A stretch of 64,000 nt of DNA from Labilithrix sp. (GTDB lineage Bacteria; Myxococcota_A; Polyangia; Polyangiales; Polyangiaceae): contig JBGAFW010000002.1 in NCBI GenBank assembly GCA_044227045.1, positions 67,457 through 131,456 on the forward strand, given 5' to 3'. This document shows, piece by piece, positions 1 to 64,000 of this stretch; positions within the stretch are counted from its first letter, which is position 1; each line of letters starts with the position of its first letter. Below the pieces are notes generated by a model, which made no database searches, had not been told where the DNA came from, and saw only the letters and a list, made by a program, of their open reading frames with translations. Both the position numbers and the translations under genes were made by a program.

Positions 1-392
1 TTCGCCTTCGTTGTGGGCGTCTTCTTCTTCGCCGGCTTCGAGGAAGCGACGAGCTCGGGATGATGCTTCGCGACCAGCGTCTTCGGCGCGGAGTATGCCC
101 ACGATCCGATCATCAGCTCGCGAAGGAGCGCGGCGTCGGCCTTCGCGAGGCGAATCCCGAGCGAGCAGTTCTTCGTCGTCCAGCCGCCGAACGAGAAGAA
201 CACCTCGGGCTGCCCCTCGAGGAGCAGCATGAGCTCTTCGAGCGGTGACACGCGCACCATCGCGGTCGCGTCCTTCTCGAGCATGGTCGCGAAGATCTTC
301 GTGCCGATCCGAAACGACGTGCGATCGAAGTGAGGCTCCTCGTGCGCGTCCGGCATCGAGAGCGCGAGCTTGCGAAACTGCGCGGGTGTCAT
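1..392 (-). CDS. MmcQ/YjbR-family (DUF419) DNA-binding protein; the 3' end is cut off by the window edge
   Basis: The reverse-strand translation from the ATG at 392 reads MTPAQFRKLALSMPDAHEEPHFDRTSFRIGTKIFATM..., a typical MmcQ/YjbR N-terminus. A GGAGG lies 9 nt upstream. The ATG overlaps the stop of the upstream PHP gene (ATGA). No stop codon is reached before position 1, and the ORF track does not list this gene. Confidence 0.55.
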   Translation of the reverse strand, partial: MTPAQFRKLALSMPDAHEEPHFDRTSFRIGTKIFATMLEKDATAMVRVSPLEELMLLLEGQPEVFFSFGGWTTKNCSLGIRLAKADAALLRELMIGSWAYSAPKTLVAKHHPELVASSKPAKKKTPTTKA

Positions 393-2065
393 GACGACTG
401 GCCTCCCGTCTTCGGCTTGCGTGAACGGGCCGCGAGGACGCCCGCGATGGAGAGCGCGAGCGCGATCGCCCACGAGCCGCCGTCGCTCGACGCGCCGCGC
501 GTGACCCGGCACCCGTCATCGTCGTCGTTCGTGCCGGCCGCCGCGTCCACGGCTTGGGGCCCGTTCGGGTCGCTCTTCAGCCAGATGTGGCTCGTGACCG
601 TGCGCGGCTTGTCGTCGACGAGCGCCTCGGCGCGCCAGCGGTCTTCGCCCGACGCAGGCGGCGTCGCGACGATCTCGTGCACGAAGGGGTCGCTCGTGAC
701 CGCCACGGGATCTTCGGGGACGCCGTTCTTGACGAAGCGCACCGTCTGGCCGTTGCCCTTCGTGACGCGCGCGCGGAGCACGATCGATCGGACGCCGATC
801 GTATCGCCGGGGAAGCCGAGCGCGTCCGGGCCAGCGCCGCCTTTGGCTGGCGCCGCCTCGAGCTCCACCATCGCGTCATCGGGGCTATCGAGCTTCACGA
901 CGGTCGCGCCCTTCCTGATCCCGTCGAGGATGCCTTGGACGCTCAGCTCGGTCGCGCGGACGAGCGTCGTCGGGCTGCCGATCTTCGCGGGGAAGAGGCC
1001 GGTGCTGAGGCCGGCGCGGTGATCGTCGCTCCCGCCGAGCGCCGGCACCTTCGCGCCTTTGTCGAGGATGGCGTCCCAGAACGCGATCGCGCGCGCGCTG
1101 AAGAGCGAGGCGCCTGCGGTGATGCCGAGCGTGCCGATCTCGACGCCGCCGATCTTGCTCGGGTCGAGCTCGTGCTTCCACGCGCAGCCGATGCAGAGGT
1201 CGCCGATGTCGAGCACCGGATGGTTGATGCTCATGATCGCGCCCTGCGCTCGGATCGCGTCGGCGGCGCCGGCGATCGTGACGTTGGGCTGGCCGATCTT
1301 GTGATCGACCCACTTCGTCGCGCCGATCGCGTTCGCGTGGCCCTGGTACGTCGTGTACTCGATGCCTGGGATCAGCAGAAAGCCGGGCTCCTTCGCCTGG
1401 ATGTCGTTCATGAAGTCGAGCTGCGTGATCGTGTTGTGATCGGACAGCTCGATGAAGTCGAGGCCACGCTGCTTGGCGAGGGTGATGTTTGCCTCGATCG
1501 TCGCGTCGGCGTCGGTCGACTCGCGATCGTGAACGTGGAAATCACCTGCGTAATACCGCGTCTCCACCTTGCGCGCGGGCGCTGGCTTGTAGGCGCTGCG
1601 CGGGATGGCTTGGAGCGTCGGCGCCGTCCGCAGCTCCACCTCGACGTGATACCGCGCGGGAGACGCGACGACCTTGGCCTTGCCGACGACGACGCGCCAC
1701 TTGCCGGCGACGATCGGCCCGGGCACGTAGGCACGCGTCGCCGCGGTCGCGTTGAGGACGACGTTCTCCGACGTGCCGCCGCCCCAACCGCGATAGCCGT
1801 TCGGATCGTCGAGGCCGAAGTCGAGGATGTTCGCGTCGGACTGGTCGTCGTGGCGAATCTCGATCTCCTGGGTGCCCTCCGGCACGTCGAAGTCGAGGAA
1901 GAAGTGGTCCGGGCCCGTGGCCGGTACGTCCGCGTCGAAGACGATCGGCGCCGCCAGGGCGATGCTCGGATACGCGAGCGCTGCCGCGATGCCCGAGCAA
2001 GCCGCAAATGCGACGAATCGGGCTGAAATACGGCGGGATCGAAGGGGGAGGGCGCGGAAGCTCAC
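389..2065 (-). CDS. Secreted PHP-domain metallo-phosphoesterase with a MYXO-CTERM-like C-terminal sorting tail
   Basis: A signal-peptide-like N-terminus. PHP His/Asp motifs (GDFHVHD..., ELSDHN, INHP, GGSDDH). The C-terminus reads DDDDGC-RVTRGASSDGGSWAIALALSIAGVLAARSRKPK, i.e. Cys, then a hydrophobic stretch, then a basic tail. Confidence 0.75.
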   Translation of the reverse strand: MSFRALPLRSRRISARFVAFAACSGIAAALAYPSIALAAPIVFDADVPATGPDHFFLDFDVPEGTQEIEIRHDDQSDANILDFGLDDPNGYRGWGGGTSENVVLNATAATRAYVPGPIVAGKWRVVVGKAKVVASPARYHVEVELRTAPTLQAIPRSAYKPAPARKVETRYYAGDFHVHDRESTDADATIEANITLAKQRGLDFIELSDHNTITQLDFMNDIQAKEPGFLLIPGIEYTTYQGHANAIGATKWVDHKIGQPNVTIAGAADAIRAQGAIMSINHPVLDIGDLCIGCAWKHELDPSKIGGVEIGTLGITAGASLFSARAIAFWDAILDKGAKVPALGGSDDHRAGLSTGLFPAKIGSPTTLVRATELSVQGILDGIRKGATVVKLDSPDDAMVELEAAPAKGGAGPDALGFPGDTIGVRSIVLRARVTKGNGQTVRFVKNGVPEDPVAVTSDPFVHEIVATPPASGEDRWRAEALVDDKPRTVTSHIWLKSDPNGPQAVDAAAGTNDDDDGCRVTRGASSDGGSWAIALALSIAGVLAARSRKPKTGGQSS

Positions 2066-2176
2066 GCGTTCACTTTAGCTGTCCTGCCGGTCCCCGTGCT
2101 ACGAGAGCGTCGTCGGCGCGCAAAGGCGAACCGGCGCGGCGCCGACAGCCCGCGAACGAATAGGGCGAAGAGACAT

Positions 2177-3352
2177 ATGGAACGCATTCAGAAGATCCTC
2201 GCGCACGGCGGCATCGCGTCACGTCGCGCCGCCGAGCAGCTCATCAAAGCGGGTCGCGTGCGCGTGAACGGGCGCGTCGTGACGGAGCTCGGCACCAAGG
2301 CGGATCCTCGTCGCGACCGTGTCGAGGTCGATGGCAAGCGCGTCGTCGCGGAGGACCCGGTCTATGTCGTGCTCCACAAGCCGCGCGGCGTCGTCTCGAC
2401 GATGAACGATCCGGAAGGTCGTCCGACGGTGCAGGAGCTCCTCTCGAGCATCGGCGCACGCGTGTATCCGGTTGGCCGGCTCGATTTTGCGACGAGCGGC
2501 GTCCTCCTCGCGACGAACGACGGCGAGCTCGCCGACGGTCTCCTTCACCCGCGAAAGACCGTGCCGAAGAAGTACGTGCTCAAGGTGAAGGGCATCATGA
2601 GCCCCGAGGACATCGACGCGTGGCGCAAAGGCATCCGCCTCGAAGACGGCATGACGCTGCCGGCAGAGGCGACGCTCATCCGTCACGAAGGTGACAAGAC
2701 GTGGCTCGAGCTGACGATCCGTGAAGGTCGCAACCAGCAGATCCGCCGCATGGGCGAGGCGACGGGCTTTCCGGTCATGCGCCTCGCGCGCGTGTCGTTC
2801 GCCGAGATCTCGGTCGAAGGTCTCGCGCCCGGCCGCTGGCGGCATCTCACGCGCGACGAGCTCATCGATCTGAAGAAGACGTACGGCGTGCCGCGATCGA
2901 TCCCGTCGGCTGGGTCGATCCCGGAGAACCCTTCACGCGCGGCACGCGCACGCGCGATTCAGCCACGCAGCGCCGCGGAGTCGACCGCGGCGAGCTCTTC
3001 TTCTTCTTCGCCGCGCTTTGGCGGCGGATCGCCGGGACGCCGCTCCTACGACGTCACCGACGATTGGGGCGGAGGCGCAGGCCGCGGCTCCACGCGAAAC
3101 GATCGCGCGGGCTCCAGCGGCTCGAGCACCGGCGATCGTCGAGGCGCGAGCCGGAGCAGCGGTGGACGCAGCGGAAGCAGCGATCGCGGCGCGCCGCGCG
3201 CGAGCCGAGGCGGCGCCGTGGGAGGCAGCGAGGAACGTCCGCGCAGCAGCGTCGGCGGCGGTCGCTTTGGTCAATCACGCACGACCGGAACCGGCGGTGG
3301 GATCGGCTCGCGCGAAGAGGCCCCGCGCGTCAAAGGGCGCCGCGGACGCTAG
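2177..3352 (+). CDS. rluB: 23S rRNA pseudouridine synthase RluB, with a long Arg/Gly/Ser-rich C-terminal tail
   Basis: An S4 domain (IASRRAAEQLIKAGRVRVNG). The RsuA/RluB core (LHKPRGVVSTMNDPEGRPTV, YPVGRLDFATSGVLLATNDGEL, GRNQQIRRM). ATG at 2177, in frame with the longer ORF 2096..3352. Confidence 0.85.
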   Translation: MERIQKILAHGGIASRRAAEQLIKAGRVRVNGRVVTELGTKADPRRDRVEVDGKRVVAEDPVYVVLHKPRGVVSTMNDPEGRPTVQELLSSIGARVYPVGRLDFATSGVLLATNDGELADGLLHPRKTVPKKYVLKVKGIMSPEDIDAWRKGIRLEDGMTLPAEATLIRHEGDKTWLELTIREGRNQQIRRMGEATGFPVMRLARVSFAEISVEGLAPGRWRHLTRDELIDLKKTYGVPRSIPSAGSIPENPSRAARARAIQPRSAAESTAASSSSSSPRFGGGSPGRRSYDVTDDWGGGAGRGSTRNDRAGSSGSSTGDRRGASRSSGGRSGSSDRGAPRASRGGAVGGSEERPRSSVGGGRFGQSRTTGTGGGIGSREEAPRVKGRRGR

Positions 3353-3393
3353 CCTCACGCACGCGCCCGTCACGCACGTCACGCACGCGCCCG

Positions 3394-4287
3394 TCAGTAG
3401 TCGTCGCTCGAGCCGCCGCCACCGAACGTGCCGCCGCCGCCCCCGTAGCCGCCGCCTCCGCCGCCACCACCGCCGCCGCCTCCGCCACCGCGCCCACCAA
3501 AGCGGCCGAAGAGAAGGACCCAGAAGAGGATCTCGCGGAACGTGGGTGAGATGATCGCGAGGATGATCACGCCAAGGATCACCGCGCCGATGATCCCGAT
3601 CTGAATCCACTGCGGAAGCGCGGCGAACCCGGTCTTCGGCGCGTTCGGATCGGGGATCGCTTCGCCGTTTCCTCGCCGCGATCTCGTCTTCGACGATTGG
3701 CCTGCCGAGTCGCTCTTGCCGCCGGGCGTGTTCTCGACGAGCTCTTTCAAGATCGCGTCGGTGCCGCGATCCATCGCCTCGTACGTTCGTCCCTCCTTCA
3801 TCAGGGGGCCGATCACGTCGCGGTTGATGTGGCTCGACTGGACGTCGGTGAGCGCGCCGCCGACGCCTTTGCCGGTCTCGATGCGGAGCTTGCGATCGCC
3901 GAGCGACGCGATGAGGAGCACGCCGTCGTCTGCGCCCTTCGAGCCGACGCCCCACTGGTTGCCTGCCATGTAGCCGACGTCGTCGATCGTCAGCCCGTCC
4001 GGCAGCTTCGGCAGAAGATAGACGACGATCGCGAAGCCCGTCTGCTTGCGCGCGCGGTCGAGCTTGCGGTCGAGCTTCTGCAGCTCCTGCGGCGACAACG
4101 CTCCCGCTTGGTCGACGACGTGGCCGCTCAGCGGCGGCGGATTCCACTTCGCGGGTGCCGTGTCGTCCGCAAAGGCCGACGAAGGCCACGCCGTCGCGAC
4201 GAGCAGGACGACGAACGCGACCATCGCTCCGACGAAATTTCCCCATGTTTTGGAGAGAGACGACGTGGAAGCGGAGCCTCGAAGCAC
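3394..4287 (-). CDS. TPM-domain (YgcG-like) protein with a TM segment and a poly-Gly C-terminal tail
   Basis: Signal peptide, then a TPM fold (GHVVDQAGALSPQELQKLDRKL...GFAIVVYLL...NQWGVGSKGADDGVLLIASLGDRKLRIETGKG), then a TM segment and the run G(14)YGGGGG. Confidence 0.8.
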   Translation of the reverse strand: MLRGSASTSSLSKTWGNFVGAMVAFVVLLVATAWPSSAFADDTAPAKWNPPPLSGHVVDQAGALSPQELQKLDRKLDRARKQTGFAIVVYLLPKLPDGLTIDDVGYMAGNQWGVGSKGADDGVLLIASLGDRKLRIETGKGVGGALTDVQSSHINRDVIGPLMKEGRTYEAMDRGTDAILKELVENTPGGKSDSAGQSSKTRSRRGNGEAIPDPNAPKTGFAALPQWIQIGIIGAVILGVIILAIISPTFREILFWVLLFGRFGGRGGGGGGGGGGGGGGYGGGGGTFGGGGSSDDY

Positions 4288-4368
4288 CGCAGGAATGTAA
4301 TCCCACTCCCGAGGCGCGTCACGCGCTCGCTCACCTTCGAGGTGGATTGTTGCTCTTCGCCACTCCGC

Positions 4369-7300
4369 TCAAGGCGTCGACGTCATCTCGGCCTGCGGTG
4401 ACGCTGTCGCAGCGGCCGGACGGATCTTCGCGAGAGGATCGACGATCGACGCCGGCAGAGACCAGTCGTTCCGGAAGGTGCCCGCCGCGCGAAAGCTCGC
4501 GCCGTTCAGCATCAGCTGACCGCGCGCCGGCGTGATCGATTCGTCCCACACCATGAAGTCGGGGAGCAGCTCGGGCAGCGAGAGGGCGCGCAGCGTGCCG
4601 AGGGTGTCGGCGCCTTCCACCACGACGACGTAGCGATCCTCTCGCGCCGGGTTCGGATGAACGAAGGCGGCGCCGAGCTCCTTTCCGATGATCTTCTCTT
4701 TGCCGATCGTGACGCCGGTGCTGTCGACGTGGATGGGGAAGGGAGCGCCGTTGCTCGTGGCGAGCGCGTCGAGCGCGGCGAGCACCTTGTTCGTGCGCCC
4801 GACGAGGAAGAGCACGCGATCGTGGGCGAGCGGCTCCTTCTTCGCGAGGAACTCCTCGTCGCTCATCACGGGATAGGACATCGGAATGCCGCCGGGTGGG
4901 TTCGCGAAGGCGCGCGCGACCCGCTCGTTGGCGCGCGTCTCGTCCGTGCCGGGCTCTTTGCCGCGCGTTGAATCGTCACCGGCGCCATAGACGAAGAGGA
5001 GCGGCTCGTGAAACGCGTCGCGAAGCGGACCGGCGACGTGACCGCTCTTCACGGGATGGTGCACGGGATGAAACGCGGGGCCCTTCTCCCAAACGCCCGC
5101 GCCGTTTTTGTGGAGGATGACGGGCTCAGCCTCATCGAAGGAGAGGGACGTCCCGTCGGCGCTCACGCTGAGCGTCGCGTGCGGCTCGATCAGCTTGTCG
5201 TCGCGCGTGAGCGTCATCGCGCTCACGCCCGTCGTCGTGAGCGTGATCGCGGACTTGGTCTTCACGCGCGCGTCGACGTCCGCCCAGCCGCCCGTCGCGC
5301 TCGTCGGCTCGCTTAGCTCGTCGATGCGCACCCACGCGCTCGTCCCGTAGCGTGGCTTCATCGTGCGAAAGCGCACGTGCGAAGGATGCGGATCGAGCCG
5401 CTGCGAGAGGAGCCACTTCATCCCCTTCAGATCGGCGTAAGTGACGCCCCACACGTTGTGACCCGCGTCGGGGTGATCGTGCTTGATCGAGTATTTGAGC
5501 TTCTCGTAGCGCTCGATCAAGACGCCGCTGTTCGTCTCGGGGAGATCGCGCGTGCCGTGGATGATCCAGAGCGGGAGGTGCTCGCCGTTCTCCGCCCAAT
5601 ACACGTTCGAGCGCTCTTCGATCGCGAGCTTCTCCCACGGGCGCTTGGGTCGCGGTCCGATGTCGGGCCGGATCATGTAGCTGTGGTAGCCGCACAGCGG
5701 CTCGGCGCTCGAGAAGACGTGCGGGAAATGGAGCGGGATCGACGCGGAGCCGATGCCGCCCATCGACGGACCCGTGATGCTGATCCGCGTGTCGTCGATC
5801 GGGAAGACGCTGCGCGCCCACTGGATCATGTGGAGGACATCGTCCTCGCCGATCTCGCGGTACATCGTGTTGCCGTGGGCGTACGGCGTGATCACGAACG
5901 CGTCTATTACGTTGGGAACCAGTGCCTGGTTCCCAAACCCTCCCGCCGTCGGTGGCGGAACGAGCGGCCGGCGATCTTTCCAGTAGGGCTCCTTCTTCTC
6001 TTCGTCGAGGCCGAAGAGCGCGCGCATCATCGAGATCGGGTAGCTGTTCATCCCGTGAAGGCCAACGACGAGCGGGAGCTTTCGCGTGTCACCTGGCTTG
6101 TAAGAAGGCGGCACGTAGAGCCCAAGCTCGCTCGGCGCGCCATCGAGCGGCGTGACGACGGCGCGGCGCATCATTCCGGTGCGACCTTCGTACGGGTCGA
6201 CGCCCTTCTCGAGGTTGGCCGCGAGCCGATCGATCTCCTTGGCGTCTTCGAGCTGCGCTTCGGCGTCTTGATCGCCGCGCGCGACGAACCGCGCGAGGCG
6301 CTTGACGAGGAAGTGCACCGAGTCGAGCGAGCCCGGCACGAGCCACGGCTCATCGCCTTTGATCTTCGCGAGGGCGCGATCCATCCGCGCGAGCGCCTGC
6401 TCCGACTGCGGGCGCGCGAAGATCGACGACTTGACGACGCGACCGGCGACGTTGGCTTCGAGCGTCGCCGTGCCGCTCCATGGATCGATCGCTGGTAGCG
6501 CGACGACGAGGTCGGTGACGCCCGACGACGTCACCGCCACGGAGCCAGCGCGCACGTCGAACGCCGAGGCCTCGGGGACGCCGGAGAGCTTCACCGAGAC
6601 GGGGAGGGGGACGCCGCGTGGCGCGCCTTCGGGGTAGCGAACGGTGACGAGCGGCCGGTAGCGCGGCGGCGTCGAATGAGCGTCGAACGCGCGATCGACG
6701 ACGAGCCACGACATGCGCGCCGCCAAGGCCTGCGCGTCGGTCGCGCTCGTCCCCGGAAGCGTCAGGTAGGCGCCGATCGGCGGCGCGAGCGACCCATCGA
6801 CGATCTTCGCGCGGAATCGCCAAGCGCCGTCGCGTTGATGGAGCTTGAGGACGATGTCGTGATCGCCCGCCGTCAGATCGAGCGGGACGATGTCGTCGTC
6901 GTCACGCACGGGCCGCGCGTCGTCGCGTGTGTACACGACCGCGCCATCGACGAAGATGCGAATGCCATCGTCGACGCCGAGCATCAGGTAGTGGCGACCG
7001 GCTCGCTCGACGTGAAGGCGTCCCGCGGCGTACGCGATGAGCTCCGATCCGGTCGCGTCTTCGAGCGTCGTCTTGAGGTCAATCGTGCGGCTGCCATCGC
7101 TGCCGGGATCTTGGCTTGCGCCGCCTCCAAGCAGCGGAGGTCCGGCGGACCCGACGATCCACTTCGCGGGTGGCCTCTGCTTCGTCCCGAGATCGCGGGC
7201 GCCTCCGAACGCGGTCCCGAGTGACGCGGCGATCTTCTTCTCGTCGACGCTGAGCCCTGCCGGCAGGCTTGTGAGCGGCTGCGTGGCGGCGGCGCGAAAG

Positions 7301-7623
7301 GGACCGGCGAGGAGCCATGCGCCGAGGACGCCCGCAGCGGATGGAGCGAGGCGCACCTCCGTGACCGGCGCGCGCGCCTCCTCGTCGAGGCGGGCGATCT
7401 CTGCGGCGCGCTTCGATGCGGGAGCGATCGCGGAGGGAGAGACCGTGCTGGGAGACGACGTTTCGACCGGGAGGTCATCGCCGTCCGCGGCGCTGCTCCG
7501 CTCGGGAGAGTCCGTGCCCGCGCCGAGGAGGCTCAGCAGGAGCCCGAGCGCGAGGACTCCTCCGCTGCCGGCCGATGCGCCGAGCAGCGCACCGACAGGG
7601 AGTGGATAGAGCGCGCGGGTCAC
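4369..7623 (-). CDS. Large secreted multidomain alpha/beta-hydrolase (S9 peptidase or esterase-like), 1084 aa
   Basis: GTG start with a signal peptide. A nucleophile elbow (ITGPSMGGIGS). LPLVVGLHGMNSY and WIIHGTRD are hydrolase-like. Co-directional, 6 nt downstream of the cupredoxin gene, and upstream of the TPM gene. Confidence 0.7.
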   Translation of the reverse strand: MTRALYPLPVGALLGASAGSGGVLALGLLLSLLGAGTDSPERSSAADGDDLPVETSSPSTVSPSAIAPASKRAAEIARLDEEARAPVTEVRLAPSAAGVLGAWLLAGPFRAAATQPLTSLPAGLSVDEKKIAASLGTAFGGARDLGTKQRPPAKWIVGSAGPPLLGGGASQDPGSDGSRTIDLKTTLEDATGSELIAYAAGRLHVERAGRHYLMLGVDDGIRIFVDGAVVYTRDDARPVRDDDDIVPLDLTAGDHDIVLKLHQRDGAWRFRAKIVDGSLAPPIGAYLTLPGTSATDAQALAARMSWLVVDRAFDAHSTPPRYRPLVTVRYPEGAPRGVPLPVSVKLSGVPEASAFDVRAGSVAVTSSGVTDLVVALPAIDPWSGTATLEANVAGRVVKSSIFARPQSEQALARMDRALAKIKGDEPWLVPGSLDSVHFLVKRLARFVARGDQDAEAQLEDAKEIDRLAANLEKGVDPYEGRTGMMRRAVVTPLDGAPSELGLYVPPSYKPGDTRKLPLVVGLHGMNSYPISMMRALFGLDEEKKEPYWKDRRPLVPPPTAGGFGNQALVPNVIDAFVITPYAHGNTMYREIGEDDVLHMIQWARSVFPIDDTRISITGPSMGGIGSASIPLHFPHVFSSAEPLCGYHSYMIRPDIGPRPKRPWEKLAIEERSNVYWAENGEHLPLWIIHGTRDLPETNSGVLIERYEKLKYSIKHDHPDAGHNVWGVTYADLKGMKWLLSQRLDPHPSHVRFRTMKPRYGTSAWVRIDELSEPTSATGGWADVDARVKTKSAITLTTTGVSAMTLTRDDKLIEPHATLSVSADGTSLSFDEAEPVILHKNGAGVWEKGPAFHPVHHPVKSGHVAGPLRDAFHEPLLFVYGAGDDSTRGKEPGTDETRANERVARAFANPPGGIPMSYPVMSDEEFLAKKEPLAHDRVLFLVGRTNKVLAALDALATSNGAPFPIHVDSTGVTIGKEKIIGKELGAAFVHPNPAREDRYVVVVEGADTLGTLRALSLPELLPDFMVWDESITPARGQLMLNGASFRAAGTFRNDWSLPASIVDPLAKIRPAAATASPQAEMTSTP

Positions 7624-7629
7624 GTCTTC

Positions 7630-8004
7630 TTATTGAACGGTGATGGTACCGGTCATGCCGGCCGTGCAGTGGGGCTCGCAGTAGTACTTAACGACCTGGG
7701 CCTTGTCGGCCTTCCACTCGAACGTACCGCCGGCCTGCGCCGCGCCGCTCCGAAAGATTCCGTCGCCTTGACCGCACGTCGCGCCGGAGACGACGTTGTG
7801 GGCGCCGCCTGCCCAGGTCCAGCGCACCGTCTGACCCACCTTGACCGTGACGTCCTTCGGCGTGAACGTGTTGCCGTTCGCGCCGCCGACCTGAACGTTC
7901 ACCACCTGCGTATCGTCCGCCGGCGTCGTGTCTTCGCTGCTGCATGCGGGAACGAGCACGAATCCCGCGAGCGCCATTCCGAGTCCAAGCAAGATCTTCT
8001 TCAT
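7630..8004 (-). CDS. Small blue-copper (cupredoxin/plastocyanin-like) lipoprotein
   Basis: An internal start (MKKILLGLGMALAGFVLVPAC, a lipobox) with GGAG upstream. Cu-ligand motifs (YYCEPHCTAGMTG, GAHNVV). The longer ORF 7630..8253 has a non-coding-looking N-terminal extension. Confidence 0.7.
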   Translation of the reverse strand: MKKILLGLGMALAGFVLVPACSSEDTTPADDTQVVNVQVGGANGNTFTPKDVTVKVGQTVRWTWAGGAHNVVSGATCGQGDGIFRSGAAQAGGTFEWKADKAQVVKYYCEPHCTAGMTGTITVQ

Positions 8005-8149
8005 CACGTTCTCCTCGGCAGTCCGCTCAGGCAGTGAGCGATCGGCCAGTCGACGAGCGTTCGCGCGCGCGAGCCAGCCATCGACGACGACTACCGTCTC
8101 GTTGGTGGCCTTGGCAAGGTCTGGACAGGTACGATCGGCCGCGATTGTC

Positions 8150-9187
8150 GTGCGTGGCTCTCTTCTGACGTCGTTCGTGCTCGCCGGTGCCGCGGTCGCC
8201 CTCGGCGCGAGCGTCGTTTTCGAGCGCGAAGCGCAGGCGAGCCCGTCGGCCAAGCTCGTCTATGTGCGTGGGGCGGGGGCCGATTCGTGTCCAGGGGAGG
8301 CCGAGCTGCGAAAGGCCGTGGCGCAGCGCCTTGGCTACGATCCGTTCTTTCCGGTCGCGCAGAAGACCGTGATCGCGCAGGTGCAGCGAGCACCGAGCGG
8401 CTTCACCGGCCGCGTTCAGATCGTCGGCGATGACGGGAACATTCGCGGCGAGAGGGAGCTCGCGACGAAGGGCGACGACTGCAAGGAGCTCGCCCTCGCG
8501 CTGGCGCTCGCGGTGAGCCTCGCGCTCGACGACCTCGACGACGCGCCCGCGAAGCCTCCGGCCAAGCCCGACGAGCCGCCACCACCACCACCGCCGCCGC
8601 CACCACCGCCGCGTGATCCACCGCCGGTCGTCATGGAGCCGAAGGACGACGGCGGATCGCGCGCGCCGGTTCGCGTCGTGGACGGGCCTTCGATGCAGCT
8701 CGCCGCGTCGCTGGGTCCGATCGCGACCTTGGGAACCGCCCCCGACATCGCGGCGGGCGCGAGCTTGGCGATCGCGCTCCGCTGGCCGGCGTCCGCCTTC
8801 GCGCTTCGCGTCGACGTACGGAGCGAGCTTCCGTCGAGCAAATCGCTCGCGCAGGGAGGGAAGGTGTCGACCAACGACGTGGTGGGGACGGTCGCTGCAT
8901 GCCTGCGCGGCAAGATCCCGTTCGGCTGCATCGGCGGAGGCGCAGGCGTCCTCTTCTCGAGGACCGAGAACATCACGAGGCCTGCCAGTGATCGCGCGTC
9001 TCTCATCGTCGGCGTCGCGCGTGGCGGCGCGGACATCGCGCTCGGCTCGCGTCTCTACCTCGAGCCGTTCGCAGAGGTGGGCCTCAACGTCCTCTCCCGT
9101 ACGGTCGAGGTCGACGGCCGGGCCGTCTACGAGACCTCTCCCGTGTGGGCCGCCGTCGGTATCCACCTGGGCGGTCGTTTCCTTTAA
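8150..9187 (+). CDS. Hypothetical secreted protein with a poly-Pro linker; its stop overlaps the ECF sigma start
   Basis: High GC3. A GTG start gives a signal-like N-terminus (RGSLLTSFVLAGAAVALGASV). A P(12) run. The stop TAA overlaps the ATG of the ECF sigma gene (TAATG). The antisense ORF 8027..9166 is Arg-rich junk. Confidence 0.5.
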   Translation: MRGSLLTSFVLAGAAVALGASVVFEREAQASPSAKLVYVRGAGADSCPGEAELRKAVAQRLGYDPFFPVAQKTVIAQVQRAPSGFTGRVQIVGDDGNIRGERELATKGDDCKELALALALAVSLALDDLDDAPAKPPAKPDEPPPPPPPPPPPPRDPPPVVMEPKDDGGSRAPVRVVDGPSMQLAASLGPIATLGTAPDIAAGASLAIALRWPASAFALRVDVRSELPSSKSLAQGGKVSTNDVVGTVAACLRGKIPFGCIGGGAGVLFSRTENITRPASDRASLIVGVARGGADIALGSRLYLEPFAEVGLNVLSRTVEVDGRAVYETSPVWAAVGIHLGGRFL

Positions 9188-9819
9188 TGGATTCCTCCTC
9201 GAGCCGCCAAGGACCCGAGGTGACGGGCGTACCCAGCGCGATGTCGGGGTCTTCGGAAGGAGCGGGCGCGTCCTCGCCTCCTCGATCGGCGATCGTCGAC
9301 TTTCGCGCGGTGTTCGACGAGCACGCCGCGTACATCTCGGCGTCGCTCGGTCGCCTCGGCATCATGCCGAGCGATCGCGACGACTTGGTCGTCGAGGTGT
9401 TCGTACGCGTTCATCGCGAGCTCGCGCGCTTCGACGCGACGCGTCCTATCCGGCCGTGGCTCTTCGCCTTCGCCGCGCGCGTCGCCTCCGAGCATCGCCG
9501 GCTCGCGCGTCATCGCCGCGAGGTGCTTGGCGGAGAAGAAGGACAAGATGCCGGCAGGCTCGAAGGCGCTGGCCATGTGCAGACACCGGACAAAGCGATG
9601 GAGAGCGCACAAGCACGGCAGCTCGTCCATCGCGCGCTCGAGGCGCTCGACGACGACAAGCGCGCGGTGTTCGTCCTGCATGACCTCGATGAGACACCCG
9701 TCCCGGAGATCGCCCGCGTGCTCGGGATTGCCGAGGGCACGGCCTACTCGCGCCTCCGCGCCGCACGCGCGGACTTCACGGCGGCCGTCCGAAGACTTCG
9801 AGGAAAGGAGGTGAGCTGA
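9187..9819 (+). CDS. ECF-family RNA polymerase sigma factor
   Basis: Sigma-70 region 2 (LVVEVFVRVHRELARFDATRPIRPWLFAFA) and region 4 HTH (FVLHDLDETPVPEIARVLGIAEGTAYSRLRAAR). Confidence 0.8.
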   Translation: MDSSSSRQGPEVTGVPSAMSGSSEGAGASSPPRSAIVDFRAVFDEHAAYISASLGRLGIMPSDRDDLVVEVFVRVHRELARFDATRPIRPWLFAFAARVASEHRRLARHRREVLGGEEGQDAGRLEGAGHVQTPDKAMESAQARQLVHRALEALDDDKRAVFVLHDLDETPVPEIARVLGIAEGTAYSRLRAARADFTAAVRRLRGKEVS

Positions 9820-9821
9820 TC

Positions 9822-10646
9822 ATGCCGACCGATCGCGACGATTCGACCACGCATGAAGCGGAGCATCTCGAGGCGTTGCCCGAGGACGTGCTCACCCTCT
9901 TGGGGGAAGAGAAGCGAGCGCCGGTGCCCGAGCTCGCGGAGCCCGACAAGGCCGCGCTCTTCGCGGCGATCTCGACACGCCTCGGCTTCGTTCCGCCCGA
10001 TGGAGGAGGCGAGGGCGGCGGAAGCAGCGGGGGAGAAAGCGGAACGAGCACGGGTCTTGGCGGCGCCGGCACTGGGGTCTCCTCGGGCGGCGGGTTCGTC
10101 CTCGCGGGCGGTAAGGCCGCCGCGGCGTTGATCGCCACGCTCGCGATCGGTGTCGTGGCGGGCGTGGTGATCGATCGCCAGGTCGCCTCCTCGCCTGCGC
10201 CGTCGCCGATGGCCGTGAGCGCGGTGCCTGGGCCGTCACCGGTCGCGATCGAGCCGGCCGCGCCGAAGGTCGAAGACTCGGCGGGCGTTCCCGTCGGCGC
10301 GCTGCCTTCGGCGCCGCGGGTCAACGCGACCCAGGTCGTGCAGGCGCCGAGCGTGAGCCCGACGCCGTCGAGCCGGGGCCTCGCCGCCGAGCGTGCGCTC
10401 CTCGACGTCGCGCGCGGGGCGCTCGCGCGCGGCGAAGCGACCGAGGCGCTTCGGGCCGCGGACCGTCACGCGTCGGAGTACCCAAGCGGGGCGCTCGTCG
10501 AGGAGCGCGAGGCGATCGCGATCAAGGCGCTCGTCGCGCTTGGCCGCAACGACGAGGCGCGACGGCGGTTCAAGGAGATGGAGCGCCGCTTCCCCAACGG
10601 CCTGATGCTCCGCGCTGTGAAGAACGCCGTCGATCAGGCGCCCTGA
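9822..10646 (+). CDS. Putative anti-sigma factor (single-pass membrane, TPR-like C-terminus)
   Basis: Starts 3 nt after the sigma stop. Gly-rich linker, a TM segment (LIATLAIGVVAGVVI), then a C-terminal helical repeat domain. Confidence 0.55.
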   Translation: MPTDRDDSTTHEAEHLEALPEDVLTLLGEEKRAPVPELAEPDKAALFAAISTRLGFVPPDGGGEGGGSSGGESGTSTGLGGAGTGVSSGGGFVLAGGKAAAALIATLAIGVVAGVVIDRQVASSPAPSPMAVSAVPGPSPVAIEPAAPKVEDSAGVPVGALPSAPRVNATQVVQAPSVSPTPSSRGLAAERALLDVARGALARGEATEALRAADRHASEYPSGALVEEREAIAIKALVALGRNDEARRRFKEMERRFPNGLMLRAVKNAVDQAP

Positions 10647-10691
10647 AGCGCGTAACCCAGCGAAACACTTGGTGAGCAGGAACCCAAGCAC

Positions 10692-10828
10692 GCCCTTTCT
10701 GGGCGCCCAGGAAGTCCCTCGGCACGTTTCTGGGCGAGTCCTCGACTCCATTTCTGGCCTCGGCGCCGTTTCTGGGTGCGCAGGAAGTCCTCGGCGCCCT
10801 TTCTGGGCGCCCAGGAAGTCCCTCGTCG
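10692..10828. repeat. Array of about 5 imperfect direct copies of a roughly 30-bp unit; the core is a palindrome (TTTCTGGGCGCCCAGGAAGTCCCTCG)
   Basis: Read directly: 2 full copies, 1 near-full copy and 2 degenerate copies. The core CTGGGCGCCCAG is a perfect palindrome. Intergenic, between the anti-sigma gene and the lipoprotein gene. Confidence 0.65.
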
Positions 10829-10944
10829 CGGATTTCCGGTGGACAGCGCGGCGTTCCGCGTCATGGTCGGACAAAGTCGCGCGCAGGTGCGTTTTTCGAA
10901 ATGGACGGATCGGGTCACCGCCAAGGCAGAGCACGAGGATTCGC

Positions 10945-11580
10945 ATGAACCAACACCTTCGCTCTCTCCTTAACATCACACTTCCCATCGTCGCGGCCTC
11001 CGCGGCGGTCGTCCTGACGGCCTGCTCTGGCCAAACGCTCGATGGAGGCTCGAACGCGAGCGGCAGCTCCAGCGGATCGGACGGCACGACGAGCTCCGGC
11101 GGACAACCGGGCGACGGCACAGCGTCGAAGGGATCGTCCGGGACGGTTGGCAACGGCATCCCGAGCACGCCAGTCGGAGGCGAGATCAAGGGCAAGCCCT
11201 TCTCGCCCAAGTCGGTCGACGTCGAGTTCAGCAAAGCGCAAAACCAGTGGTTCTTCGCGATGCGCAACTACGAGACGGACTGCCGGACGATCACGAACAA
11301 GCCCACGCCGAGCGACGCGCTCCTCGTGAACATCGGCGGCATCGAGCCGGCGGCCGGCGAGTTTCCGATCGCGTACGCCGACGGCCACGGCGCCTCGTTT
11401 CAGGTCGGCGTCTTCGAGTCGGCGCAGAAGGCCGACGTGACGCCCGCGCAAGCCGGCGTGCTTCGCTTCGACACATGGAGCAGCGAGCCTGGCGCGACGA
11501 TCACGGGCGCGATCAAGCTCACGAACGACGACAGCAATGTCGCCGGCACGTTCACCGCCAAAGTCTGCCCGGCACACTGA
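10945..11580 (+). CDS. Hypothetical lipoprotein
   Basis: MNQHLRSLLNITLPIVAASAAVVLTAC gives a signal plus lipobox, then a Gly/Ser-rich linker. The longer track ORF (10669) would run through the repeat array. Confidence 0.6.
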   Translation: MNQHLRSLLNITLPIVAASAAVVLTACSGQTLDGGSNASGSSSGSDGTTSSGGQPGDGTASKGSSGTVGNGIPSTPVGGEIKGKPFSPKSVDVEFSKAQNQWFFAMRNYETDCRTITNKPTPSDALLVNIGGIEPAAGEFPIAYADGHGASFQVGVFESAQKADVTPAQAGVLRFDTWSSEPGATITGAIKLTNDDSNVAGTFTAKVCPAH

Positions 11581-11622
11581 CGCCGCGTCGACGCCGCCAC
11601 GCTGTCTCTGCTCGTTACGGCG

Positions 11623-12090
11623 TCAGTCCGTGAGGCCTTGGGCGAGCGTTCGCGGCTCGTCCTTGAAGAGGATCTCCACCTTCTTCGGATCGAGCACCCG
11701 CGTGACGATGCCTTCGCCGAACTTCTTGTGACGAATGAGGTCACCTTCGGAGAAGATCTGGTCGACGCGGTAGTTCTTGAACTCGCTGACCGCCTTGCCC
11801 AAGACGGCCTTTTCCCACGACTTTTCGCGTTCGGCGGCGGCCGCGGCGGCCTTCGTGACCGTCATGCGCGTCGACTTCGGAGCGCCTCCCGACGACGCAC
11901 GCGTGGTGGTCGCGGCCGGAGCCTTGTCACCGGGCGCGCGGGCGCGGAAGTTGTGATGAGACATGCAGGTCGAGCACTCGACGCGCACGGGGACACCCTT
12001 GACCATCGCGATGATTCGATGATTCAGGACCAGCTTGCACTTCGTGCACCAGCTGTCGACTTCTCCCCCCGTAGAGAGCGGTTTGCTCAT
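11623..12090 (-). CDS. Hypothetical zinc-ribbon protein
   Basis: A CxxC...CxxC ribbon (CTKCKLV...VECSTCMSH), then a C-terminal KOW/Tudor-like segment (FSEGDLIRHKKFGEGIVTRV). High GC3. Confidence 0.5.
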   Translation of the reverse strand: MSKPLSTGGEVDSWCTKCKLVLNHRIIAMVKGVPVRVECSTCMSHHNFRARAPGDKAPAATTTRASSGGAPKSTRMTVTKAAAAAAEREKSWEKAVLGKAVSEFKNYRVDQIFSEGDLIRHKKFGEGIVTRVLDPKKVEILFKDEPRTLAQGLTD

Positions 12091-12190
12091 GGTCGGGCAG
12101 CATACTCCACAGCGGCGATCTCGGGTTTGTCGATTCGCGCTTTTTGAAGACGCGCGGGCTCGAGATCCGTCGCGATCAGGCAGGACGCGA

Positions 12191-12844
12191 TCAGGCGCGA
12201 TCGCGTCGCCGGCTCGAGCGACCTTCGCGGCGGATGTGCACGGCCGTCTTCACTTCGGGTCGCGGGAGCGGGGTAGGGCGCTTCGCGTTCGGCTCGTCCT
12301 CGCGGCCGTTTTTGTTGGGCTCGCGCTCCCGGTCGTCGCTTCCACCACCGCCTTCGCCGCCGCTGCCCTTGTCGTCATCGTCGTCGTCGTCGGAAGCGGC
12401 GCCCTTCTTCGGCGGCTCGCTCTTGCGCTTCTTGTCGGCGCCGTCGTTCGGCGTGAAGCGAATGGTCGTGTTCACTTCGAACTGCACGGTCGTGAGGAGC
12501 TTCTGCACCTCGCCGGCGAAGTTCGTGTGCTCGAGGAAATCTCGGATCTCTTTGGCGACGACGCGGAAGAGGCCGTTCTTCGTCTCGTCGATCTGCGCGA
12601 GCAGGTAGTGCGCGATCTCTTTTGGAAGCTTCATGTCGCCGACGAACTGCTTCAAGTTGTCGGGCGCTTCGGTCGCCTTCTCGACGCCGAGCTCGACGGC
12701 GCGACGAACGATCTCGGGGATGACTCCCTCGAGGCGACGGCGACGGCTCTCCTTCGTCGCTCCCGGAAACGTGCTTCCACGTTCCGTCGGGGGACTGTCC
12801 GGCGGCGCGCTGTCCGGCGGAGTCTCGTCGTCGCTGCTCATCAT
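12191..12844 (-). CDS. Hypothetical acidic protein with a poly-Asp/Gly tail
   Basis: Clean codon usage on the minus strand. Same strand as, and between, the roadblock-like and zinc-ribbon genes. Confidence 0.5.
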   Translation of the reverse strand: MMSSDDETPPDSAPPDSPPTERGSTFPGATKESRRRRLEGVIPEIVRRAVELGVEKATEAPDNLKQFVGDMKLPKEIAHYLLAQIDETKNGLFRVVAKEIRDFLEHTNFAGEVQKLLTTVQFEVNTTIRFTPNDGADKKRKSEPPKKGAASDDDDDDDKGSGGEGGGGSDDREREPNKNGREDEPNAKRPTPLPRPEVKTAVHIRREGRSSRRRDRA

Positions 12845-12916
12845 AGCAGGTTGTAGTCGCCAGCCCGCGTGCCGTCAACGCGGCGCGTTATCAAAGCGCG
12901 ACGGGCCGGCTGCTTT

Positions 12917-13321
12917 TCAGGCTGCTTCCGTAAGGATGCGGCTGACGCCCCGGGCGGCCTCGTCGATGTGGCGCGCGGTGCCCTCGATCGCCTCGATCGC
13001 CTCGGCCTTCCGCTTCTGGCGGGTGCAGAGGAGAACCTGCTGGTTTCCGACGATGACCTCGCGGACGCTCACCTCGGAGCGGAGCGCCTCGACCCGCGAG
13101 GAGACCTGCGAGGTCATGACACCCCACGAGCCGTCTGCGAGGAGGGGCGCATAGGCAGCCAGCTCCTCGCAGACAGGCCAAGAACCGGCCCCAGCGACGA
13201 CGACTCCCGAGGGATCGGCCACCACGATGGCATCGAGGTCACCCCGCGCCCGCGCGGAGCTGAGTTGATAGTGAAGCGCGATGAGCGGATCCGAGCTTCG
13301 GCGGAGACGTCGTTCGTCCAT
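12917..13321 (-). CDS. Possible roadblock/LC7-fold protein
   Basis: DLDAIVVADPSGVVVAGAG ... VREVIVGNQQVLLCTRQ resembles the roadblock pattern. ATG at 13321 is chosen because the upstream part of ORF 12917..13390 has an AT-rich third position. Confidence 0.35.
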   Translation of the reverse strand: MDERRLRRSSDPLIALHYQLSSARARGDLDAIVVADPSGVVVAGAGSWPVCEELAAYAPLLADGSWGVMTSQVSSRVEALRSEVSVREVIVGNQQVLLCTRQKRKAEAIEAIEGTARHIDEAARGVSRILTEAA

Positions 13322-13511
13322 AGGCGAAGTGTTCCAAACCGCTCCGTCTGCGGTCAAAAAACACGTCCATCCACGGGCGCGACCCAACACGATCGCCGCA
13401 CCCCATCGTTCTTCGCAGGACCCTGCCGGCCCGACGGGAACGCGGGCGACGTGGGTCGTTCTCGGTGGTTGGGGTCGGGCTTCGAACGTGCGAGACTAGG
13501 CGTTCAGAACC

Positions 13512-14576
13512 GTGCATCTCGTCGTCCCTCCCGGAGGCTCGTTTCGTGAGGCGCGCCGCATCGAGCTCGACGCGCGCGTGCTCACGATCGGACGAGCAGA
13601 AGCGTGCGATGTCCGGATTGACGTTCCGGGCGTCGACGACGAGCACGCCAAGATCAGCGAGGTCGCGCTGATCGCCGTCGGAAACGACTGCGCGGTGGGC
13701 GACGTCCCGCTCGACGCGGGCTGCCGCCGCCTCGTGATGCCGGGCGACGAGATCCAGATCGGCAGCGTGGTCCTCGGGCTCGACGGCACCGATCCGAGCA
13801 CCGCGCACGACAAGCCACGCGTTCCTGGACCGCGCATTCGCGTCGTCGAAGGTCAGAACTTCGGCGATGAGCTCGTGCTCGAGGCGGAGAACCGCGAGTA
13901 CGTCATCGGACGAAGCCCGAAGGCGGACCTGCGGCTCGAAGATCGCGAGGTCTCCCGCGAGCACATCAAGATCGTCCGGCGCGGGTTCTCCGTCTTTCTG
14001 TTCGACGCGGCGTCCACGCGCGGATCGTGGATTGGACGATCGGCGGTCTACCAAGGGTCACGAGTCGAGTGGCAGCGACCACGCATGCTGAAGCTCGGCG
14101 CGACGGTCCTCTCCCTCGAGCTGCCCGTCGAGGCAAGGCAACGTGCAGCGCCCGTGCAGGTCAGCGCGCCGATGACGCCGCCTCCCCGCGTGCGATCCGA
14201 GCGGCCCGCGATGCCGATCCCCGAGCCGACGCCACAAGGCGCGAGCCCGATCGTCGCCTACCACTACGAGGCCGCGCCGCAGCCGCCGACCCCCTCGCCG
14301 AACATGCCGTCGAGCCCGCCGATCGGAATGCCAGCGCCAGGCGTCGCGCCACCTGCCGCCGCGATGCCGCCGATGCCGTTGCCGATGATGCCCGGGCAGC
14401 CCGAGGTCGCGATTCATCCCTCGGTCCCGCCCGCGCAGATGCCGAACCGCGGATCGCGTACCGCGTGGAAGAAACAAGGCGCGACGATTGGTCGCGGCTC
14501 GGGGATCTTGCTACTCGCGCTCGCCGGCATCGCGATCCTCGGCGTCCTGTTCGTCGTCTTTTCGCTGATGGAGTGA
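13512..14576 (+). CDS. Membrane-anchored protein with two FHA domains
   Basis: Two FHA cores (LTIGRAEACDVRI...DDEHAKI; YVIGRSPKADLRLEDREVSREHIKI). A Pro-rich linker and a C-terminal TM segment (ILLLALAGIAILGVLFVVF). Confidence 0.8.
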   Translation: MHLVVPPGGSFREARRIELDARVLTIGRAEACDVRIDVPGVDDEHAKISEVALIAVGNDCAVGDVPLDAGCRRLVMPGDEIQIGSVVLGLDGTDPSTAHDKPRVPGPRIRVVEGQNFGDELVLEAENREYVIGRSPKADLRLEDREVSREHIKIVRRGFSVFLFDAASTRGSWIGRSAVYQGSRVEWQRPRMLKLGATVLSLELPVEARQRAAPVQVSAPMTPPPRVRSERPAMPIPEPTPQGASPIVAYHYEAAPQPPTPSPNMPSSPPIGMPAPGVAPPAAAMPPMPLPMMPGQPEVAIHPSVPPAQMPNRGSRTAWKKQGATIGRGSGILLLALAGIAILGVLFVVFSLME

Positions 14577-14748
14577 CGTTTTCGGAAGCGAATGGCCACG
14601 TGGTCGCGCGACGATTCGCGCAGACCGCGCGTCTCAATGCGTCTCATCTTCTCCGAAATGCACCAATAGCGCAGACGGCTGTTGTCAGCGGATGGGGAGG
14701 GGGCTACTCACCGTGAGGCCGGAAAACAGCGGCCGGTGAAAAGCCTAC

Positions 14749-15096
14749 GTGAGCGACGAAGACCGAAAGACCCCGAACCCGGGACGTAAAGTGATGTTTG
14801 GCAACAACGAAGTCGTCGAGATCGAGACGTCCCAGTATCGCGCCATCGCGCGCGTCCGAAATATCCAAGGGGATCGCATTCATGTGGCCGTCGAGAGCGG
14901 GTATCTCCCGTGGATCGACGACCCGGTGAACGTGCGCAGCGCCAACGCGCCGAACAGCGCCGGCTTTGGTGCCCGCATCGTCCACGCGAGCGGGTCGACC
15001 GCGCTCATCGAGATCCTCGATGAGGTCGAGTCGCCCGCCGTCACGAGCACCGCGCGGATGCCCGCGATGCGCGACACGAAGCCGGATCTGTCGTAG
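14749..15096 (+). CDS. Small hypothetical protein (weakly PilZ-like)
   Basis: Looks more like coding sequence than the antisense ORF 14704..14985. No firm motif. Confidence 0.3.
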   Translation: MSDEDRKTPNPGRKVMFGNNEVVEIETSQYRAIARVRNIQGDRIHVAVESGYLPWIDDPVNVRSANAPNSAGFGARIVHASGSTALIEILDEVESPAVTSTARMPAMRDTKPDLS

Positions 15097-15106
15097 GGCG
15101 CGCGCC

Positions 15107-16312
15107 TTAGGTCGTCGGCAGCACGAGGCTCGGGTGCTGGTTGGCGCCGAACGGGCTGGTCGTCGGGCGCGTGACCGTGCCGAGGAGCGACCAGAACCCG
15201 GGGATGCCGGGCGTGTTCGCCGACAGAGACACGGCGCCCTGCGCGGTCTTGCCGGTCGTACCCTGCTTGACGTACTTGCCGATGAGCGTCGCCGACAGGT
15301 TCGGCTGGTGGTCCGAGCCCGGAAGGCTGCGCGCGAAGTCGCCGATGATCGCCACCACGACGTTGCGGGTCGTATCTTGGACCATGCGCGTGAGGAACGT
15401 GTTCAGCGGCGCGAGGATCGACTGCGTCATCTTGTTTCGGACGGTCGTTCCTTGCGTGTCGCCGTGCGTGTCCCAGCCCGCGTCGAACGCCGCGACGACG
15501 TTCGTGCCGGCGCGAACCATGAGCTCGGCGGCCGCCATCTTCGACTTGAAGTCCCGCACCGCGGTCGCGTTGCCGAGCGCGTAGGCCGTCTTCAGATCGT
15601 CGAGGGAGATTTGCTTCACCGGTTGCTTGAGCGTGTCGACCGCGGCGGTGTAGCCGTTCGCGAGCGAGTCGAGCGACTCCGGGCTGCCCGCGAGCACGTT
15701 CGCGCTCATCGTCTGCGCGCCCGTGACGCCCGCCAGGGCGATCGTGCGGTCCGGAACGCGCGGGTTGGCGACGCCGCCGCCGAGCGCGTCGATCGTCTTC
15801 TGCATGTCGGTGATCGACTGGAAGGAGACGCCCCCGACGGCAGCCTTCGGCGCTTCGGCGATCAGGTTGCCGCCGACGACGGCGGCCTTGATCGACGCCG
15901 TGCCGCCGATCGCGTTCGCGAGCGCCAGGCCGGCGTTGACGTTGTTCATCGTCCAGAGCGACTGGCGCGCTCCAGGGTGGTTCGAGATGCCGTGACGGAC
16001 GCCCACCGTCGCCATGTGGTTCTTGGCGAACGCGCTCATCGAATTCGCGAACGTGTTGTCGACCGCGAGGCCGTTGCCGAGGACGGTGTGGTTGCCGGCG
16101 GTCACGCCGAACTTGCCGACGAGGGAGTCTGCGCTGCCGAAGAGCGCGTTGTACCCACCGACGAGGTGAAGAATGACGAGCGACGTCGGCTCGGCGGTCG
16201 CGGCCTTTGCCTCGCCGATCCAGCCGGCGCCCGGGATGCGCGATCCCACCGCGGCGCCGACGCCGATGCCGAGGCTCTTGAGAAACCCACGTCGTGAAAA
16301 TCCTGTGCTCAT
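15107..16312 (-). CDS. DUF1501-family protein with a twin-arginine (Tat) signal
   Basis: MSTGFSRRGFLKSLGIGVG is a Tat motif. The DUF1501 signature is present (FDAGWDTHGD). The start is an internal ATG of ORF 15107..16570. Confidence 0.8.
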   Translation of the reverse strand: MSTGFSRRGFLKSLGIGVGAAVGSRIPGAGWIGEAKAATAEPTSLVILHLVGGYNALFGSADSLVGKFGVTAGNHTVLGNGLAVDNTFANSMSAFAKNHMATVGVRHGISNHPGARQSLWTMNNVNAGLALANAIGGTASIKAAVVGGNLIAEAPKAAVGGVSFQSITDMQKTIDALGGGVANPRVPDRTIALAGVTGAQTMSANVLAGSPESLDSLANGYTAAVDTLKQPVKQISLDDLKTAYALGNATAVRDFKSKMAAAELMVRAGTNVVAAFDAGWDTHGDTQGTTVRNKMTQSILAPLNTFLTRMVQDTTRNVVVAIIGDFARSLPGSDHQPNLSATLIGKYVKQGTTGKTAQGAVSLSANTPGIPGFWSLLGTVTRPTTSPFGANQHPSLVLPTT

Positions 16313-16332
16313 GGCTTGGCTTCTCTCTGTTC

Positions 16333-17010
16333 TCAGTAGGTCAGGAATCCGGCGGAGGAGAGGACCGACGCGCATGCGTAGGCCCACTTGCGTCGGGGCT
16401 GCGGCTCGGTCGCCGTGCCCGTCGTCGCGACGTCGACGCACGCTTGCACTTCTTGCGGCGCGGGCGTCTTGCTCCAGAACTTGCGCGCCATCGCGGCGCA
16501 TTGGGTCGCGGCGGACGCCGCGTCGGGCGCGGCGGCAAACTCCGGCGCCGTCTGCGTGTACGTGAGGCACCCGTCGAACGCGATGCCGTACGCCGTTTGG
16601 AGCGCGACGGCGTTTGCCTGCGGCTCGTCGTACCAGCGCGCGGGCACCTGGCCGAACGTCGGACCCGCGCCTTGGAGCGACGCGGGCGCCGCGCCGAGCA
16701 CGCGTGCATACTCGGTCTGCAGCGCCGAGAAGGGCTTCACGCGACCGCGATCGACGCCGAGCTTCGCGACGACGCGCGTGCTGTGGAGCGGGATGTTGTC
16801 GAAGCCTGCGTACTCCTTCGAGGTGCAGAGCGCCGGGTCGGTCGGATCGGTCGGCGCGTTGGGATCGCCTTGCGCGTTCGGATCGTTCGGATCGTTGCCG
16901 GGATTGTTGCGGCGACCGGTGAGGTTTTCGGGATCGTCACCGCATGCCGCGATGAGAAGAGCGCCGAGGCCGAGATAGAACAGGATGGTGAGCTTGTTCG
17001 TGTTCATCAT
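16333..17010 (-). CDS. Hypothetical lipoprotein (Asn/Pro/Asp-rich linker)
   Basis: MMNTNKLTILFYLGLGALLIAAC gives a lipobox. Lies between the CxxCH-protein gene and the DUF1501 gene on the same strand. Confidence 0.6.
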   Translation of the reverse strand: MMNTNKLTILFYLGLGALLIAACGDDPENLTGRRNNPGNDPNDPNAQGDPNAPTDPTDPALCTSKEYAGFDNIPLHSTRVVAKLGVDRGRVKPFSALQTEYARVLGAAPASLQGAGPTFGQVPARWYDEPQANAVALQTAYGIAFDGCLTYTQTAPEFAAAPDAASAATQCAAMARKFWSKTPAPQEVQACVDVATTGTATEPQPRRKWAYACASVLSSAGFLTY

Positions 17011-17042
17011 GTTGGCTGTCTTTCGTTCGTTCGCGCTCGTGC

Positions 17043-18011
17043 CTACTGGCAGAACGAAGCGTCCTTCGCGATGGCGGATAGGGCAGCCTGAATGGTGCCG
17101 GTCTGGGTGAACGCATCGACGCACTTGTCGAACACTTGTCCTTCGCAGGTGCTCTCCGGCCGTCCGTAGAGGAACTCGAAGCCGAGCCGGCACGCGTTGA
17201 AGCGGAAGTTCTCCGACGCGACGAGCGCTTCGACGAGGTCCTTGTCGTTCGCGATTGTCTTGCCGCTGAGGATCGTCTGCGGACCTTCGGTCGGCGGGAG
17301 GTAGGTGATGTTGTCACCGGTGCCCTTGCGCTTCGAGAGGACCTTCGACACGAGGTCGAGCGCGAACCAGCCGTTGTAGTGGCAGCCCGCGCACGCCGGC
17401 GCCTTGCGGCCGTCGGCGCTGAGGTCGACGCCTTCGACGTTCGTCGTCGCGGTGAGCTTGAGCCCCGTCGTGTTCTGGAGCATGCGGTAGCCCGCCGAGA
17501 TGCGGTAACCGTCCTTCTCGTTGCCCGCGTACCGCTTCATCCACGCGGCGCTGCGGAAGTAGCCGAGGCCGTTCGGGTCGGGCGTGACCGCGTCGGCGAC
17601 GCTGTACTGGCCGACGAACATGTCCTTCCAGGGCTTCGTGCCGTCCGTCAGGATGAACTTCGCGAGCGTGTACGACGCGTCGTCGGCGATCTCTTCGCCG
17701 GGCTCGGGGTTGAACTGCGAGTTCACGAAGCGCGCGAAGCGATCGATGAACTGCGGATCCTTCAGGATCGTGTCGACCGCGTCTTGTGGGTTCGCCGACG
17801 CCATGAGCTCGGGCGTCGCGCTCTTGCCGAGCAACGCCACGGACACGCGCGTCGCGCAACGCTCACGCTTCTCGGTCGCTTCGGCTTCGCCGTCCGCGCG
17901 TGCGTGCTGGGGCTTCGCCAAACCGATCGAGAGCGCCAGCGCGCCGACTGCCAGCGGGGCAACGGCCTTTGCGACTCTCTTCAGGGATGTCGTCCATGTC
18001 CGCATGATCAT
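17043..18011 (-). CDS. Secreted protein with a single CxxCH (c-type haem-binding) motif
   Basis: GGAG, then ATG, then MIMRTWTTSLKRVAKAVAPLAVGALALSIGLA (signal). The motif is KAPACAGCHYNGWF. First gene of the three-gene operon that ends with DUF1501. Confidence 0.55.
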   Translation of the reverse strand: MIMRTWTTSLKRVAKAVAPLAVGALALSIGLAKPQHARADGEAEATEKRERCATRVSVALLGKSATPELMASANPQDAVDTILKDPQFIDRFARFVNSQFNPEPGEEIADDASYTLAKFILTDGTKPWKDMFVGQYSVADAVTPDPNGLGYFRSAAWMKRYAGNEKDGYRISAGYRMLQNTTGLKLTATTNVEGVDLSADGRKAPACAGCHYNGWFALDLVSKVLSKRKGTGDNITYLPPTEGPQTILSGKTIANDKDLVEALVASENFRFNACRLGFEFLYGRPESTCEGQVFDKCVDAFTQTGTIQAALSAIAKDASFCQ

Positions 18012-18415
18012 CGAGCTCCTGTCTTTCCGTCCGTCTGCCGCATTGCAGCGCGCGTTCCTGAAATCGATCGCGGCCGAATCGGCAATTCCTTCGTGATTTC
18101 GCCGGTCATTCCGCGATCCAGAGACCTCGTTTCGGAACGAGACGTTCGTTGTCGCGAACGTTTCGTTCGCGACGCCATGCCCATCCGGAACGTTCTGGGC
18201 GTCTTCTCCGACCGCGCCGTGCATCACGCGCGAACGAAGTGCAGGAAGATGGCCGCGCGCGCATCGAGGGATCCTGCACGCAACGTTGCGCAACTCGCGC
18301 ACGGCGCTGCGCGTACTGATTCAGGCCACGCCGCGCGTCCGTGCGAGCGCTGTGGATCGCCCGCGAGCGTTGCTCACGCGCGTCGTCTCATGCACGTGCG
18401 TGCATCGAAGACAGG

Positions 18416-19867
18416 TCAGCGGTGGCTACGTGCCTTGAGCTTCTGAAAGTAACGTCGGCCGATGCCGGACGCGGCGGCCGCCTTCGCGACGTCGCCGCCG
18501 TGGCGTTGAAGGAGGCGCGCGACGAAGCGAGCCTCGAACTCCTCGAGGATGCGGTCGCGCGCTTGCGGGTACGGCACGTCCATGTCGACGAAGCGATCGA
18601 TCGCGTCGGGCAGCGGTGGAGGCTGCGAGGGTGAGCCGCCGAGGCCTGGCGGCGCGAACGGCGTGCTCGGCGTGCCCGACGGATAGCCCATGCTCATCGC
18701 CGGCGGGGGAACGCTCGCCGGCGCGGAGAACGAGGGCTGCAACGACGCCAGCTCGCCGAGCGCGAGCTGTCGCGCGATCGTGTTGCGAAGCTCGCGCACG
18801 TTGCCGGGCCACGCGAAGTCTTCCCATTTCTGGAGGAGCTCGCGCGGGATCGCGTTTGGGTCGCCGCCCATCTCGCGCCAGAAGTGCATCGCGAGCGCGG
18901 TGATGTCGCCCTTGCGTTGGCGGAGCGGCGGGAGCTCCACGCGCGCGACCGCGAGGCGGTGAAACAGGTCGTCACGGAAGCGACCGACCTGCACCTCGCG
19001 ATCGAGATCCCGTCGCGTCGCGGCGAGGACGCGCACGTCGACCCGCATCCACTTGTCGCCGCCGATGCGGCGTACCTCGAAGCGCTCGATCGCGCGAAGG
19101 AGCTTCGGCTGGAGCGAGAGATCGAGATCGCCGATCTCGTCGATCAGGAGCGTGCCGCCTTGCGCCTGCTCGAACACACCTCGGCGTGCCTGCATCGCGC
19201 CAGTGAAGGCGCCGCGCTCGTGCCCGAAGAGCTCCGCCTCGACGAGGCTCGGCGGCACCGCGGTGCAGTCGAACACGACGAACGGACCTTGCGCGCGCGG
19301 TCCCATCTCGTGGAGCGACTCGGCGAGCGCTTCCTTGCCGGTGCCCGTCTCGCCTTCGATGACGACCGGCACGGTGGTCTGCGCGAGGCGCTCGAGCAGC
19401 GGGTAGAGGCGGCGCATCTCACGGCTCGCGCCGACGACGCGACCGAACGACACGGCGGGAGAGAGCGGCGGCTCGGCCGCTTCGTAGGCGTCGTCGACGT
19501 CGACGCGAAACATCGTCGACCCGATCCGGAGAAACTCACCGCCTTGAAGATCGGCGAGCACCACCTTGACGCGATCGACCCAGGTCCCGTTCGTCGAGCC
19601 GAGATCGCTCACGCGGAGCGCGTCGCCGATCACCTCGAGGGCGACGTGGCGGCGTGAGACCTCGGGGTCGCTCAGCCGGATCTCGCACGCGGGGCTCGTC
19701 CCGACGAGCGCGCGGACGGCGAGGGAAGAGTCGAGTCGGTACGATCGCCCGCGCTCGGGCCCTTCGGTGACGACGAGCGTGAACGCGGTGGGTCCCCCAG
19801 ATCCAGCCTCTTCCGCGTCGCGTCGCTGGACGACGGTCGCGAGGAGATCGCGGTCGCTGTCCCTCAT
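18416..19867 (-). CDS. Sigma-54-dependent transcriptional activator with an N-terminal FHA domain (enhancer-binding protein)
   Basis: FHA (LVGTSPACEIRLSDPEVSRRHVAL). AAA+ sigma54 domain (VVIEGETGTGKEALAESLHEMGPR, ELFGHERGAFTGA, GAFT loop, GNVRELRN). C-terminal HTH. The start is an internal ATG (MRDSDRDL). Confidence 0.85.
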   Translation of the reverse strand: MRDSDRDLLATVVQRRDAEEAGSGGPTAFTLVVTEGPERGRSYRLDSSLAVRALVGTSPACEIRLSDPEVSRRHVALEVIGDALRVSDLGSTNGTWVDRVKVVLADLQGGEFLRIGSTMFRVDVDDAYEAAEPPLSPAVSFGRVVGASREMRRLYPLLERLAQTTVPVVIEGETGTGKEALAESLHEMGPRAQGPFVVFDCTAVPPSLVEAELFGHERGAFTGAMQARRGVFEQAQGGTLLIDEIGDLDLSLQPKLLRAIERFEVRRIGGDKWMRVDVRVLAATRRDLDREVQVGRFRDDLFHRLAVARVELPPLRQRKGDITALAMHFWREMGGDPNAIPRELLQKWEDFAWPGNVRELRNTIARQLALGELASLQPSFSAPASVPPPAMSMGYPSGTPSTPFAPPGLGGSPSQPPPLPDAIDRFVDMDVPYPQARDRILEEFEARFVARLLQRHGGDVAKAAAASGIGRRYFQKLKARSHR

Positions 19868-19919
19868 GCGTCCAGCATAGCCGGTTTCGTGCGTCTCGAT
19901 CGCCGCGAGTGGCGCCGTG

Positions 19920-21566
19920 TTAATCGAAGCGGCGAAATCCAGAGCTCGAGCTGGTCTGCGGCGCGGTTCGTTGCCCCTTGCTACCGTCGTTGCTGCGCGG
20001 TGGTCGAACGGCGGGACGACCGACGTGCACGACGACGGGCGTGAGGCCCACGAGCACCTTCTGATCGGCGTCGGGCACCACCTGCTGCGTCGCCGTGACG
20101 TAGCCTTGGCGGCGAAGCTCGAGGACGAACGGCTCCTGTCCGCGCAAGACGAGCAGATCGATGGGCGTTTCGCCGCGTTCCTGGTTGTTGACGAGCACGC
20201 GCGCGCCCGGCGGCTTCGTCTCGACGTGAACGAACACCTCGTCTGCGCCGGCGTCGGGGCGTGCGCCCGGGGTAGCGAGTGACGAGGGCGCGGGCAGCGC
20301 CGGCAGAGGACCATCCGCCGTCGCCTCCCTCGAAGACCGCGCTTGGCGTAGCGCCATCCCGACGCCGAAGACGATCACCGCGAGGACTCCGAGCGACGCG
20401 ATCGCCACGACGCGCCAGCGTCGCGCGTGGACGACGGCGAGACGTGGATCGGTCTGCACGATCGTCGCCGCCTCCGGCGCGACCGGGACGTCGACGTTCT
20501 CGTCGGTCTCACCCGCAGGCACGTGCGAGAGCCCTTCACCGGCGCTGACCTTACGAAGGAGGTCCTCCTTCTCGGTGATCCGATCCGGAAAGAGCCTTCG
20601 CATGCGCTCGGCGAGCGCCTCGACCGGTGAGGTGAGCTCGCGGGTCACCTCGAGCAGCTCGAGACGCATCTCGGCGGCGGTCGCATGGCGATCGTCGGGG
20701 CTCTTCGCGAGCGCCTTCATCACGATCGCTTCGAGCTTCGCGGGGTACTTCGCCGCCAGCTCGCGGGAGGAGATCGCGCGTGAAGGAGGGACGATCGGCT
20801 CGCGGCACACCGCCTCGATCGACTTCGCCGCGCTCGCGCGCTTGAAGAGGCGCCGTCCGGTCGACAGCTCGTAGAGCACGATCCCGAGCGAGAACAGATC
20901 GCTCCTTCGATCGAGCGGCTTGCCGAGGCCTTGCTCGGGCGACATGTACTCGAACTTGCCTTTGACCTCGCCGGGCTCGGTGCGCGCGTCGCGTCGATCC
21001 ACGAGGGCGACGCCGAAGTCGACGAGCTTCACGTGACCGTCGTAGGCGACGAGGAGGTTCTGCGGAGACACGTCGCGATGGACGAGGTTCTGCGGTTGCC
21101 CATCGTCATCGGTGAGCTCGTGCGCGGCGTGGAGGCCCGCGCATGCCTCGGCGATGATGTGCGCGGCGAGCCGTGGGTCGAGCGGATCGCCGGAGGCCGT
21201 GCTGCGCTTGAGAAGGCTCGAGGCGTTCTCTCCCGCGACGTACTCCATCACGAGGAACGCTTCCTTCGTGTTCGCCTCCGCGTCGACGTGCTCGCCGAGC
21301 TCCTGCACGTGGACGACGTTCGGATGGCGAAGCGACGCGACGATACGTGCCTCGTCGAGGAACATCTTCACGAACGAGGTGTTCGCGGCGTACGACCGGA
21401 GGATGCGCTTGATGACGACCGCGCGCTTGAAGTCCGCCGGCCCCGAGAGCCGAGCGAGGAGGATCTCCGCCATGCCGCCAGCGGCGAGCTGACCGAGCAC
21501 TTCGTAGCGTCCGATCCTCTTTGGCGCTGCCGTCGTCGCGGCTTCTGTCGTCGTGGGGCTCGTCAC
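19920..21566 (-). CDS. Membrane Ser/Thr protein kinase with an extracytoplasmic PEGA domain
   Basis: Hanks kinase motifs (GGMAEILLAR, VVIK, HRDVSPQNLLV, DFGVA, SPEQ). A TM segment (VVAIASLGVLAVIVFGVGMAL). C-terminal PEGA (VETKPPGARVLVNNQERGETP). Confidence 0.85.
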   Translation of the reverse strand: MTSPTTTEAATTAAPKRIGRYEVLGQLAAGGMAEILLARLSGPADFKRAVVIKRILRSYAANTSFVKMFLDEARIVASLRHPNVVHVQELGEHVDAEANTKEAFLVMEYVAGENASSLLKRSTASGDPLDPRLAAHIIAEACAGLHAAHELTDDDGQPQNLVHRDVSPQNLLVAYDGHVKLVDFGVALVDRRDARTEPGEVKGKFEYMSPEQGLGKPLDRRSDLFSLGIVLYELSTGRRLFKRASAAKSIEAVCREPIVPPSRAISSRELAAKYPAKLEAIVMKALAKSPDDRHATAAEMRLELLEVTRELTSPVEALAERMRRLFPDRITEKEDLLRKVSAGEGLSHVPAGETDENVDVPVAPEAATIVQTDPRLAVVHARRWRVVAIASLGVLAVIVFGVGMALRQARSSREATADGPLPALPAPSSLATPGARPDAGADEVFVHVETKPPGARVLVNNQERGETPIDLLVLRGQEPFVLELRRQGYVTATQQVVPDADQKVLVGLTPVVVHVGRPAVRPPRSNDGSKGQRTAPQTSSSSGFRRFD

Positions 21567-21593
21567 GAGAACGAGCCAGAGCCTAGCACCAAG

Positions 21594-22415
21594 TCACTCG
21601 CAGCCCGGCATACCCTGACCTTTGCCGATCGCGCACGGCAAGCAGATCTCGGTGATCCCGCATCCGCCGCGCATGACCTGCTTGGTGCCGCGGAGCATCG
21701 AGGCGAAGCAGACGTCGAGGCAAACGCCCGGGACGCCGAGGACGTCGCACTTGACCGGCGCGCCGTCGACCATCGCCGCCGGGGCGCACACCTTCTGGCT
21801 CGGGCATGCGTCGCGCTGCATGTTTTCGCGCTGATCTTCGGGGATCGCGTCGAGCTTCGAGCAGACGCCGGCGCCGTGGCAGCACGACTCGGCGCTCGAC
21901 CCGTCGACTCCGCCGACGCAGTCCTTCTCGTGCACGCCGGTCTCGTCGCAGACGTGCGTGTCGGTGCCGTCGAGCGGGTTGATGCAGGGCGCGCAGCGCT
22001 CGTTTTCGTCGCAGACGTCCTTCTGGAGCTCGTTCTCGTGCGCCTTGATGTCCTTCAGGAGGAGGCTGACGCATGCGCCCGGCTTCTGCTCCATGAAGAA
22101 GGTGCACGCCTTCAGCTTCGTGCCGTTCGCGCTGAGCACCTTGTCCGGGACGCAGACCTCATCGCCTTCGCACGCCGGGAGCTGGGAGGCCGCGATCGGG
22201 ACCTTGGCGTTGTTGTAGCAATGCCCTTTGCCGTCGCCGCATGCCTTGAGCGATCCGAGGTCAGCCTTCACGTGCGGTGACTCGCACGTGCGCGTCTCCT
22301 TCTTCGCGCGGACCGGGAGCGTGACGGTGGCGTACGTGGTCTCGCCGACCGAGCATGCCACGCCGAGCAAGGAGAGCGCTGCGGTGACGATCAAGAGCTT
22401 CGAGAGGGAGTGCAT
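21594..22415 (-). CDS. Cys-rich secreted protein, paralog A (unknown family, about 16 conserved Cys)
   Basis: Signal peptide (MHSLSKLLIVTAALSLLGVAC). Conserved blocks shared with paralog B: ACGDGKGHC, VCVPD, ANG, CAPCI, GVHEK.C, KC.P.AMV.G.PV.CD, GVC.D.CF..ML, GCG.TE.C.PC. Confidence 0.65.
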   Translation of the reverse strand: MHSLSKLLIVTAALSLLGVACSVGETTYATVTLPVRAKKETRTCESPHVKADLGSLKACGDGKGHCYNNAKVPIAASQLPACEGDEVCVPDKVLSANGTKLKACTFFMEQKPGACVSLLLKDIKAHENELQKDVCDENERCAPCINPLDGTDTHVCDETGVHEKDCVGGVDGSSAESCCHGAGVCSKLDAIPEDQRENMQRDACPSQKVCAPAAMVDGAPVKCDVLGVPGVCLDVCFASMLRGTKQVMRGGCGITEICLPCAIGKGQGMPGCE

Positions 22416-22449
22416 GGTCGTTCTCGCGAGGAGTTCTCGTGAAGGGCGC

Positions 22450-23406
22450 TCAGGGGGTCGCGGCGCAGCCGGGGACGCCCTGATCGGCGACGAGCTTGCA
22501 CGGGATGCAGAGCTCCGTCTCACCGCAGCCTTCGCCGTCGAGGATGCCGATGCCACCCGCGATGCTCAGCATCTTGTTGAAGCATTTGTCCATGCACACG
22601 CCCGCGCCGAGAATGCCCGCGTCGCACGTGACGGGCTTGCCTTCGACCATCGCCTTCGGGACGCACTTGTTCGCGTCCGCGCACGTGTCTTGAACGGCCT
22701 TGTCGCGCTGCGCCTCGGGGACGCCGCTCTCGCTGATGCAGATGCCGTTGCTCTTTCCCTTCGTCGTGCAGCACCCGGGCGCGGCGGTGGCTGCGCCGGT
22801 CGATCCGCCGGCAGGGGCCGCGGCGCACGGCTTCTCGTGGACGCCGATCGGCTGGCAGAACGGCGTCGGCGCGTTGTTGTTCGTCGGATCGATGCAGGGT
22901 GCACAGACTTGTCCGGCGGAGCAGGTGTCTTGCTTGAGGGCGCCGGCCGCGCGCTTCTCGCCTGCGGGCAGGAGGCTCATCGTGACGCATGCGCCCGGTC
23001 CGATGATCGACTTGCAGCTCGTCAGCGGGCTCCCGTTGGCGGCGAGGATCTCGTCGGGGACGCACACCTCGTTGGCGTTCGCGCACGCGACGAGCTGATC
23101 GGCCATCGGCGTCTTCGTCTTGTCGAAGCAGTGACCTTTGCCGTTGCCACACGCCGTGAGCTTGCTCACGTCCGCTTTGACGAAGTCGTTCGTTCCGCAC
23201 GTCGCGCCCGCGCCGCCCGAGGGCGAGGCGGAGGAAGACGAGGGCGACACGCCCGCGGCTCCGGCGTCGGCTGCCGTCTGCTCGCCTTCCTGGGTCGTGA
23301 TGTACGTGGGGCTCGCGAGCGTGCAGGCCTGGGTTCCGATCAGGGCGAACAGAGCGCCACCGAACGCGAGAGTCGCCATCACCCGAGCACTGCTTGTCGT
23401 CGACAT
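22450..23406 (-). CDS. Cys-rich secreted protein, paralog B (tandem duplicate of A)
   Basis: AGAGGA RBS, then ATG. Signal peptide MSTTSSARVMATLAFGGALFALIGTQAC. Colinear with paralog A (same Cys framework). Confidence 0.65.
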   Translation of the reverse strand: MSTTSSARVMATLAFGGALFALIGTQACTLASPTYITTQEGEQTAADAGAAGVSPSSSSASPSGGAGATCGTNDFVKADVSKLTACGNGKGHCFDKTKTPMADQLVACANANEVCVPDEILAANGSPLTSCKSIIGPGACVTMSLLPAGEKRAAGALKQDTCSAGQVCAPCIDPTNNNAPTPFCQPIGVHEKPCAAAPAGGSTGAATAAPGCCTTKGKSNGICISESGVPEAQRDKAVQDTCADANKCVPKAMVEGKPVTCDAGILGAGVCMDKCFNKMLSIAGGIGILDGEGCGETELCIPCKLVADQGVPGCAATP

Positions 23407-23662
23407 TTCGATCCTCTTTGTCTTTCGAGTGGCTGATCGACCTGACCAACCGTTCCGAGCGATGGAGGTAAGTGCGAGCTTCGTACCGCTCCCGACACGG
23501 CGCCCGCACGGGTCCTTGTTTGAGTAAATTGTCTCGTTAAAACGATGGCTTACGCTCTTTTGGGGACACGTCGAGCGACCATGAGAAGGCCACGCGCGCA
23601 AAGGACGTCCTGATCGCGTTGATCGGCACAGAGAGATCCGACCTGCTAGAACGAGCGTCTCG

Positions 23663-24511
23663 ATGGCTCGCCTCCATCGCGTCTTTTCGCAGCTTGGATG
23701 GCTGCTCGTGGTCGCGCTGACGCTTCACCCAACGTCAGCGTTTGCGGCTCCGACTGCGCCTGCGCCGCGATCTGGATCGACGATGGACCGGGACCACGCG
23801 CCGGCGCCCGCGCCGGCGTCGACGAGCGATCCGAGCCGTGATCGCGCCCTCGACTTGTTCGAGCAGAGCATGCGATCGTACCGCGAGGGACGTTTCCAAG
23901 AGGCCGTCGACAAGCTGATCGAAGCAAGGAAGCTGAAGAGCGAGCCAGTCCTCCTCTACAACCTCGCGCGAGCGTACGAGGCGCTCGGGCAGTCGAAGGA
24001 GGCGGCCGACGCGTACGCGCAGTATCTGAACGAAGAGCCCAACGCGCCCGATCGCAAGGCGATCGAAGGCCGGATCACGACGCTTCGCGCGCAAGCCGCG
24101 CAAGCCGCCGAGCTCGCCGCTCGCCAGTCGTCGCCACCCAGCGGCGAGGACGGATCGAAGGAGAAGGACACCAAAGACAAGGACGTCGTGGCGGAGCCGC
24201 GCGAGTCGACGACGTCGGTGGTGCCGTGGGTCGTCGTCGGCGCAGGCGCGCTCACGATCGGCGCGGGCTTCGTCATCTACGGCTTGGCGCAAGGCAAGCA
24301 CGACGACGCCACGCAGGATCCCGTGCAGCTCTCGGCGGCGGGAAAACAAGACTCCGCCGAGGGCCTCGCGACCGCCGCGACGGCGACGATCTTGGCAGGC
24401 GCCGTCGTGACCGTCATCGGCGCTGCGTGGGTCGTCGTCCGGATGACGTCGTCGTCTTCCTCCACGAGGGCGTCGGCGCGCTTCGACCCTCCCTTGCGCT
24501 GGACGTTCTGA
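23663..24511 (+). CDS. Secreted/membrane TPR-repeat protein (paralog of the 34675 and 44343 proteins)
   Basis: Signal peptide. A TPR-like block (LLYNLARAYEALGQSKEAADAYAQYL). A TM segment near the C-terminus (VVPWVVVGAGALTIGAGFVIYGL). Confidence 0.6.
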   Translation: MARLHRVFSQLGWLLVVALTLHPTSAFAAPTAPAPRSGSTMDRDHAPAPAPASTSDPSRDRALDLFEQSMRSYREGRFQEAVDKLIEARKLKSEPVLLYNLARAYEALGQSKEAADAYAQYLNEEPNAPDRKAIEGRITTLRAQAAQAAELAARQSSPPSGEDGSKEKDTKDKDVVAEPRESTTSVVPWVVVGAGALTIGAGFVIYGLAQGKHDDATQDPVQLSAAGKQDSAEGLATAATATILAGAVVTVIGAAWVVVRMTSSSSSTRASARFDPPLRWTF

Positions 24512-24513
24512 CG

Positions 24514-25701
24514 ATGCGCGCCTCGACGTTCCTCCGCCCTGCGCGATCGCTTGCTTTGGCGATCGCGGCGGCGATCGTGCTCGTGCGTGGCGTGGCGTGC
24601 ACCGTCGACGATCTCTCGCTCGAGGGAAAACAGTGCCCGTGCACGACGGGGTACACCTGCGATCTCGCGACCAACACGTGCGTGGTCGGGCTCGACGCGA
24701 ACGCGCTGCCGACGAAGGACGGCGATACCACGACCGACGCGCCGGTGGGCGGGTTCGTCGTCCAGCGCTTCGTCGCGACGTGGCGCACCTCGAAGAGCAT
24801 CCGCTGGGACTTCGACGTCTCCGGCGACGCGAGCGAGTTCGCCGAATACCAGCTCATCGTCGGCGCGACCGAAGACGCCGTCCGGCGACAAGACTCGTCG
24901 ACCGGGCTCTTCGACCGCCGCATCAACCCCGAGCTCGGCAGCTTCGGCGGGCGGGACCCGGTCGCGCCCGGCGCGGTCGCTCGCGCCTGGACGGTCACCG
25001 ACAAGCATCCCGTCGGCAAGACGGTGTTCGCGCGGCTCATCGTGCGCGACAAGCAAGGCCGCGAGAACGCGAGCAACGTCATCTCCGCCGACACGCGGCT
25101 CGAGAGCCGTGCGCTCGTGCTCTTCGGCGATCAGCTCCTCGACGGATCGGCTCCGACGCCGGTGGATCTGAAGCGCGTCGCGAACGACTGCTTCAACGCG
25201 AGCGCGGGCTGCCTCCAGATCGGGAAGGTGACCTGTCCGGCCGTCGACGCAGGGCCCGACGCGGCCGCGGACGCCGCGACGTCGTGCGGCTTCGAGATCG
25301 GTCTTCAGAGCTTCGAGAAAGACGTCACCGCCAACACGCTCACGCAGGCGGACTTCGAGGGCGCGTTCGTCGAGATCGGCGTCCGCGGTGGACCTGCCGC
25401 CTCACCCAAGCCGCAGTCGGATTTGATCTTGTCGATCGGCGCGCCGGCCTGCCGGATCGGCGGCCAGAAGTGTCGCTTCCGCTGGTCGAACGGCTGGTCG
25501 TTTCGCCCCGGCCCGAAGGAGTTCCGGCTCGTTCAGGTGCCGCTCGGCTCGCTCTTGCTCGACACCCCGGGCGGACCTGGTCAGCCGCTCAAATACGAGG
25601 ACTTCGCGGCGAACGCGCTCCGCGTCGAGGCGATCACGATCGACGGGACCTGGGCGGTCGGCGCCAACATCGGCCTCGACCAGGCCACCATTCGCTGGTG
25701 A
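24514..25701 (+). CDS. Hypothetical secreted lipoprotein
   Basis: ATG 3 nt after the upstream stop. MRASTFLRPARSLALAIAAAIVLVRGVAC, then a Cys-rich N-terminus. The longer track ORF 24226 has an Arg-rich, non-coding-looking extension. Confidence 0.5.
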   Translation: MRASTFLRPARSLALAIAAAIVLVRGVACTVDDLSLEGKQCPCTTGYTCDLATNTCVVGLDANALPTKDGDTTTDAPVGGFVVQRFVATWRTSKSIRWDFDVSGDASEFAEYQLIVGATEDAVRRQDSSTGLFDRRINPELGSFGGRDPVAPGAVARAWTVTDKHPVGKTVFARLIVRDKQGRENASNVISADTRLESRALVLFGDQLLDGSAPTPVDLKRVANDCFNASAGCLQIGKVTCPAVDAGPDAAADAATSCGFEIGLQSFEKDVTANTLTQADFEGAFVEIGVRGGPAASPKPQSDLILSIGAPACRIGGQKCRFRWSNGWSFRPGPKEFRLVQVPLGSLLLDTPGGPGQPLKYEDFAANALRVEAITIDGTWAVGANIGLDQATIRW

Positions 25702-25770
25702 AAACCGCCGCCCGGCTCCCGTTTGCTGCCGCGGTTGTGCTCTTCGGGGCGCCGTGGCAAAAGAATCACC

Positions 25771-27087
25771 ATGTGCACGTGCCATAGCGAGCTGTACACC
25801 AAACGTCGTCGCGCGTTCCTCGAAGCCATTCACGCCAAGGGCGATGACGGCGTCGCGGTCTTCGCGTCTGCCCCGGTCTTCACGCGCAACAACGACGTCG
25901 AGCACGAGTACAGGCAAGACTCCGATCTCTTCTACCTGACGGGCTTCGCCGAGCCGGGCACCGTGCTCGTGCTCGACGCGAAGGACAAGAAGTCGACGAT
26001 GTTCGTCCGCCCGCGCGATCCGGAGCGCGAGACGTGGGACGGACCGCGCGCAGGCGTGGACGGGGTGAAGGAGCATTTCGGCGCAGACGAGGCGTTCACG
26101 ATCGACAAGGTCGCCGAGGAGCTGCCGAAGCTCTTCCAGAACAAGAAGCGTCTCTATTACCGCCTCGGCCTGAACCGCCAGATGGACGACAAGATCCTCG
26201 AAGGGATCGATCGCGCGCGCGCCCGCGCGAAGCTCGGCTACTCGTGGCCGGTCGAGATCGTCGACCCCGGCACCATCCTCCACGAGATGCGCCTGTTCAA
26301 GAACAACGAAGACCTGAGCACGATGCGCAAGGCCGCCGACATCACCGCCGAGGCCCACCTCCGCGCGATGAAGGCCGCGAAGCCCGGCATGCACGAGTTC
26401 CAGGTCGAGGCGATGCTCCTCGAGACGTTCCGCATGCACGGCTCGGAGCGCCCCGCGTACGGGAGCATCGTCGGCTCCGGCAACAACGCGACGATCCTCC
26501 ACTACCGCCTCAACAACCGAAAAATGGAGGACGGCGACCTCCTCCTCATCGATGCGGGCTGCGAGTACGACTACTACGCGAGCGACGTGACGCGCACCTT
26601 CCCGATCAACGGGAAGTTCTCGAAGGAGCAGCAGGCGATCTACGAGCTCGTCCTCGACGCGCAAGAGGCAGGCATCGACAAGACGCGCAAGGGCAGCTCG
26701 CTCGAGCAGATCCATGCGACGTGCGTCGACGTCATCACGCGCGGCCTCGTGAAGCTCGGGTTGCTCACCGGTGACGTCGAGCAGCTGATCAAGGACGAGG
26801 CCTACAAGCCGTTCTTCATGCACAAGACGAGTCACTGGCTCGGCATGGACGTCCACGACGTCGGCAACTACTACGTCGGCGGCAAGGCCCGCGCGCTCGA
26901 GCCCGGCATGGTGCTCACGGTGGAGCCCGGCATCTACATCTCGAAGGACTACGACAAGGTCGCGCCCGAGTGGCGTGGCATCGGCGTCCGCATCGAAGAC
27001 GACATCCTCGTCACCGAGGGCGATCCGGACAACCTCACGCGATCGATCCCGAAGAAGGTCAGCGAGCTCACGAGCGCGATGGCCTGA
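25771..27087 (+). CDS. pepP: Xaa-Pro aminopeptidase (M24B)
   Basis: Pita-bread fold motifs (DAGCEYDYYASDVTRTFPING, HGTSHWLGMDVHDVG, EPGIYI, GIRIEDD). Confidence 0.85.
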   Translation: MCTCHSELYTKRRRAFLEAIHAKGDDGVAVFASAPVFTRNNDVEHEYRQDSDLFYLTGFAEPGTVLVLDAKDKKSTMFVRPRDPERETWDGPRAGVDGVKEHFGADEAFTIDKVAEELPKLFQNKKRLYYRLGLNRQMDDKILEGIDRARARAKLGYSWPVEIVDPGTILHEMRLFKNNEDLSTMRKAADITAEAHLRAMKAAKPGMHEFQVEAMLLETFRMHGSERPAYGSIVGSGNNATILHYRLNNRKMEDGDLLLIDAGCEYDYYASDVTRTFPINGKFSKEQQAIYELVLDAQEAGIDKTRKGSSLEQIHATCVDVITRGLVKLGLLTGDVEQLIKDEAYKPFFMHKTSHWLGMDVHDVGNYYVGGKARALEPGMVLTVEPGIYISKDYDKVAPEWRGIGVRIEDDILVTEGDPDNLTRSIPKKVSELTSAMA

Positions 27088-27139
27088 TCGCCGCGGCAGC
27101 AAAGTGGCTCGGCGCCTCCATTGGCGCTAGCGTGGACGT

Positions 27140-28126
27140 GTGGCGCAGACTCTCTCCGAGCTGAAGAGCGCGTTCATGACGCACCTCGAGTCGGAGAAGC
27201 ACGCGTCACCGAACACGGTGCTCGCGTACGGCCGCGACCTCGACGCGATGCTCTCGTTCCTCGAGGAGCGCACGAAGGACCGCCCGGGGCCGCGCCGCGG
27301 CCGATCGCAGCTCGACGTGTACGTGCTCCGCGGGTGGCTCGGCGATCTCGCGCGCACCTGCAAGCCCACGAGCGTCGCGCGGAAGATCGCGAGCGTGCGC
27401 GCCTTCTGCCGATGGATGAAGCAGAAGGGGCACGCCGAGACGAACCCCGCCGCCGAGCTCGCGCTGCCGAAATCGCGACGCGAGCTGCCGATGTTCTTGT
27501 CGGCCGAGGACGCCGCGCTCGTCATCGAGGCGCCCGACGCCGACAACACAGGCGCGCTCCGCGCCGAAGAGGCCGTCGCGCTTCGTGATCGCGCGCTGCT
27601 CGAGCTGCTCTATGCCGGCGGTCTTCGTGTCTCGGAGGCCTGCGGTCTCGACCTCGGCAGCCTGTCGCTCTCGGAGCGGACGGTCCGCGTGATGGGCAAG
27701 GGACGCAAGGAGCGCATCGTCCCGATCGGATCGAAGTGCGAAGAGGCGCTGAAGGCCTACCTCGCCGTGCGCGCCGACCTCACGCATGCGCGCACGCTCT
27801 TCCTCGACAAGCACGCCGTCTTCGTGTCGACGCGTGGCCGCCGGCTCGGGCCGCGCGCCGCGCAGCTCATCGTTCGCCGCTACGGCCTCCTCGGCGCAGG
27901 CCGCGCCGACCTGCATCCGCATGCGCTTCGCCACACGTGCGCGACGCATCTCCTCGACGGCGGCGCCGACCTCCGCGCGATCCAGGAGATGCTCGGCCAC
28001 TCCTCGCTCTCGACGACCCAGCGCTACACCCACGTCTCGGTCGCGCACCTGCTCTCGGTCTACGACGCCGCCCACCCGCTCGCGCGCACGCGCGGAAAAC
28101 AAGAAGAGAAAAACAAGAAGCGCTAG
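27140..28126 (+). CDS. xerC: Tyrosine site-specific recombinase, XerC/XerD family
   Basis: N-terminal SAM-like domain. Catalytic R...HxxR...Y (HPHALRHTCATHLL, LGHSSLSTTQRYTHV). The genomic context is housekeeping, not phage. Confidence 0.8.
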   Translation: MAQTLSELKSAFMTHLESEKHASPNTVLAYGRDLDAMLSFLEERTKDRPGPRRGRSQLDVYVLRGWLGDLARTCKPTSVARKIASVRAFCRWMKQKGHAETNPAAELALPKSRRELPMFLSAEDAALVIEAPDADNTGALRAEEAVALRDRALLELLYAGGLRVSEACGLDLGSLSLSERTVRVMGKGRKERIVPIGSKCEEALKAYLAVRADLTHARTLFLDKHAVFVSTRGRRLGPRAAQLIVRRYGLLGAGRADLHPHALRHTCATHLLDGGADLRAIQEMLGHSSLSTTQRYTHVSVAHLLSVYDAAHPLARTRGKQEEKNKKR

Positions 28127-28647
28127 GGCTGGCTGCGCGGCTCGTCGGTGACGACAGGCTCGTCCTTGCGCGGCTCGGGCTCGGGCTCAGCTTCCGCTTT
28201 CACGTCCTTGCCGGCGGCGCGGCGGCGATCGCGGCGGAGGGCGATGCCGTACGAGGCGAAGCCCATCACGCTCGCGATCGCGAGGCCGACGGGGATCGTC
28301 CCGAGGCACCAATCGAGCACGAGCGAGCCGGCTTGATCGATCGCGTGCTCGCGATCGAGCACGACCCATTCACCGGTCCTCAGGCGGTGAGACACCTGGA
28401 CCTCGGCGATCGTGATGAACGGGAGGAACAGCATGTTCGAGATGCGCGTCCCGAGCCAGGCGAAGAGGCGGTTCTTCTTGAAGAGCGTGGCGAGGCCGAT
28501 CCCAAGCCAGCCATGGATGCCGACGGCGGGCGTGCATCCCGCAAACGCCCCGATCGCGACAGCCCAACCGATCTCACGAGGGGAAGCCCGTTCGCTCTTG
28601 GCGAGCTTCCAGAGCAGTTTGATCTTCTCCCACAGGCGACGAAGCAA
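28123..28647 (-). CDS. DUF2062-family membrane protein
   Basis: AVAIGAFAGCTPAVGIHGWLGIGLATLFKKNRLFAWLGTRISN is the typical DUF2062 core. Confidence 0.6.
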   Translation of the reverse strand: MLRRLWEKIKLLWKLAKSERASPREIGWAVAIGAFAGCTPAVGIHGWLGIGLATLFKKNRLFAWLGTRISNMLFLPFITIAEVQVSHRLRTGEWVVLDREHAIDQAGSLVLDWCLGTIPVGLAIASVMGFASYGIALRRDRRRAAGKDVKAEAEPEPEPRKDEPVVTDEPRSQP

Positions 28648-28808
28648 GCCCCTCGAAGACTAGCAGCTTCGTCCGCAGAATCGCGCCGCACGAGGGAGGA
28701 CAGGCCTCGATGACGCTAGGAGCGTGAGAGAGAAGGATTGATGGTAAAGAGCGAAGCAAGCTCGCGCTGATAGCGGCTCTTTAGTAGATCTTTCCCCGGG
28801 TCCTCACG

Positions 28809-31286
28809 ATGCTACGCGCGGCCATGCGCCTCTTACTTGCCCTCGGTGGCGCCGCCGTCGCGGCTCTGCTCGTAGCGCTTCTCGAAGCGCGGGCAGTGTC
28901 TGCGGCTGCGTCCGACGCGGGGCAACAGATCCTTCCGCCATTCGGCGCGCTTCTCACGAGCGAGCTTGGCATCCTCTCGCCGGTCACGCTCCTCATCGGA
29001 GGCGCGATCGGTGTCCTCACGATCTTGCTCCAGCCAAGCGGCGCGGTGAGCCCGTTTCGATCGCTTGGCGCGCTCCGCGAGGGAGATCTCCTCATGAGGC
29101 TGCGCGTCGCGGCCGCCGCGCCGATCGCGATCTTCGCGGCGTTCGGTTGGTGCGTGACGTGCGCCCACGTCGCGCGCAGCGCGATGGCGACGGGCAAGCC
29201 GGCCGAGGCGGGGCTCTCGGTGGGCATCGGCGCCGTCGGCGCGCTCATCGCGGCGGTGGCGGTGGGGCTCGCGTCGTTGCCGCTCGTACGGCGGATCATC
29301 GTCGTCGGGAGCGAGTCGATCCCGCAGCTGCTCGATCCGGCGCTCACCGGGAGCGTCGCGCTGATCATCGTCGTGATCCTCTTCGGCATCGGCATCCTGA
29401 TCGGTGACACGAGCGGCTCCGAAGGTGGTCTCCTCGGTATCTTTGGTGTGCTCAAGCGACCCGAGCTCGATCTGCGACCGCTCGCGAACGCCAGCCTCCT
29501 CGCCCTCGGCGCCTACGTCGCGCCGATCGCGCTCGCGCGGAAGGCGCCGCCTACGCCAGAGCCGCCGCAGGCCGACAAGGCGCCGGATCTTCGCGCCCCG
29601 GGCTTCGCGGCCCTGGCGATCGGGCTTCACCTCCTCTTGGCGGTGCTGTGCGGCTACGCGTCGTCGCACATCGCCGAGCCGATCACGGTCGTTCGTGGGA
29701 TCGAGAAGAGCGCGCCGCTCGGCAAGACGTCGCTCGCGCTCCTTCGCAAGCTGACCGATCACGACAAGGACGGGTACTCGGCGAGCTTCGCCGGCGGGGA
29801 CTGCAACGACAACGACAAGAAGATCAACCCGAACGCGCTCGACATCCCCGGCAACGGGATCGATGAGGACTGCTCGGGCGCCGACACGCCGCTCGAGATC
29901 ACGCCGCCGGTGAACCCGGTCATCGCGGATGCGGGGCCTCCGTCGACGCGTCCGAAGAAGACGTTCAACGTCATCTTGATCACGGTCGACACCCTCCGTC
30001 CGGACCTCGGCTTCATGGGCTACAAGCAGCAAGGCACGTCGCCAAACCTCGACAAGGTGGCCGAGAAGGCGACTGTGTTCGAGCACGCGTATTCGATGGC
30101 GTCGTACACGGGCAAGGCGGTGGGGCCGATGCTCATCGGGAAGTACCCGAGCGAGACGCTCACCGACTTCAGCCACTTCAACACGTACGCCGAGGGCAAC
30201 ACGTTCGTCGCCGAGCGCGCGAAGGAGGCGGGCATCCGCACGTTCGCTGGGATGTGCCACTGGTACTTCCGAAACCCGACGGGCCTTCGCCAAGGCTTCG
30301 ACGTCTGGGACACCTCCGCGATCCCTCCGGGGATGGGCGACAACGACAACGCGATCACGAGCGATCGCATGTCGGAGCTCGCGCTGAAGCTCCTCTCTCG
30401 TCCGGAGAACGTCGGCGAGACGACCACCGGCCTTCCGTCGAACGATCAAGGAAGCGACGCGGGCTCACCATCGCCCGCGCCGTCACTCTCCGCGAGCGCA
30501 GCGCCGAGCGGCGCCGACGCGGGCAAGCCGGAGGGAGCAAACGGCGAGAAGAACAAAGACGGCGAGGACAAGCCGCATCGCTTCTTCGCGTGGTTTCACT
30601 TCTTCGACCCGCACGCGCAGTACGTCCCGCATCCCGGCGCCCCGGAATTTGCGGGCGGAAATGGGCCTTCGCGACCGATCTACGATCAAGAGGTCTGGTA
30701 CACGGACAAGCACATCGGCAAGGTCCTCGACTACATCGCGTCGCAGCCGTGGGGTGAAGACACGGCGATCGTGATGACGGCCGATCACGGCGAGGCGTTC
30801 TACGAGCACGGCATGCTGTGGCATGGCTCGGAGATCTGGGAGGAGCTCATTCACGTTCCGCTCTTCGTCTATGTCCCAGGCGCCGAGCCGCGACGGGTGT
30901 CGCAGAAGCGATCGCACATCGACATCGTCCCGACGATCATGGAGCTGCTCGGTGTCCCGCTCCCCGAAGAGGCGAACGAGCTCCGCGGCAAGAGCCTCCT
31001 CACCGACGTGTACCTGCCGAAGGGCACCGAGCCCGAAGAGCGCGACGTCTACGTCGACATGCCGCAAGGTCCGTTCAACGATCCGAAGCGCGCCGTCATC
31101 TGGGGACCGACGCCAGGGATGAAGCTCATTCACTCGGGCGGATATCGCTACCAGCTCTTCGATCTCGCGGCCGACCCCGACGAGAAGAAGGACCTCTCGA
31201 GCGACAAAGAGAAGCTCCAGTCGGCGATCGCGAAGATGAGCTCGATCCGCGGTCGCCTGAAGGAGATCGAGGTCAAGCCGAAGTAG
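28809..31286 (+). CDS. Membrane-anchored sulfatase / alkaline-phosphatase-superfamily protein (LtaS/MdoB-like), with a MopE-like Cys/Asp metal-binding motif
   Basis: Multi-TM N-terminus. DGYSASFAGGDCNDNDKKINPNALDIPGNGIDEDCSG is MopE-like. The AP-superfamily core follows (VILITVDTLRPD, TADHGEAFYEHG). Confidence 0.75.
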   Translation: MLRAAMRLLLALGGAAVAALLVALLEARAVSAAASDAGQQILPPFGALLTSELGILSPVTLLIGGAIGVLTILLQPSGAVSPFRSLGALREGDLLMRLRVAAAAPIAIFAAFGWCVTCAHVARSAMATGKPAEAGLSVGIGAVGALIAAVAVGLASLPLVRRIIVVGSESIPQLLDPALTGSVALIIVVILFGIGILIGDTSGSEGGLLGIFGVLKRPELDLRPLANASLLALGAYVAPIALARKAPPTPEPPQADKAPDLRAPGFAALAIGLHLLLAVLCGYASSHIAEPITVVRGIEKSAPLGKTSLALLRKLTDHDKDGYSASFAGGDCNDNDKKINPNALDIPGNGIDEDCSGADTPLEITPPVNPVIADAGPPSTRPKKTFNVILITVDTLRPDLGFMGYKQQGTSPNLDKVAEKATVFEHAYSMASYTGKAVGPMLIGKYPSETLTDFSHFNTYAEGNTFVAERAKEAGIRTFAGMCHWYFRNPTGLRQGFDVWDTSAIPPGMGDNDNAITSDRMSELALKLLSRPENVGETTTGLPSNDQGSDAGSPSPAPSLSASAAPSGADAGKPEGANGEKNKDGEDKPHRFFAWFHFFDPHAQYVPHPGAPEFAGGNGPSRPIYDQEVWYTDKHIGKVLDYIASQPWGEDTAIVMTADHGEAFYEHGMLWHGSEIWEELIHVPLFVYVPGAEPRRVSQKRSHIDIVPTIMELLGVPLPEEANELRGKSLLTDVYLPKGTEPEERDVYVDMPQGPFNDPKRAVIWGPTPGMKLIHSGGYRYQLFDLAADPDEKKDLSSDKEKLQSAIAKMSSIRGRLKEIEVKPK

Positions 31287-31295
31287 CGCGCGCCG

Positions 31296-32054
31296 TCACG
31301 CGCGATGGATCCGCGCGAGCGCAGCGACGTCGTGGAGCGACTCGAGCACGAGATCCGGGCCGGCGGCGAGGACGCGGTCACGCTCGGCGATGCCGGGCAC
31401 AGCGATGGTGAAGCAGCCGGCGGCGCGTCCGGCGAGGACGTCTTGCGGTCCGTCGCCGACCATCCACGTCTTCGCGGCGTTCGCGCCGAGCTCCGCGATG
31501 AGCGCGTGAAGGCCGTCGGGCGAAGGCTTCATCGGTCCGTCACCGCCCGCACGAACGAGACGTCCAGGAAAGAGTGACGTGAGCGACAAGCCCTCGAGGA
31601 CGAGCAACGTGAGCATGCGCGGCTTGTTCGTGATGATCCCCTTTGGGACCTCGATCGCGATCGCCTCGGCCGCTCCAGGCATCAACGTCGTGTGGACGCA
31701 CGGCCTCGCCGCGTAGGCGCGCTCGAAGATCGACCTCGTGTGGTCGACGAGCGCGTGGTCGTCGCTCTCCGCGAGAGGTCGCGAGGCGACGCCGTGAGAA
31801 TGCTCTCTCGAATCGGGGGCGGCCAAGGCTCGCGCGACCAGCGCGCGGGCGCCGTCTCCGATCATCGGAAGGATGGCCTCGAGGGCCAAGGTCTTCCGAC
31901 CCATCTCGGCAAGCGCGGCGTTCAGCGCCTCGGCGATGTCACGCCGTGAGTCCACGAGCGTTCCATCGAGATCGAAGAGCAGCGCCTCACATGACGGGAC
32001 TCGGACGCCCCCTCGAGAGACCCCATCGGATGGGGAAGGGGCATCGACACCCAA
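31296..32054 (-). CDS. HAD-family hydrolase (phosphoglycolate-phosphatase-like)
   Basis: Motif I (LLFDLDGTLVDS), motif III (K), motif IV (MVGDGPQDVLAGRAAG). Confidence 0.7.
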   Translation of the reverse strand: MGVDAPSPSDGVSRGGVRVPSCEALLFDLDGTLVDSRRDIAEALNAALAEMGRKTLALEAILPMIGDGARALVARALAAPDSREHSHGVASRPLAESDDHALVDHTRSIFERAYAARPCVHTTLMPGAAEAIAIEVPKGIITNKPRMLTLLVLEGLSLTSLFPGRLVRAGGDGPMKPSPDGLHALIAELGANAAKTWMVGDGPQDVLAGRAAGCFTIAVPGIAERDRVLAAGPDLVLESLHDVAALARIHRA

Positions 32055-32092
32055 TGTGGGATCGACGGTTTCGGGAATGGGGCGGTCCTGGC

Positions 32093-32719
32093 TCAGGCCG
32101 CCGTAGAATACGTGTCGAGCTCGCGCTTTTCGAGCAGTGTTCGAAGGCGCGTACGTGCTCGGTGAAGGCGCGACCGCACAGCGCTCTCTGTGATCGAGAG
32201 GCGATCGGCGATCTCCTGAAGGCCGAGGTCCATGTGGTAGTGGGCGATGACGACGTCGCGGTAGTCCTCGGGGAGCTCGCCGAGCGCATCGCGCACCTTT
32301 TCGTCACGCTCGCGCGCCGTCACACCAAGGTCGGCGTCGACGTCGGTGTCGTTCATCGCCGGGAGCATCGCGAGCTCCTCCCAATCGAGCCCCTCGATGA
32401 AGCGGGCGCGATGACGACGGCGTGACCGCATGAGCATGAGGGCTTCGTTCGCAGTGACGCGGAAGAGCCAGGTCGAAAAGCTCGCTTCGGCGCGGAAAGA
32501 CCCGAGACGCCGGACGATTTGCATCATCGTAGCTTGGAGGAGGTCGCGGCGATCTTCGTCACTCACCGGGTAGCGCAGGAGCTGTCGCTCGACGTGCGGC
32601 TTGATCGTCTTCAGCACATGATCGAGGGCCGTGCTGTCACCGGAGACCGCTGCATCGAGGATGTCACGCTGGATTACGAAGGCCATTCGAACGAGTCCTT
32701 TCGAGGTGAGAGGCTCCAT
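32093..32719 (-). CDS. ECF-family sigma factor (start uncertain: 32719 or 32686)
   Basis: Region 2 (LLQATMMQIVRRLGSFRAEASFSTWLFRVTANEAL) and region 4 (DYRDVVIAHYHMDLGLQEIADRLSITESAVRSRLHRAR). Confidence 0.7.
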   Translation of the reverse strand: MEPLTSKGLVRMAFVIQRDILDAAVSGDSTALDHVLKTIKPHVERQLLRYPVSDEDRRDLLQATMMQIVRRLGSFRAEASFSTWLFRVTANEALMLMRSRRRHRARFIEGLDWEELAMLPAMNDTDVDADLGVTARERDEKVRDALGELPEDYRDVVIAHYHMDLGLQEIADRLSITESAVRSRLHRARTRLRTLLEKRELDTYSTAA

Positions 32720-33076
32720 TGCGATGGTCATGCCGTCGACCCAAGGGCGGGTCATGGACGGACGGGCTGCCAAATCCCCCAATGATTTTCGCGGCCGTCT
32801 CCACGCCTGCGGTTGTTTGGGCCTGTAGGGATTCCGACAGCTGAAGCCGGTCCCAACAGACAGGTCGATGTGCGTTCCGACAAATCGACCGCACCGGTTT
32901 TTTTTTGGTCGGACGCCTTCCGCGGAGCCACGCGATGCTTAGGGCACGAGAGCGCTGCGGGCGCACGAGGTGCCACCTCGATGATGGATGTGCGCCGGCC
33001 GCGGTAGAACCTTCTCGTTTTCTCTCGGTTTTCTTGCTTGGAGGCGGCCCTCCACCAACGCTACGCTTTGGCTCTG

Positions 33077-34678
33077 ATGGCGGCGAAGCTCGCGCGATCG
33101 CAGCGGACTGCTACGCGGGGATCCATCCCCGACGTGGGACGGTCGACGCTCAAGGTCGGTGACCTGCTCGCCAGCAAGTACCGCGTCGAGCGCGTGCTCG
33201 GCGAAGGCGGCATGGGCGTGGTTGTCGAAGCCTATCACGAGCTTCTCGATCAACGCGTCGCGGTCAAGCTCCTCTACCAAGACATCGCCGACCGTGAAGC
33301 GCAGTCGCGCCTCCTGCTCGAAGCGCGCTCCGCGGCGAAGCTCCAGAGCGATCACGTCGCGCGCGTCATCGACGTCGACGTCGGGCCGGACGGATTGCCC
33401 TTCATTGTCATGGAGCTGCTCGAGGGCTCTGATCTCTGCCAGATCGCCGATGCGCGCGGTGCGCTGCCTCGATGGTTGGTTGTAGATTACATGCTTCAGG
33501 CGCTCGAGGGGCTCGCGCACGCGCATGGTCGCCAGATCATCCATCGCGATCTGAAGCCGTCGAATCTCTTCCTCACCAACCGCCCGGACGGAACGCAGAT
33601 CATCAAGATCCTCGACTTCGGGATCTCGAAGTCTTCGGGTGATCCGGGAGATCGAAGGCAAGCGCAGCTCACCGGCGGGCGCAGCGTCCTCGGCTCGCCG
33701 CCGTACATGTCACCGGAGCAGGTACGAAGCCCGAAGAGCGTCGATCACCGCACGGACATCTGGTCGCTCGGGATCTGCATGTACGAGCTCCTTACGAACT
33801 CGATGCCGTTCGGCGGCGACGAGCTCCAAGAGACGTTCGCGCAGATCCTCGAGAAGGAGCCCACGCCCATTCGTGCGCTCGTCACGGGCGTCCCGGAAGG
33901 CCTCGAGCAGGTCGTGATGAAGTGCCTCGCCAAGAACCGCGAGAATCGCTTCAGCGACGTGGGCGAGCTCGCCAAGGCGATCGTTCCGTACGGCTCGGGC
34001 ACGTGGATTCAATCGGCCGATCGCGTGCAAGCGACGCTCGCGCGTGCGCTGATGGAAGACCTCACGAGCGGCACGCGTCTCCGCGGACCGTCCGCGCCCT
34101 CGTCCGATCGCATCCCGATCCCGTCGTCGCGTCGCCTCGACTCGATGCAGCCCGAGCTCACCGGCACAGCGAGCACCGTCGCGCGCCGCTTTACCGTCTT
34201 CGAGTCGAAGAAGCGCTGGATCCTCGGCGTCGCGGCCGTCTCGGCGCTCGCAGGTCTCGGGCTCATCGGCGTCGGCGTCATGAAGTCCCAAGCGGTCGCG
34301 CCGGGCGCCGAGCTCGATCCGAGCGCGTCGGGTCGCCCGAGCGAGCCGCCGGCCGCCGCGGTCGATCCGTCGACCGTCACGACCGTCACGCCTACGCCCA
34401 CGGCTCCGAGCCAGCCGGCGATGGTCTCCGTCGAGAACGATCTGCCTTCGATGCCCACGAACGCGACCGGCACGGTGATCGGCGCGTCGTCCCCAGGCAC
34501 GAACACGCCCGCCGCCGCGACAGGCTCGGCGAAGCGCGGAGGCGCGGCTCCCACGCTCCGTGCTCCGCCGCCTCCCACGACGAAGAAGCCAAGCAGCAGC
34601 GGAGCGACACCGTCTGCCGCGGGTGGCTCGAAGCCTGGCTTGCCACCAGGTCTTCCGCAAAATCGCTCGGGTCAATGA
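33077..34678 (+). CDS. Ser/Thr protein kinase
   Basis: GEGGMGVVVEA, VAVKLL, IIHRDLKPSNLFL, DFGISK, SPEQ. Pro/Thr/Ala-rich C-terminus. The ATG at 33077 (MAAKLARSQ) is the first in-frame ATG. Confidence 0.8.
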   Translation: MAAKLARSQRTATRGSIPDVGRSTLKVGDLLASKYRVERVLGEGGMGVVVEAYHELLDQRVAVKLLYQDIADREAQSRLLLEARSAAKLQSDHVARVIDVDVGPDGLPFIVMELLEGSDLCQIADARGALPRWLVVDYMLQALEGLAHAHGRQIIHRDLKPSNLFLTNRPDGTQIIKILDFGISKSSGDPGDRRQAQLTGGRSVLGSPPYMSPEQVRSPKSVDHRTDIWSLGICMYELLTNSMPFGGDELQETFAQILEKEPTPIRALVTGVPEGLEQVVMKCLAKNRENRFSDVGELAKAIVPYGSGTWIQSADRVQATLARALMEDLTSGTRLRGPSAPSSDRIPIPSSRRLDSMQPELTGTASTVARRFTVFESKKRWILGVAAVSALAGLGLIGVGVMKSQAVAPGAELDPSASGRPSEPPAAAVDPSTVTTVTPTPTAPSQPAMVSVENDLPSMPTNATGTVIGASSPGTNTPAAATGSAKRGGAAPTLRAPPPPTTKKPSSSGATPSAAGGSKPGLPPGLPQNRSGQ

Positions 34679-35709
34679 GATCTCTCGCGCGGACGCTCAC
34701 CCTCGCCGCTGTCTCCTCGTCTCTGATCCTCGGTAGCGGCGTCGTACACGCGCAGGACAAGGATCAAGACGCCGAGCGCCTCTTTCGTGAGGGGCAGAAG
34801 CTCATGGAAGAGCGGCGCTACGGCGACGCGTGCCCGAAGTTCGAGGCGGCGTACCGGAAGGATCAGCAGCTCGGCACGTTGCTGAACCTCGCCTACTGCC
34901 ACAAAGAGCAAGGCGCGACGTGGCAGGCGTGGCTCGAGTTCAAGGACGCCGAGATGAAGGCGACCGAGCTACGCCGGAGCGACCGCAAGGAGTTCGCGCG
35001 CCAGAGGATGACGGAGCTCGAGAAGGAGAAGGCGCTCACGCGTATGGTGATCGAGCCCACGACGAAGGTGGAGCTCACCGAGGTGCTCGTCGAAGACCGC
35101 CGCATCCCCGAGGCGGAGAAGAGCGTCCCGTTTGCGGTCGAGCCAGGTCGAGAGCGCAAGGTCACGTTCCGCGCGAAGGGCAAGAAGGACAAGGTCCACT
35201 TCGTCAGCGTGTCGAAGAGCGACAAGCCGATGAAGGTCGCCGTCCCGGACATGGTCGACGAAGAGAAGGCGCCGCCTCCTCCTGCTGTGGTTGATCCGCC
35301 GCCGCCGCCGCCGCCGACCCATCAAGACGTGCGTCCCGTCGAGCCGCCGAAAGAGAAGAGCGACGGCTCGACCCAACGGGTCCTCGCCTATGGCCTCGGC
35401 GGGCTCGCGGTGGTGGGCATCGCGGTCGGGACGGTCGAGGGCCTCGCCGTCATCAACAACCCTTGCTCGAATCAGACACCCGAAGAGAAGGCAGGCACGA
35501 AGCCGTCGCCTTGCACACCCGACGAGAAGTCGAAGGGCGACACCGCATCGCTCGTCGCGACGATCTCGTTCGCGGCTGGCGGCGCCGCGCTCGTGGGCGC
35601 CCTCATCTTGTATTTCACCGCTCCGAGCAGCGACGCGAAGACGGGCAAGGGCTTTCACGTCACGCCAGAGATGGGTGTCGGTTGGGCCGGATTTCGCGGC
35701 GCGTTCTGA
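34675..35709 (+). CDS. Kinase-coupled signal-TPR-beta-domain-TM protein (paralog of the 23663 and 44343 proteins)
   Basis: Its ATG overlaps the kinase stop (ATGA). Signal peptide MRSLARTLTLAAVSSSLILGSGVVHA. TPR-like block (LLNLAYCHKEQGATWQAWLEF). A P(8) run. C-terminal TM segment. Confidence 0.65.
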   Translation: MRSLARTLTLAAVSSSLILGSGVVHAQDKDQDAERLFREGQKLMEERRYGDACPKFEAAYRKDQQLGTLLNLAYCHKEQGATWQAWLEFKDAEMKATELRRSDRKEFARQRMTELEKEKALTRMVIEPTTKVELTEVLVEDRRIPEAEKSVPFAVEPGRERKVTFRAKGKKDKVHFVSVSKSDKPMKVAVPDMVDEEKAPPPPAVVDPPPPPPPTHQDVRPVEPPKEKSDGSTQRVLAYGLGGLAVVGIAVGTVEGLAVINNPCSNQTPEEKAGTKPSPCTPDEKSKGDTASLVATISFAAGGAALVGALILYFTAPSSDAKTGKGFHVTPEMGVGWAGFRGAF

Positions 35710-35855
35710 TCGGTCGTATGCGCGGGGTTTGGGGCGGAGCCCCAACGTGAAGCATACGACGCGTGAGCGAGTCTTCGAGCGAAGGGGGATCCGTTTGCGC
35801 GGAGCGCAAATCGGTCGTATGCGCGGGGTTTGGGGCGGAGCCCCAATGTGAAGAA
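35690..35855. repeat. Intergenic hairpin-repeat element, locus 1 (about 1.5 tandem units), abutting the hisZ start
   Basis: The units contain TTTGCGC-GGAG-CGCAAA and GTCGTATGC-GCGGGGTTTGGGGC-GGAG-CCCCAA-YGTGAAGCATACGAC. The same family recurs at 51456..51666. Confidence 0.7.
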
Positions 35856-35856
35856 C

Positions 35857-37077
35857 ATGCTCGAACATCCGCTGCCGCCCGGAATGCGCGACCTCCTGCC
35901 CGAAGAGGCCAAGGAGCGACGGGATCTCTCACGCGCGATCCTCGAACGCTTCGCGCTTCACGGCTACCGGCTCGTCACGCCGCCCGCCTTCGAGCTCGCG
36001 AGCGTGCTCGAGCGTGGCCTTGGCGCGTCGTCGGTCACCGACGACGTCATTCGCTTCATCGAGCCCGAGTCGGGCGAGGTCGTCGTGCTTCGGCCCGACA
36101 TGACGCCTCAGATCGCGCGCATGGTCGCGACGCGCCTCTTCGATCGCCCGCCGCCGTTTCGGCTCGCCTACGAAGGCACCGTCATCCGCCGGCGCGCGTC
36201 GCGCGCGAAGAAGCAGAAGCAGATCCCGCAGGTCGGCGTCGAGCTCTGCGGCGTCGCGGGCGCGGAGGGAGACCTCGAGCTGCTCCGCCTCGCCGCCGAG
36301 GTCTTGCGTGACGCCGGCCTCGACGCCTTCATCCTCGACATCGGAGACGCCGGGATCGTCCGCGGGTTGCTCGAAGGCGTCGCGCCCGATCACGCGATGA
36401 GCATCTCGGCGGCGCTCGCGAAGAAGGACGAGGCATCGCTCGAAGAGCTGTGCCGCTCGCTCGACGAAGCGCTGGCCCATCGCGTGATGGCGCTGTCGCG
36501 CCTTCATGGCGGTCGCGACGCGCTCACGAGCGCGATCGAGCTGCTCTCGGGGACGAACGCCGAGCCGCCCGCGCGAAGGCTGCTCGCGCTCTTCGACGCG
36601 GCGACCGCGAGCGGTCTTGGCGACGTGCTCACGGCCGACCCCGGCGAGGTGCGCGGCCTGTCGTATTACACGGGCACGATCTTCTCCATCTACGCCGAAG
36701 GATCGGGCGATCCGCTCGGAGGTGGAGGTCGCTACGACGATCTGCTCGCGCGCTACGGCTCGCCGCAGCCCGCGATCGGCCTCGGGCTCGATCTCGACGC
36801 GCTCGCTCGCGCGATCCGCGCCGCGAAGGAGGCTCGCACGCGCTCGCAAGCGCCGCCGGAGACGCCTGCGAGCGTCGTCGTGGTCGGACCGAGCAGCGAT
36901 CCACGACTGGGCGAGCTGCGCAAGCGCGGCGTCATGGCGATCGCGATCGAAGACGCCGAAAAAGCGAAGGCTCACGCGAAGGCATGGGGTTTTGGCGTCG
37001 TGTGGACAGATTCTTCGACGTGGTCGTCGACCGACGAGGTCGTGGCCATGCTAAGAACGCCGCGTTCCAGACCGTGA
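35857..37077 (+). CDS. hisZ: ATP phosphoribosyltransferase regulatory subunit HisZ (HisRS paralog)
   Basis: Class-II aaRS core with the HisZ-type LRPDMTPQIAR motif and GGRYDDL. Directly upstream of purA, which is the classical arrangement. Confidence 0.75.
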   Translation: MLEHPLPPGMRDLLPEEAKERRDLSRAILERFALHGYRLVTPPAFELASVLERGLGASSVTDDVIRFIEPESGEVVVLRPDMTPQIARMVATRLFDRPPPFRLAYEGTVIRRRASRAKKQKQIPQVGVELCGVAGAEGDLELLRLAAEVLRDAGLDAFILDIGDAGIVRGLLEGVAPDHAMSISAALAKKDEASLEELCRSLDEALAHRVMALSRLHGGRDALTSAIELLSGTNAEPPARRLLALFDAATASGLGDVLTADPGEVRGLSYYTGTIFSIYAEGSGDPLGGGGRYDDLLARYGSPQPAIGLGLDLDALARAIRAAKEARTRSQAPPETPASVVVVGPSSDPRLGELRKRGVMAIAIEDAEKAKAHAKAWGFGVVWTDSSTWSSTDEVVAMLRTPRSRP

Positions 37078-37096
37078 CCCATCCAGGAGAAGACAG

Positions 37097-38380
37097 ATGC
37101 CGGCCGTCGTGATCGTAGGTGCGCAGTGGGGTGACGAAGGCAAAGGCAAGATCGTCGACATCTTCACCGAGCACGCCGACATGGTCGTTCGCTACGGTGG
37201 CGGGCCGAACGCGGGCCACACGCTCGTCGTCGGTGACGAGAAGATCGTCGTCCGTCTCGTCCCGAGCGGCGTGCTTCGTCGCGATGTCTCGTGCGTCCTC
37301 GGCCAAGGCATGGTCATCGATCCGAGGAGCCTCGTCTCCGAGCTCGACGACCTCGAGAAGCGCGGCGTGAACGCCAAAGAGCGCCTCATCGTGTCCGATC
37401 GCGCACACGCGATCTTGCCGTATCACGTCACGATCGACGGCCTGCGCGAGCAGGGCAAAGGGGCGATCGGCACGACGAAGCGCGGCGTTGGCCCGTGCTA
37501 CGAGGACAAGGTCGCGCGCCGTGGCATCACGCTCGGCACGTTCCGCGATCCGAAGAGGCTCCGCGAGCTCGTCACCCGCGCGCTCGAAGGTTGGGCGCCC
37601 GTCATGACGGCCCTCGGCGCGGACAAGGCCGCGTCCAGCGTCGACGAGGTGATGGCTGCGCTCGAGCCCACCCGCGCGCGGATCGTGTCGATGCTCGCGG
37701 CGACGCAGCCGATCGTGGCGCGCGCGATCGAAGCAAAGAAGAAGGTCGTCCTCGAGGGCGCGCAGGGCACGCTGCTCGACGTCGATCACGGCACCTATCC
37801 GTTCGTCACGTCGTCGACGCCCACGTCGGGCGGTGCATGTGTCGGCGCCGGCGTCGGGCCGAGCCGCATCGACGCCGTGATCGGCCTCGTGAAGGCGTAC
37901 ACGACGCGCGTCGGCGGCGGTCCGTTCCCGACGGAGCTCCACGACGAGATCGGAGAGCGCATTCGCAAGATCGGCGCCGAGTTCGGCTCGGTGACCGGAC
38001 GGCCACGACGCACCGGTTGGCTCGATCTCCCTGCGCTGCGCTACGCCGTGTCCGTCAACGGCCTCGACGGCCTCGCGCTGACGAAGCTCGACGTCTTGAC
38101 GGGGCTCGACGAGGTGAAGGCCTGCGTGGCGTACGACACGCCGTCCGGCCGCACGACCGACTTCCCGATCGACGATCTCCACACCGCGACGCCCGTCTAC
38201 AAAAGCTTCCCTGGATGGAAAGAGGAGCTCGGGAAGGCGCGCGCCATGGAAGAGCTCCCGAGCGCGGCGCGCACGTTCCTCCGCTTCATCGAGGAAGAAG
38301 CGGGCTGCCCGCTCAACCTCGTCAGCATCGGATCGCGACGCGACGAGACGATCGTCCTGCGCGATCCGTTTCCGTCCTGA
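37097..38380 (+). CDS. purA: Adenylosuccinate synthetase
   Basis: GAQWGDEGKGK P-loop, GGGPNAGHT, GTTKRGVGP, TGRPRRTGWLD. Confidence 0.95.
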   Translation: MPAVVIVGAQWGDEGKGKIVDIFTEHADMVVRYGGGPNAGHTLVVGDEKIVVRLVPSGVLRRDVSCVLGQGMVIDPRSLVSELDDLEKRGVNAKERLIVSDRAHAILPYHVTIDGLREQGKGAIGTTKRGVGPCYEDKVARRGITLGTFRDPKRLRELVTRALEGWAPVMTALGADKAASSVDEVMAALEPTRARIVSMLAATQPIVARAIEAKKKVVLEGAQGTLLDVDHGTYPFVTSSTPTSGGACVGAGVGPSRIDAVIGLVKAYTTRVGGGPFPTELHDEIGERIRKIGAEFGSVTGRPRRTGWLDLPALRYAVSVNGLDGLALTKLDVLTGLDEVKACVAYDTPSGRTTDFPIDDLHTATPVYKSFPGWKEELGKARAMEELPSAARTFLRFIEEEAGCPLNLVSIGSRRDETIVLRDPFPS

Positions 38381-38457
38381 GCGCCTCGCGCCGGAGCTCC
38401 GGAACACAGAGGCTGCCTCGAGCGCTGATTTGAGCTAGCTTTCCCGCTGCTGCCTCG

Positions 38458-39408
38458 ATGGACGCCTTCGCGCTCGCGGTCATTTTCTTCCTTCAACCGG
38501 CGCCGAGCCAAGGCGCGTACGGCACCGCACGTCCGACGGAATGCGGAATGAGCGAAGGCTTTCGAGCAGCGAACGCGTGGGAGCGCGCGAAGGAGCCAAA
38601 CCTGCGTCGCTACTGCGATCTCCTGGCGAGCGGGACGGCGAAGCTCGTCGGATCCGGGTCGGCGATCCTCGTGAAGGAGGTCCCGCAGATCGCGGACGAG
38701 GCGGACAAGCTCCTGCCTGGTCGCGCGGCGCCGAGCGTGCTGAAGGGCCGCGCGTTCCTCCGGCTGAACAAGGCCGACGACGCGCTCGCGGCGCTCAACG
38801 AAGCGAAGCGTCGCGACGAGCGCGCGCTCGACGATCCGGTCGCGCTGCTCGCGTGGGCGAGGGCCAACGCGCGAACGAACCATCTCGCGGAGGCGGCCCA
38901 AGCGTACCGCGCCGCGCTCCCGCGCACGTCGGCGCTCACCGCGCCGCTTCGCTCGGCCGCGTCGTTCGAGGCGGGGATGACGGTGATGGCGCAAGGCCCA
39001 GCCGGGATCGACGACTCGATCGCGATGTTTCGGCAGGCGCGTCGTGACGCGCAAGACGCGATGCAGGTCGCGTCCGTCGCCGGGCTCGCGCTCGCGCTCG
39101 ATCGATCGGGTCAGCGCGACGAAGCCAAGGCGATCCTCGCCGAGCGCGTGCGCGCAGACGCCAAGCCTCTCCTCGCCGACGCGCGCGTCGTCGAGTCGCT
39201 CGCCGACGCCGGCGTTCCGCACGAGAGCGACGCGCTCCTCGCGATCGCGCTCGAAGCGGTCGACGCCGCGGCGGCGCGGGAGGCATGGCGCCGCTACCTC
39301 GAAGGCGCCGGCGGCAAAGGCCCATGGGCCGATCACGCGCGCGAGCACGCGGGCGCCGCGCCGGCGAAGAAGACGCCCCCACGACCGCCGGCAGGAGGCG
39401 CGCGATGA
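38458..39408 (+). CDS. TPR-like repeat protein (N-terminal signal possible)
   Basis: Ala/Leu-rich helical repeats. Its N-terminus shares WERAKEPNLRRYCDLL with the next gene's WERAKDPEMAEAYELH. Confidence 0.55.
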   Translation: MDAFALAVIFFLQPAPSQGAYGTARPTECGMSEGFRAANAWERAKEPNLRRYCDLLASGTAKLVGSGSAILVKEVPQIADEADKLLPGRAAPSVLKGRAFLRLNKADDALAALNEAKRRDERALDDPVALLAWARANARTNHLAEAAQAYRAALPRTSALTAPLRSAASFEAGMTVMAQGPAGIDDSIAMFRQARRDAQDAMQVASVAGLALALDRSGQRDEAKAILAERVRADAKPLLADARVVESLADAGVPHESDALLAIALEAVDAAAAREAWRRYLEGAGGKGPWADHAREHAGAAPAKKTPPRPPAGGAR

Positions 39409-40421
39409 AGCGCTGGAGGCTCGGCGTCACGCTGATGGCCGCGGTCGTCGCGATCGCGACGCACGCGAGCGCCGACACGCCGCCGTCGGTGTGGGAGCGC
39501 GCGAAGGATCCCGAGATGGCCGAGGCCTACGAGCTTCACGAGGCCGTCCAGAAGCGCCTCGTCTCGACCGGCAGCCGCGATCTCGACGAGAGCGAGCTCC
39601 TTCGCGTGCTCGCGATGCTCGAGCGCGCGCAGGCGGAGCACAGCAAGAGCCCGCTCCTCCGCTTCGATCTTGCGTACGTGTACGAAGGCCTGAAAAACCA
39701 CGCGCGGGCAGGGGCGATCTACAAAGCGACGATCGCGGAGTTCCCCGATCACCCCGCGGTCGAGCGCGCGTGGCTGCGGCTCGCGTTCGCGTGCGGTCAC
39801 ACGGGCGATCACGCCTGCGAGCGCAACGCGTACATGCAGGTCCTTCGGATCGAGACCGAAGAGGTCTACCGCGCGACGCCGACGTTGAACCTCGCCGAGA
39901 CCCAGATGCACCTCGGTGATCTCAAGGACGCGATCGACGGCTACCGCGAGGCGCTTCGCATCGCAGGGCGCGTCGATCCGACACGCACCACCGCGCCGCT
40001 CGCGACGTGGGGGCTCGCCGTCGCGCTCGATCGCTCGGGCGATCGCGTCGCGGCCGAAAAAGAAGCGCGTTTCGCGATCGAGATCGAGCGATCGATGGGG
40101 ATGAGCCCGCAGCGTGGCAACGGGCTTCTTCGAAGCGCGGACGTCTTCTTCGTGCCGGCGTACGAGGTGAATTGGTACGAAGGGCTCGGCGCGATCGCGA
40201 GCGCACGCGCGGCGACGTCGTCACGCGATGCGCTCATGTTCTGGCGCTCGGCCGAGCGATCCTTCTCGGAGTACGTTCGCCAGGCAGAAGGCAAGAACGA
40301 CCGCTGGCTCCCGATCGCGAAGGCGCGCCTCGCGCAAGTGAAGGCGGAGCGCGAGCGCGCGGAGAAGGCGACGCCCCGCGAGCCGCCGCCGGAGCTCACG
40401 CCGGACGCCATTCGACTGTGA
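39405..40421 (+). CDS. Secreted TPR-repeat protein (tandem paralog of 38458..39408)
   Basis: Its ATG overlaps the upstream stop (ATGA). Signal peptide MKRWRLGVTLMAAVVAIATHASA. Confidence 0.65.
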   Translation: MKRWRLGVTLMAAVVAIATHASADTPPSVWERAKDPEMAEAYELHEAVQKRLVSTGSRDLDESELLRVLAMLERAQAEHSKSPLLRFDLAYVYEGLKNHARAGAIYKATIAEFPDHPAVERAWLRLAFACGHTGDHACERNAYMQVLRIETEEVYRATPTLNLAETQMHLGDLKDAIDGYREALRIAGRVDPTRTTAPLATWGLAVALDRSGDRVAAEKEARFAIEIERSMGMSPQRGNGLLRSADVFFVPAYEVNWYEGLGAIASARAATSSRDALMFWRSAERSFSEYVRQAEGKNDRWLPIAKARLAQVKAERERAEKATPREPPPELTPDAIRL

Positions 40422-41410
40422 CCGTCTCGAAGCGCGAAGCCGCCCGGCGCGCGAGGAGCGCCTCGGTGAAGAAGGCGCTCGACGCGGTTCGAGCGCGCGA
40501 AGACCTGCGTGCGCGACGGAAGAACGACCCGGTGGAGTTCGTCCATCGTTACGCGTCGCTGCACGATCGCGAGCTCGTCGCGCTCGTCGCGGCGAACCTC
40601 GCCTTCGGAAACGTGAAGGCGATCCGAACGAAGGTCAGCGAGCTGCTCGATCGGATGGAGCGTGTGTCGAAGAGCCCTGCGCGCGCCGCCGACGACGCGC
40701 GCGGCCTCCTGCGTGCGCTCGACGGGTGGAAGCACCGCGTGTTCCTCGGCGAGGACGTCGCAAAGCTCCTCGTCGGCGCGCGCACGCTGCAGCGAGACGA
40801 GGGCTCGCTCGGGCAAGCCTTCGCCAAGGAGCTCGCGAAGGCGGATCGGACGCTCGCGTCGAAGGAGGGAGACGACGCGGGCGGCGAAGCGCTGAAGGAG
40901 GCGCTCGCGAGCTTCTGCGATCGCATCCGCGTGGCAGGAGGCCTTCCGCTGCCCGGAGAGTCGAAGACGGGCCGGCGCGGTCCGGTGAACCTCCTCTCGA
41001 ACGCGAGGGCAGGGGGCGGCGCGAAGCGACTTCTCCTCTTCTTGCGTTGGATGGTGCGGCCCGAAGACGGGATCGACCTCGGGCTGTGGTCGGCGTGGGT
41101 GCCCGCGCGCCGGCTGCTGATGCCGGTCGACGTTCACATCCACAAGCTCTCGCGAAACCTCGGCTTCACGAAGCGCACCGACGTCTCGTGGAAGACCGCG
41201 GTGGAGATCACGACCGCTCTGGCGAACCTGGGGGGACCCGAAGCGCGCGAAGACCCCACCCGCTACGATTTTTCCCTCTGCCACATGGGCATGGTTCAGC
41301 GCTGTCCGTCGCGGAAGGACCCCGTTCGGTGCGAGGGCTGCGGTGTTCGCCCGGTCTGCATTCGCTGGGTCCAAAGAGCTATTAAGGAGGGAACAGCAAG
41401 AACGTCGTGA
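40418..41410 (+). CDS. TIGR02757/DUF2400-family conserved hypothetical protein (start uncertain: 40418 or 40466)
   Basis: The C-terminal region (LLLFLRWMVRPEDGIDLGLWSAWVPARRLLMPVDVHIHKLSRNLGF...DPTRYDFSLCHMGM) matches the DUF2400 pattern. A GTG overlaps the upstream stop (GTGA). Confidence 0.5.
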   Translation: MTVSKREAARRARSASVKKALDAVRAREDLRARRKNDPVEFVHRYASLHDRELVALVAANLAFGNVKAIRTKVSELLDRMERVSKSPARAADDARGLLRALDGWKHRVFLGEDVAKLLVGARTLQRDEGSLGQAFAKELAKADRTLASKEGDDAGGEALKEALASFCDRIRVAGGLPLPGESKTGRRGPVNLLSNARAGGGAKRLLLFLRWMVRPEDGIDLGLWSAWVPARRLLMPVDVHIHKLSRNLGFTKRTDVSWKTAVEITTALANLGGPEAREDPTRYDFSLCHMGMVQRCPSRKDPVRCEGCGVRPVCIRWVQRAIKEGTARTS

Positions 41411-41475
41411 CTTTACAGGCCACTTGATGAGATCCTACAGCCTGTCGCGTCTACGCGTTTCCTACGTTCGTGCTC

Positions 41476-42600
41476 ATGGCCGCAAAGAAACAATTTCCGC
41501 TCGATGCCCTACGAACCGACGGCTGGTTCGAGCGCATCGGTGAGGGCATCGGAAGCTTTCAGGCGCTCTGCGAGATCGTGGGCGAGCGCTTCTTTGCGTT
41601 CTCCATCATCGTCGGCGCGCGCATCACGGCCCTCACGATCGATCGCCGGAGCCCCGATCAGACGCTCGTCGACTTCGTCGTCGGCTCGGCGGAGGCGGAA
41701 GGCGATTTGGAGCCGCAGCGCCTCACCCTCGCGGACTTTCGCCGGCGTCTCGTCGGCGCGTTGCTCGTCGAAGAGGAGAAGCAGGCGCCTGCTCCCGAGC
41801 GCGACACGGACATCGAGGCGATCCAGCTCTTCGTAGGCGTTCGCTACCTCCTCCTCGCGCCGCTCTACGGCTACTCGCTCGTCACGCTCTCGCTCGAAGG
41901 CTCGCAGCCCGAGATCACCGTCCTCCACGACGGCGTCGAAGAGAAGCACGAGCTCGACGCGTTTCGGCTGCGCGTTCGCGCGCACGTCCGCGAGGAGCTC
42001 GATCGCGTCACCACCGGCGCTCGTTCGGCGATCGATCTCTCGAAGGTCGCCGACGCCGAGGCGTGCGCGCTTCGCAAGGAGTGGCCGAAGGTCATCGCGC
42101 TGCTCGGCACCTGGCCGGCGCCGCTCGCGATCTTCCTCCGAACGCCCGAAGGGCAAATGCTCGCGCCCGAAGCGCGCGCCCTGATCGCGAAAGGCCTCGG
42201 CCTCCTCGGCTCCGCGTGCGTCCACGTCGGAGAGATCGAGCAGGCGGAAGAAGTCTTCCGCATCGGCATCCAGTACGCCCAAGAAGGCATGGCCGCCGCC
42301 GAGCTTTTCCGCCGTCTCGGCGAGGCGCTCCTCTTGAACGACCGGCCTGGCGAGGCGATCGGCCCGCTCCGTCGCGCGCTGGCCTTTGGTGGACTACCGC
42401 AAGAGGTGTATCCACCTCTCGCACGTGCGTTCATCCAGCGTGGCCGCTACGTCGCGGCCTTCGCCTGCCTGAAAGACGCCCTCGCCGCGGGCGCCGCCGA
42501 GAAGGATCTCGCCGAAGACATTCGCGAAGTCGAGACGAAGCTCGGTCCTGCGCTGACGGCGTGGAAGGCGAAGCTTCTCACCGTCGACAAAGCCAGCTAG
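41476..42600 (+). CDS. Hypothetical protein with C-terminal TPR-like repeats
   Basis: Coding-like codon usage. No catalytic motif recognised. Confidence 0.5.
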   Translation: MAAKKQFPLDALRTDGWFERIGEGIGSFQALCEIVGERFFAFSIIVGARITALTIDRRSPDQTLVDFVVGSAEAEGDLEPQRLTLADFRRRLVGALLVEEEKQAPAPERDTDIEAIQLFVGVRYLLLAPLYGYSLVTLSLEGSQPEITVLHDGVEEKHELDAFRLRVRAHVREELDRVTTGARSAIDLSKVADAEACALRKEWPKVIALLGTWPAPLAIFLRTPEGQMLAPEARALIAKGLGLLGSACVHVGEIEQAEEVFRIGIQYAQEGMAAAELFRRLGEALLLNDRPGEAIGPLRRALAFGGLPQEVYPPLARAFIQRGRYVAAFACLKDALAAGAAEKDLAEDIREVETKLGPALTAWKAKLLTVDKAS

Positions 42601-42805
42601 CCGACGCGCAAGAGCGCGGACGTGAGCGCACACGGATTCTGGATGTGCGTCGAACCACCCGCGCTTCAAGCGAGAAGCGCGCGTGCGCGCGTGTAGGGCG
42701 CGTCGAGGCAAGGTGAGCGTCGCCACGCGAGAAGCGCGGACGCCGAATCGCTTCGAGATCTCGAGGATTCCCGTCGAAGAGGCGGGCGCAAACTGATACG
42801 TTGGG

Positions 42806-44320
42806 ATGATGGACGTCGACTGCGGTTCCGCTCGAGATCGACTCGGGCGGACACTCGGCGGAAAATATCACCTGAAGGAGGTCCTGGGCGCAGGCGGGAC
42901 CGCCGTCGTGTATCGCGCAGAGTCCATCACCGGCGAGCGCGTCGCGATCAAGGTGCTCCACGATCACCTGAGTCGGAGCGAGGAGGTTTGTCGTCGCTTC
43001 GTTCGTGAAGGCCAGCTCGGCAACGCGCTCGATCATCCGGGCACGGTGCGCGTGCTCGACTACGGCGGCACCGAAGAAGGTTGCCCGTACCTCGTGCTCG
43101 AGCTTCTCGAAGGCGAGTCGCTCGAAGAACGGCGCGTTCGCAGCGGCGGTCGCCTCGAGATGTGGGAGACGCTCGACTTCTGCGATCAGCTCCTCGCGGT
43201 GCTCGAGATCGCGCACGCCAAGAGCATCGTCCATCGCGACATCAAGCCGTCGAACCTCTTCGTGACGAAGACCGGCGTGCTCAAGGTGCTCGACTTCGGC
43301 ATCGCGCGATTCACCGACGACACCTCTTCGGCGACCTCGACGAAGACCGGAACGATGGTCGGGACCCCGGCGTTCATGCCGCCAGAGCAGGCGCTCTCGC
43401 GGCCTCGTGACGTCGACGCGCGCACGGATATCTGGTCCGTCGGCGCGACGCTCTTCACGCTTCTCTCCGGTGAGCACGTGCACATCGCCGAGACGAGCAG
43501 CGAGCATCTCGTCAAGGCCGCCACGCTCCACGCGCGATCGCTCGCGCGCGCGCTGCCCGGCGTCCCTGCCAACGTCGAAGCGCTCGTGGCGCGCTGTCTC
43601 GCGTTCGACAAGAACGAGCGCTGGTCGTCGGCCACGACGATGCGCGTCGAGCTCACGTTCGTCCGCGAAGACCCAGGTCGTCGCATCGGCACCTCGACGT
43701 CACCTCCGCCGGAGCGTTACCCGAGCAACCCGAACATGCCGACGATCATCGGCTCGATGCGCGCGCATCAAGAGGCCGGGACGATCTCTGCGACTGGCAG
43801 CGACCCGCCGGTATCCTCGCGCGGCGCGCGTGCGATCCGAAGCGATCGTCCGAGCGATCACAGCGACGTGAACATGTCGCTCAACTCGATGACGGGCGCC
43901 TACGAGTCGCGTCCGCGTCGCAAATGGCTTCTCCCATTCGCGATCACGTCCACGGTGATGCTCGGGATCATGAGCGTCGCCGTGTTGATGCTCGCCATCC
44001 GGACCACGAACCCGTCCCAGGCCGCCACGGTCGCCGCCGCGAACAGCAACAGCGGCAACACCGGCGCGCCCGCGAACACCGACGTCGTGCCCGCGAACGC
44101 CGACGTCCCGCCCGCGATCGAGCTGCCCGCTGACCCGACCGAGACGGCGCCGAAGACGGCGCAGTCTTCTGTAGCGGCTTCACGACCTGCTTCGACAACC
44201 ACGTCGATAACGCCGATGTCTTCCGCGCGGCCCACGACGACGATCACCGTCACGACGTCACCGAAGAAGCCTGCGCCCGCGAAGGGCCCGTTCAACAAAG
44301 ACCTATATCGCCCGTTCTGA
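42806..44320 (+). CDS. Ser/Thr protein kinase with a C-terminal TM anchor
   Basis: GAGGTAVVYRA, VAIKVL, IVHRDIKPSNLFV, DFGIARF, PPEQ. TM segment (FAITSTVMLGIMSVAVLMLAI). Confidence 0.85.
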   Translation: MMDVDCGSARDRLGRTLGGKYHLKEVLGAGGTAVVYRAESITGERVAIKVLHDHLSRSEEVCRRFVREGQLGNALDHPGTVRVLDYGGTEEGCPYLVLELLEGESLEERRVRSGGRLEMWETLDFCDQLLAVLEIAHAKSIVHRDIKPSNLFVTKTGVLKVLDFGIARFTDDTSSATSTKTGTMVGTPAFMPPEQALSRPRDVDARTDIWSVGATLFTLLSGEHVHIAETSSEHLVKAATLHARSLARALPGVPANVEALVARCLAFDKNERWSSATTMRVELTFVREDPGRRIGTSTSPPPERYPSNPNMPTIIGSMRAHQEAGTISATGSDPPVSSRGARAIRSDRPSDHSDVNMSLNSMTGAYESRPRRKWLLPFAITSTVMLGIMSVAVLMLAIRTTNPSQAATVAAANSNSGNTGAPANTDVVPANADVPPAIELPADPTETAPKTAQSSVAASRPASTTTSITPMSSARPTTTITVTTSPKKPAPAKGPFNKDLYRPF

Positions 44321-44342
44321 CCAGCGGCTGTAGAATGGCTCC

Positions 44343-45326
44343 ATGAGCAAGCGAGTCATCTTCGCGTCCCTCACGATGGGAGCGATGCTCGCGTGGCAGT
44401 CGACGGCGCTCGCAGGCGATCCGGCGGTCGCTCGAGAGCAGCTGAAGATCGGCTACGGCCTCGCGCAGGAAGGCAAATGCGAAGACGCGCTCCCTCACTT
44501 CATCGAGAGCCTTCGCCTCGATCCGAAGGCGATCACGCTCATCAACCTCGCCGACTGCGAAGAGAAGGTCGGCAAGCTCGCTGACGCGCTCGCGCACTGG
44601 GCCGATGCGCGTGCGCGTGCGTCGGCCGAAGGCGCTCGGCCGATCGAAGAAGAGGCGACGAAGCGCGCGGCGGCGCTCGACCCGCGCCTGCCACGCCTCA
44701 CGATCACGCTCGCGCCCGCCGTCCCGAAGGACGCGACGGTCGAACGCGACGGCATCGCGCTCGGGGCTCCGTCGCTCAACATCCCGCTTCCGGTCGACCC
44801 TGGCGCGCACACGCTCGTCGTGAAGGCGAAGGGCCGTGCCGAGAAGACGACGTCGCTCACGATCGCCGAGGGTGAGTCGAAGCGCGTCGAGCTCGACGTG
44901 GGGCCGGCGTCGACCACGGACGTCCCGCCGGCGAAGCCGCCACCCAGCGGCGCCGTCGACCGTCGAGAGCCCGAGAAATCCTCGCTGAGCCCGCTCGTCT
45001 ACATCGGCTTTGGGACGGCGGCGGTGGGCGTCGCCGTCGGTACCGCCACCGGCATCATCGCGCTCGGCAAGGGCAACGACGCCGAGAAGACGTGTCCGAA
45101 TCAGCAATGCGCTTCCCAGGAGGCGCTCGACAAGACGAACGACAACGTCGATTCGGGTCGCACCGTCGGGTGGATCTCGACGATCTCGTTCGGCGTCGCG
45201 GCGGTGGGCGCGGGCGTCGGCATCTACGGCCTCCTCTTCGCGCGTGAGAAGCCCGAGACGTCGACCTCCACCAGCGTCGGTCTCTCGTTCGCGCCGAATG
45301 GAGCGGTCCTTCGAGGGCGCTTCTGA
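44343..45326 (+). CDS. Kinase-coupled signal-TPR-beta-domain-TM protein (paralog of 34675)
   Basis: Signal peptide. TPR-like block (LINLADCEEKVGKLADALAHWADARA). Beta-rich middle. TM near the C-terminus (ISTISFGVAAVGAGVGIYGLLF). Confidence 0.65.
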   Translation: MSKRVIFASLTMGAMLAWQSTALAGDPAVAREQLKIGYGLAQEGKCEDALPHFIESLRLDPKAITLINLADCEEKVGKLADALAHWADARARASAEGARPIEEEATKRAAALDPRLPRLTITLAPAVPKDATVERDGIALGAPSLNIPLPVDPGAHTLVVKAKGRAEKTTSLTIAEGESKRVELDVGPASTTDVPPAKPPPSGAVDRREPEKSSLSPLVYIGFGTAAVGVAVGTATGIIALGKGNDAEKTCPNQQCASQEALDKTNDNVDSGRTVGWISTISFGVAAVGAGVGIYGLLFAREKPETSTSTSVGLSFAPNGAVLRGRF

Positions 45327-46342
45327 TGTCGCCTTCGCCCTCGCGGTCACCCGAGCCGCCCAGCAAAGCTCATCGGACGGTCGGCGCGATCGCCATGACG
45401 ATCGGCGCGCTCGCCGCCTGCAACGCGATCGCGGGGCTCGACGACGACTATGTCCTGGCCGACTCGGGCATCCCGCTTCCGAGCGACAAGGATGGATCGT
45501 CCGGCGGCTCCGAGACGTCCTCGGGGAGCGATGGGTCATCGAGCGGCGACGACGGCAGCGTCGACGGCGGCAAAGACGCGGCGAAGCCACCGGCCGACGC
45601 GAGCGCGCCGCTCGACTGCACGAACCCGCCCGGGCTCGAGCATGGCGACGTCCTCTTCTGCGACAACTTCGAAGACACGACGGGCACGCCGGCGAACAAC
45701 TTCGGCTGGACGAGCACGCTCCAGACCGGCGGCGCGCCGACCGTCGAGGCTGCGATCGGTCGCAACGGAACGCGAGGCCTCCGCGCGAAGGCGACGACGT
45801 CGAGCACGACGAGCGTGTCGACGGGCCTCAAGAAGTCCATCCCGCTCGACTTCCCGCTGAGCTCCACCTACTGGCTAAGCTTCTACTTCTCGGTGAAGAG
45901 CGTCGGGATCGACTACAGCGCGATCGGCGCGATCCAGCTCGCGACCGGCGGCCGTACGAACGCGAGCGAGCACGGCGTGGGCGTCTACAACAACGCGGTG
46001 TCGGTGCAGTGCCCGAACGACGGCGGCCCGCCCTGCTACAACGAGAACGATCAGATTCCCGGTCACAAGCACGACGCGTTTCGCGCCGTGCACGTCGAGA
46101 CCGATCGCTGGTACTACGCCGAGGTGTTCGTGACGCGTAACGCGAACGGCGCCGAATACGCCGGCAAGGTCGTCGTCGACGGGCAGACGATCAAGACGCA
46201 CACGACGTCGGCGCTGCTCGACGGTGGGCCCACCGGCAGCCCCGTCGACTTCATCGTCGGCGTCTTCTATTCGGGCACGACGAACCCGCAGTCGACCGAG
46301 GTCATCATCGATGACGTCGTCGTGCGCCAGCAGCGACCCTGA
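45326..46342 (+). CDS. Secreted lipoprotein, concanavalin/lectin-like
   Basis: Its ATG overlaps the upstream stop (TGATG). Lipobox (AIAMTIGALAAC). Gly/Ser/Asp linker, then a beta-rich domain. Confidence 0.55.
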   Translation: MSPSPSRSPEPPSKAHRTVGAIAMTIGALAACNAIAGLDDDYVLADSGIPLPSDKDGSSGGSETSSGSDGSSSGDDGSVDGGKDAAKPPADASAPLDCTNPPGLEHGDVLFCDNFEDTTGTPANNFGWTSTLQTGGAPTVEAAIGRNGTRGLRAKATTSSTTSVSTGLKKSIPLDFPLSSTYWLSFYFSVKSVGIDYSAIGAIQLATGGRTNASEHGVGVYNNAVSVQCPNDGGPPCYNENDQIPGHKHDAFRAVHVETDRWYYAEVFVTRNANGAEYAGKVVVDGQTIKTHTTSALLDGGPTGSPVDFIVGVFYSGTTNPQSTEVIIDDVVVRQQRP

Positions 46343-46354
46343 CCTCGGTGGCTG

Positions 46355-46930
46355 CTAGGAGCCGTACTTCGCGACGAGACCTTTGGCGCGCTCGACGAAC
46401 GCCGCCATGTGGAAGCGCTCGAAGTCAGCCCACGTCGTGAGCGTCTTCGTGTCCTCGACACGATCGACGAAGACCTTGCCGTCGAGGTGATCGAGCTCGT
46501 GCTGGAAGGTGCCGGCGGTGATGCCTTTGACCTCGAAGTCGAGGTCCTTGCCGTGACGATCCCACGCGCGCACGCGGACGTGCGTGAAGCGCCGCACCTC
46601 GCCGCGGAGATTCGGCACGCTGAGGCACCCTTCGTAGCTCATGAACGTCTCGTCCCCGATCGGCGTCACGACGGGGTTCACGAGGATCGTCAGCGGGTAG
46701 TTCGGCTTGTACGGGTACCGAGGGTTCTTGTTGATCTCGATCGCGGCGATCCGGACGGGGGAGTAGACCTGGTTCGCCGCGAGCCCCGCGCCGTTCGCGT
46801 CGTGCATCGTCTCGACGAGGTCGTCGATGAAGCGCTGCATCGGCTCGCCGAGGAGCTCCTCGCGCGTCACCTCACGCGCGATCTCACGAAGGACAGGGTG
46901 CCCGATTGTCGCAATCTTGAGGATGGCCAT
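46355..46930 (-). CDS. def: Peptide deformylase
   Basis: Motifs GAGLAANQV, EGCLSVP, QHELDHLDG. Confidence 0.9.
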   Translation of the reverse strand: MAILKIATIGHPVLREIAREVTREELLGEPMQRFIDDLVETMHDANGAGLAANQVYSPVRIAAIEINKNPRYPYKPNYPLTILVNPVVTPIGDETFMSYEGCLSVPNLRGEVRRFTHVRVRAWDRHGKDLDFEVKGITAGTFQHELDHLDGKVFVDRVEDTKTLTTWADFERFHMAAFVERAKGLVAKYGS

Positions 46931-47037
46931 CAGCGTCCACCCCAACGTAGCGCATCTGACGGGCGGAGAGCGGGCCCCGGATTCGCGCCTATAAGGGCAT
47001 AAGCGCTGCAATTTCGGGCCGATTCGCCGCGTGGTCG

Positions 47038-47067
47038 TTGACTTCTCACCTCGGTCGGCACTACAAA
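47038..47067 (+). promoter_or_regulatory. Candidate sigma70-type promoter for nuoA (TTGACT-N18-TACAAA)
   Basis: Read directly, about 70 nt upstream of the nuoA ATG in the def/nuoA divergent region. Speculative. Confidence 0.25.
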
Positions 47068-47138
47068 TCGGCAGCGTTTTTCCATGGAAAGCCTGGGATC
47101 TTCCTCAGCTCCTCCAGGGTGATCGCGACCGTAGACAG

Positions 47139-47501
47139 ATGATCCAAACCTATCTGCCGATGTTCTTGATGATCGCCACCGCGATCATCCTGGCTGCGCT
47201 CTTCTTCACCGGCGCGACGTTTCTTGGCGGAAAGCTCGAGAAGACGTCCGAGAAGATGAAGCCGTTCGAGTGCGGCTCCGAGAGCTCCGGAGGAAATCAC
47301 CTCAAGCTCTCCGTGAAGTTCTACCTCACGGCGATCCTCTTCGTCGTCTTCGACATCGAAGCGGTGTTCATCTACCCGTGGGCCATCCAGTTCAAGAATC
47401 TCGGCTGGTTGGGGCTCGGGTCCATGTTCGGGTTCCTCGCGGTGGTCATCGTCGCGCTCGTCTACGTCGTGAAGAAGGGAGCGCTCGAATGGGAGACATG
47501 A
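47139..47501 (+). CDS. nuoA: NADH-quinone oxidoreductase subunit A
   Basis: MIQTYLPMFLMIATAIILAALFF...PFECGSE...FDIEAVFIYPWA is the NuoA/ND3 signature. Confidence 0.9.
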   Translation: MIQTYLPMFLMIATAIILAALFFTGATFLGGKLEKTSEKMKPFECGSESSGGNHLKLSVKFYLTAILFVVFDIEAVFIYPWAIQFKNLGWLGLGSMFGFLAVVIVALVYVVKKGALEWET

Positions 47502-48085
47502 ACAAGCAGATCACGATCGAGGGAGGCGCCAGCGGCACCTCCGGGTTCGCGACGACGAAGCTCGACGCGCTCCTCGCGTGGGCACGCAAGTGGTCGCTCT
47601 TCAAGTACCCGTTCGTCACCGCGTGCTGCGGGATGGAGTTCATGGCGCTCACGAGCCCCCGCTTCGACGGCTCGGCGCGCTTCGGCGCAGAGGCCCCGCG
47701 CTTCTCGCCACGCCAGAGCGATCTGCTCTGGGTCGTCGGGACGATCTCGCAGCGCCAGGCGCCCGTGCTCAAGCGCATCTACGAGCAGATGATGGAGCCG
47801 AAGTGGGTCCTCGCGTTCGGAACGTGCGCGAGCTGCGGCGGCTTCTACGACAACTACACGACGGTGCCCGGCATCGACAAAATCATCCCGTGCGACGTCT
47901 ACGTCCCCGGATGCCCGCCGCGTCCCGAGGCGGTGCTCGATGGGCTCATGCTTCTTCAAGACAAGATCACGCACAACGCCTCGGGCGATCGCCGCCCGGG
48001 CATCGTGAAGCCACGCGAAGATCCGGTTCGCGAGCTCGTGCAGCTTGGCAAGAAGCCGTCGCGTAGGCAGACCGAGGAATCCTGA
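47498..48085 (+). CDS. nuoB: NADH-quinone oxidoreductase subunit B (20 kDa, N2 cluster)
   Basis: CCGMEFMA, GTCASCGGFYDNY, PGCPPRPEA. GGGAGA RBS. The ATG overlaps the nuoA stop (the alternative ATG at 47489 is also in frame). Confidence 0.9.
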   Translation: MNKQITIEGGASGTSGFATTKLDALLAWARKWSLFKYPFVTACCGMEFMALTSPRFDGSARFGAEAPRFSPRQSDLLWVVGTISQRQAPVLKRIYEQMMEPKWVLAFGTCASCGGFYDNYTTVPGIDKIIPCDVYVPGCPPRPEAVLDGLMLLQDKITHNASGDRRPGIVKPREDPVRELVQLGKKPSRRQTEES

Positions 48086-48086
48086 G

Positions 48087-48749
48087 ATGAGCATTCGCGC
48101 GCTCGAGACACTGAAAGAGAAATTCGGCGAGGCCATCCTCGAGACGCACTCCGAGTACGGCGATGACACCGCTGTGGTCGAGGCGTCTCGCTGGAAGGAG
48201 ATCTGCCGCTTCCTCCGCGACGACTCGCGGATGGCGTTCGACATGCCGGTCGACCTCTGCGGCGTCGACTACCCGGAGCGCACGCCGCGCTTCGAGGTCG
48301 TCCTTCACCTCTACTCGGTGAGCAAGCGCCAGCGCCTTCGTTTGAAGGCACGCGTCGGCGACGCCGAGGGTGAGTCGGCCGAGATCGACACCGTCTGTGA
48401 CGTGTGGGTCGGCGTGAACTGGTACGAGCGCGAGACCTACGATCTGATGGGGATCAGCTTCAAAGGTCACCCCGATCTCCGCCGCATCCTCATGTACCCC
48501 GAGTTCGAAGGGCACCCGCTCCGCAAGGACTACCCCGCGAACAAGGCGCAGCCGCTCGTCCCGTACCGCACGGAGGAGGAGGCCGGCCTTCCGCTCGGCA
48601 AGCTCGACCCGTTCCACGCGGACGAGGGCATGTCGTTCGGTCGCAAGCAATACGAAGGTCGCGAGCTCCACGAGACGCTCGCCGGCCAATCCGCGAAGAC
48701 CAGCACGTCTTCGTGGAATGGGCGAAGCCCCAAGGAAGGTGACAACTAA
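48087..48749 (+). CDS. nuoC: NADH-quinone oxidoreductase subunit C (30 kDa)
   Basis: NuoC core (DLCGVDYPE, VNWYERETYDLMGISFKGHPDLRRIL). Confidence 0.9.
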   Translation: MSIRALETLKEKFGEAILETHSEYGDDTAVVEASRWKEICRFLRDDSRMAFDMPVDLCGVDYPERTPRFEVVLHLYSVSKRQRLRLKARVGDAEGESAEIDTVCDVWVGVNWYERETYDLMGISFKGHPDLRRILMYPEFEGHPLRKDYPANKAQPLVPYRTEEEAGLPLGKLDPFHADEGMSFGRKQYEGRELHETLAGQSAKTSTSSWNGRSPKEGDN

Positions 48750-49963
48750 TGGAGCCCATCGATCTCGATCTCGACGACGACGAGCTCGAGCTCCCTGCGG
48801 AGCCGATGCATCTCAACATGGGCCCGTCGCACCCCGCGATGCACGGCACCGTGCGTATCGTCCTCGAGCTCTCCGGCGAGACGATCGTGAAGAGCGACGT
48901 GCAGATCGGCTACTTGCATCGCGGCTTCGAGAAGATGTGCGAGCGCGGGACCTGGGCGCAGGTCTTCCCGTACGTCGATCGCTTGAACTACGTCTCGCCG
49001 ATGCTCAACAACGTGGGCTACGCGCTCGCGGTCGAGAAGCTCTGCGAGATCGAGGTGCCCGAGCGCTGCAAGTGGTACCGCATGATCTTGGGCGAGCTCG
49101 CCCGCATCTCCGATCACCTCACGTGCAACGGCGCGATGGCGATGGAGCTCGGCGCGTTCACGCCGTTCCTCTGGTACATCAAGGCGCGCGAGATGGTGTG
49201 GGACATCCTCGAAGAGGAGACCGGCGCCCGCCTCACGCACTCGTTCGGACGCATCGGCGGCATGGCCAACCCGCCCACGCCCGCGCTGAAGGAGATGTGC
49301 CGCGAAGCCATCCCGGCGATCTTGAAGCTCGTCGAAGAAGGCGAGGGGATGCTCCTCAAGAACCGCATCTTCATCGACCGCCTCGAGAACATCGGGAACA
49401 TCTCGCAAGAAGACGCGATCGCGCTCTCGTGGACGGGCCCGTGCCTTCGCTCCACCGGCTGCGCCTACGACGTCCGCAAGGCGCACCCGTACCTCAAGTA
49501 CGACGAAGTCGACTTCGACGTCCCGGTCGGCACGAAGGGCGACAACCTCGATCGCTTCCTCTGCCGCCTCGCGGAGCTCCGTCAGAGCTGCAAGATCATC
49601 TTGCAGTGCTGCGAGCGCATGGCCGACGAAGGCCCGGTGAACGTCGATGACCCGCGCGTCATCTACCCGCCGAAGCAGGACGTCTACACGACGATCGAAG
49701 CCACGATCCAGCACTTCAAGCTCGTGATGGAGGGCGCGAAGGTCCCGAAGGGCGAGGTCTACTCCTACACCGAGGGCGGTAACGGCGAGCTCGGCTTCTA
49801 TCTCGTGTCGGATGGCACGGGGACGCCCGCGCGCGTGCGTATCCGCCCGCCGTGCTTCCCGATTACGTCGGGGCTCTCGATGCTGATCAACGGCGCCATG
49901 CTGAGCGACATCGTCCCCACGTTCGGGTCGCTCAACATGATCGGCGGCGAGTGCGATCACTGA
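48749..49963 (+). CDS. nuoD: NADH-quinone oxidoreductase subunit D (49 kDa)
   Basis: MHLNMGPSHPAMHGTVRI, GYLHRGFEKMCE, and the C-terminal RIRPPCF. Start by TAATG overlap. Confidence 0.95.
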   Translation: MEPIDLDLDDDELELPAEPMHLNMGPSHPAMHGTVRIVLELSGETIVKSDVQIGYLHRGFEKMCERGTWAQVFPYVDRLNYVSPMLNNVGYALAVEKLCEIEVPERCKWYRMILGELARISDHLTCNGAMAMELGAFTPFLWYIKAREMVWDILEEETGARLTHSFGRIGGMANPPTPALKEMCREAIPAILKLVEEGEGMLLKNRIFIDRLENIGNISQEDAIALSWTGPCLRSTGCAYDVRKAHPYLKYDEVDFDVPVGTKGDNLDRFLCRLAELRQSCKIILQCCERMADEGPVNVDDPRVIYPPKQDVYTTIEATIQHFKLVMEGAKVPKGEVYSYTEGGNGELGFYLVSDGTGTPARVRIRPPCFPITSGLSMLINGAMLSDIVPTFGSLNMIGGECDH

Positions 49964-50033
49964 GGCGATCCTCTCGCTTCTCGATCTCTCACTCCTCGTG
50001 TGACACCCGACGGTGACGCGGTACGCTGGGCGG

Positions 50034-51395
50034 ATGGCTCTTCCGCCCGGTCCGCGCACGCCGATGATCTGGCAGACGGTACGGTTCGTCATGCAACCGA
50101 GGTCGTACGCGTCCTCGATGCGCCAACACTTCGGCGACGCCGTCAGCTTTCACACGGCGCTCGGCAAGGGCATGGCTGTCTTCGAGGCTTCGCTCGCGCG
50201 AGAGGTCTTCGCCGCGCCTCCCGACACGTTCGAGACGATCGAGTCGGTGGGGGCGATCTTCGGTGAGCGCGCGGTCATCGCGACGTCCGGCGTGCTCCAC
50301 AAGAAGCAGCGAAAGATCCTGAATCCTCCGTTCCACGGGGCGCGGATCAAGGCGCTGCTCGGCACGATCCAGCGCGTCGTGAAGCGGCACGTCGACGCGC
50401 TCACAAAACCGCTCCGCGTCGGCGACGTCGTCAAGATGACGGACATCACGCAAGCGATGACGCTCGACGTGATCCTCGAGACCGTGTTCGGCTCGAACGC
50501 CGACGACGGTCGCCTCGATCGAGGTCGCGAGGTGCTCATCGGCATCACCCACGGCTTCAACCCCGCGATCATCACGACGAAGCGGCTTCACAAGCCGTGG
50601 TTCCCGCCGTGGCGCAAATACCTCGGGGTGCGCGCGGAGTTCGACGCGTGGGTGATGTCGCTCGTCGACGAGCGACGCAAGCAGGGTGACCTGGGCGAGG
50701 ACCTGCTCGGCCTCTTCTTGTCGACGCGCTACGACGACGGCGCCCCGATGAGCGACGCGGAGATCAAGGACCACCTCATCACGCTGCTCCTCGCGGGGCA
50801 CGAGACGAGCGCGATCGCGATCGCATGGGCGGTCTACTGGATGCTTCGCGAGCCGTCCGTCCTCACGCGTGTGCGCAAGGAGGTCGCCGCGCTCGGGCCC
50901 GCATGCACGGCCGAGCAGCTCGCGCGCCTCCCGTATCTGCAGGCGGTCGCCTCGGAGTCGCTTCGGATCGAGCCGGTCGTCACGGACGTCGTCCGCCGCT
51001 GCCGATCTCCGCTCACGATCCGCGACTGGACGGTGCCTGCGGGCGATCACATCGCGGTGATGATCGGATCGATCTTGAACGACGAGCGCGTCTTCCCAAA
51101 ACCGAACGAGTTCAAGCCCGAGAGATTTCTCGATCGCAGCTACCACGCAGGCGAGTTCCTTCCGTTCGGCGGCGGCCAGCGCCGTTGCCTCGGTGCGGCG
51201 TTCGCCGAGGCCGAGCTCGCGATCGCGATCGCCACGATCGCGTGCGACCTCGAGCTCGAGCTCGCCGAGCCGAGCTACGTCGAGCGATCGGTCCGCCGCA
51301 ACATCACGATGGGTCCCTCGCATGGCGTCCGCGTGCGTGTGCTCGGCGCTCGCCCAGCCGTCCACGAGACGACACGCATCGCCGCCGCATCCTGA
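50034..51395 (+). CDS. Cytochrome P450
   Basis: I-helix AGHETS. ESLR (ExxR). Haem loop FGGGQRRCLGAAFA. Begins 70 nt after nuoD on the same strand. Confidence 0.85.
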   Translation: MALPPGPRTPMIWQTVRFVMQPRSYASSMRQHFGDAVSFHTALGKGMAVFEASLAREVFAAPPDTFETIESVGAIFGERAVIATSGVLHKKQRKILNPPFHGARIKALLGTIQRVVKRHVDALTKPLRVGDVVKMTDITQAMTLDVILETVFGSNADDGRLDRGREVLIGITHGFNPAIITTKRLHKPWFPPWRKYLGVRAEFDAWVMSLVDERRKQGDLGEDLLGLFLSTRYDDGAPMSDAEIKDHLITLLLAGHETSAIAIAWAVYWMLREPSVLTRVRKEVAALGPACTAEQLARLPYLQAVASESLRIEPVVTDVVRRCRSPLTIRDWTVPAGDHIAVMIGSILNDERVFPKPNEFKPERFLDRSYHAGEFLPFGGGQRRCLGAAFAEAELAIAIATIACDLELELAEPSYVERSVRRNITMGPSHGVRVRVLGARPAVHETTRIAAAS

Positions 51396-51455
51396 ATCGG
51401 AGCGACCCGGCCGTTCGGTCCAACCCGTCGGATCCACCTCGCGCGTCCGCCGAGG

Positions 51456-51666
51456 AAGCATGCGACCCCTGAGCGAGTCTTCGAGCGAAGGGGGATCCGT
51501 TTGCGCGGAGCGCAAATCGGTCGCATGCGCGGGGTTTGGGGCGGAGCCCCATGTTGAGCGTGAAGCATGCGACCCCTGAGCGAGTCTTCGAGCGAAGGGG
51601 GATCCGTTTGCGCGGAGCGCAAATCGGTCGCATGCGCGGGGTTTGGGGCAGAGCCCCAACGTGAAG
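51456..51666. repeat. Intergenic hairpin-repeat element, locus 2 (about 2 tandem units of roughly 105 bp)
   Basis: Same family as locus 1. The outer stem is GTCGCATGC/GCATGCGAC here versus GTCGTATGC/GCATACGAC at locus 1, a compensatory change. The GGAG-looped hairpins are conserved. Confidence 0.7.
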
Positions 51667-51761
51667 AGCTTGCCCGACGCGCGAGAGGCGACTACACACG
51701 GCAGCACGAACCGGTAACGGGGAGCTGGTAGAAACGCCGCGCCTGCAAAACGCGGAGAGTC

Positions 51762-52406
51762 GTGTCCGAGAATCGTCGCGAGACGGAGTCCGAGTGGTTG
51801 GTATACCGAGTCGATGGGCCACCGATGGGGCCTATGACGACGTCGGCTGTGGCGGAGGCCATCCTGACGGGCAGGCTGCCGCCCGACGTGTGGATCGCCG
51901 CGCCGACCGCGATGCGGTGGCTCCGCGCGATCGACGTCCCGGTGATCGCATCGCTCGCGTTCGCCGAGCCGACGCGCCGTCCACGTGAGTCGGGCATGCA
52001 ACGCGTGCCCGCGCCGCCTGGCGTCGGGATCCCACCGCTCAAGCCGCCACCGCCGCCGCCGCGCAAGCTCGACGCGACGGTGAAGAGCGCCGGCACGCCC
52101 GCCGAGCCACCAAGCCTTGGGTCGCCGCCCACGCCCGTCACCGTCGACAGCAAAGACGCGCTCTTTGGCCCCGTCACCGATCGCGACTCCGAGCCTGCGC
52201 CGACGGTCCGATCGACGAACCCGCGCGGACCTGACGGCTTTCCGATCCCGACACCCACGCCGACCCCGACGCCCACGCCCACGCCGCCTCGGCCGATCTA
52301 CCGTGGCGGAGAGACGCTCGAGTCACCCGGTCAGGACCGCGGCCGCGAGGAGGGCGAAGGTGGAAGCAGCGGAGAGGTGCCGCGGAAGAAGATGCTCGCG
52401 TCGTGA
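51762..52406 (+). CDS. Hypothetical protein with an N-terminal GYF-like (DUF4339-like) domain and a Pro-rich tail carrying (TP)6
   Basis: EWLVYRVDGPPMGPMTTSAVAEAILTGRLPPDVWIAAPTAMRWLRAIDV. GTG start. Confidence 0.45.
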   Translation: MSENRRETESEWLVYRVDGPPMGPMTTSAVAEAILTGRLPPDVWIAAPTAMRWLRAIDVPVIASLAFAEPTRRPRESGMQRVPAPPGVGIPPLKPPPPPPRKLDATVKSAGTPAEPPSLGSPPTPVTVDSKDALFGPVTDRDSEPAPTVRSTNPRGPDGFPIPTPTPTPTPTPTPPRPIYRGGETLESPGQDRGREEGEGGSSGEVPRKKMLAS

Positions 52407-52437
52407 GGGCGATCGCACAGAAGCGCGCAGTCGTGAC

Positions 52438-53241
52438 TCAGTGAAAGGCGCTGCACACGACGCTGAGGACGAGCAGGCCCACGATCACGCCGACCGACCC
52501 GACGCGGCGAACGAACGGTGATGGCGTAGGCAGCCGCTTTCCGGTGAGCACCGAGAAGAGCATCGGCGACGCCGCGAGGACGTGAACGCCGTTCAAGACC
52601 GAGAAGAAGCCGCGCAGCTCGCCGTCCACGTGCACGATGCCGAGCGTCACGATGACGAACATGAGCGCGGAAGTCGCGACCGTGACGAGCGCGCCCCACA
52701 GCGCGACGCGGTAGAGGCCAAGAAACCCGATCAGGTACGCGACGCCGGAGAAGGCCATCAAGAGGCCCAAGCCCGCCGAGTCGCCACGACCGACGAGCGC
52801 GACGACGGCGAAGAGCAAAAACGTCTGCGCGTCGGCGAGCGCGAACACCATCAAGAGCAGCAGCGAGCTACGAAACGCAGCGGGCGCGTACGCGTCGGTC
52901 TCCGTCGCCTCGGCGAGCCCGTCCCTGCCGATCGCGAGCAGCGCGACACCGCACGTGCACGCGAGCTCGACGCCGCCCGTTCGCTCGCGACCGTTTCCAA
53001 CGACGGTGAGCACGACGCCGAGCGCGAGGTTCGACCACCACACCGCGCGCGCGAGGAGCTGCGGCCCGAGCTTCGTGACATGGACCGTGAACGCGGCGAC
53101 GACCAAGAGCGAGAGCGGAACGCCGAGGATCCACCAATCCGACGGGGCGGTCTGCGCGAGCGCGGCGAGCGCGCCAAGGCTGAGCGCGCTCGCGACGAGG
53201 CGTCGAGCGAGCCGCGCAGGGTTCATGAGCACCGTGCTCAT
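52438..53241 (-). CDS. Integral membrane protein (about 8 TM), hypothetical
   Basis: Internal ATG (MSTVLMNPARL), coupled by ATGA to the upstream zinc-ribbon gene. Multiple hydrophobic helices. Confidence 0.55.
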   Translation of the reverse strand: MSTVLMNPARLARRLVASALSLGALAALAQTAPSDWWILGVPLSLLVVAAFTVHVTKLGPQLLARAVWWSNLALGVVLTVVGNGRERTGGVELACTCGVALLAIGRDGLAEATETDAYAPAAFRSSLLLLMVFALADAQTFLLFAVVALVGRGDSAGLGLLMAFSGVAYLIGFLGLYRVALWGALVTVATSALMFVIVTLGIVHVDGELRGFFSVLNGVHVLAASPMLFSVLTGKRLPTPSPFVRRVGSVGVIVGLLVLSVVCSAFH

Positions 53242-53555
53242 CGAAACGGACCGTCCTTCGCGTTCGTCGTGTCGATCAACTTGATGCCTCGCGCTGGATC
53301 CGGGGTGAGGCCGCGGAAGCCATCGGCCCAGAGCTCCGAGTAGCCGCACCCATCGCAGAGGAAGAGGTCGAAGTGACCTTGCGGGCGGACGCGGCCCCAC
53401 TGCGCGCCGAGGACGCTCTTCGCGGCGGCTGGATCTGGCTGGTGCGGGACGACCGGAAGCTCGCGGCCGTCCGCGCTCTCACCCGGCACGCGGTACTTCT
53501 CGATCACCCAGATTCGCTTCGACGCACACTTCGGACAGCGGAGGAGGTTCTTCAT
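53238..53555 (-). CDS. Small zinc-ribbon protein
   Basis: MKNLLRCPKCAS...LFLCDGCGYSELW gives two CxxC pairs. The stop overlaps the downstream start (ATGA). Confidence 0.45.
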   Translation of the reverse strand: MKNLLRCPKCASKRIWVIEKYRVPGESADGRELPVVPHQPDPAAAKSVLGAQWGRVRPQGHFDLFLCDGCGYSELWADGFRGLTPDPARGIKLIDTTNAKDGPFR

Positions 53556-53829
53556 GACGATCCAGTCACGCTTCAGAGTAACGCACGTGGCGGATTGTTC
53601 CTGCACCTGCGCTCCTCTTTCGAACGCGCGAGATGGCCGGCATGTGCGCGAGCGTTGGTTGCGCCGCGATCCAAGCGCTCCCGGCGCGCAGATCCGGTGA
53701 GCATGTGAGCCTTGCGCAAGTCGCGCACGATCCGGACGACCTGGGTGGAACATTGTCTTCCCATGGTGAAACCGGTGCTCGTCCGACGGATCGCGCTTTG
53801 CACGGAGGGAGCGCGAAGGGAACGGTTGT

Positions 53830-54717
53830 ATGGTGCACAGAATTCTTCCATTCGCTGCGCTGCTGGTGGTCGCCGGTTGTGGCGTGAGCACTTCCGGAGG
53901 AATCGAGCCGCTCAGCGGAGACGACCCGACGGGCCAAACGCCCGCGAGCGGCGCGCCGAAGACCCCGGCGAGCAGCAGCTCGAACGGAAAGGCGCCAACT
54001 CCCATTCAAGACGTCCCGGCCTCGGAGATCCCGAGCGCGCCGCCTGCGAGCAACACCCCTGCGCAGCCGATGCCCACCGGCGAGCCTGCGACGGCGATCT
54101 CGCCATTTCATCCGAGCGGCAGTCTCACGTACCAGAGGCCGATCATCTGGACGATCAGCGCCTTCGACGAGATGACGCCCATCCATTACACGACGGACGG
54201 CAGCGCACCCGACTCGAGCTCGCAGACGGGGATCGGGAAGGTGACGCTCCAGAACCTCGCCGAAGGCACCCGCATTCGATGGGTGGCGGCGACGGGCTCG
54301 ACGATTCACGAGATGACGGTCCACGTCAACTCGTCGCTCGCGACCGAGACCCATCACATCGTCGAGAACGTTCGCTTCACCGCGTCCGGCGGACCCATCG
54401 TCCACGTGAAGCCCGGCGCGACCGTCGCGGGAAAGGCCGGCGCCGCGGTGTGGAACGGCCAGAGCAACTGCCCGACGTGCATCGATCAGATCACGCTTGG
54501 GATCTCCTCGGCGGCGACCTGCCTCGTGAGCGTTCAGCCCAACACGTTTCCTGGAAGCGCGGGCTCCGACGTGAGCTTCAGCATCAAGGCGCCGACCGCG
54601 CCAGGCGTCTACAAGATGCGGACCGGGTTCACGCAACAATACAAATGCGCGGACGCGATCGGCCAAGCGCTCCACGACACCGAGGTCGGTACGATCATCG
54701 TCGACGCGAACCCGTAA
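53830..54717 (+). CDS. Lipoprotein with a chitobiase/hexosaminidase-C-like beta domain
   Basis: Lipobox (LLVVAGCG). IHYTTDGSAPDSSS resembles a CHB_HEX_C-like motif. The antisense ORF 53566..55101 is Arg-rich junk. Confidence 0.6.
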   Translation: MVHRILPFAALLVVAGCGVSTSGGIEPLSGDDPTGQTPASGAPKTPASSSSNGKAPTPIQDVPASEIPSAPPASNTPAQPMPTGEPATAISPFHPSGSLTYQRPIIWTISAFDEMTPIHYTTDGSAPDSSSQTGIGKVTLQNLAEGTRIRWVAATGSTIHEMTVHVNSSLATETHHIVENVRFTASGGPIVHVKPGATVAGKAGAAVWNGQSNCPTCIDQITLGISSAATCLVSVQPNTFPGSAGSDVSFSIKAPTAPGVYKMRTGFTQQYKCADAIGQALHDTEVGTIIVDANP

Positions 54718-54734
54718 CGGCGTCCTGGCCGACG

Positions 54735-56102
54735 TCACACGAGCCGCGAGATCGGGCGCTTCGCGATGACGATGAAGCGCCAGAGGAGCGCGATCGCGAC
54801 GAGCGCGAGCCCCGCGAGGAGACCAATCCAGAGGCCCTTCGCGCCGAAGCCGGCGTAGAAGCCGAGCCAGATCGCGAGAGGGAAGCCGACGAGCCAGTGC
54901 GCGGCGACATTGGCGACGAACGAGAAGCGCACGTCGGCCGCGCCCCGAAGCGCGCCCGCCGCGACGCCCTGGACGCCGTCGAAGAGCTGGAAGGCCGCGG
55001 CGACGACGAGCAGGCTCGCGCCGAGCTCGATCACGGCGGCGTCTTCGGTGAAGGCCGCGACGAGCGGACGACGGAGAGCGAGGAAGGCGACCGCGCTGCA
55101 TGACATGAAGAGCGCCCCGAGGGCGATGCCGATGAGGCCGGGCGCGCGCGGCGATCGCCGCTCACCGATCGCATGGCCCACGCGAACGGCGGTCGCGCCG
55201 CTGATGCCGAGCGCGCCCATGAACGTGAAGCTCGCGAGGCCGATGGCGATCTGATGCGCGCTCACGGCGACGCGGCCGAGGCGTCCGGCGAGGACCGCGA
55301 CGAACGCGAAGACGCCGATCTCGGCGAGCAGCTGAAGGCCGATCGGCATGCCGATGCGAAGCACCTTGCGGATGGGCAGCTCGCTCCCTTCGGGCACCTC
55401 GGCGTTCGCGCCCTCTCCGTGGCCCGAGACGGGCCGCATCTTCCAGACGGAGGCGAGCACCCAGAGCGCGAGGACCCACGTCGAGATCGTGTTCGCGAGC
55501 CCGGCGCCGAACGCGCCGAGGCGCGGAAAGCCGACCGCCGGCAAATGGATCGCGACGAGCGCCTCGTCGCCCCGCACGAGGAGGTTGCACACGATGATGT
55601 TCACGACGTTCGCGACGCCCGAGGCGACGAGCGACGGCATCGTGCGCTCGTGCGCCTGGAGGAACGACTTGGCGCTGAGGAAGATGCAGAATGCAAGCAT
55701 CCCGGGGAGGTTCGGATAGACGAAGGCGCGCGCCGGCTCGATGAGCTCGGGCTCGACGCCGATGAGGCCGAGCGTGTACGTGGCGGCGATCGCGAGGACG
55801 GCGCATGGGACCCAGACGAGGAACGACGCGGCGAGCGTCGCGCGAAGCGAACGCCAGGCGTCGAGGCGATCGCTCGCGCCGACGGCCTGGGAGGCGAGCG
55901 GCTCGAGCGCCGAGGCCACGCCGATGCCCACGGCGATCGCCGCGAAGTTGATCGATCGACCGACGCTCGCGCCACCCAGATCGGTGGCCGAGGCATGACC
56001 GAGCACCGCGACGTCGACGAGGCCGATCGCCGTAAGCCCGAACTGCGCCATCGCGATCGGCGTCGCGAGGCGGGCGATCGTCCACGCTTCGCTCTTGAGC
56101 AC
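54735..56102 (-). CDS. MATE-family multidrug/oligosaccharide efflux transporter
   Basis: 12-TM MATE pattern (ARLATPIAMAQFGLTAIGLVDVAVLGH). A GTG start at 56102 gives 455 aa; the track ORF extends a further 162 aa upstream, which is implausible. Confidence 0.75.
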   Translation of the reverse strand: MLKSEAWTIARLATPIAMAQFGLTAIGLVDVAVLGHASATDLGGASVGRSINFAAIAVGIGVASALEPLASQAVGASDRLDAWRSLRATLAASFLVWVPCAVLAIAATYTLGLIGVEPELIEPARAFVYPNLPGMLAFCIFLSAKSFLQAHERTMPSLVASGVANVVNIIVCNLLVRGDEALVAIHLPAVGFPRLGAFGAGLANTISTWVLALWVLASVWKMRPVSGHGEGANAEVPEGSELPIRKVLRIGMPIGLQLLAEIGVFAFVAVLAGRLGRVAVSAHQIAIGLASFTFMGALGISGATAVRVGHAIGERRSPRAPGLIGIALGALFMSCSAVAFLALRRPLVAAFTEDAAVIELGASLLVVAAAFQLFDGVQGVAAGALRGAADVRFSFVANVAAHWLVGFPLAIWLGFYAGFGAKGLWIGLLAGLALVAIALLWRFIVIAKRPISRLV

Positions 56103-56569
56103 AGCGGCTGGGTTTAAGGTCGCCGCGGGAGTGGGCCCGGACGAGATAGGGGAGGACAACGGCCGTACATCGTAGCACTTGGGTCGATCCTCCGGCTCGG
56201 CCTGGACAGCGGAGCGACCAATTCGAGAAAGCGAACGGAGACGCGGTGTTCCCCTTACGATGTAAATCGGTGCTTGATAGCGACGATCTTCGCCCCACGC
56301 TGAACGCCGAACCGCGCGTGCCGTTTGGCTCCTTAGCAAGTGATCGCGCTCGTCATACCGCTGCAGCAGGAAGCCACGAGGGGAGTCCGCGCCCCGAGCA
56401 AAACGCCAAATTCGCCAGGAAAAATGTGGGTCGCGTCCGCGTCGCGCCTTGACGAGAACGCGAATTCGGCGCCTCATCGAAGAGGGCTTTCGCTTGGTGT
56501 CCGGCCAGGAGACACGGCGATCCATTTGATCGCTTCTGGTCGCGAGGCTAGTGGAGGGGAGACGAAGTA

Positions 56570-57184
56570 ATGCCGCCGAAGCCACCAACGAACAAGACGA
56601 AGACAGAGCCGGGTCTCGGCAGCGGCGGAGGAATGCCCCGCATGGACAGCGCCGAGATGAAGCGCGTTCGGGAGAGCTTTCGCAGCCACCCGGACGAGCC
56701 GGTCCCCGAGTCGCGCGACGCGTCGCGGCCCCGCCTTCGTGACAGCGTTCGCCGTGAGGATCCGGACGACGCTCCGATCCAGACGAAGGAGTCGGTCTCG
56801 CCGAACCCGCCGCGCGCGTCGCTGACGCCCGGGCAGGCGCCGCGATCCAACCCGCCGCGGAAGACGGCTTCGTGGGAGCCCGAGGCTCCGACGGGCACGC
56901 GCCGCAAGGCGCGGAGCGGTCGCCCGCCCGTGACGGTGGACGAGGTCGGCATCGGCGCCGTCAAGCTCGCGCGCAAGTCCGTTCGTGAGAGCGCCCCGAA
57001 GCTCGTCGCGTCGCGCGGAATGATCGCCAAGGCGCCGATCGACACGCGCGCTGCGTTCGTCCTCTCGCTCGTCGACGGACGAAACACGATGGGCGCGATC
57101 GTCGACATGTCCGGGATGCTCGAAGACGAGGTCAAGGCGATCCTCGAACGCCTCGCGCGTCTCGGCCTGATCAGCCTTCCGTAG
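56570..57184 (+). CDS. Hypothetical basic/Pro-rich protein with a conserved C-terminal domain
   Basis: Strong RBS (GGAGGGGAGACGAAGTAATG). C-terminus AAFVLSLVDGRNTMGAIVDMSGMLEDEVKAILERLARLGLISL. Confidence 0.55.
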   Translation: MPPKPPTNKTKTEPGLGSGGGMPRMDSAEMKRVRESFRSHPDEPVPESRDASRPRLRDSVRREDPDDAPIQTKESVSPNPPRASLTPGQAPRSNPPRKTASWEPEAPTGTRRKARSGRPPVTVDEVGIGAVKLARKSVRESAPKLVASRGMIAKAPIDTRAAFVLSLVDGRNTMGAIVDMSGMLEDEVKAILERLARLGLISLP

Positions 57185-57309
57185 GGACAGCCAGGATCCG
57201 GCTCGAAACGGCGCTGCGGCCGCCGGGATCCCCAGCAAAATCTTCGCCGGTCACGGAACAAGCTTCCAACCGCCAGGGATTCGTCGTAAATCCGGGCCCA
57301 GCGGAAGCT

Positions 57310-58911
57310 ATGCCCACCTTCAAGCTCGACGGAAAAGACATCCCCTTCGAAAAAGGGGACTCCATCATCAAGGCCGCGGCACGTCAGGGAATCGAAATCC
57401 CTCACTACTGCTGGCACCCAGGGCTCTCGGCGCCTGCGAACTGTCGCATGTGCCTCGTCGAGATCAAGCCCGCGGCGAACCAGCGCGCGATGATGCTCGA
57501 CATCCTCCAGTGGGATCCGGCGCTCGGCGACTACCGCCCGCAGCAGAAGCCGAAGCTTCAGCCTGCCTGCCAGTACCCCGCGACGGAAGGCCAAGAGGTC
57601 CTCGCCGACACGAGCAAGCACGTCGCCGAGGCGCGCTCCACCGTGCAGGAGCTGCTCCTCCTCAATCACCCGGTGGACTGCCCGATCTGCGACCAGGCCG
57701 GGGAGTGCAAGCTCCAAGACTACTGGCTCGAGCACCAGCACGCGCCGAAGCGCATGCGCGACGAGCCCATTCACAAGCCGAAGGCCGTCGTGTTCGGCCC
57801 CACGATCGTCTACGACGCCGAGCGCTGCGTCATGTGCACGCGCTGCATCCGCTTCATGGAAGAGGTCGCGAAGGATCCCGTCCTTGATATGCGCGAGCGC
57901 GGCAACCTGAACGAGATCTTCGTCGCGCCGGGTCGCCAGCTCGAAGGCCACTACACCTTCATGACCGAGCACGTGTGCCCGGTCGGCGCGCTCACGACGA
58001 AGGATTTCCGCTTCAAGGCGCGCGTGTGGTTCCTCCGCACCGCGAAGAGCATCTGCCAAGGCTGCGCGACGGGCTGCAACGCGCACCTCGACTTCGATCC
58101 GCGCTGGAACAAGGCGTATCGCTACCGCCCGCGCGACAACGAGGCGGTGAACAAGTACTGGATGTGCGACGAGGGCATGCTCTCGTACCGCGCCGCGCAC
58201 GTCGGCCGCGTCACGAACGCGAAGGTGAAGAGCAAGAAGGCGAGCGTCGACAGCGCCCTCGCCGAGATCACGAAGCGTTTCGGTGACACGCCGAAGGACT
58301 CGATCGCGTTCGTCCTCTCCGCGCAGCACTCGCTCGAGGACAACTGGGCGCTCCGCGAGCTCGCGCGTCTCGCCGGCTCGAAGACGATCTACGTCACCGG
58401 CGCAGGCCCCGGCTACAAGGACGACATCCTCATCGACGAGGACAAGAACCCGAACACCGCGGGCGTCGTCGAGCTCGTCCCCACGCTGCGTCCGTTCCCG
58501 CAGCTCATCGAAGACATCCGCCAGGGCAAGGTCGCGCACGTGATCGCGCTCGGCGGCGTCACGCCGCGAAACGACCCCGAGGACGCGACCGCGCTCGGCA
58601 TGGTCAGCGCGCTCGTGACCGTCGCGTCGCACGAAGGCGCGCTCACCGAGGCCGCGCACATCACGCTGCCGGCGACGTCGTGGGCCGAAGCCTCGGGGAC
58701 GTACGTCAACCGCCAGAATCTCCGCCAGCTCTCCGACAAGGCGATCGAGCCGCAAGGCTCGTCGAAGCCCGCGTGGGAGCAGCTCCGCGCGATCGCGATC
58801 GCGCTCGGCCTCGAGCCCACGTGGACGAAGCTGAAGGACGTCCGCTCGAACCTCATGGCCGCGGCGGCAGCGCCGTCGCAACCCACCCTCGAAGCACAGG
58901 TGACGCAATGA
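57310..58911 (+). CDS. nuoG: NADH-quinone oxidoreductase subunit G (short form, 533 aa)
   Basis: 2Fe-2S (CWHPGLSAPANCRMCLVE). 4Fe-4S His/Cys (HPVDCPICDQAGECKLQD, CVMCTRCIRF). Truncated molybdopterin-like domain. Confidence 0.85.
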   Translation: MPTFKLDGKDIPFEKGDSIIKAAARQGIEIPHYCWHPGLSAPANCRMCLVEIKPAANQRAMMLDILQWDPALGDYRPQQKPKLQPACQYPATEGQEVLADTSKHVAEARSTVQELLLLNHPVDCPICDQAGECKLQDYWLEHQHAPKRMRDEPIHKPKAVVFGPTIVYDAERCVMCTRCIRFMEEVAKDPVLDMRERGNLNEIFVAPGRQLEGHYTFMTEHVCPVGALTTKDFRFKARVWFLRTAKSICQGCATGCNAHLDFDPRWNKAYRYRPRDNEAVNKYWMCDEGMLSYRAAHVGRVTNAKVKSKKASVDSALAEITKRFGDTPKDSIAFVLSAQHSLEDNWALRELARLAGSKTIYVTGAGPGYKDDILIDEDKNPNTAGVVELVPTLRPFPQLIEDIRQGKVAHVIALGGVTPRNDPEDATALGMVSALVTVASHEGALTEAAHITLPATSWAEASGTYVNRQNLRQLSDKAIEPQGSSKPAWEQLRAIAIALGLEPTWTKLKDVRSNLMAAAAAPSQPTLEAQVTQ

Positions 58912-60332
58912 GCTTCGGAATGTCGGTCGTCTGGACCGCCGTAAAAATCCTCGTGATGGTCGGCTTCGTCGTGAACATCGGCGCGCTCCTCACGTGGTAC
59001 GACCGTCGCGGCGGCGCGATGATGCAAGATCGCGTCGGCCCGAACCGCGCAGGCTTCAAGCTGTTCGGGATCGAGATCCGGGTCGCCGGTCTCCTCCACA
59101 CCGCTGCCGACGGCCTCAAGTTCTTCACCAAGAAGGACTTCATGCCGCCGAAGGCAGACAAGCTCCTCTTCAGCCTCGCGCCGATGCTCGCGCTGGCGCC
59201 CGTCATCGCGCTCACAGCGGTCATTCCGTTTGGCGATGTCATCAGCCCCGAGTCGATCGTGCGCACGGTCTGCAAGAACGGCGCGCAGTACGCCGCGATG
59301 ACGAACGGCGCCTGCCCGCAAGGCTTCTCGCCCGAGACGGTGTGGCCGGCGGTCTCTCGCTACGGCCTCGCGAGCGCCGGCGGCTCCATCCCGCTCCAGA
59401 TCGCGCCGCTCAACGTCGGCATCCTCTACGTCTTCGCGATGGCCGGTCAGGGCATCGTAGGCGCCGCGATCGCAGGCTGGTCGAGCGACAACAAGTTCTC
59501 GCTCATGGGCGCCCTTCGCGCCGCGAGCCAGATGGTCAGCTACGAGGTCACGATGGGCCTCACGCTCATCGGCGCGATGATGATCTACGGCTCGGTTCGC
59601 CTCGAGGACATGGTGATGTGGCAGGGCGAGAACACGTGGGGCATCTACGTGCAGCCCGTCGCGTTCTTCTTGTTCTTCGCGTCCGCGATCGCCGAGACGA
59701 AGCGCATCCCGTTCGACCTCCCCGAGGCCGAGAGCGAGCTCGTCAGCGGGTACTTCACCGAGTACTCCGGCATGAAGTTCGGAATGTTCTACTTCGCCGA
59801 GTACATGGAAGTGGCGACGAGCTCGATGCTCCTCGTCACGATCTTCCTTGGCGGTTGGAACATGCCGTTCCTCCACCGTGACGGCCTCACGATCGCGTTC
59901 GGCGAGTCCGTGCTCCTCCACACGCGCCTGCCGCACATCTGGGTGACGATCATCGGCGTCCTCTCGTTCTTCGGGAAGACGATCCTCATCTGCTGGCTGC
60001 AAGCGTTCGTTCGCTGGAGCCTCCCGCGATTCCGCTACGACCAGCTCATGAAGCTCGGCTGGACCGTCCTCCTGCCGGCCTCGCTCGCGAACATCTTCGC
60101 GACGGGCATCGTGTGGCTGGCGCTCCAGTCTGCGGGCGACTCGACGGCGAACGGCCTCAAGGTCGCAGCCGACGTCACGCAAGGCATCACCGCCGCGACC
60201 CTCACGGGCCTCATCATCTGGGCGGTCATCGGCTTCGCACGAACACCTCCACACAACGAGTCGATCGTCGGCTCGAGCGCGAAGCTCGCGGCCGCAGCCG
60301 GCGGCACCAAAGAAGCGCCGATCACGGCGTAG
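58908..60332 (+). CDS. nuoH: NADH-quinone oxidoreductase subunit H, with insertions and a C-terminal extension (474 aa)
   Basis: VGPNRAG, GWSSDNKFSLMGALRAASQMVSYEV, IPFDLPEAESELVSGYFTEYSGMKFG, LPRFRYDQLMKLGW. The ATG overlaps the nuoG stop (ATGA). Confidence 0.9.
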   Translation: MSFGMSVVWTAVKILVMVGFVVNIGALLTWYDRRGGAMMQDRVGPNRAGFKLFGIEIRVAGLLHTAADGLKFFTKKDFMPPKADKLLFSLAPMLALAPVIALTAVIPFGDVISPESIVRTVCKNGAQYAAMTNGACPQGFSPETVWPAVSRYGLASAGGSIPLQIAPLNVGILYVFAMAGQGIVGAAIAGWSSDNKFSLMGALRAASQMVSYEVTMGLTLIGAMMIYGSVRLEDMVMWQGENTWGIYVQPVAFFLFFASAIAETKRIPFDLPEAESELVSGYFTEYSGMKFGMFYFAEYMEVATSSMLLVTIFLGGWNMPFLHRDGLTIAFGESVLLHTRLPHIWVTIIGVLSFFGKTILICWLQAFVRWSLPRFRYDQLMKLGWTVLLPASLANIFATGIVWLALQSAGDSTANGLKVAADVTQGITAATLTGLIIWAVIGFARTPPHNESIVGSSAKLAAAAGGTKEAPITA

Positions 60333-60357
60333 CCTTCGTAGGCTCAGAAGACAGGCG

Positions 60358-61398
60358 TCAGAAGACGTCAGTCTTGTCGTTCCGCGCGTTCGCGGTCCGC
60401 GGCGCATCCATCGCGACGCGGATCTCGCGAACCTGCTCGGGCGTGACCTCGACGGTGAGGCTCTTGCGCGCGCCGTTCGGCGCCGTGAGGACGAGCACGT
60501 GCCGTCCAGCGATGACCGGTCGATGGAAGACATGGCCGGGGCCGATCGGGACGCCGTTGTCGAAGATGGCGTCGCATTTCGGCAGGCACACCACCGTGAG
60601 CGCTCCCATGCGATTCGGCGCGGCCAGCGGCGCGCCGCTCATGTTCGCGCTCGCGTTCGGGTCGTCCTCGTCGGTGGGCGGAGCGACCATCGCAGGTCGT
60701 CGTCGACGGATCGCGGCGGTCGTGGTCGGCGGCGGGGAGGGGTGCGTGTCCGCCAGCGAGGCGCCGATCACGACGCCGTGCGGTGAGGGAGCCGACGGTT
60801 CGTTGTCGATCGACGCCGTCGCCGCGGGCGTGACGACCGGCAGGGCCGGCGCAGGCGTCGTGAACGGGATCGTCGAGGCATGCTCCGCCGGCGCAAAGGC
60901 GAGCTGATCGATCCCGAGGATCGTCGCCCCAAGGAGCGTCGCGGCGGCGGCACCTGCGAGCGCGACCTTCCACGCCTCGCGGCGTTCGAGCCGATGAAGG
61001 ACGCCCGTTGTCAGCGCGGTCGACTCCTGCCGCTTCACGCGCCGCTCGTCTCCGTCACCGGTGCGTTGAAGCTCTGCGAGGCGTGCGGCGATGGCTTGCT
61101 CCTCGGCCTTCGCCGCCTCGAGGTCGGCGCGCGCGCGGGCGATCGCAGCGCGAAGCGCGTCCGCACGTCGAGCGAGCGCATCGAGCTCGGCGTTGACGTG
61201 CTGACCGGAGGCTGCGGTGGTTGCGGAGGCTGCGGCGCTTGCGGAGGTTGCGGCGGCTGCGGTGCCTGCGGGGGCTGCGGCGCTTGTTGCGGCTGGGGCT
61301 GCGGCGCTTGTTGCGGCTGCGGTGCCTGCGGGGGCTGTGGTGTTTGTTGGGGCGAACGTGGTCTCGAGCTCGTGTTGCCGCCCGTCGTCGCTGCTCAT
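60358..61398 (-). CDS. PEGA-domain protein with Ala/Thr-rich repeats, a coiled-coil and a TM segment; antisense between nuoH and nuoI (start could be 61497)
   Basis: C-terminal PEGA ([43 protein letters not shown]). TM segment ([18 protein letters not shown]). Contains the 60-bp tandem DNA repeat. Confidence 0.55.
61207..61350. repeat. Imperfect tandem repeat of about 60 bp (2 copies) with nested GCGGCTGCGG-type 9-12 bp sub-repeats, inside the PEGA gene
   Basis: GGCTGCGGTGCCTGCGGGGGCTG recurs at 61255 and 61315. It encodes the [15 protein letters not shown] low-complexity segment. Confidence 0.5.
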
Positions 61399-61527
61399 GA
61401 GGTCATCGTATCCGTTCCTCGTTCGCGGGCGAGCGGCCACCTCGGCCGCGAAAAGCCCGCCCGCTGGCCGTGCCCGCGATCCATTGTGGAATTCCACGTG
61501 ATTTCTGGGTATGGTCGCCCCAAACCG

Positions 61528-62187
61528 ATGCCGCGAGCCTTTCCAAAGAAGCCTGCCTCACCGACCAACGCGAAGGTGGTCGAGTACGTCGAGAAGACCG
61601 CGACCGTGCAGTCTTACCTCCCGGAGATCTTCAAAGGTCTCGGCACGACGATGCGCCACTTCTTCAAGAACACGCGCGACATGGTTCGAGGCATCCGCCC
61701 CGACCCGGTGACGGAGCGATGGGAAGACGGCGTCACGACGATCAGCTACCCGGAGCAGAAGCGACCCTACCCAGAGCGCTTCCGCGGCGTTCACCGCCTC
61801 ACGCTTCGCGAAGACAACAGCCCGCGTTGCGTCGCGTGCCTCTGCTGCTCCACGGCATGCCCCGCGCAGTGCATCTTCATCGAGGCGGGCGAGTACCCCG
61901 AAGGCGACAAGCGTCGCGGCTACGAGCGCTTCCCGGTGAAGTTCGTCATCGACGAGCTGCGCTGCATCTTCTGCGGCTTCTGCGTGGAGGCGTGCCCGTG
62001 CGATGCCATCCGTATGGACACGGGCATCCACGCCGTGCCGTACGACTCGCGCGACCAGTTCATCTACGGCAAAGACATCCTCACCGGCATGACCGCGCGC
62101 GACGGCTCGAAGGAGACCGCGAATCCGCGTCACGAGCCGGGCGATCCGACGCACCCTGGTCTCACGCGCGACCATATCCATCACTGA
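61528..62187 (+). CDS. nuoI: NADH-quinone oxidoreductase subunit I (2x[4Fe-4S])
   Basis: [12 protein letters not shown] and [12 protein letters not shown]. Internal ATG (MPRAFPKKP); the upstream part of track ORF 60880 is antisense to the PEGA gene. Confidence 0.9.
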
Positions 62188-62223
62188 CTTGCGCTTTGGC
62201 CCGAGTCGCGCTGCGATCGGGTC

Positions 62224-62937
62224 ATGACGAGCGCCGATCTCACGGGACGTATTGGCGGCTACAAGGGCGTGGCGATCCGTTGTCCGGGTTGCGGCGAGCC
62301 GATGCGCCAACACAACCTCGAGGAGGCGAAGGCGGAGGTCGACGTCTGCGACGCGTGCGGCGGCATGTGGGTCGACTGGTTCGACGGCGAGGTCCGCGTG
62401 ATCGCGACGGAGACCTTGCGCACGAGCGATCCCGGCCCAGCGCCTGCAGCAGCCACCACAGCCACCACGGCCACGACCACGACCACGACCACGACCACCG
62501 TCGCCGCGCCTTCGTCGAAGGACGAAGGCCGCCCGTCCCGCAACGAGGCCGTCGCGATCGGCGCGTGTCCACGCTGTCATGCGCGCCAGCTCGTCGCGGA
62601 GCGCTACGAGGTGAAAGCGGAGGTCGCGAGCGCCCGCATCGAAGACCGGACTTCGATCGTCGCAGGAAAGACGGGCGCCGAGCTCCTCCGATGCGAGGAC
62701 TGCATGGGCTCGTTCGTCTCGCGATCGAGCGCGGAGGTCCTCTCGTGGCTCTCGTCGCACCATGACGAGCCGCCGCCGCAAAGCCAGGCGCGCCCCGACG
62801 CGACGAAGGCGCTCAAGCCCGTACCGTGGGATCGCTTCGTGGCCCTCATGAAAGGCCTGCTAGGCCTTCGCAAAGAGGGCGCAGCGAAGGCTGAAGCGAA
62901 GCCCGAAGCGAAGAAGCCCGCAGCCAAGCCAACGTGA
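62224..62937 (+). CDS. Double zinc-ribbon (zf-TFIIB-like) protein with a poly-Thr run and a Lys/Ala/Pro tail
   Basis: CPGCGEPM...CDACGGMWVDWFD and CPRCHARQL...CEDCMGSFV. The run TTATTATTTTTTTTT comes from (ACS)n at about 62452-62500. Confidence 0.6.
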   Translation: MTSADLTGRIGGYKGVAIRCPGCGEPMRQHNLEEAKAEVDVCDACGGMWVDWFDGEVRVIATETLRTSDPGPAPAAATTATTATTTTTTTTTVAAPSSKDEGRPSRNEAVAIGACPRCHARQLVAERYEVKAEVASARIEDRTSIVAGKTGAELLRCEDCMGSFVSRSSAEVLSWLSSHHDEPPPQSQARPDATKALKPVPWDRFVALMKGLLGLRKEGAAKAEAKPEAKKPAAKPT

Positions 62938-63093
62938 CCCGCACTCAACGTGACCCGCACCGCGATGCCCGAAGCGAAGCCAACGTGACCCGCACTGCGA
63001 TGCCCGAAGCGAAGCCAACGTGACCCGCACCGCGATGCCCGAAGCGAAGCCAACGTGACCCGCACCGCGATGCCCGAAGCGAAGCCAACGTGC
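62927..63093. repeat. Perfect 35-bp tandem repeat, about 4.5 copies (GATGCCCGAAGCGAAGCCAACGTGACCCGCACYGC)
   Basis: The period of 35 was verified at 62964, 62999, 63034 and 63069. Each unit carries ATGCCCGAAGCGAAGCCAACGTGA (M-P-E-A-K-P-T-stop). The last unit has TGA changed to TGC and reads through into the VOC gene. Confidence 0.85.
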
Positions 63094-63096
63094 GCG

Positions 63097-63498
63097 ATGC
63101 ACGTCGTCCTCTACGTCCGCGACCAAGCGGCGAGCCGCGACTTCTATGCGGCGGTGCTCGAACGAACGCCGCGCCTCGACGTGCCAGGAATGACGGAGAT
63201 CGAGATCGCGCCAGGAGCCGTCCTCGCGCTGATGCCAGAGTCTGGCATCACACGTCTACTCGGAGGTGCGATCGACCCATCGAAGCTCGAGGCGCCAGGC
63301 CGCGCCGAGCTCTATCTCCTCGTCGACGACCCGCAGTCGCATCACGCGAGGGCGCTCGCGTATGGCGCACGTGAGCTATCGCCGTTCGAAGCGCGCGACT
63401 GGGGCCATAACGCGGCCTACAGCCTCGACGCCGACGGGTACGTCCTCGCGTTCGCAGAGCCGCGCGCTCAATCGAAGGGGTTGTCAGGAATGCGGTAG
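63097..63498 (+). CDS. VOC-family (glyoxalase/bleomycin-resistance fold) protein
   Basis: MHVVLYVRDQAASRDFYAAVL...EIEIAPGAVLALM...YVLAFAE. Alternative upstream starts inside the repeat array (ATG at 63055 or 63076) are in frame. Confidence 0.65.
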   Translation: MHVVLYVRDQAASRDFYAAVLERTPRLDVPGMTEIEIAPGAVLALMPESGITRLLGGAIDPSKLEAPGRAELYLLVDDPQSHHARALAYGARELSPFEARDWGHNAAYSLDADGYVLAFAEPRAQSKGLSGMR

Positions 63499-63983
63499 AG
63501 CATCGGCGGCACGAAGTGCTTGTCCGGCCGAAGGACCGCGCGTCGAAACACGTACACGATCCCGTAGCTCCGCTCGAAGTGCCTGAGCAGCTCGTCGTCG
63601 GTGCGAAGGAGCCTGGTGAACACCCCCGCCACGACGCCCTGCTCGAACACGACGCGAAACGCACGCTCGAACGCCTTCAGCCCCATCCGTGTAAACTGCA
63701 CGTAAACGCGCCGCCGGTCCCAGTCGTCGCCGAAACGCCGCACGAACCCAAGCTCCGCGAGCCGCCTCGCCATCTTCGAAATCGTCGAAGGATGAAGCCC
63801 CAAGTGCTTCCGCAGCTGCCGCAGCGTGCACTGCTTCCCTTCGAGCGAAATGGCGTAGAGAAAATCGAACCGCGCCGGCGTCATCTCATCGACGAGCACC
63901 TGAAGCGCGTGCCGAATCCTCCGGCTCCCTAAACGCGCCTCCACGGCGTCGTCCCGAAAGACCTTCCGCCCAAGAGCGACCAT
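63468..63983 (-). CDS. MarR-family transcriptional regulator
   Basis: Winged HTH (LEGKQCTLRQLRKHLGLHPSTISKMARRLAELGFVRR). Confidence 0.8.
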   Translation of the reverse strand: MVALGRKVFRDDAVEARLGSRRIRHALQVLVDEMTPARFDFLYAISLEGKQCTLRQLRKHLGLHPSTISKMARRLAELGFVRRFGDDWDRRRVYVQFTRMGLKAFERAFRVVFEQGVVAGVFTRLLRTDDELLRHFERSYGIVYVFRRAVLRPDKHFVPPMLYRIPDNPFD

Positions 63984-64000
63984 GGCGAGGTGACAGTGCT

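Follow-up and report, generated by a model that had tools for sequence, protein, structure and literature searches.

Three adjacent genes on the minus strand of the window (the whole 64-kb stretch of DNA analysed here) are a relative, compact and rearranged, of a large protein system that is still uncharacterised and was first reported from planctomycetes. The preferred reading, to which we assign a probability of about 55%, is that their products are subunits of one membrane-tethered extracytoplasmic complex, in which g1 plus g2 correspond to a group III protein split in two. Group III proteins carry PSD3/DUF1587, PSD5/DUF1595, PSD4/DUF1592, PSCyt3/DUF1588 and PSD2/DUF1585 in that order (He et al. 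2017, PMC5615132), and they normally adjoin DUF1552, not DUF1501 (He et al. 2017, PMC5615132, supplementary text).

The three open reading frames, their coordinates and the intergenic gaps (32 nt between g1 and g2, 20 nt between g2 and g3) were verified, which upholds the layout of CxxCH protein, lipoprotein and Tat/DUF1501 protein given in a preliminary description of this DNA. An alternative g1 start (ATG at 18005) is as good or better and yields a protein of 320 aa, the length of a database protein 99% identical to g1 (P0001). On a Logan contig encoding an identical g3 protein, an independent gene call agrees on both g2 (225 aa) and g3 (401 aa). The features of the locus are the following:

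18012..18415 (-): presumed promoter and leader region of 404 nt, directly before g1, putatively part of the module
17043..18011 (-): g1, 322-aa exported haem-motif protein, compact PSD4-PSCyt3-PSD2-like
17895..18011 (-): g1 signal peptide, residues 1-39, predicted cleavage between ARA and DG, read from sequence
17637..17867 (-): g1 residues 49-125, aligned to PSD4/DUF1592 (hhalign), motif RCATRLSxALxGxxP...FxxRFARFxN
17316..17579 (-): g1 residues 145-232, aligned to PSCyt3/DUF1588 (hhalign), holding the haem motif
17379..17393 (-): CAGCH (Cys207, Cys210, His211), putative covalent haem c attachment site, invariant in homologue alignments
17052..17267 (-): g1 residues 249-320, PSD2/DUF1585-like C-terminal domain (Pfam and hhalign)
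16333..17010 (-): g2, 225-aa lipoprotein
16342..16512 (-): g2 residues 167-223, PSD5/DUF1595-like (hhalign), CAAMARKFWSKTPAPQEVQACVDVA...RRKWAYACASVLSSAGFL
15107..16312 (-): g3, 401-aa Tat-exported DUF1501-family protein
16202..16312 (-): g3 Tat signal, residues 1-37, SRRGFLK (TIGR01409, 17.8 bits, cutoff 16.7)
15458..15478 (-): g3 GWDTHGD, residues 279-285, read from sequence
15239..15595 (-): g3 match to DUF1501 (PF07394), residues 240-358 (Pfam, 38.7 bits, cutoff 27, E 9e-10)

Relationship of g1 and g2 to group III proteins

Profile alignment with hhalign carries the assignment of g1. Over its whole mature length, g1 aligned to the PSD4-PSCyt3-PSD2 part of canonical group III proteins (probability 98.1%, E 8e-14, 291 columns), with reversed and unrelated controls at P values of at least 0.04, and by this comparison it is a homologue of their DUF1592-DUF1588-DUF1585 part. 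The decisive runs used 23 canonical group III sequences and 17 DUF1552 sequences; with four canonical sequences only, the signal was weak for the g1 alignment A4 (58% probability) and none was obtained for g2 and g3. Canonical domain bounds were taken from a Pfam scan of L053c, a canonical protein neighbouring a triad, in which residues 364-470 served as the PSCyt3 reference.

On g1 itself no Pfam model reached its cutoff, and PSCyt3 and PSD4 gave no match. Among the models against which the preliminary description had proposed to compare g1, DUF1585 (PSD2) was found below cutoff, with its whole 74-position profile covered (E 0.077, 13.2 bits against a cutoff of 25.8), and across the family, in 22 of 26 close and 25 of 32 distant members (47/58, best E 1e-6); DUF1588 was not matched, and DUF1549 matched weakly (E 0.35). 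Region 49-125 attracted sub-threshold Pfam matches to PSCyt2 and PSD4, in g1 or in family members. DUF1800 is another known neighbour of DUF1501, and it had no match in the 58 family members.

A HMMER search of 1.84 billion representative proteins with the profile of the g1 homologue alignment A1 found 178 proteins; E-values of the best 150 run between 2e-133 and 4e-9 without an evident gap, and the five that were inspected are of g1 type. Above-cutoff PSD domains were absent from the 37 representatives, each at least 280 aa long, that were scanned or aligned, so that HMMER by itself links g1 to no PSD family. Scanning metagenomes with the full-length canonical group III alignment returned no relatives, and the C-terminal part of that alignment returned 19 loci.

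The N-terminus of g1 is signal-like, with a basic stretch followed by hydrophobic APLAVGALALSIGLA and then by ARA and D; residues 1-39 are poorly conserved in A1 and have a pLDDT below 50 in the predicted structure. CAGCH, at residues 207-211, is the only CxxCH in the protein, which thus presents, with signal features read from sequence, the CxxCH in a Sec-exported protein expected of a c-type cytochrome. The motif is invariant in alignments A1 and A4 and occurs in all 118 full-length homologues, in all 81 g1 ORFs of the genome loci and in 35 of 37 distant representatives; the other two, among them the visibly garbled P0499, match the g1 profile only in part. It is likewise present in all 21 canonical group III sequences covering this region, in register with the g1 motif by hhalign, and the invariant Arg202 and Asp219 that flank it fit the canonical T-x-R ... 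CxxCH-x(2,3)-D-P motif. Because CxxCH is kept in every full-length homologue and aligned with that of PSCyt3, we regard it as a family feature. The preliminary description had taken the motif to be meaningful and had set g1 beside the haem-motif partners of DUF1501. The motif is conserved, and g1 is homologous to the haem-motif proteins found with the DUF1501/DUF1552 families; the objection anticipated there, an isolated chance motif in a protein lacking such homology, falls away on both counts.

An invariant CxxCH may still bind no haem. It could pair with the other invariant cysteines in disulfides, or build a small metal site with them, g1 and g2 then being non-redox binding or scaffold subunits of a hydrolytic DUF1501 enzyme. 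Four further cysteines of g1 are indeed invariant or nearly so (C52, C274, C297, C321), an Asp kept 8 residues past the His could complete a Cys2-His-Asp metal site, the predicted fold resembles no solved cytochrome, and the literature searched shows no PSCyt3 protein carrying haem. Alignments A1 and A4 also contain no invariant Met or second His as a distal, sixth haem ligand, an absence compatible with five-coordinate haem, with unusually ligated haem or with no haem. Against this reading, the His that immediately follows the Cys pair varies no more than the two cysteines do, in g1 and in the canonical proteins; since CxxCH is the signature of haem attachment, this counts for covalently bound haem and not for a CxxC disulfide. 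Few exported proteins, moreover, have Cys-based metal sites, and a CxxCH that has left the cytoplasm through Sec is accepted by cytochrome c maturation systems. We consider a haem-free g1 unlikely, if the most credible of the alternatives, and retain haem attachment in the preferred reading.

In g2, the lipobox LIAAC places the lipidated residue at Cys23 (nt 16942-16944), which is invariant in the g2 alignment A2, and a lipobox-like pattern is found in 107 of 120 homologues. Residues 24-57, rich in Asn, Pro and Asp, are variable among homologues and for that reason are taken as a linker; one locus (L016) has CARDB/DUF11 repeats in their place, and four more have the same extra sequence of ~2.2 kb, judged from its size to encode CARDB/DUF11. 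Residues 58-225 form a conserved helical domain with five conserved Cys. When an 80-sequence alignment of this domain was compared by hhalign with the N-terminal 216 residues of the canonical profile, the C-terminus of g2 matched PSD5 (P 1.3e-4, probability 54%; controls P 0.17-0.76). The match falls on residues 147-203 of L053c, where Pfam places PSD5 at 146-207. Residues 58-166 gave no significant match, nor did the N-terminal half of the domain match PSD3 significantly; Pfam had no match in the 24 g2 members scanned, and NCBIfam none on the g2 of the window. A link between the C-terminus of g2 and PSD5/DUF1595, the segment preceding DUF1592 in single-chain proteins, is moderately supported by these alignments.

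With g1 resembling PSD4-PSCyt3-PSD2 and the C-terminus of g2 resembling PSD5, the two look like one group III protein split in two. The split is not a simple fission, since the gene order (g1 before g2) reverses the domain order.

The Tat-exported partner g3

Pfam and TIGR01409 scores above cutoff confirm g3 as the Tat-signal DUF1501 protein it had been taken for. The pattern [ST]RRxF[LI] occurs in 111 of 118 homologues, and DUF1501 was matched in all 26 family members scanned, none of which matched DUF1552 (HXXSHH). On g3, the DUF1501 match spans profile positions 215-338 of 390 and is confined to the C-terminal third of the protein. Beside GWDTHGD, the sequence features of g3 include GDFARSLPGSDHQPN, and seven His and Asp residues are invariant (H107, H112, D281, H283, D285, D325, H335). 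Alignment to the 17-sequence DUF1552 profile by hhalign was collinear and full-length (P 1.7e-4, probability ~50%), which gives moderate support to an end-to-end relationship between the DUF1501-type and DUF1552 partner families.

Periplasmic oxidoreductases such as SorAB, NapAB and FccAB have as their standard layout one operon for a catalytic subunit that leaves through Tat and a CxxCH subunit that leaves through Sec, and the triad shares it. On that analogy, g3 would contain a redox centre assembled in the cytoplasm, g1 would be an electron-transfer cytochrome to the respiratory chain and g2 its membrane dock, with no polymer substrate. Such a role agrees with the Tat signal of g3 and with its cluster of invariant His and Asp, and electron transport has been proposed for DUF1501/PSCyt modules (Kamneva et al., PMC3542564). 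Several features argue against it: g1, a helical protein of 280 residues with a single putative haem and no conserved sixth ligand, is unlike the small electron-shuttle cytochromes; DUF1501 has no known redox cofactor motif, and g3 has no molybdopterin, flavin or Fe-S motif; the PA14, CARDB and lectin-like domains of relatives point to the binding of large ligands; and several paralogous copies occur per genome. An oxidoreductase of this kind appears doubtful to us.

The DUF1501 identity of g3 also bears on the view of the preliminary description, which had placed g1 beside DUF1549/DUF1553 proteins (PSCyt2-PSD1, group II), the classical DUF1501 partners. Weak PSCyt2 matches at the N-terminus lend this some substance (13 of 58 family members, best E 0.0012, in addition to that on g1), as does the partner itself; PSD1/DUF1553, however, was matched in none of the 58 members, against 47 for PSD2, and the full-length profile alignment goes to PSD4-PSCyt3-PSD2. 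The relatives of g1 are by profile alignment DUF1592/DUF1588/DUF1585 proteins, and a group II identity is already disfavoured and, in our estimate, very improbable. The usual PVC arrangement, PSCyt2/PSD1 beside DUF1501, is thus replaced here by a PSD4-PSCyt3-PSD2-like protein.

Conservation and genomic context of the triad

The order g1-g2-g3 on one strand recurs in 76 of 80 related genome loci, which come from 65 assemblies and divide into 76 loci of Myxococcota and 4 of Oligoflexia. Two of the remaining four loci have g3 divergent upstream of g1-g2, and in the other two the contig ends before g3, in one of these before g2. Fourteen of the 65 assemblies have the triad in 2-3 copies. In L082, g1 and g2 as annotated share 4 nt, and g1 and g2 matches abut or share one base in L007, L059 and L060, which suggests that the two are translationally coupled. 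The three genes are therefore a conserved module, as had been proposed. Conservation across distant phyla, also proposed, applies to the wider superfamily, which alone extends to Planctomycetota and Verrucomicrobiota; the triad itself turned up in Myxococcota and Oligoflexia only. A single locus record, that of Oligoflexus tunisiensis Shr3, has no MAG label, and the triad could accordingly be opened to experiment in this organism.

Terminator-like sites were not above chance, and neither promoter nor terminator signals internal to the triad exceeded it. Interaction and co-transcription are read from gene context, but this constancy of order and strand in two phyla, the short or overlapping junctions and the lack of internal signals already strongly disfavour mere neighbours without shared function, a reading that strains belief.

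Upstream of g1, AACGTT-centred inverted repeats cluster at 18128-18198, and no sigma-70-like promoter was found. An FHA/sigma-54 activator is encoded upstream, which prompted a search for sigma-54 promoters before g1. The sole sigma-54-like site (18044-18059) has 3 mismatches, and because such sites occur at chance frequency we claim no regulatory link from the activator to the triad. Rfam had no matches in the window. Run with hmmsearch against all flanking ORFs, profiles of the g1, g2 and g3 alignments (A1, A2 and A3) matched only the triad, and clustering of neighbouring genes across loci revealed no further gene kept in more than ~20% of them; genes outside the triad are not conserved broadly enough to point to a pathway.

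Working model and comparison with known systems

Our best guess is that the triad makes a haem/metalloenzyme complex, tethered to a membrane, whose targets are envelope or extracellular polymers. A group III-type protein would have been split and reordered into g1 and g2. In this model g2 would tether the complex to a membrane, having retained the lipid anchor, a flexible linker and the N-terminal module that resembles PSD5, and g1 has its own Sec signal and a PSD4-PSCyt3-PSD2-like body to whose CxxCH haem c would be attached covalently after export. Group III-type proteins always come with a Tat-exported partner, and g3 would be its counterpart, from the DUF1501 and not the DUF1552 branch; it would be folded, and presumably loaded with metal, before leaving the cytoplasm, and is probably the catalytic one of the three. 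The other two subunits would bind the substrate and supply a haem that exchanges electrons with the g3 active site or assists it, the substrate being an envelope or extracellular polymer, probably a glycan. The data establish the anatomy of the genes, the constancy of the triad, the invariant CxxCH and the homology of g1; haem attachment, the physical complex, catalysis by g3 and the nature of the substrate are what we infer from these sequences. The polymer or glycan theme is consistent with the PA14 domain inserted in the g1 homologue P0367, the CARDB/DUF11 repeats of L016 and the lectin-like domain of L053c, and carbohydrate-binding modules have been reported in PSCyt proteins (PMC5615132; PMC3542564).

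A bolder extension, which we offer as speculation and think rather improbable, is that the triad is the minimal, dissected form of the PSCyt/PSD and DUF1501/DUF1552 superfamily, and that a five-coordinate haem bound covalently to g1 and a metal centre on g3 make up a composite active site, at which envelope or prey polymers are cleaved by an oxidative or redox-assisted reaction not described so far. The cross-pairing of a group III-like haem protein with a DUF1501-type partner would then mean that both types of module belong to one ancient system whose parts can be exchanged.

PSCyt/PSD and DUF1501/DUF1552 genes are present in many copies per Planctomycetota or Verrucomicrobiota genome, one Verrucomicrobia MAG having as many as 71 genes with DUF1501 and ~50 with PSCyt2 (He et al. 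2017, PMC5615132), and the literature searched reports neither an experimental function nor demonstrated haem for these families. The module described here is small (~320 + 225 + 400 residues), separates the haem-motif body from the anchor module and joins a body of group III type to a partner of DUF1501 type. Should the model hold, the module offers a compact object on which to analyse haem, solve structures and reconstitute the complex, evidence of kinship between the two partner families and hence between the two module types, and an entry point in Myxococcota and Oligoflexia, beyond the planctomycete and verrucomicrobial phyla of first description; if it is wrong, the triad is an ordinary conserved operon without assigned function.

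Among known systems, SorAB, NapAB and FccAB are similar in general layout, exporting a cofactor or metal subunit through Tat and a CxxCH subunit through Sec from one operon. They have no sequence or fold relationship to the triad, and g1 is much larger than their cytochromes and lacks a conserved sixth ligand.

Modules of DUF1501 with PSCyt1, PSCyt2 (DUF1549) and PSD1 (DUF1553), described in Planctomycetota, Verrucomicrobiota and Lentisphaerota (Kamneva et al. 2012, PMC3542564), share with the triad a Tat-signal DUF1501 gene adjoining that of an exported CxxCH protein and several paralogous modules per genome. The triad differs in that g1 has no PSCyt1 or PSD1 and only weak PSCyt2-like similarity at its N-terminus, in its separate lipoprotein subunit and in its host phyla.

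At three loci, no more than 0.5 kb separates the triad from a canonical group III pair. Triad and canonical pairs share several features: CxxCH is in register, together with the Arg before it and the Asp after it, the alignments of g1 and g2 together cover PSD4-PSCyt3-PSD2 and PSD5, and a Tat-type partner gene follows, with g3 collinear with DUF1552. Unlike the canonical single polypeptide, the triad version is spread over two genes in reversed order, g1 lacking PSD3 and PSD5 and the PSD5-like segment residing in the downstream g2; it is shorter (~550 aa for g1 and g2, against 706-716 aa for canonical myxobacterial proteins), its g1 and g2 reach no Pfam cutoff, and its partner scores as DUF1501. 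The preliminary description saw in the locus a novel three-part form. Three genes there are, but an added component there probably is not: g2 matches PSD5, and the canonical myxobacterial proteins are, like g2, themselves lipoproteins (ALACDG, LTACDG), so that the three-part form is probably the two-part system with one partner split.

Layout and conservation of the gene cluster

Three minus-strand open reading frames (ORFs) make up the cluster:

15107-16312 (-): g3, Tat-signal DUF1501 protein (401 aa)
16333-17010 (-): g2, lipoprotein (225 aa)
17043-18011 (-): g1, CxxCH protein (322 aa)

The three-gene layout, motifs and gaps reported in the preliminary description are correct in every detail. 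The ORFs are separated by 32 nt (g1/g2) and 20 nt (g2/g3); the N-terminus of g1 resembles a signal peptide and its only CAGCH is at residues 207-211, g2 presents the lipobox LIAAC followed by an Asn/Pro/Asp-rich stretch, and g3 combines SRRGFLK and GWDTHGD with an above-cutoff match to Pfam DUF1501. Independent gene calls on a Logan contig encoding an identical g3 protein yield the same lengths for g2 (225 aa) and g3 (401 aa). The start of g1 has two candidates, ATG 18011 and ATG 18005; the spacing of an AGGAG box is better for the second, and a 99%-identical database protein has 320 aa. Within the cluster, in a window of 64-70% G+C, no promoter-like or terminator-like signal rises above chance, which makes a single g1-g2-g3 transcript likely by prediction.

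Homologue searches returned 835 relatives of g1, 328 of g2 and 613 of g3, with those of g1 and g2 among the matches listed all unnamed or annotated as 'hypothetical protein'. A survey scanning one genome per species located 97 loci, 80 of which were fetched from 65 assemblies. These comprise 76 Myxococcota loci, spanning Polyangiaceae, Labilithrix, Myxococcaceae, Archangium, Kofleriaceae and Haliangiales, and four Oligoflexia loci, including Oligoflexus tunisiensis strain Shr3, the sole record of the 80 without a MAG label. The genes are consecutive on one strand in 76/80 loci; g3 lies divergently upstream in two of the remaining four, and the contig ends before g3 in the other two. Two or three copies occur in 14 of the 65 assemblies. 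The annotated g1 and g2 overlap by 4 nt in a Labilithrix MAG, and their matches abut in L007, L059 and L060. The g1-g2-g3 triad is a real, conserved module.

Conservation extends to individual residues of g1. Across 26 close representatives and 32 distant ones, with identity as low as 26%, there is no variation at Cys207, Cys210 or His211, nor at Cys52, Arg202, Asp219, Cys274, Arg284 or Cys297. All 118 full-length hits carry the CxxCH motif, as do 81/81 locus ORFs and 35 of the 37 distant representatives that are 280 aa or longer; both that lack it align to only part of the g1 profile, and one of these two ORFs is visibly garbled.

Genomic surroundings of the triad

Signalling genes flank the module in the window:

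13512-14576 (+): signalling gene
18416-20314 (-): signalling gene
19920-21566 (-): signalling gene

A protein combining FHA, sigma-54 activator and HTH_8 domains is encoded directly upstream on the same strand; the others are a PEGA-domain Ser/Thr kinase and, downstream, an FHA/YscD-type protein. The ORFs at 18416-20314 and 19920-21566 overlap at these coordinates, which leaves both starts uncertain. An FHA-domain gene downstream of g3 on the opposite strand is found both here and in the Labilithrix MAG with the 4-nt overlap, a shared neighbour that sets the window close to Labilithrix. No convincing sigma-54 promoter was found ahead of g1. A dense cluster of AACGTT/CGAACG inverted repeats occupies 18128-18198, ~120-190 nt upstream of g1, and includes a perfect 10-nt example (GTCGCGAACG / CGTTCGCGAC); these repeats could be a candidate regulator binding site or leader structure. 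Elsewhere in the window are a 320-aa ORF, rich in cysteine, signal-like at its N-terminus and lacking any Pfam match (21594-22556, minus strand), and two 97-nt direct repeats, 99% identical with 107-nt spacing (51455-51551 and 51562-51658), each with internal self-complementary stretches. An Rfam search of the window gave no match.

Among the fetched loci, proteins with a GY[TS]GK...CxxCH N-terminus adjoin the triad in about 12 of 80:

L013:3921-4805: GY[TS]GK...CxxCH protein
L016:12847-15990: GY[TS]GK...CxxCH protein
L008, L014, L018, L041, L044, L051, L055, L058, L069, L080: similar ORFs

Scans of two of them identify choice-of-anchor V / MXAN_6652-family MYXO-CTERM proteins, each bearing a CxxCH of its own, and in database protein P0378 a protein of this type is fused upstream of a g1 homologue. 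In Oligoflexia loci, g3 is followed by a ~300-aa lipoprotein-like protein with a C-terminal CKACH/CKGCH (L061:10883-11782, also L064, L075, L079) and no Pfam or NCBIfam match. An unannotated ~300-aa protein lies directly upstream of g1 in 16 loci (e.g. L009:6808-7725), and a Beta_propel (PF09826) protein occurs in seven (e.g. L009:10747-12960); in three of these it is the gene immediately following g3, and in the other four it sits farther downstream and on the opposite strand.

Relationship of g1 and, probably, g2 to group III proteins

Window g1 has two sub-threshold Pfam matches, to PSD2/DUF1585 (E 0.077, whole profile covered, residues 249-320) and PSCyt2/DUF1549 (E 0.35). Across the family, PSD2 is matched (best E 1e-6) in 22/26 close and 25/32 distant members, and matches to PSCyt2 and PSD4 appear sporadically. 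When a g1 profile was run exhaustively against 1.84 billion representatives with HMMER, 178 proteins matched. The scores of the 150 listed run on without a break and all those inspected are g1-type, so this search provides no link from g1 to PSD families.

We then compared families as profiles, building one of canonical group III proteins (single-chain PSD3-PSD5-PSD4-PSCyt3-PSD2) from four proteins of the fetched myxobacterial loci, two of them scanned with Pfam and showing this architecture, and 19 from a metagenome scan. With hhalign, the g1 family matches this profile at probability 98.1% and E 8e-14: residues 17-322 of g1 pair with 188-562 of the reference group III protein (L053:10219-12366), a span comprising PSD4, PSCyt3 and PSD2. 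The CxxCH motifs line up, as do the Arg before and the Asp after them; reversed or unrelated control profiles give P 0.04 to 0.8. By this match, g1 is homologous, in compact and divergent form, to the C-terminal two-thirds of group III proteins, and the earlier framing of g1 as kin to DUF1549/DUF1553 has been set aside on the same alignment.

Neither a Pfam scan of 24 g2 members, nor an NCBIfam scan of window g2, nor a structural search with g2 returned a match. Homologue comparison identifies the Asn/Pro/Asp stretch as a variable linker. CARDB/DUF11/Ig-like repeats spanning ~750 residues stand in for it in L016 (8615-11629), and L051, L058, L069 and L080 contain the same ~2.2 kb of additional sequence between g1 and g2. 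Within the conserved domain, the final 57 residues pair with reference residues 147-203, exactly the position of Pfam's PSD5/DUF1595 (P 1.3e-4, probability 54%; controls 0.17-0.76), and residues ~88-105 have a PSD3-like appearance that is suggestive only. Canonical myxobacterial proteins are, like g2, lipoproteins. There is moderate support for an origin of both genes from one ancestral protein, whose lipid-anchored N-terminal module would have become separate as g2 and whose body would survive as g1. The g1-g2 gene order is the reverse of the canonical domain order, so such a split would have involved rearrangement and not fission alone.

In three Myxococcaceae/Myxococcales MAG loci (L053, L062, L065), the triad is followed at a distance of ~0.5 kb by a canonical group III and DUF1552 pair, checked with Pfam in the first and recognised by similarity in the others:

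L053:10219-13676: canonical PSD3-PSD5-PSD4-PSCyt3-PSD2 lipoprotein with C-terminal lectin-like domain, and DUF1552 partner

The two systems therefore coexist, and neither replaces the other.

The g3 partner and the proposed complex

Pfam finds DUF1501 in each of the 26 g3 family members (best E 1.8e-12) and DUF1552 in none, with the DUF1501 match on g3 confined to residues 240-358. Aligned to a 17-sequence DUF1552 profile (P 1.7e-4; 0.3-0.4 for controls), the family is collinear over a stretch that begins at the Tat signal and ends with the C-terminal FG motif, and GWDTHGD lands on the HXXSHH region; from this collinearity, the DUF1501 and DUF1552 partner families look like sisters.

The literature searched yielded no experimental function for these families, for which electron transport (Kamneva et al. 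2012, PMC3542564) and a role in carbohydrate metabolism (He et al. 2017, PMC5615132) have been proposed. Features of relatives and their neighbours hint at large ligands, given a PA14 domain inserted in a variable loop of g1 homologue P0367 (its residues 122-244), the Ig-like g2 repeats, the lectin-like canonical neighbour and the adjoining choice-of-anchor V MYXO-CTERM proteins. We infer haem attachment, complex formation and chemistry for the triad as follows, at a probability slightly better than even (roughly 0.55): g3 would be the Tat-exported, metal-dependent catalytic subunit of a membrane-tethered complex in which the g1/g2 pair would bind substrate and contribute covalently bound haem. 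No conserved sixth haem ligand is present in g1, so a haem there could serve catalysis or ligand binding, or g1 could carry none.

PSCyt2/PSD1 genes adjoin DUF1501 and PSCyt3/PSD4 genes adjoin DUF1552 in the pairings reported by He et al. 2017 (PMC5615132), whereas here a PSCyt3-type protein (g1) accompanies a DUF1501-type partner (g3). The triad is best described as a new split, compact and cross-paired form of the known PSCyt/PSD and DUF1501/DUF1552 systems.

Follow-up and report, generated by a model that had tools for sequence, protein, structure and literature searches.

A cassette for putative Cys-rich lipoproteins with a predicted sigma-54 promoter beside a conserved PEGA kinase/FHA activator pair in Labilithrix sp.

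Introduction

FHA-domain sigma-54 enhancer-binding proteins (EBPs) have reportedly been described in Myxococcus xanthus. The EBP considered here shares with these myxobacterial proteins an N-terminal FHA domain, an AAA+ domain with the GAFTGA motif and a C-terminal Fis-type HTH, and a Ser/Thr kinase, not a histidine kinase, is likewise its expected input. It differs in that a candidate cognate kinase is encoded directly upstream, a pairing kept across many Polyangia contigs, and in that its FHA domain carries Gly-Thr in place of Gly-Arg. Pairs of kinases and FHA-EBPs have long been proposed in myxobacteria; to our knowledge, a particular kinase has been assigned to few of these activators. EBP cascades, in which one activator controls another through an EBP gene lying behind a sigma-54 promoter, are said to operate during M. 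xanthus development; at the present locus a comparable arrangement would be created by a lipoprotein cassette in front of a kinase and an EBP gene, as read from sequence alone.

The kinase resembles PASTA-bearing PknB-type receptor kinases, being a Hanks-type enzyme with a single TM helix and a small beta-rich extracytoplasmic domain, whereas its sensor is PEGA and its predicted output is an FHA-EBP, not cell-wall targets. The lipoproteins recall TIGR02232 (myxo_disulf_rpt) and other named Cys-rich repeats, which are also Cys-rich repeated modules of secreted myxobacterial proteins; however, the repeat found here is ~100 aa long with 12 Cys per unit and does not match them at E <= 0.1. Below, the window denotes the whole 64-kb stretch of Labilithrix sp. 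DNA that was analysed, and homologous loci bear L numbers. The new result is a predicted sigma-54 -24/-12 element ahead of cysB, the first gene of the lipoprotein pair.

Results

The four minus-strand genes proposed in the initial annotation all match open reading frames (Table 1). They are separated by gaps of 34 nt (cysB/cysA), 27 nt (cysA/kinase) and 52 nt (kinase/EBP), no terminator-like site was found on the minus strand within these gaps, and an AAGAGGA ribosome-binding site precedes the cysB ATG. A four-gene operon, as originally suggested, is plausible in this genome given the common strand, the short gaps and the terminator-free spacing, although related loci do not share one gene order. 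The order cysB-cysA-kinase-EBP is confined to the window and L015 and, in part, L016; it is missing from L017 and L032-L035, which lack cysBA, and from L001-L003, L005-L008, L010, L012 and L013, where neither kinase nor EBP lies beside cysBA.

Table 1. Features of the cysBA-kinase-EBP region, in window coordinates
Feature	Position	Strand	Description
cysB	22450..23406	(-)	318-aa predicted lipoprotein; lipobox Cys28 and 24 further conserved Cys; from translation
cysA	21594..22415	(-)	273-aa predicted lipoprotein; lipobox Cys21 and 24 further conserved Cys; internal ~100-aa repeat present twice
Kinase gene	19920..21566	(-)	Hanks-type Ser/Thr kinase, 548 aa, one TM helix, periplasmic PEGA domain
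EBP gene	18416..19867	(-)	FHA / AAA+ (GAFTGA) / HTH_8 sigma-54 enhancer-binding protein, 483 aa
Predicted sigma-54 type -24/-12 promoter of cysB	23473..23488	(-)	CGGTACGAAGCTCGCA; conserved element, consensus yGGyACG-N4-TCGCA
Candidate upstream activator site of the cysB promoter	23612..23642	(-)	GTCGGATC-N7-GTGCCGATC-N5-GATC; three GATC repeats, placed ~125-155 nt before the -24 element
cysBA cassette extent	21583..23649	(-)	Arms of split palindrome: CTAGCA 23649-23644, TGCTAG 21588-21583
TPR protein gene	23663-24511	(+)	Divergent from kinase; signal peptide and two TM segments
Predicted lipoprotein gene, ~394 aa	~24517-25701	(+)	Beside TPR gene; pair spans 23663..25701
Two GAACG-N3-CGTTC palindromes	18135..18168	(.)	21 bp apart; may be where the adjacent EBP binds
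Second, weaker sigma-54-like -24/-12 element	18044..18059	(-)	AGGAACGCGCGCTGCA; candidate, ahead of downstream operon
Secreted CxxCH protein gene	~18014-17043	(-)	Downstream of EBP
286-aa protein gene	17193-16333	(-)	Downstream of EBP
DUF1501 protein gene	ORF 16570-15107	(-)	TAT signal; downstream of EBP; true start later than ORF start

CysA and CysB are tandem paralogs, as the initial annotation had it, with 44% identity across 244 aa (E = 9e-54), and each of the four Cys motifs cited there occurs in both. The proposed 16-Cys framework was an undercount: 24 Cys are conserved in addition to an invariant lipobox Cys, giving 25 per protein. The idea of free secreted proteins also gives way to a predicted lipoprotein localisation. 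The N-terminus is hydrophobic and is followed by A-C, lipobox A20 and C21 being present in 90% or more of 110 sequences; the -3 position holds Leu in some sequences, not all. Each protein comprises two copies of an unnamed Cys repeat with CxPC and CVP signatures, which in relatives forms arrays of up to ~10 units, and the B-type ortholog lies upstream of the A-type at all loci. Searches against Pfam and NCBIfam profiles returned no family for CysA or CysB at E <= 0.1, ten longer relatives likewise gave no Pfam family, and a confident predicted structure had no PDB match. The suspicion that these proteins stand outside any named family therefore held in the Pfam, NCBIfam (including TIGR02232) and PDB comparisons; the family comprises 653 cluster representatives and has no Pfam or NCBIfam model.

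Upstream of cysB, a GG-N10-GC element was found within 85 nt of the gene in all 21 distinct loci, at a constant distance from the GGAGG ribosome-binding site and the ATG and between flanks that are not conserved. The background for elements of this type is 0.075 match per 300 nt per strand, which gives a binomial tail of ~1e-26. Across 20 sites, GG, A5 and GC never vary, and C6 and G7 each occur in 18; the spacing between GG and GC is exactly 10 nt and the context resembles TGGCACG-N4-TTGCW. The -12 element reads TCGCA where the textbook sequence has TTGCA, and a strict sigma-54 consensus search (<=2 mismatches) failed to pick up the site, which is the sole one of at least 15 bits within the window. 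We infer that the element is sigma-54 dependent. Farther upstream, a block of GATC repeats is kept in the window, L015, L016 and L008, and 8 of 19 loci have GATC clusters between -80 and -180, where 0.87 GATC per 100 nt would be expected; this pattern was noticed post hoc, and the block is a candidate only for an enhancer site of the cysB promoter.

The identification of the two other proteins as a PEGA-bearing kinase and an FHA-sigma54 activator was borne out by Pfam domains and by catalytic and GAFTGA motifs. The kinase matched Pkinase (PF00069, 2.5e-32) and PEGA (2.3e-08), with VVIK at 50, HRD at 163, DFG at 183 and SPE at 209; its single TM helix at ~383-409 places PEGA in the periplasm. 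Among NCBIfam models the PknB_PASTA kinase domain comes closest, at 228 bits, under the 450-bit cutoff, and orthologs with 55-98% identity have an unchanged architecture. The EBP matched FHA (PF00498, 2e-12; 47.8 bits versus a cutoff of 20.7, residues 55-116), Sigma54_activat (PF00158, 2.3e-61) and HTH_8 (PF02954, 7.9e-05; 22.7 bits versus a cutoff of 22), and the 45 C-terminal residues are near-invariant among orthologs (58-99% identity). Walker A (GETGTGK at 172) and GAFTGA (at 219) are kept in orthologs; with these motifs and the HTH present, the EBP is predicted to be competent. FHA domains contact phospho-Thr through canonical Gly-Arg, Ser-x-x-His and Asn-Gly residues. In the EBP, S71, H74 and N93-G94 are present; the first pair is G56-T57 in the window, L016 and L033, and H or K occupies the Arg position in L026 and L004. 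With T57 where the canonical Arg would be, it is uncertain whether the domain docks phospho-Thr.

Comparison across loci separated the four genes into two units. The suggested kinase-EBP link stood: the genes are adjacent in the window/L015 lineage, L033, L034 and L035, in L016 they lie two genes apart, and 24 longest-contig values are common to the kinase and EBP homolog match lists. The inclusion of the Cys-rich pair in this module was not supported. Six loci (L017, L032-L035 and one JGI contig) carry the kinase module without cysBA, L033, L034 and L035 also having the EBP, and at least 13 other distinct loci carry cysBA without the kinase/EBP pair. L034 has the full synteny of the window minus cysBA: ECF sigma, sulfatase, Xer-like recombinase, aminopeptidase P, a 364-aa gene, the TPR gene, kinase and EBP, and beyond these DUF1501, a 104-aa gene and an FHA-only gene. 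Conversely, L002, L003, L008 and L013 have aminopeptidase P, cysBA, a small gene (not seen in L002 or L008) and the FHA-only gene; neither a kinase gene nor an EBP gene intervenes or adjoins. L012 has the same downstream side. In the window the ~2.05-kb cassette lies between palindrome arms, between the TPR and kinase genes; in L017 the arms adjoin (CTAGCAtgTGCTAC) inside the 38-nt TPR/kinase intergenic region, and L032, L034 and L035 have related GTAGCA pairs.

The kinase module also has constant neighbours. At each of the eight kinase loci examined (the window and L015, counted as one lineage, L016, L017, L032-L035 and the JGI contig) the TPR gene runs divergently from the kinase gene, and the gene for a lipoprotein of ~364-394 aa is present at all of them but L016, whose contig ends within the TPR gene. 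On the other side, homologs of the downstream genes (15107..18014) follow the EBP in L016, L033 and L034. CGAACG-type repeats stand at the same position past the EBP gene in L016, L033, L034 and L035, and none was found upstream of any cysB promoter; the GAACG-N3-CGTTC motif is not rare (26 in 423 kb). Elements akin to the second promoter, ending in CTGCA, precede the post-EBP gene in L016, L033 and L034; the score of this element in the window, 17, is level with many background matches. The downstream CxxCH/DUF1501 operon is the most likely direct target of the EBP.

Discussion

We consider it fairly probable that two units make up the locus, the cysBA cassette and a kinase/EBP module conserved across Polyangia. 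The cassette would be self-contained, with a candidate GATC enhancer site, a sigma-54 promoter, cysB and cysA, the products of the two genes being disulfide-rich. The second unit would comprise the membrane PEGA kinase and then the FHA/AAA+/HTH activator, flanked by the divergent TPR/TM and lipoprotein pair and by the CxxCH/DUF1501 operon with its putative sigma-54-like promoter and CGAACG palindromes. Signalling from kinase to FHA-EBP is suggested by their conserved adjacency. In this lineage the cassette would sit in the centre of the TPR/kinase palindrome. The kinase and EBP genes begin 27 nt past cysA, and transcription from the cysB promoter probably continues into them. Such read-through would place one activator under the control of another in a cascade; were this EBP itself to fire the cysB promoter as well, a feedback loop would result. 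The cysBA genes appear to be a mobile pair, and the event may have been either cassette entry or loss: differential loss from an ancestor arranged like the window would account for the aminopeptidase P anchor common to all three arrangements.

Since cysBA has its own conserved, predicted sigma-54 promoter, the Cys-rich proteins look like a transcriptional output of sigma-54 control rather than a proven input to the kinase. That the conserved element is instead an operator of another regulator, or a translational or leader element, seems highly improbable: the departure of the -12 region from TTGC and an inferred 5' UTR that is unusually short (~10-20 nt at most loci) would suit such a reading, but the invariant GG/GC at exact spacing with invariant A5 and near-invariant C6/G7 fits TGGCACG, the location right upstream of the ribosome-binding site suits a promoter, a near-identical element lies ahead of a syntenic ECF sigma gene, and an Rfam comparison gave no family match. 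A more serious, if still doubtful, possibility is an autoregulated four-gene operon, in which the adjacent FHA-EBP binds the GATC site and fires the cysB promoter in a positive feedback gated by kinase activity. The EBP is the sole sigma-54 EBP in the window and lies 3.6 kb from its sole strong sigma-54 promoter, the gaps are short and lack terminators, and the GATC block is common to the window and L016, both of which have the EBP. However, a GATC-type block and the promoter also occur in L008, L002, L003, L013, L001 and L006 with no EBP within the flanks examined, the CGAACG palindromes that travel with the EBP are missing upstream of the cysB promoter, and EBP orthologs remain at loci without cysBA.

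The initial annotation regarded CysA and CysB as extracellular ligands or co-receptors of the PEGA domain, within one complete extracellular-signal-to-sigma54 module. The conserved kinase/FHA-activator pair survives from this proposal; the completeness of the module is not supported, as cysBA is separable and carries its own predicted promoter. We regard the ligand or co-receptor role as unlikely, given the loci that carry either unit without the other, although the window, L015 and L016 all have cysA next to the kinase gene, in L009 too cysA is followed by a kinase gene, and the Cys-rich proteins are predicted in the same envelope compartment as PEGA. With three kinases in the window, or ~1 per 21 kb, chance adjacency of cysA and a kinase is likely. 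The TPR/TM protein and the ~364-394-aa lipoprotein, invariant envelope neighbours of the kinase (the lipoprotein wherever the contig reaches), are better co-receptor candidates. Our best guess is that the Cys-rich pair forms a stable heterodimeric structural protein or adhesin of the cell envelope or surface, induced under sigma-54 control. It is a long shot that the repeat lipoproteins represent a new disulfide-knotted fold family lacking a PDB analogue and, once induced through sigma-54, partner the PEGA kinase in the envelope, with kinase, FHA-EBP and cysBA closing an extracellular feedback circuit and giant relatives of 8-10 repeats serving as surface fibres of that system.

The two-unit reading carries a caution, as inferring function from adjacency is risky in genomes with a kinase every ~20 kb. 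It also matches one FHA-type sigma-54 activator to a specific conserved kinase partner and to candidate DNA sites, and suggests that a small cassette in an intergenic palindrome can place a kinase/activator pair under sigma-54 control. For the uncharacterised Cys-rich family, a predicted sigma-54 promoter ahead of its founding gene pair at every locus examined provides a concrete, testable regulatory assignment.

Protein architecture of the four genes and the Cys-rich repeat family

The window has a G+C content of ~68%, and the closest relatives of its proteins are found in MAGs of Labilithrix and other Polyangia. All four minus-strand ORFs described in the initial annotation are present, with coherent translations: cysB, cysA, a Hanks-type Ser/Thr kinase gene and a gene for a sigma-54 enhancer-binding protein (EBP). 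Pfam assigned Pkinase and PEGA to the kinase, and FHA, Sigma54_activat and HTH_8 to the EBP. The kinase has its catalytic motifs and a single membrane helix separating the kinase and PEGA domains, while the EBP has both Walker A and GAFTGA. The FHA domain of the EBP obtains a good Pfam score; in the window protein and its orthologs the canonical phosphate-binding Arg position is Thr, which would be a caveat on a kinase-to-EBP phospho-relay.

CysA and CysB are paralogs (44% identity, E = 9e-54), and each contains all four Cys motifs by which they had been described. Each protein contains 25 Cys, and not the 16 of the framework proposed initially. In an alignment of 110 relatives, 22 Cys are invariant and 2 nearly so, and the signal peptide ends in a nearly invariant Ala-Cys, which forms a lipobox. 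A Cys-rich unit of ~100 aa occurs twice in each protein (pairwise E = 2e-4). When 1.84 billion representatives were searched with a profile, 653 relatives were recovered at E ≤ 1e-3, including proteins of 800–1350 aa that each contain up to 10 stretches matching it and in which the same unit can be read from the sequence as head-to-tail repeats. No Pfam domain was found in the ten long relatives checked, and every source name found for the long relatives was 'hypothetical'. The AlphaFold2 model, with the 110-sequence alignment as input, was confident (pLDDT 90.5, pTM 0.77), and no PDB counterpart of this predicted structure was found. Since no Pfam or NCBIfam model matches either protein at E ≤ 0.1, the long relatives are named 'hypothetical' and the predicted structure lacks a PDB counterpart, CysA and CysB are best described as an unnamed family, as initially suspected.

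The giants, among them P0241 (1201 aa) and P0245 (1353 aa), have up to ~10 tandem units, no further Pfam domain and a hypothetical label in Polyangiales MAGs. Two close CysA homologs, P0004 and P0049, were deposited under the name 'Tryptophan synthase alpha chain', which automatic annotation repeatedly and wrongly gives to Cys-rich proteins of myxobacteria; no domain match in this analysis supports the label.

Positions of features in the window and, where named, in related loci
Feature	Locus	Position	Strand	Remark
Aminopeptidase P gene	window	25723-27087		shared chromosomal anchor
Predicted lipoprotein gene (~394 aa)	window	~24517-25701	+	
TPR gene	window	23663-24511	+	
Palindrome arm CTAGCA	window	23649-23644		adjoins TPR gene
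cysB promoter element	window	23488-23473		19.4 bits
cysB	window	23406-22450	-	
cysA	window	22415-21594	-	
Palindrome arm TGCTAG	window	21588-21583		just ahead of kinase gene
Kinase gene	window	21566-19920	-	
EBP gene	window	19867-18416	-	
Two GAACG-N3-CGTTC palindromes	window	18135-18168		21 bp apart, after EBP gene
Weaker -24/-12-like element	window	18059-18044	-	next after palindromes, before real start of CxxCH protein
Secreted CxxCH protein gene	window	17043-18014	-	first gene after EBP
DUF1501 protein gene	window	15107-16570	-	TAT signal; two genes beyond CxxCH gene
~104-115-aa protein gene	window	14749-15096	+	neighbour of FHA-only gene
FHA-only protein gene	window	13512-14576	+	
ECF sigma-70 family ORF	window	32782-32093		
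Sigma-54-like element CGGCATGACCATCGCA	window	32735-32720	-	upstream of ECF sigma-70 family ORF
Further Hanks-type kinase gene	window	33176-33970	+	
Further Hanks-type kinase gene	window	42860-43663	+	
Trypsin-family protease and reverse-strand 162-aa genes	L016	4592-5506		between kinase and EBP
Four tandem Cys-rich genes	L008	7109-10789		two B-A pairs, one promoter at 7024
Three copies of Cys-rich genes	L011	9012-11673		
FHA/AAA+/HTH protein gene	L026	154-1488		adjoins cysBA
FHA/AAA+/HTH protein gene	L004	7950-6748		adjoins cysBA

Variability of the genomic context

A genome scan with a narrower alignment (A2) yielded 11 loci; contigs from a metagenome scan were mostly too short to show gene context. 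The cysB-then-cysA tandem is kept in every locus recovered, and the cassette is amplified in two of the compared loci (L008 and L011). The four genes had been read as one extracellular-signal-to-sigma54 module. The cysB–cysA tandem and the kinase–EBP pair are each conserved, but the link between them is not, as seen in three locus arrangements that share one chromosomal anchor, the aminopeptidase P gene.

In arrangement (a), found in the window and L015, aminopeptidase P, the 394-aa gene and the TPR gene are followed divergently by cysB, cysA, kinase and EBP. L016, grouped here, has cysB, cysA and kinase, with two extra genes ahead of the EBP; kinase identity to the window is 98% in L015 and 74% in L016. 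With a protease gene and a 162-aa gene inserted there in L016, even the kinase–EBP junction is plastic. In arrangement (b) (L002, L003, L008, L013 and L014), aminopeptidase P is directly followed by cysBA and then by a convergent FHA-only gene; no TPR, kinase or EBP gene lies between or beside these genes, and a small gene between cysBA and the FHA-only gene was detected in L003, L013 and L014 only. L012 has the same downstream side. Arrangement (c) (L017, L032, L034 and a JGI contig) consists of aminopeptidase P, a ~364–387-aa gene, the TPR gene and a divergent kinase, without cysBA. In L034 the kinase is followed by the EBP and the genes through DUF1501; this locus shows the entire window synteny on both sides, but without cysBA. 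L033 and L035 likewise have the kinase module and lack cysBA, but lie elsewhere in the chromosome.

The kinase and EBP genes are immediate neighbours in window/L015, L033, L034 and L035; in L016, two genes separate them. As a crude proxy for co-occurrence, the lists of 120 kinase relatives and 120 EBP relatives have 24 'longest contig' values in common, and none of these occurs among the 120 listed CysA relatives. Kinase and EBP form a robust, well-conserved pair. A TPR/TM protein lies beside the kinase in 8/8 kinase loci (window and L015 counted as one lineage). A ~364–394-aa predicted lipoprotein is also present in each of them except L016, whose contig breaks off within the TPR gene. With three kinase genes in the 64-kb window, kinases are densely packed.

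The TPR–kinase intergenic region of L017 is 38 nt long and contains CTAGCAtgTGCTAC. Because the two window arms flank a 2.05-kb stretch that holds the upstream site and promoter together with cysBA, the cassette is placed exactly between the palindrome arms. Either insertion or differential loss would explain this spacing. A Xer-like recombinase adjoining aminopeptidase P was considered as the mobility agent and rejected; it is syntenic in all arrangements and therefore probably housekeeping.

The FHA-only gene is likewise syntenic in all three arrangements, and the ~104–115-aa gene was detected in most. The FHA-only protein carries a second FHA-like region, degenerate and N-terminal, as well as a Pro-rich linker and a TM anchor at its C terminus.

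A conserved predicted sigma-54 promoter upstream of cysB

A strict search for TGGCAC-N5-TTGCW with ≤2 mismatches gave no match at the locus and fewer matches than chance, and the cysB promoter emerged solely from locus comparison. Comparison of the 300 nt upstream of cysB across loci, scored with the textbook consensus for sigma-54, revealed in essentially all of them a GG-N10-GC element (yGGyACG-N4-TCGCA) just ahead of the GGAGG ribosome-binding site, within otherwise unrelated flanks; L011 has a slightly weaker version at the same place. Background was 0.075 equally good matches per 300 nt per strand (534 kb), and the binomial tail for ≥18 matches in 21 loci within 100 nt is ~1e-26. Under a scoring matrix built from the cysB-upstream sites themselves, the window element is the only site >15 bits in the whole 64 kb and the only one ≥13 bits in 17 kb around the locus. 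No Rfam match was found in 14–26 kb of the window. Because the element is conserved far above background, we infer that cysBA is transcribed as a unit under sigma-54 control, which would require an enhancer-binding protein.

A sigma-54-like element also precedes the ECF sigma-70 family ORF of the window, and near-identical CGGCACG-N4-TCGCA elements lie ahead of its syntenic counterpart in L002, L003, L013 and L017, which suggests a cascade from sigma-54 to the ECF sigma factor.

Candidate activators and targets

Upstream of the cysB promoter, GTCGGATC-N6/7-GTGCCGATC is common to the window, L015, L016 and L008; no EBP is present in the flanks examined of L008. Eight Labilithrix-like loci have GATC clusters between -80 and -180 of the promoter, and more distant loci have a GGGAAC-N6-GTTCCC palindrome in their place (in L020, L021 and L026, ~90–110 nt upstream of the cysB -24 element). 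Enumerating k-mers to find a common site upstream of cysB returned GC-rich noise only.

Downstream of the EBP gene, palindromes and a weaker promoter-like element precede the CxxCH gene. CGAACG-type repeats with a ...CTGCA element occupy the corresponding place in L016, L033 and L034; L035 has the repeats, but its element ends in GTGCT and is differently placed. This motif accompanies the EBP and occurs upstream of none of the cysB promoters, so the conserved direct target of the EBP is more probably the downstream CxxCH/286-aa/DUF1501(TAT) operon, and the cysB promoter is more probably served by another activator. The CxxCH motif is of the haem-binding type, and the CxxCH and DUF1501 genes resemble the Planctomycete-type cytochrome/DUF1501 pairing.

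The cysA–kinase gap is only 27 nt, so in this genome read-through from the cysB promoter would likely extend into the kinase and EBP genes. Another activator firing this promoter would then drive EBP expression, forming an activator cascade. Alternatively, the same EBP would fire the cysB promoter and close a feedback loop, a reading that the distribution of the CGAACG motif makes the less probable one. FHA-EBP-like neighbours of cysBA in L026 and L004 were considered as independent support for an EBP–cysBA link and rejected: both lack GAFTGA, and therefore are not classical activators. These proteins are ~44% identical to the window EBP with the GAFTGA loop deleted, and may regulate the cassette independently of sigma-54 or act on it as anti-activators.

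In M. xanthus, both FHA-type EBPs and cascades of EBPs are established, and none of these findings overturns current understanding; the kinase and FHA-EBP pair described here is a further, well-conserved and new case. Also new are the unnamed family of predicted Cys-repeat lipoproteins, the predicted sigma-54 promoter of cysBA, universally conserved among the loci examined, and the placement of the cassette, which would rewire a kinase/EBP regulatory pair.

Follow-up and report, generated by a model that had tools for sequence, protein, structure and literature searches.

Groups of ECF sigma factors that are associated with a kinase have been documented (PMC7826278). In ECF43-type pairs, such as EcfP-PknT of V. 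parahaemolyticus and EcfK-PknS of X. citri, a membrane Hanks kinase adjoins the ECF sigma factor and there is no anti-sigma gene (PMC13147305, PMC8999054, PMC7826278). The hallmark of ECF43 is that the acidic DAED motif is lost from sigma2.2, where a phosphorylatable Thr is found instead (S/QTTA) (PMC8999054, PMC13147305). PknS, the ECF43-linked kinase of X. citri, carries three periplasmic TPRs in cis which are required for function (PMC13147305). In the TagQRST-PpkA system of P. aeruginosa, separate envelope proteins set the activity of PpkA, and the lipoprotein TagQ holds the periplasmic protein TagR (PMC7817224).

We identified three copies of a cassette in a stretch of 64,000 nucleotides (the window) of Labilithrix sp., a soil myxobacterium, each consisting of a membrane Ser/Thr kinase and a periplasmic TPR/PEGA partner, often followed by a lipoprotein. 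The window contains three Hanks kinases and three members of the partner family and no more, and the pairing is one to one. Module A of the cassette resembles the ECF43-type pairs in that its membrane Hanks kinase adjoins an ECF sigma factor and no anti-sigma gene is present. Unlike in PknS, the TPR is located on a separate polypeptide that also has a PEGA-like domain and a membrane anchor of its own, and all that is left on the kinase is a disordered tail with a terminal motif. The cassette shares with TagQRST-PpkA a Hanks receptor kinase with separately encoded envelope accessories including a lipoprotein, a parallel in logic only: no relationship between the two was seen in sequence or domains. 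PpkA has its own folded periplasmic domain, and neither a TagS/TagT-like ABC component nor a T6SS accompanies the cassette. Hanks kinases with fused PEGA or TPR domains, of which one is encoded in the window (19920..21566), carry the same extracytoplasmic domain types on the same kind of kinase, whereas modules A and B supply TPR and PEGA in trans from a second gene. Literature searches on PEGA, kinases and myxobacteria yielded no account of the cassette.

Kinases A and B and their C-terminal tails

Kinase A (533 aa, 33077..34678, + strand) and kinase B (504 aa, 42806..44320, + strand) are Hanks-type Ser/Thr kinases, with Pkinase matches of E 3e-47 (161.6 bits) and E 7e-44 (150.6 bits), respectively, against a Pfam cut-off of 31.7 bits, and the VAxK, HRDxKPxN and DFG motifs are all present in both. 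The kinase domain of kinase A (aa 35-293) is followed by a TM helix (aa 381-402, 34217..34282) and a 131-aa periplasmic tail rich in Pro, Ser, Thr and Ala, which ends in the conserved C-terminal peptide LPPGLPQNRSGQ (34640..34675, + strand; ortholog consensus LPxGLP(Q/R)(T/E)R...). Kinase B has a TM helix at aa 374-398 (43925..43999) and a low-complexity tail of 106 aa with NKDLYRPF as its last residues (44294..44317); the motif D(L/V)Y(R/K)PF in this tail is common to loci L007 and L008.

Predicted TM helices average 1.0 (range 0-2) in 56 partner-linked kinases, and the tails of these kinases are 111 +/- 22 aa long and consist for 67% of P/S/T/A/G. Every partner-linked kinase scored has such a low-complexity periplasmic tail in place of a sensor domain. 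The last seven residues of the tails form a conserved motif: positions -7 to -1 have an information content of 1.3-2.2 bits, compared to approximately 0.3 bits at positions -20 to -8, and a regular expression for the tail motif matched 56 of 70 unique tails (2.5 expected). The motif is also kept where kinase and partner genes are separated by 16-79 nt, indicating that it does not reflect a ribosome-binding-site constraint, and the same tail type is found on kinases that are divergent from the partner or approximately 4 kb away. This terminal peptide of the kinases appears not to have been described previously.

The partner family

The sequence-only reading of the window had reported close coupling of the genes in these modules, and the nucleotide positions bear this out. 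The ATG of partner A (34675-34677) overlaps the TGA of kinase A (34676-34678) in an ATGA; the stop codon of kinase B (44318-44320) is followed after 22 nt by the ATG of partner B (44343); and the TGA of partner B (45324-45326) shares one base with the ATG of the lipoprotein gene (45326-45328) in a TGATG.

Partner A (344 aa, 34675..35709, + strand) was analysed by family alignment and an AF2 model with a mean pLDDT of 83, which exceeds 90 over aa 30-200, where a compact TPR is followed by a beta-sandwich. The N-terminal half comprises a signal peptide (aa 1-26), the TPR (aa 30-118) and a PEGA-like beta-sandwich (aa 122-190), and the C-terminal half a Pro-rich linker (aa 195-230), two hydrophobic helices (aa 232-260 and 282-315) with a two-Cys loop between them, and a terminal beta-hairpin (aa 328-343) with ...GAF as last residues. 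Partner B (327 aa, 44343..45326, + strand) has the same architecture and aligns with partner A over the full length (BLASTP, 27% identity, E 3e-17). A C-terminal TM segment had been noted previously for these proteins; rather than a single segment, the AF2 model shows two hydrophobic helices and a terminal beta-hairpin. Throughout the family the C-terminus is formed by this two-helix hydrophobic hairpin and the beta-hairpin, with an invariant Phe as last residue; the combination was found on the partners and on no fused kinase examined here.

Scans of partner A against Pfam and NCBIfam gave no match above cut-off, and partner B had only weak Pfam matches, to TPR_12 and CarboxypepD_reg (E 0.047). 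TPR Pfam scores remain below threshold in partners A and B (best E 1.9e-4) and are near or above some cut-offs in the third partner (TPR_19, 25.4 vs 25); the partners are TPR repeat proteins. The beta-rich middle that the sequence-only reading had attributed to the kinase-linked partners can now be described more closely. PF08308 (PEGA) matches 18 of 67 aligned family members (best E 2.9e-7) and CarboxypepD_reg six of 67; homologs of partner B carry the PF08308 annotation and partner A itself has no PEGA match. The middle domain is thus probably PEGA-like, as judged by family transitivity and the predicted beta-sandwich rather than by a direct score. The structural neighbours of the partner TPR are small protein- or peptide-binding TPRs (Sti1/Hsp70 peptide, Tah1/MEEVD, FLU/GluTR C-terminus, LpoP and CpoB), and the likeness of LpoP, CpoB/YbgF, Sti1/Hop, Tah1 and FLU to the partner is at the level of the fold and spans only about 90 residues. 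The structural search returned no match for the whole partner, the beta-sandwich or the C-terminal module.

The loop between the hydrophobic helices is 38 aa long, contains two Cys residues in 66 of 67 members and has a well-conserved Thr (G-x-T) before helix 2. It is net acidic, with Lys and Arg no more frequent than in its flanks. An acidic, two-Cys loop would fit a periplasmic location better than the cytoplasmic one demanded by a simple N-out/C-out hairpin, and this counts against the simple hairpin topology in the split-receptor model discussed below. MYXO-CTERM and PEP-CTERM tails have one C-terminal TM helix, with a short Cys or PEP motif before it and a basic cluster after it. The partner does not carry such a sorting tail: it has two helices and the 38-aa two-Cys loop, and beyond helix 2 lies a stretch of 29-33 residues, forming a beta-hairpin with G-x-F at its end and lacking a terminal basic cluster. 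An OMP beta-signal was also considered for the terminal Phe and seems unlikely, the C-terminus being two-stranded and preceded by two hydrophobic helices.

The family is very large, with at least 11,000 50%-identity clusters matching the profile at E <= 1e-30, and is represented by no Pfam or NCBIfam model. Look-ups of the exact proteins found partner A on a 4.5-kb contig only and partner B not at all. In the genome scan the family was confined to Polyangia, with many of the loci being paralogs. Similarity of low complexity only, which would have reduced the partners to unrelated proteins, does not account for the family, since invariant positions, including TL(I/L)NLAxC and the terminal G-x-F, span 67 members.

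Linkage of partners to kinases and lipoproteins

A survey of gene neighbourhoods had been set beforehand as a test of the recurring kinase and periplasmic TPR/TM partner architecture, and homologs were indeed enriched beside kinases. The sample consisted of 56 assessable non-orthologous family loci in Labilithrix, Polyangiaceae and Sorangium genomes. A Hanks kinase is encoded directly upstream on the same strand at 35 of these loci, compared to an expectation of approximately 1.7 loci for this codirectional slot, derived from a flank kinase density of 0.05 per kb. At six loci the kinase is divergently adjacent, at ten it lies within 6 kb, and at five there is no kinase within 8 kb; the last five count against a split-receptor reading. 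Adjacency occurs in codirectional, divergent and partner-first (L031) arrangements and persists to approximately 25% identity. The orthologs of module A (n = 22) have the kinase upstream wherever the contig allows, with a 4-nt overlap in 12 of 21 scored pairs and the genes abutting or at most 15 nt apart in the other nine. Distances between kinase domains correlate with those between partners (Mantel r 0.78, 0/2000 permutations), a correlation partly inflated by shared species phylogeny.

Downstream of partner B lies the coupled lipoprotein gene (338 aa, 45326..46342, + strand). The protein has an LAAC lipobox (residues 29-32, Cys32), the post-Cys motif CNAIAGLDD (45419..45445) and a variable body without a match in a Pfam scan, and homologous lipoproteins are encoded after the partners of L007 and L008. 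The lectin-like character that the sequence-only reading gave to this protein is thus putative. Lipoproteins were counted at 58 non-A loci, 56 of which have readable DNA after the partner, with the lipobox defined by pattern matching only. A coupled lipoprotein follows the partner at about 40 of the 56 (approximately 70%): 31 coupled downstream genes have a strict lipobox ([LVI][ASTVI][GAS]C), one or two of which look spurious, and approximately nine more have the variants PGC, QGC or HGC. The aligned downstream lipoproteins share a post-lipobox motif C-x-Φ-Φ-x-G/P-I/L-D/E. Module A partners, which have no following lipoprotein, keep the terminal beta-hairpin, and this counts against a split-receptor reading.

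The ECF sigma factor of module A

Divergently from kinase A, an ECF sigma factor of 197 aa (starting MAFVIQ) is encoded at 32093..32686 (- strand; Sigma70_r2 E 1e-10, Sigma70_r4_2 E 4e-16). Its scores of 41.6 (r2), 59 (r4_2) and 47.5 bits (r4) are above the cut-offs and place it in the ECF (sigma-70 group 4) family. The divergent ECF gene is found beside module A in 19 of 22 orthologous loci and also in L001-L004, and no anti-sigma domain was detected by Pfam or NCBIfam in the module A neighbours; the ECF43-type neighbourhood, with a Hanks kinase and no anti-sigma gene, is thus present in these 19 A-type loci and in L001-L004. Compared to the motifs quoted in PMC8999054 and PMC13147305, sigma2.2 reads DRRDLLQAT instead of the canonical DAEDxxQE and is invariant across 20 orthologs. 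The acidic patch is partly lost, a resemblance to ECF43 in part only: both outer Asp residues remain, the inner Glu and that of QE are missing, and the Q is followed by an invariant Thr. Unlike in ECF43, where DAED is lost completely, both Asp of DxxD are kept, indicating that this is not a textbook ECF43 protein. A further difference is that only the A subfamily is ECF-linked, most family members (non-A loci) having no ECF gene nearby, and that phosphorylation of the sigma factor is a proposal here.

Two elements upstream of kinase A are conserved in the alignment of 20 orthologs. The element CTGTAGGGATTCCGACAGCTG (32823..32843), with a CTGT...ACAG inverted repeat, lies between the ECF and kinase genes, and a promoter-like pair CTTGGAG ... 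GCTACGCT (33037..33067, + strand) ends 9 nt before the kinase ATG. Conservation of this pair supports ATG 33077 as the true start of kinase A. A simple sigma-70 scan found nothing at 33037..33067, simple promoter and terminator scans of the 32-47 kb region showed no enrichment, and Rfam gave zero matches.

The third module

The sequence-only reading had described three paralogs. Partners A and B are homologous over their full length, whereas the third partner (282 aa, 23663..24511, + strand) belongs to the same family only remotely and lacks PEGA. It has a signal peptide, a TPR, a linker, two hydrophobic helices and the C-terminus ...RWTF. Its match to the family HMM (E 1.4e-11) is split in two, one part covering the TPR and the other the linker/TM-hairpin/C-terminus, and skips the PEGA region. 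BLASTP gave nothing against partner A and a match of the TPR alone against partner B (E 4e-5), hhalign gave a probability of 94% over the TPR only, and a metagenome scan with the third partner alone yielded no relatives. Its homologs bridge to the family, P0294 having a PEGA domain and P0292 and P0295 a CxxxC loop. The NCBI start is M41 (P0241, 242 aa); homologs nonetheless keep the N-terminal signal peptide.

A lipoprotein had also been noted after the third partner. A lipoprotein-like gene of 395 aa (24514..25701, + strand) indeed begins 2 nt after the partner stop codon (24509-24511), at a conserved position, but the ORF 24597..25787 is a wrong-frame, Arg-rich artefact and not the gene. The orthologs in L089 and L090 encode 365-369 aa and overlap the partner gene. 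No homology was detectable between 24514..25701 and the lipoprotein of 45326..46342, and the lipoproteins gave no match above cut-off in Pfam and NCBIfam.

The third Hanks kinase (548 aa, 19920..21566, - strand) passes the Pkinase cut-off (E 2.5e-32, 112.8 bits), with HRDVSPQN as its catalytic loop. Besides a TM helix (aa 384-406), it contains a PEGA domain (E 2e-8) fused on the periplasmic side and the conserved C-terminal peptide GFRRFD; the orthologs in L089 and L090 show the same architecture and the same C-terminal GGFRRFD. PEGA is fused to the kinase where the partner has none, and a PEGA-like domain is located on the partner in modules A and B. Directly downstream of the third kinase, as in L089 and L090, lies a gene for an FHA-domain sigma-54 activator (bEBP; 18416..19867, start approximate, - strand) with FHA, Sigma54_activat and HTH_8 matches, which is likely the phospho-Thr-dependent output of the third module. 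The divergent ECF, the tail motif of the kinases, the PEGA-like character of the middle domain and the role of the lipoprotein as a conserved third component are new relative to the sequence-only reading.

A proposed split receptor kinase and alternative explanations

The sensor-less tails with their terminal motif, the genomic linkage, the co-divergence, the TPR/PEGA structure, the migration of the PEGA domain, the cis TPRs of PknS, the ECF link of module A and the lipoprotein support a model in which each module is a split receptor kinase, the partner, alone or together with the lipoprotein, being a trans-acting extracytoplasmic sensor subunit. We favour this model with moderate confidence; the partner family probably supplies the sensor that the kinase lacks. 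The kinase would be a single-pass Hanks kinase that exposes to the periplasm only a disordered tail of about 110 aa with the conserved C-terminal peptide. The partner would be Sec-exported, with the TPR and PEGA-like beta-sandwich in the periplasm, and held at the membrane by the helix hairpin and the terminal beta-hairpin. We infer a physical interaction in which, most likely, the C-terminal peptide of the kinase docks in the TPR groove of the partner; perhaps the two proteins also pack TM helix on TM helix. An AF2 single-sequence chimera of partner residues 27-232 and the last 41 residues of kinase A had a pLDDT of 54 with a disordered tail and was uninformative on docking. In the canonical three-gene form, the partner may couple the kinase to a variable lipoprotein, from which the input specificity would come, and occupancy of partner and lipoprotein would alter oligomerisation or autophosphorylation of the kinase. 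The output of module A could be the divergent ECF sigma factor, in analogy to ECF43-type kinase/sigma pairs, and that of the third module the FHA-domain sigma-54 activator. A more elaborate version, which we regard as rather doubtful, is a modular receptor made up of three parts, of which Polyangia have acquired many copies by amplification: the tail would plug into its cognate TPR, the beta-hairpin would capture the conserved N-terminal strand of the lipoprotein, and specificity would change by swapping interchangeable lipoprotein bodies on a constant kinase/partner core.

Operon linkage and co-divergence would suit a kinase substrate equally well. The partner would then be a downstream effector whose inter-helix loop is phosphorylated, controlling an envelope function of the TPR/PEGA protein and the lipoprotein, and in an N-out/C-out orientation the 38-aa loop with G-x-T before helix 2 would indeed be cytoplasmic and near the kinase domain. 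We consider this unlikely: it does not explain why a kinase without a folded ecto-domain has a conserved extracytoplasmic C-terminal peptide, nor why PEGA moves between kinase and partner, the acidic two-Cys loop is not clearly cytoplasmic, and obvious cytoplasmic outputs are already present in module A (ECF) and the third module (FHA-bEBP). That the adjacency results from block duplication only, the partner and lipoprotein being ordinary envelope proteins functionally untied to the kinase, seems quite improbable to us. One ancestral adjacency could have been copied repeatedly in a Polyangia-only family with many paralogous loci, but the adjacency outlasts divergence to approximately 25% identity and takes three arrangements (codirectional, divergent and, in L031, partner-first), translational coupling is common among the scored pairs, and the patterns are complementary, a sensor-less kinase going with a PEGA partner and a PEGA kinase with a PEGA-less partner.

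For module A alone, the partner might act on the divergent ECF as a non-canonical membrane anti-sigma factor, or as an anti-sigma co-factor, comparable to the TPR-containing FecR-like protein of ECF267. In 19 of 22 loci the ECF, the kinase and the partner occur as a conserved set, and one kinase-linked ECF group has a putative TPR-containing anti-sigma factor (PMC7826278). The partner, however, has no FecR or other anti-sigma domain match (ASD/ZAS) in Pfam or NCBIfam, its largest possible cytoplasmic part is the loop of approximately 38 aa, too small compared to a sigma-binding domain of approximately 80-90 aa, the ECF is absent near most family members (non-A loci), and the partner is co-transcribed with the kinase and not with the sigma factor. 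An anti-sigma role is therefore very improbable.

Implications for myxobacterial kinase signalling

To our knowledge, it is not established for most kinases of the Polyangia which signal they respond to or how they sense it. The Polyangia myxobacteria are among the bacteria with the largest kinomes (PMC2887360). Here, sensor-less kinases are seen to be accompanied systematically by genes of one very large, as yet unnamed family. Should the partner be a mere co-transcribed envelope protein, the value of this finding would be limited to the definition of a new domain family. As the missing sensor subunit, if it is one, the partner would offer a testable route to de-orphaning hundreds of kinases, add a third component to the ECF-sigma/kinase paradigm, and introduce two new short linear motifs for envelope recognition, in the kinase tail and after the lipoprotein Cys. 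If the three-part receptor is true, it would represent a bacterial counterpart of co-receptor-assisted receptor kinases and would explain how signals are perceived by the huge kinomes of apparently sensor-less myxobacterial kinases.

Three Kinase-Partner Modules in the Window

We identified three Hanks-type kinases in the window and three open reading frames (ORFs) that are recognized by the HMM of a TPR/PEGA-like membrane protein family (the partner family), with one kinase located beside each. In module A, the ATG of partner A (34675..35709) at 34675-34677 overlaps the stop codon of kinase A (33077..34678) at 34676-34678. In module B, kinase B (42806..44320) stops at 44320 and partner B (44343..45326) starts at 44343, leaving a gap of 22 nt, and the TGA of partner B at 45324-45326 shares a nucleotide with the ATG at 45326 of a lipoprotein gene (45326..46342). 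These ATGA and TGATG overlaps and the 22-nt gap are as described in the sequence-only reading. In the third module, the kinase (19920..21566, minus strand) and its partner (23663..24511, plus strand) are divergently oriented; the partner stop at 24511 is followed by a gene starting at 24514 (24514..25701, plus strand). An Arg-rich ORF of 396 amino acids (24597..25787, plus strand) was rejected as a wrong-frame artefact of high G+C, the real gene being 24514..25701.

Kinases A and B match the Pkinase domain (E 3e-47 and 7e-44, respectively), share 34% identity in their catalytic domains and both carry the VAxK, HRDxKPxN and DFG motifs, by which they are apparently ordinary, active Hanks-type kinases. 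The catalytic loop of the third kinase reads HRDVSPQN (21057..21080, minus strand), with Ser in place of the catalytic-loop Lys of Ser/Thr kinases, and this kinase may be atypical or weakly active. Directly upstream of it on the same strand lies a gene (21594..22415) for a Cys-rich putative lipoprotein (..LLGVAC.., 25 Cys in 273 amino acids). The orthologous loci L089 and L090 are without the Cys-rich gene, and the kinase there abuts the partner gene.

The nearest relatives of the window proteins are found in Labilithrix and other Polyangia (Myxococcota), and the G+C content is 64-70%. A tRNA-Ser (CGA) at 3083..3160 (minus strand) was the sole RNA gene detected; an Rfam search of the whole window gave no family at gathering score. 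A series of TPR proteins, together with one DUF2400 protein, is encoded between modules A and B (38458..42600; ORFs 38458..39408, 39285..40421, 40007..41410 and 41470..42600, ranges which overlap); this series is syntenic in loci L002-L004 and L007. A XerC/D-like tyrosine recombinase (27140..28126) and a sulfatase with an N-terminal MopE-type Cu-binding motif (28809..31286) are syntenic with L089 and L090 and look like ordinary chromosomal genes, not a mobile element.

Partner Proteins Form a Large Family

Partners A and B align from end to end (27% identity, E 3e-17). Invariant in a 67-sequence family alignment that includes both are a TL(I/L)NLAxC block, a PG in the beta domain, a terminal G-x-F and several Gly residues of the hydrophobic helices. 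The third protein, which the sequence-only reading had placed with A and B as a paralog, belongs to the same superfamily, but it is much more distant and lacks the PEGA domain. BLASTP gave nothing against A and its TPR region alone against B, hhalign gave 94% probability across 51 TPR columns, and the family HMM matched it in two pieces (the TPR, and the linker, hairpin and C-terminus), skipping the beta domain (E 1.4e-11). Bridging homologs are P0294, which has a PEGA domain, and P0292 and P0295, which have a Cys-x-x-x-Cys loop. We accept the third protein, on this similarity, as a PEGA-less member of the superfamily.

An AlphaFold2 model of partner A made with the family alignment has a mean pLDDT of 83, and above 90 over residues 30-200. 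It starts with a signal peptide (residues 1-26, VHA|Q), after which come a compact TPR domain (30-118) and a beta-sandwich (122-190). A Pro-rich linker then leads to two long Gly-rich hydrophobic helices (232-260 and 282-315) separated by a loop, and a terminal beta-hairpin (328-343) with Phe at its end closes the chain. Pfam gave no match on partner A and a weak CarboxypepD_reg match on the beta region of partner B; among the 67 aligned members, 18 match PF08308 (best E 2.9e-7) and six match CarboxypepD_reg. By transitivity across the family, the beta-sandwich is predicted to be PEGA-like. The inter-helix loop (median 38 amino acids) is net acidic and has exactly two Cys in 66 of the 67 members. 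The number of hydrophobic segments gives a predicted N-out/C-out hairpin, which would place the TPR-PEGA part and the terminal hairpin in the periplasm and the loop in the cytoplasm; in its composition the loop is not a clear match to the positive-inside rule, which makes this topology tentative.

The family is very large and unnamed: the profile gave 11,278 matches at E <= 1e-30 and 36,831 at E <= 1e-10 among 1.84 billion cluster representatives, and the best 150 matches are mostly 300-360 amino acids long, most covering nearly the full profile. Two metagenomic members (P0311 and P0371) have two tandem TPR-PEGA units before one hydrophobic hairpin anchor, and the TPR-PEGA unit behaves as a module.

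Partner Genes Are Linked to Hanks-Type Kinases Across Genomes

A genome scan with one genome per species found 476 relatives, and 80 loci were kept. These are labeled nearly all as Labilithrix, Polyangiaceae, Polyangia, Sorangium or unclassified Myxococcales/Myxococcota, a few carrying generic Proteobacteria labels only. The 22 loci nearest to partner A are orthologous (A-type), with the kinase directly upstream wherever the contig permits and a 4-nt kinase/partner overlap in 12 of the 21 scored pairs. The arrangement of an ECF sigma factor gene divergent from kinase-partner-hisZ-like-purA is shared by L. luteola, Myxococcales bacterium 68-20 and the window. The remaining 58 loci hold paralogs or distant members, at 28-39% identity to partner A, and 56 could be assessed. 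A Hanks-type kinase lies immediately upstream on the same strand in 35 of these, divergently adjacent in six and within 6 kb in ten; five have no kinase in the locus. With a flank kinase density of 0.05 per kb, about 1.7 loci would be expected in the codirectional slot. Kinase-domain and partner distances co-vary in 33 non-A pairs (Mantel r 0.78, reached by none of 2000 permutations), to which shared species history contributes; this fits cognate pairs that would have diverged together. The recurring kinase plus TPR/TM partner architecture suggested earlier is thus supported at the level of genomic association, its homologs being enriched beside kinases in other genomes and the similarity of the partners going beyond low-complexity sequence.

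A lipoprotein gene comes next after the partner, at -7, -4, -1 or +2 nt, in about 40 of the 56 assessable non-A loci. After the lipobox Cys, the mature N-terminus reads x-Φ-Φ-x-(G/P)-(I/L)-(D/E)-(D/E), and the bodies beyond this motif fall into at least nine unrelated BLAST clusters. The window lipoprotein 45326..46342 (..LAAC NAIAGLDD..) forms one cluster with genes following partners in L007 and L008. The gene 24514..25701 is kept after the third partner in L089 and L090, with a deviant motif, and A-type partners are followed by the hisZ-like gene in place of a lipoprotein. In L007 (Labilithrix sp. JAHCIY010000003.1, 10001..14884) the B region is expanded in the order kinase, partner, two small ORFs, a second partner paralog (P0166, weak PEGA) and two tandem 45326..46342 homologs, indicating that the cassette duplicates locally.

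Kinase Tails and the PEGA Domain

The linked kinases (n = 56) have on average 1.0 predicted TM helix (range 0-2) and periplasmic tails of 111 ± 22 amino acids, 67% of which are Pro, Ser, Thr, Ala or Gly. Tail conservation is confined to the last seven residues (1.3-2.2 bits at -7 to -1 vs. about 0.3 bits at -20 to -8), and a loose motif occurs in 56 of 70 distinct tails, with 2.5 expected from shuffles. The A group has LPxGLP(Q/R)(T/E)R.., the B group D(L/V)Y(R/K)PF (including NKDLYRPF of the window), and other forms are DPTNDRF, DPL(S/A)DQR, DPLxGR(R/H) and EDDMLRSRH. A ribosome-binding-site footprint was ruled out, since the motif persists even with a spacing of 16-79 nt between the kinase gene and the start of the partner gene. 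Kinases divergent from the partner, or about 4 kb away, bear the same kind of tail.

In the third kinase, which ends in the conserved peptide GFRRFD, a PEGA domain is fused on the periplasmic side, and the partner of this kinase lacks PEGA; the orthologs in L089 and L090 are paired in the same way. The ECF43-linked kinase PknS of X. citri has three periplasmic TPRs in cis (PMC13147305). TPR and PEGA, the two domains of the partner, thus occur elsewhere as ecto-domains of the kinase itself, and PEGA moves between kinase and partner.

An ECF Sigma Factor Gene Beside Module A

The ECF sigma factor gene (32093..32686, minus strand) divergent from module A is found in 19 of the 22 A-type loci. Kinase-associated ECF groups without anti-sigma factors are well documented (PMC7826278), and in ECF43 the sigma factor is activated when the kinase phosphorylates a Thr found in place of the acidic DAED patch in sigma2.2 (PMC8999054; PMC13147305). 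The canonical DAEDxxQE of sigma2.2 is replaced in all 20 orthologs by DRRDLLQ(A/T)T (DRRDLLQAT in the window), which lacks two of the acidic positions and has an invariant Thr next to them. Because both outer Asp residues remain, this sigma factor was not filed under ECF43. A different ECF in locus L074 has a canonical AEAEEVSQE. A HAD hydrolase gene (31296..32054, minus strand) lies 38 nt downstream of the ECF gene and occurs in L002-L004 as well.

The ECF-kinase intergenic region contains a 21-nt element, CTGTAGGGATTCCGACAGCTG (32823..32843), with a CTGT...ACAG inverted repeat, conserved in about 20 orthologous loci. Its minus strand contains GGAAT (GGAAC in some orthologs), and the element is a candidate operator or ECF-type -35 box. 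Within 33037..33079, CTTGGAG and GCTACGCT, spaced by 16 nt, form a conserved pair whose end lies only 9 nt upstream of the kinase start ATGGCGGCGAAGCTCGC, itself conserved. This points to a kinase mRNA that is nearly leaderless and supports 33077 over the upstream TTG at 33038 as the probable start of kinase A.

A Possible Split Receptor Kinase

Our preferred reading, with moderate confidence, is that each module would be a split receptor kinase; linkage, architecture and motifs are observed, and interactions, topology and sign of regulation are inferred. From the kinase would come the catalytic domain and TM helix, together with a flexible tail carrying a docking peptide at its end; folded extracytoplasmic domains and, where present, the link to the variable lipoprotein would come from the partner. 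The small TPR domain of the partner would be the "obvious" receptor for the conserved C-terminal peptide of the kinase, and the closest folds to it include Sti1, Tah1 and FLU, each bound to a C-terminal peptide. Single-sequence AF2 of a partner-tail chimera (pLDDT 54) was uninformative on docking. The terminal hairpin of the partner could plausibly pair with the post-Cys strand of the lipoprotein, both being membrane-proximal. FHA domains read phospho-Thr, and the gene right after the third kinase, in a position conserved in L089 and L090, encodes an FHA-domain sigma-54 activator, which would be the output of the third module; that of module A would be the ECF sigma factor. Module B has no identifiable output gene.

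That the partner is a substrate or effector of the kinase rather than a sensor would fit the linkage and the possibly cytoplasmic loop with its conserved Thr; we consider it unlikely, as it leaves the sensor-less kinases, the extracytoplasmic terminal motif and the PEGA swap unexplained. Adjacency could also have arisen from block duplication, the genes merely hitch-hiking, which the translational coupling and the retention of adjacency at about 25% identity and in three gene arrangements make distinctly improbable. Least credible by far is a role of the partner as anti-sigma factor of the module A ECF, given that it lacks any sigma-binding domain and that ECF genes are absent near most family members.

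Two known kinds lie behind the module, the ECF/kinase pair and the receptor Ser/Thr kinase that has accessory proteins in the envelope, and the split receptor kinase can be likened to an ECF43-type kinase/sigma pair to which a further subunit has been added. It resembles in logic the TagQ (lipoprotein)-TagR (periplasmic)-PpkA pathway of P. aeruginosa (PMC7817224), although the Hanks-type kinase is the only component in common. In the open-access literature that was searched, we found neither the partner family nor the motifs of the kinase tail and the lipoprotein described. The ECF sigma factor, the sensor-less kinases with a conserved tail, the PEGA migration and the coupled lipoprotein extend the sequence-only reading. 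All components are familiar domain types and the mechanism is a proposal; the very large size of the family and a directly testable hypothesis raise the interest of these modules.
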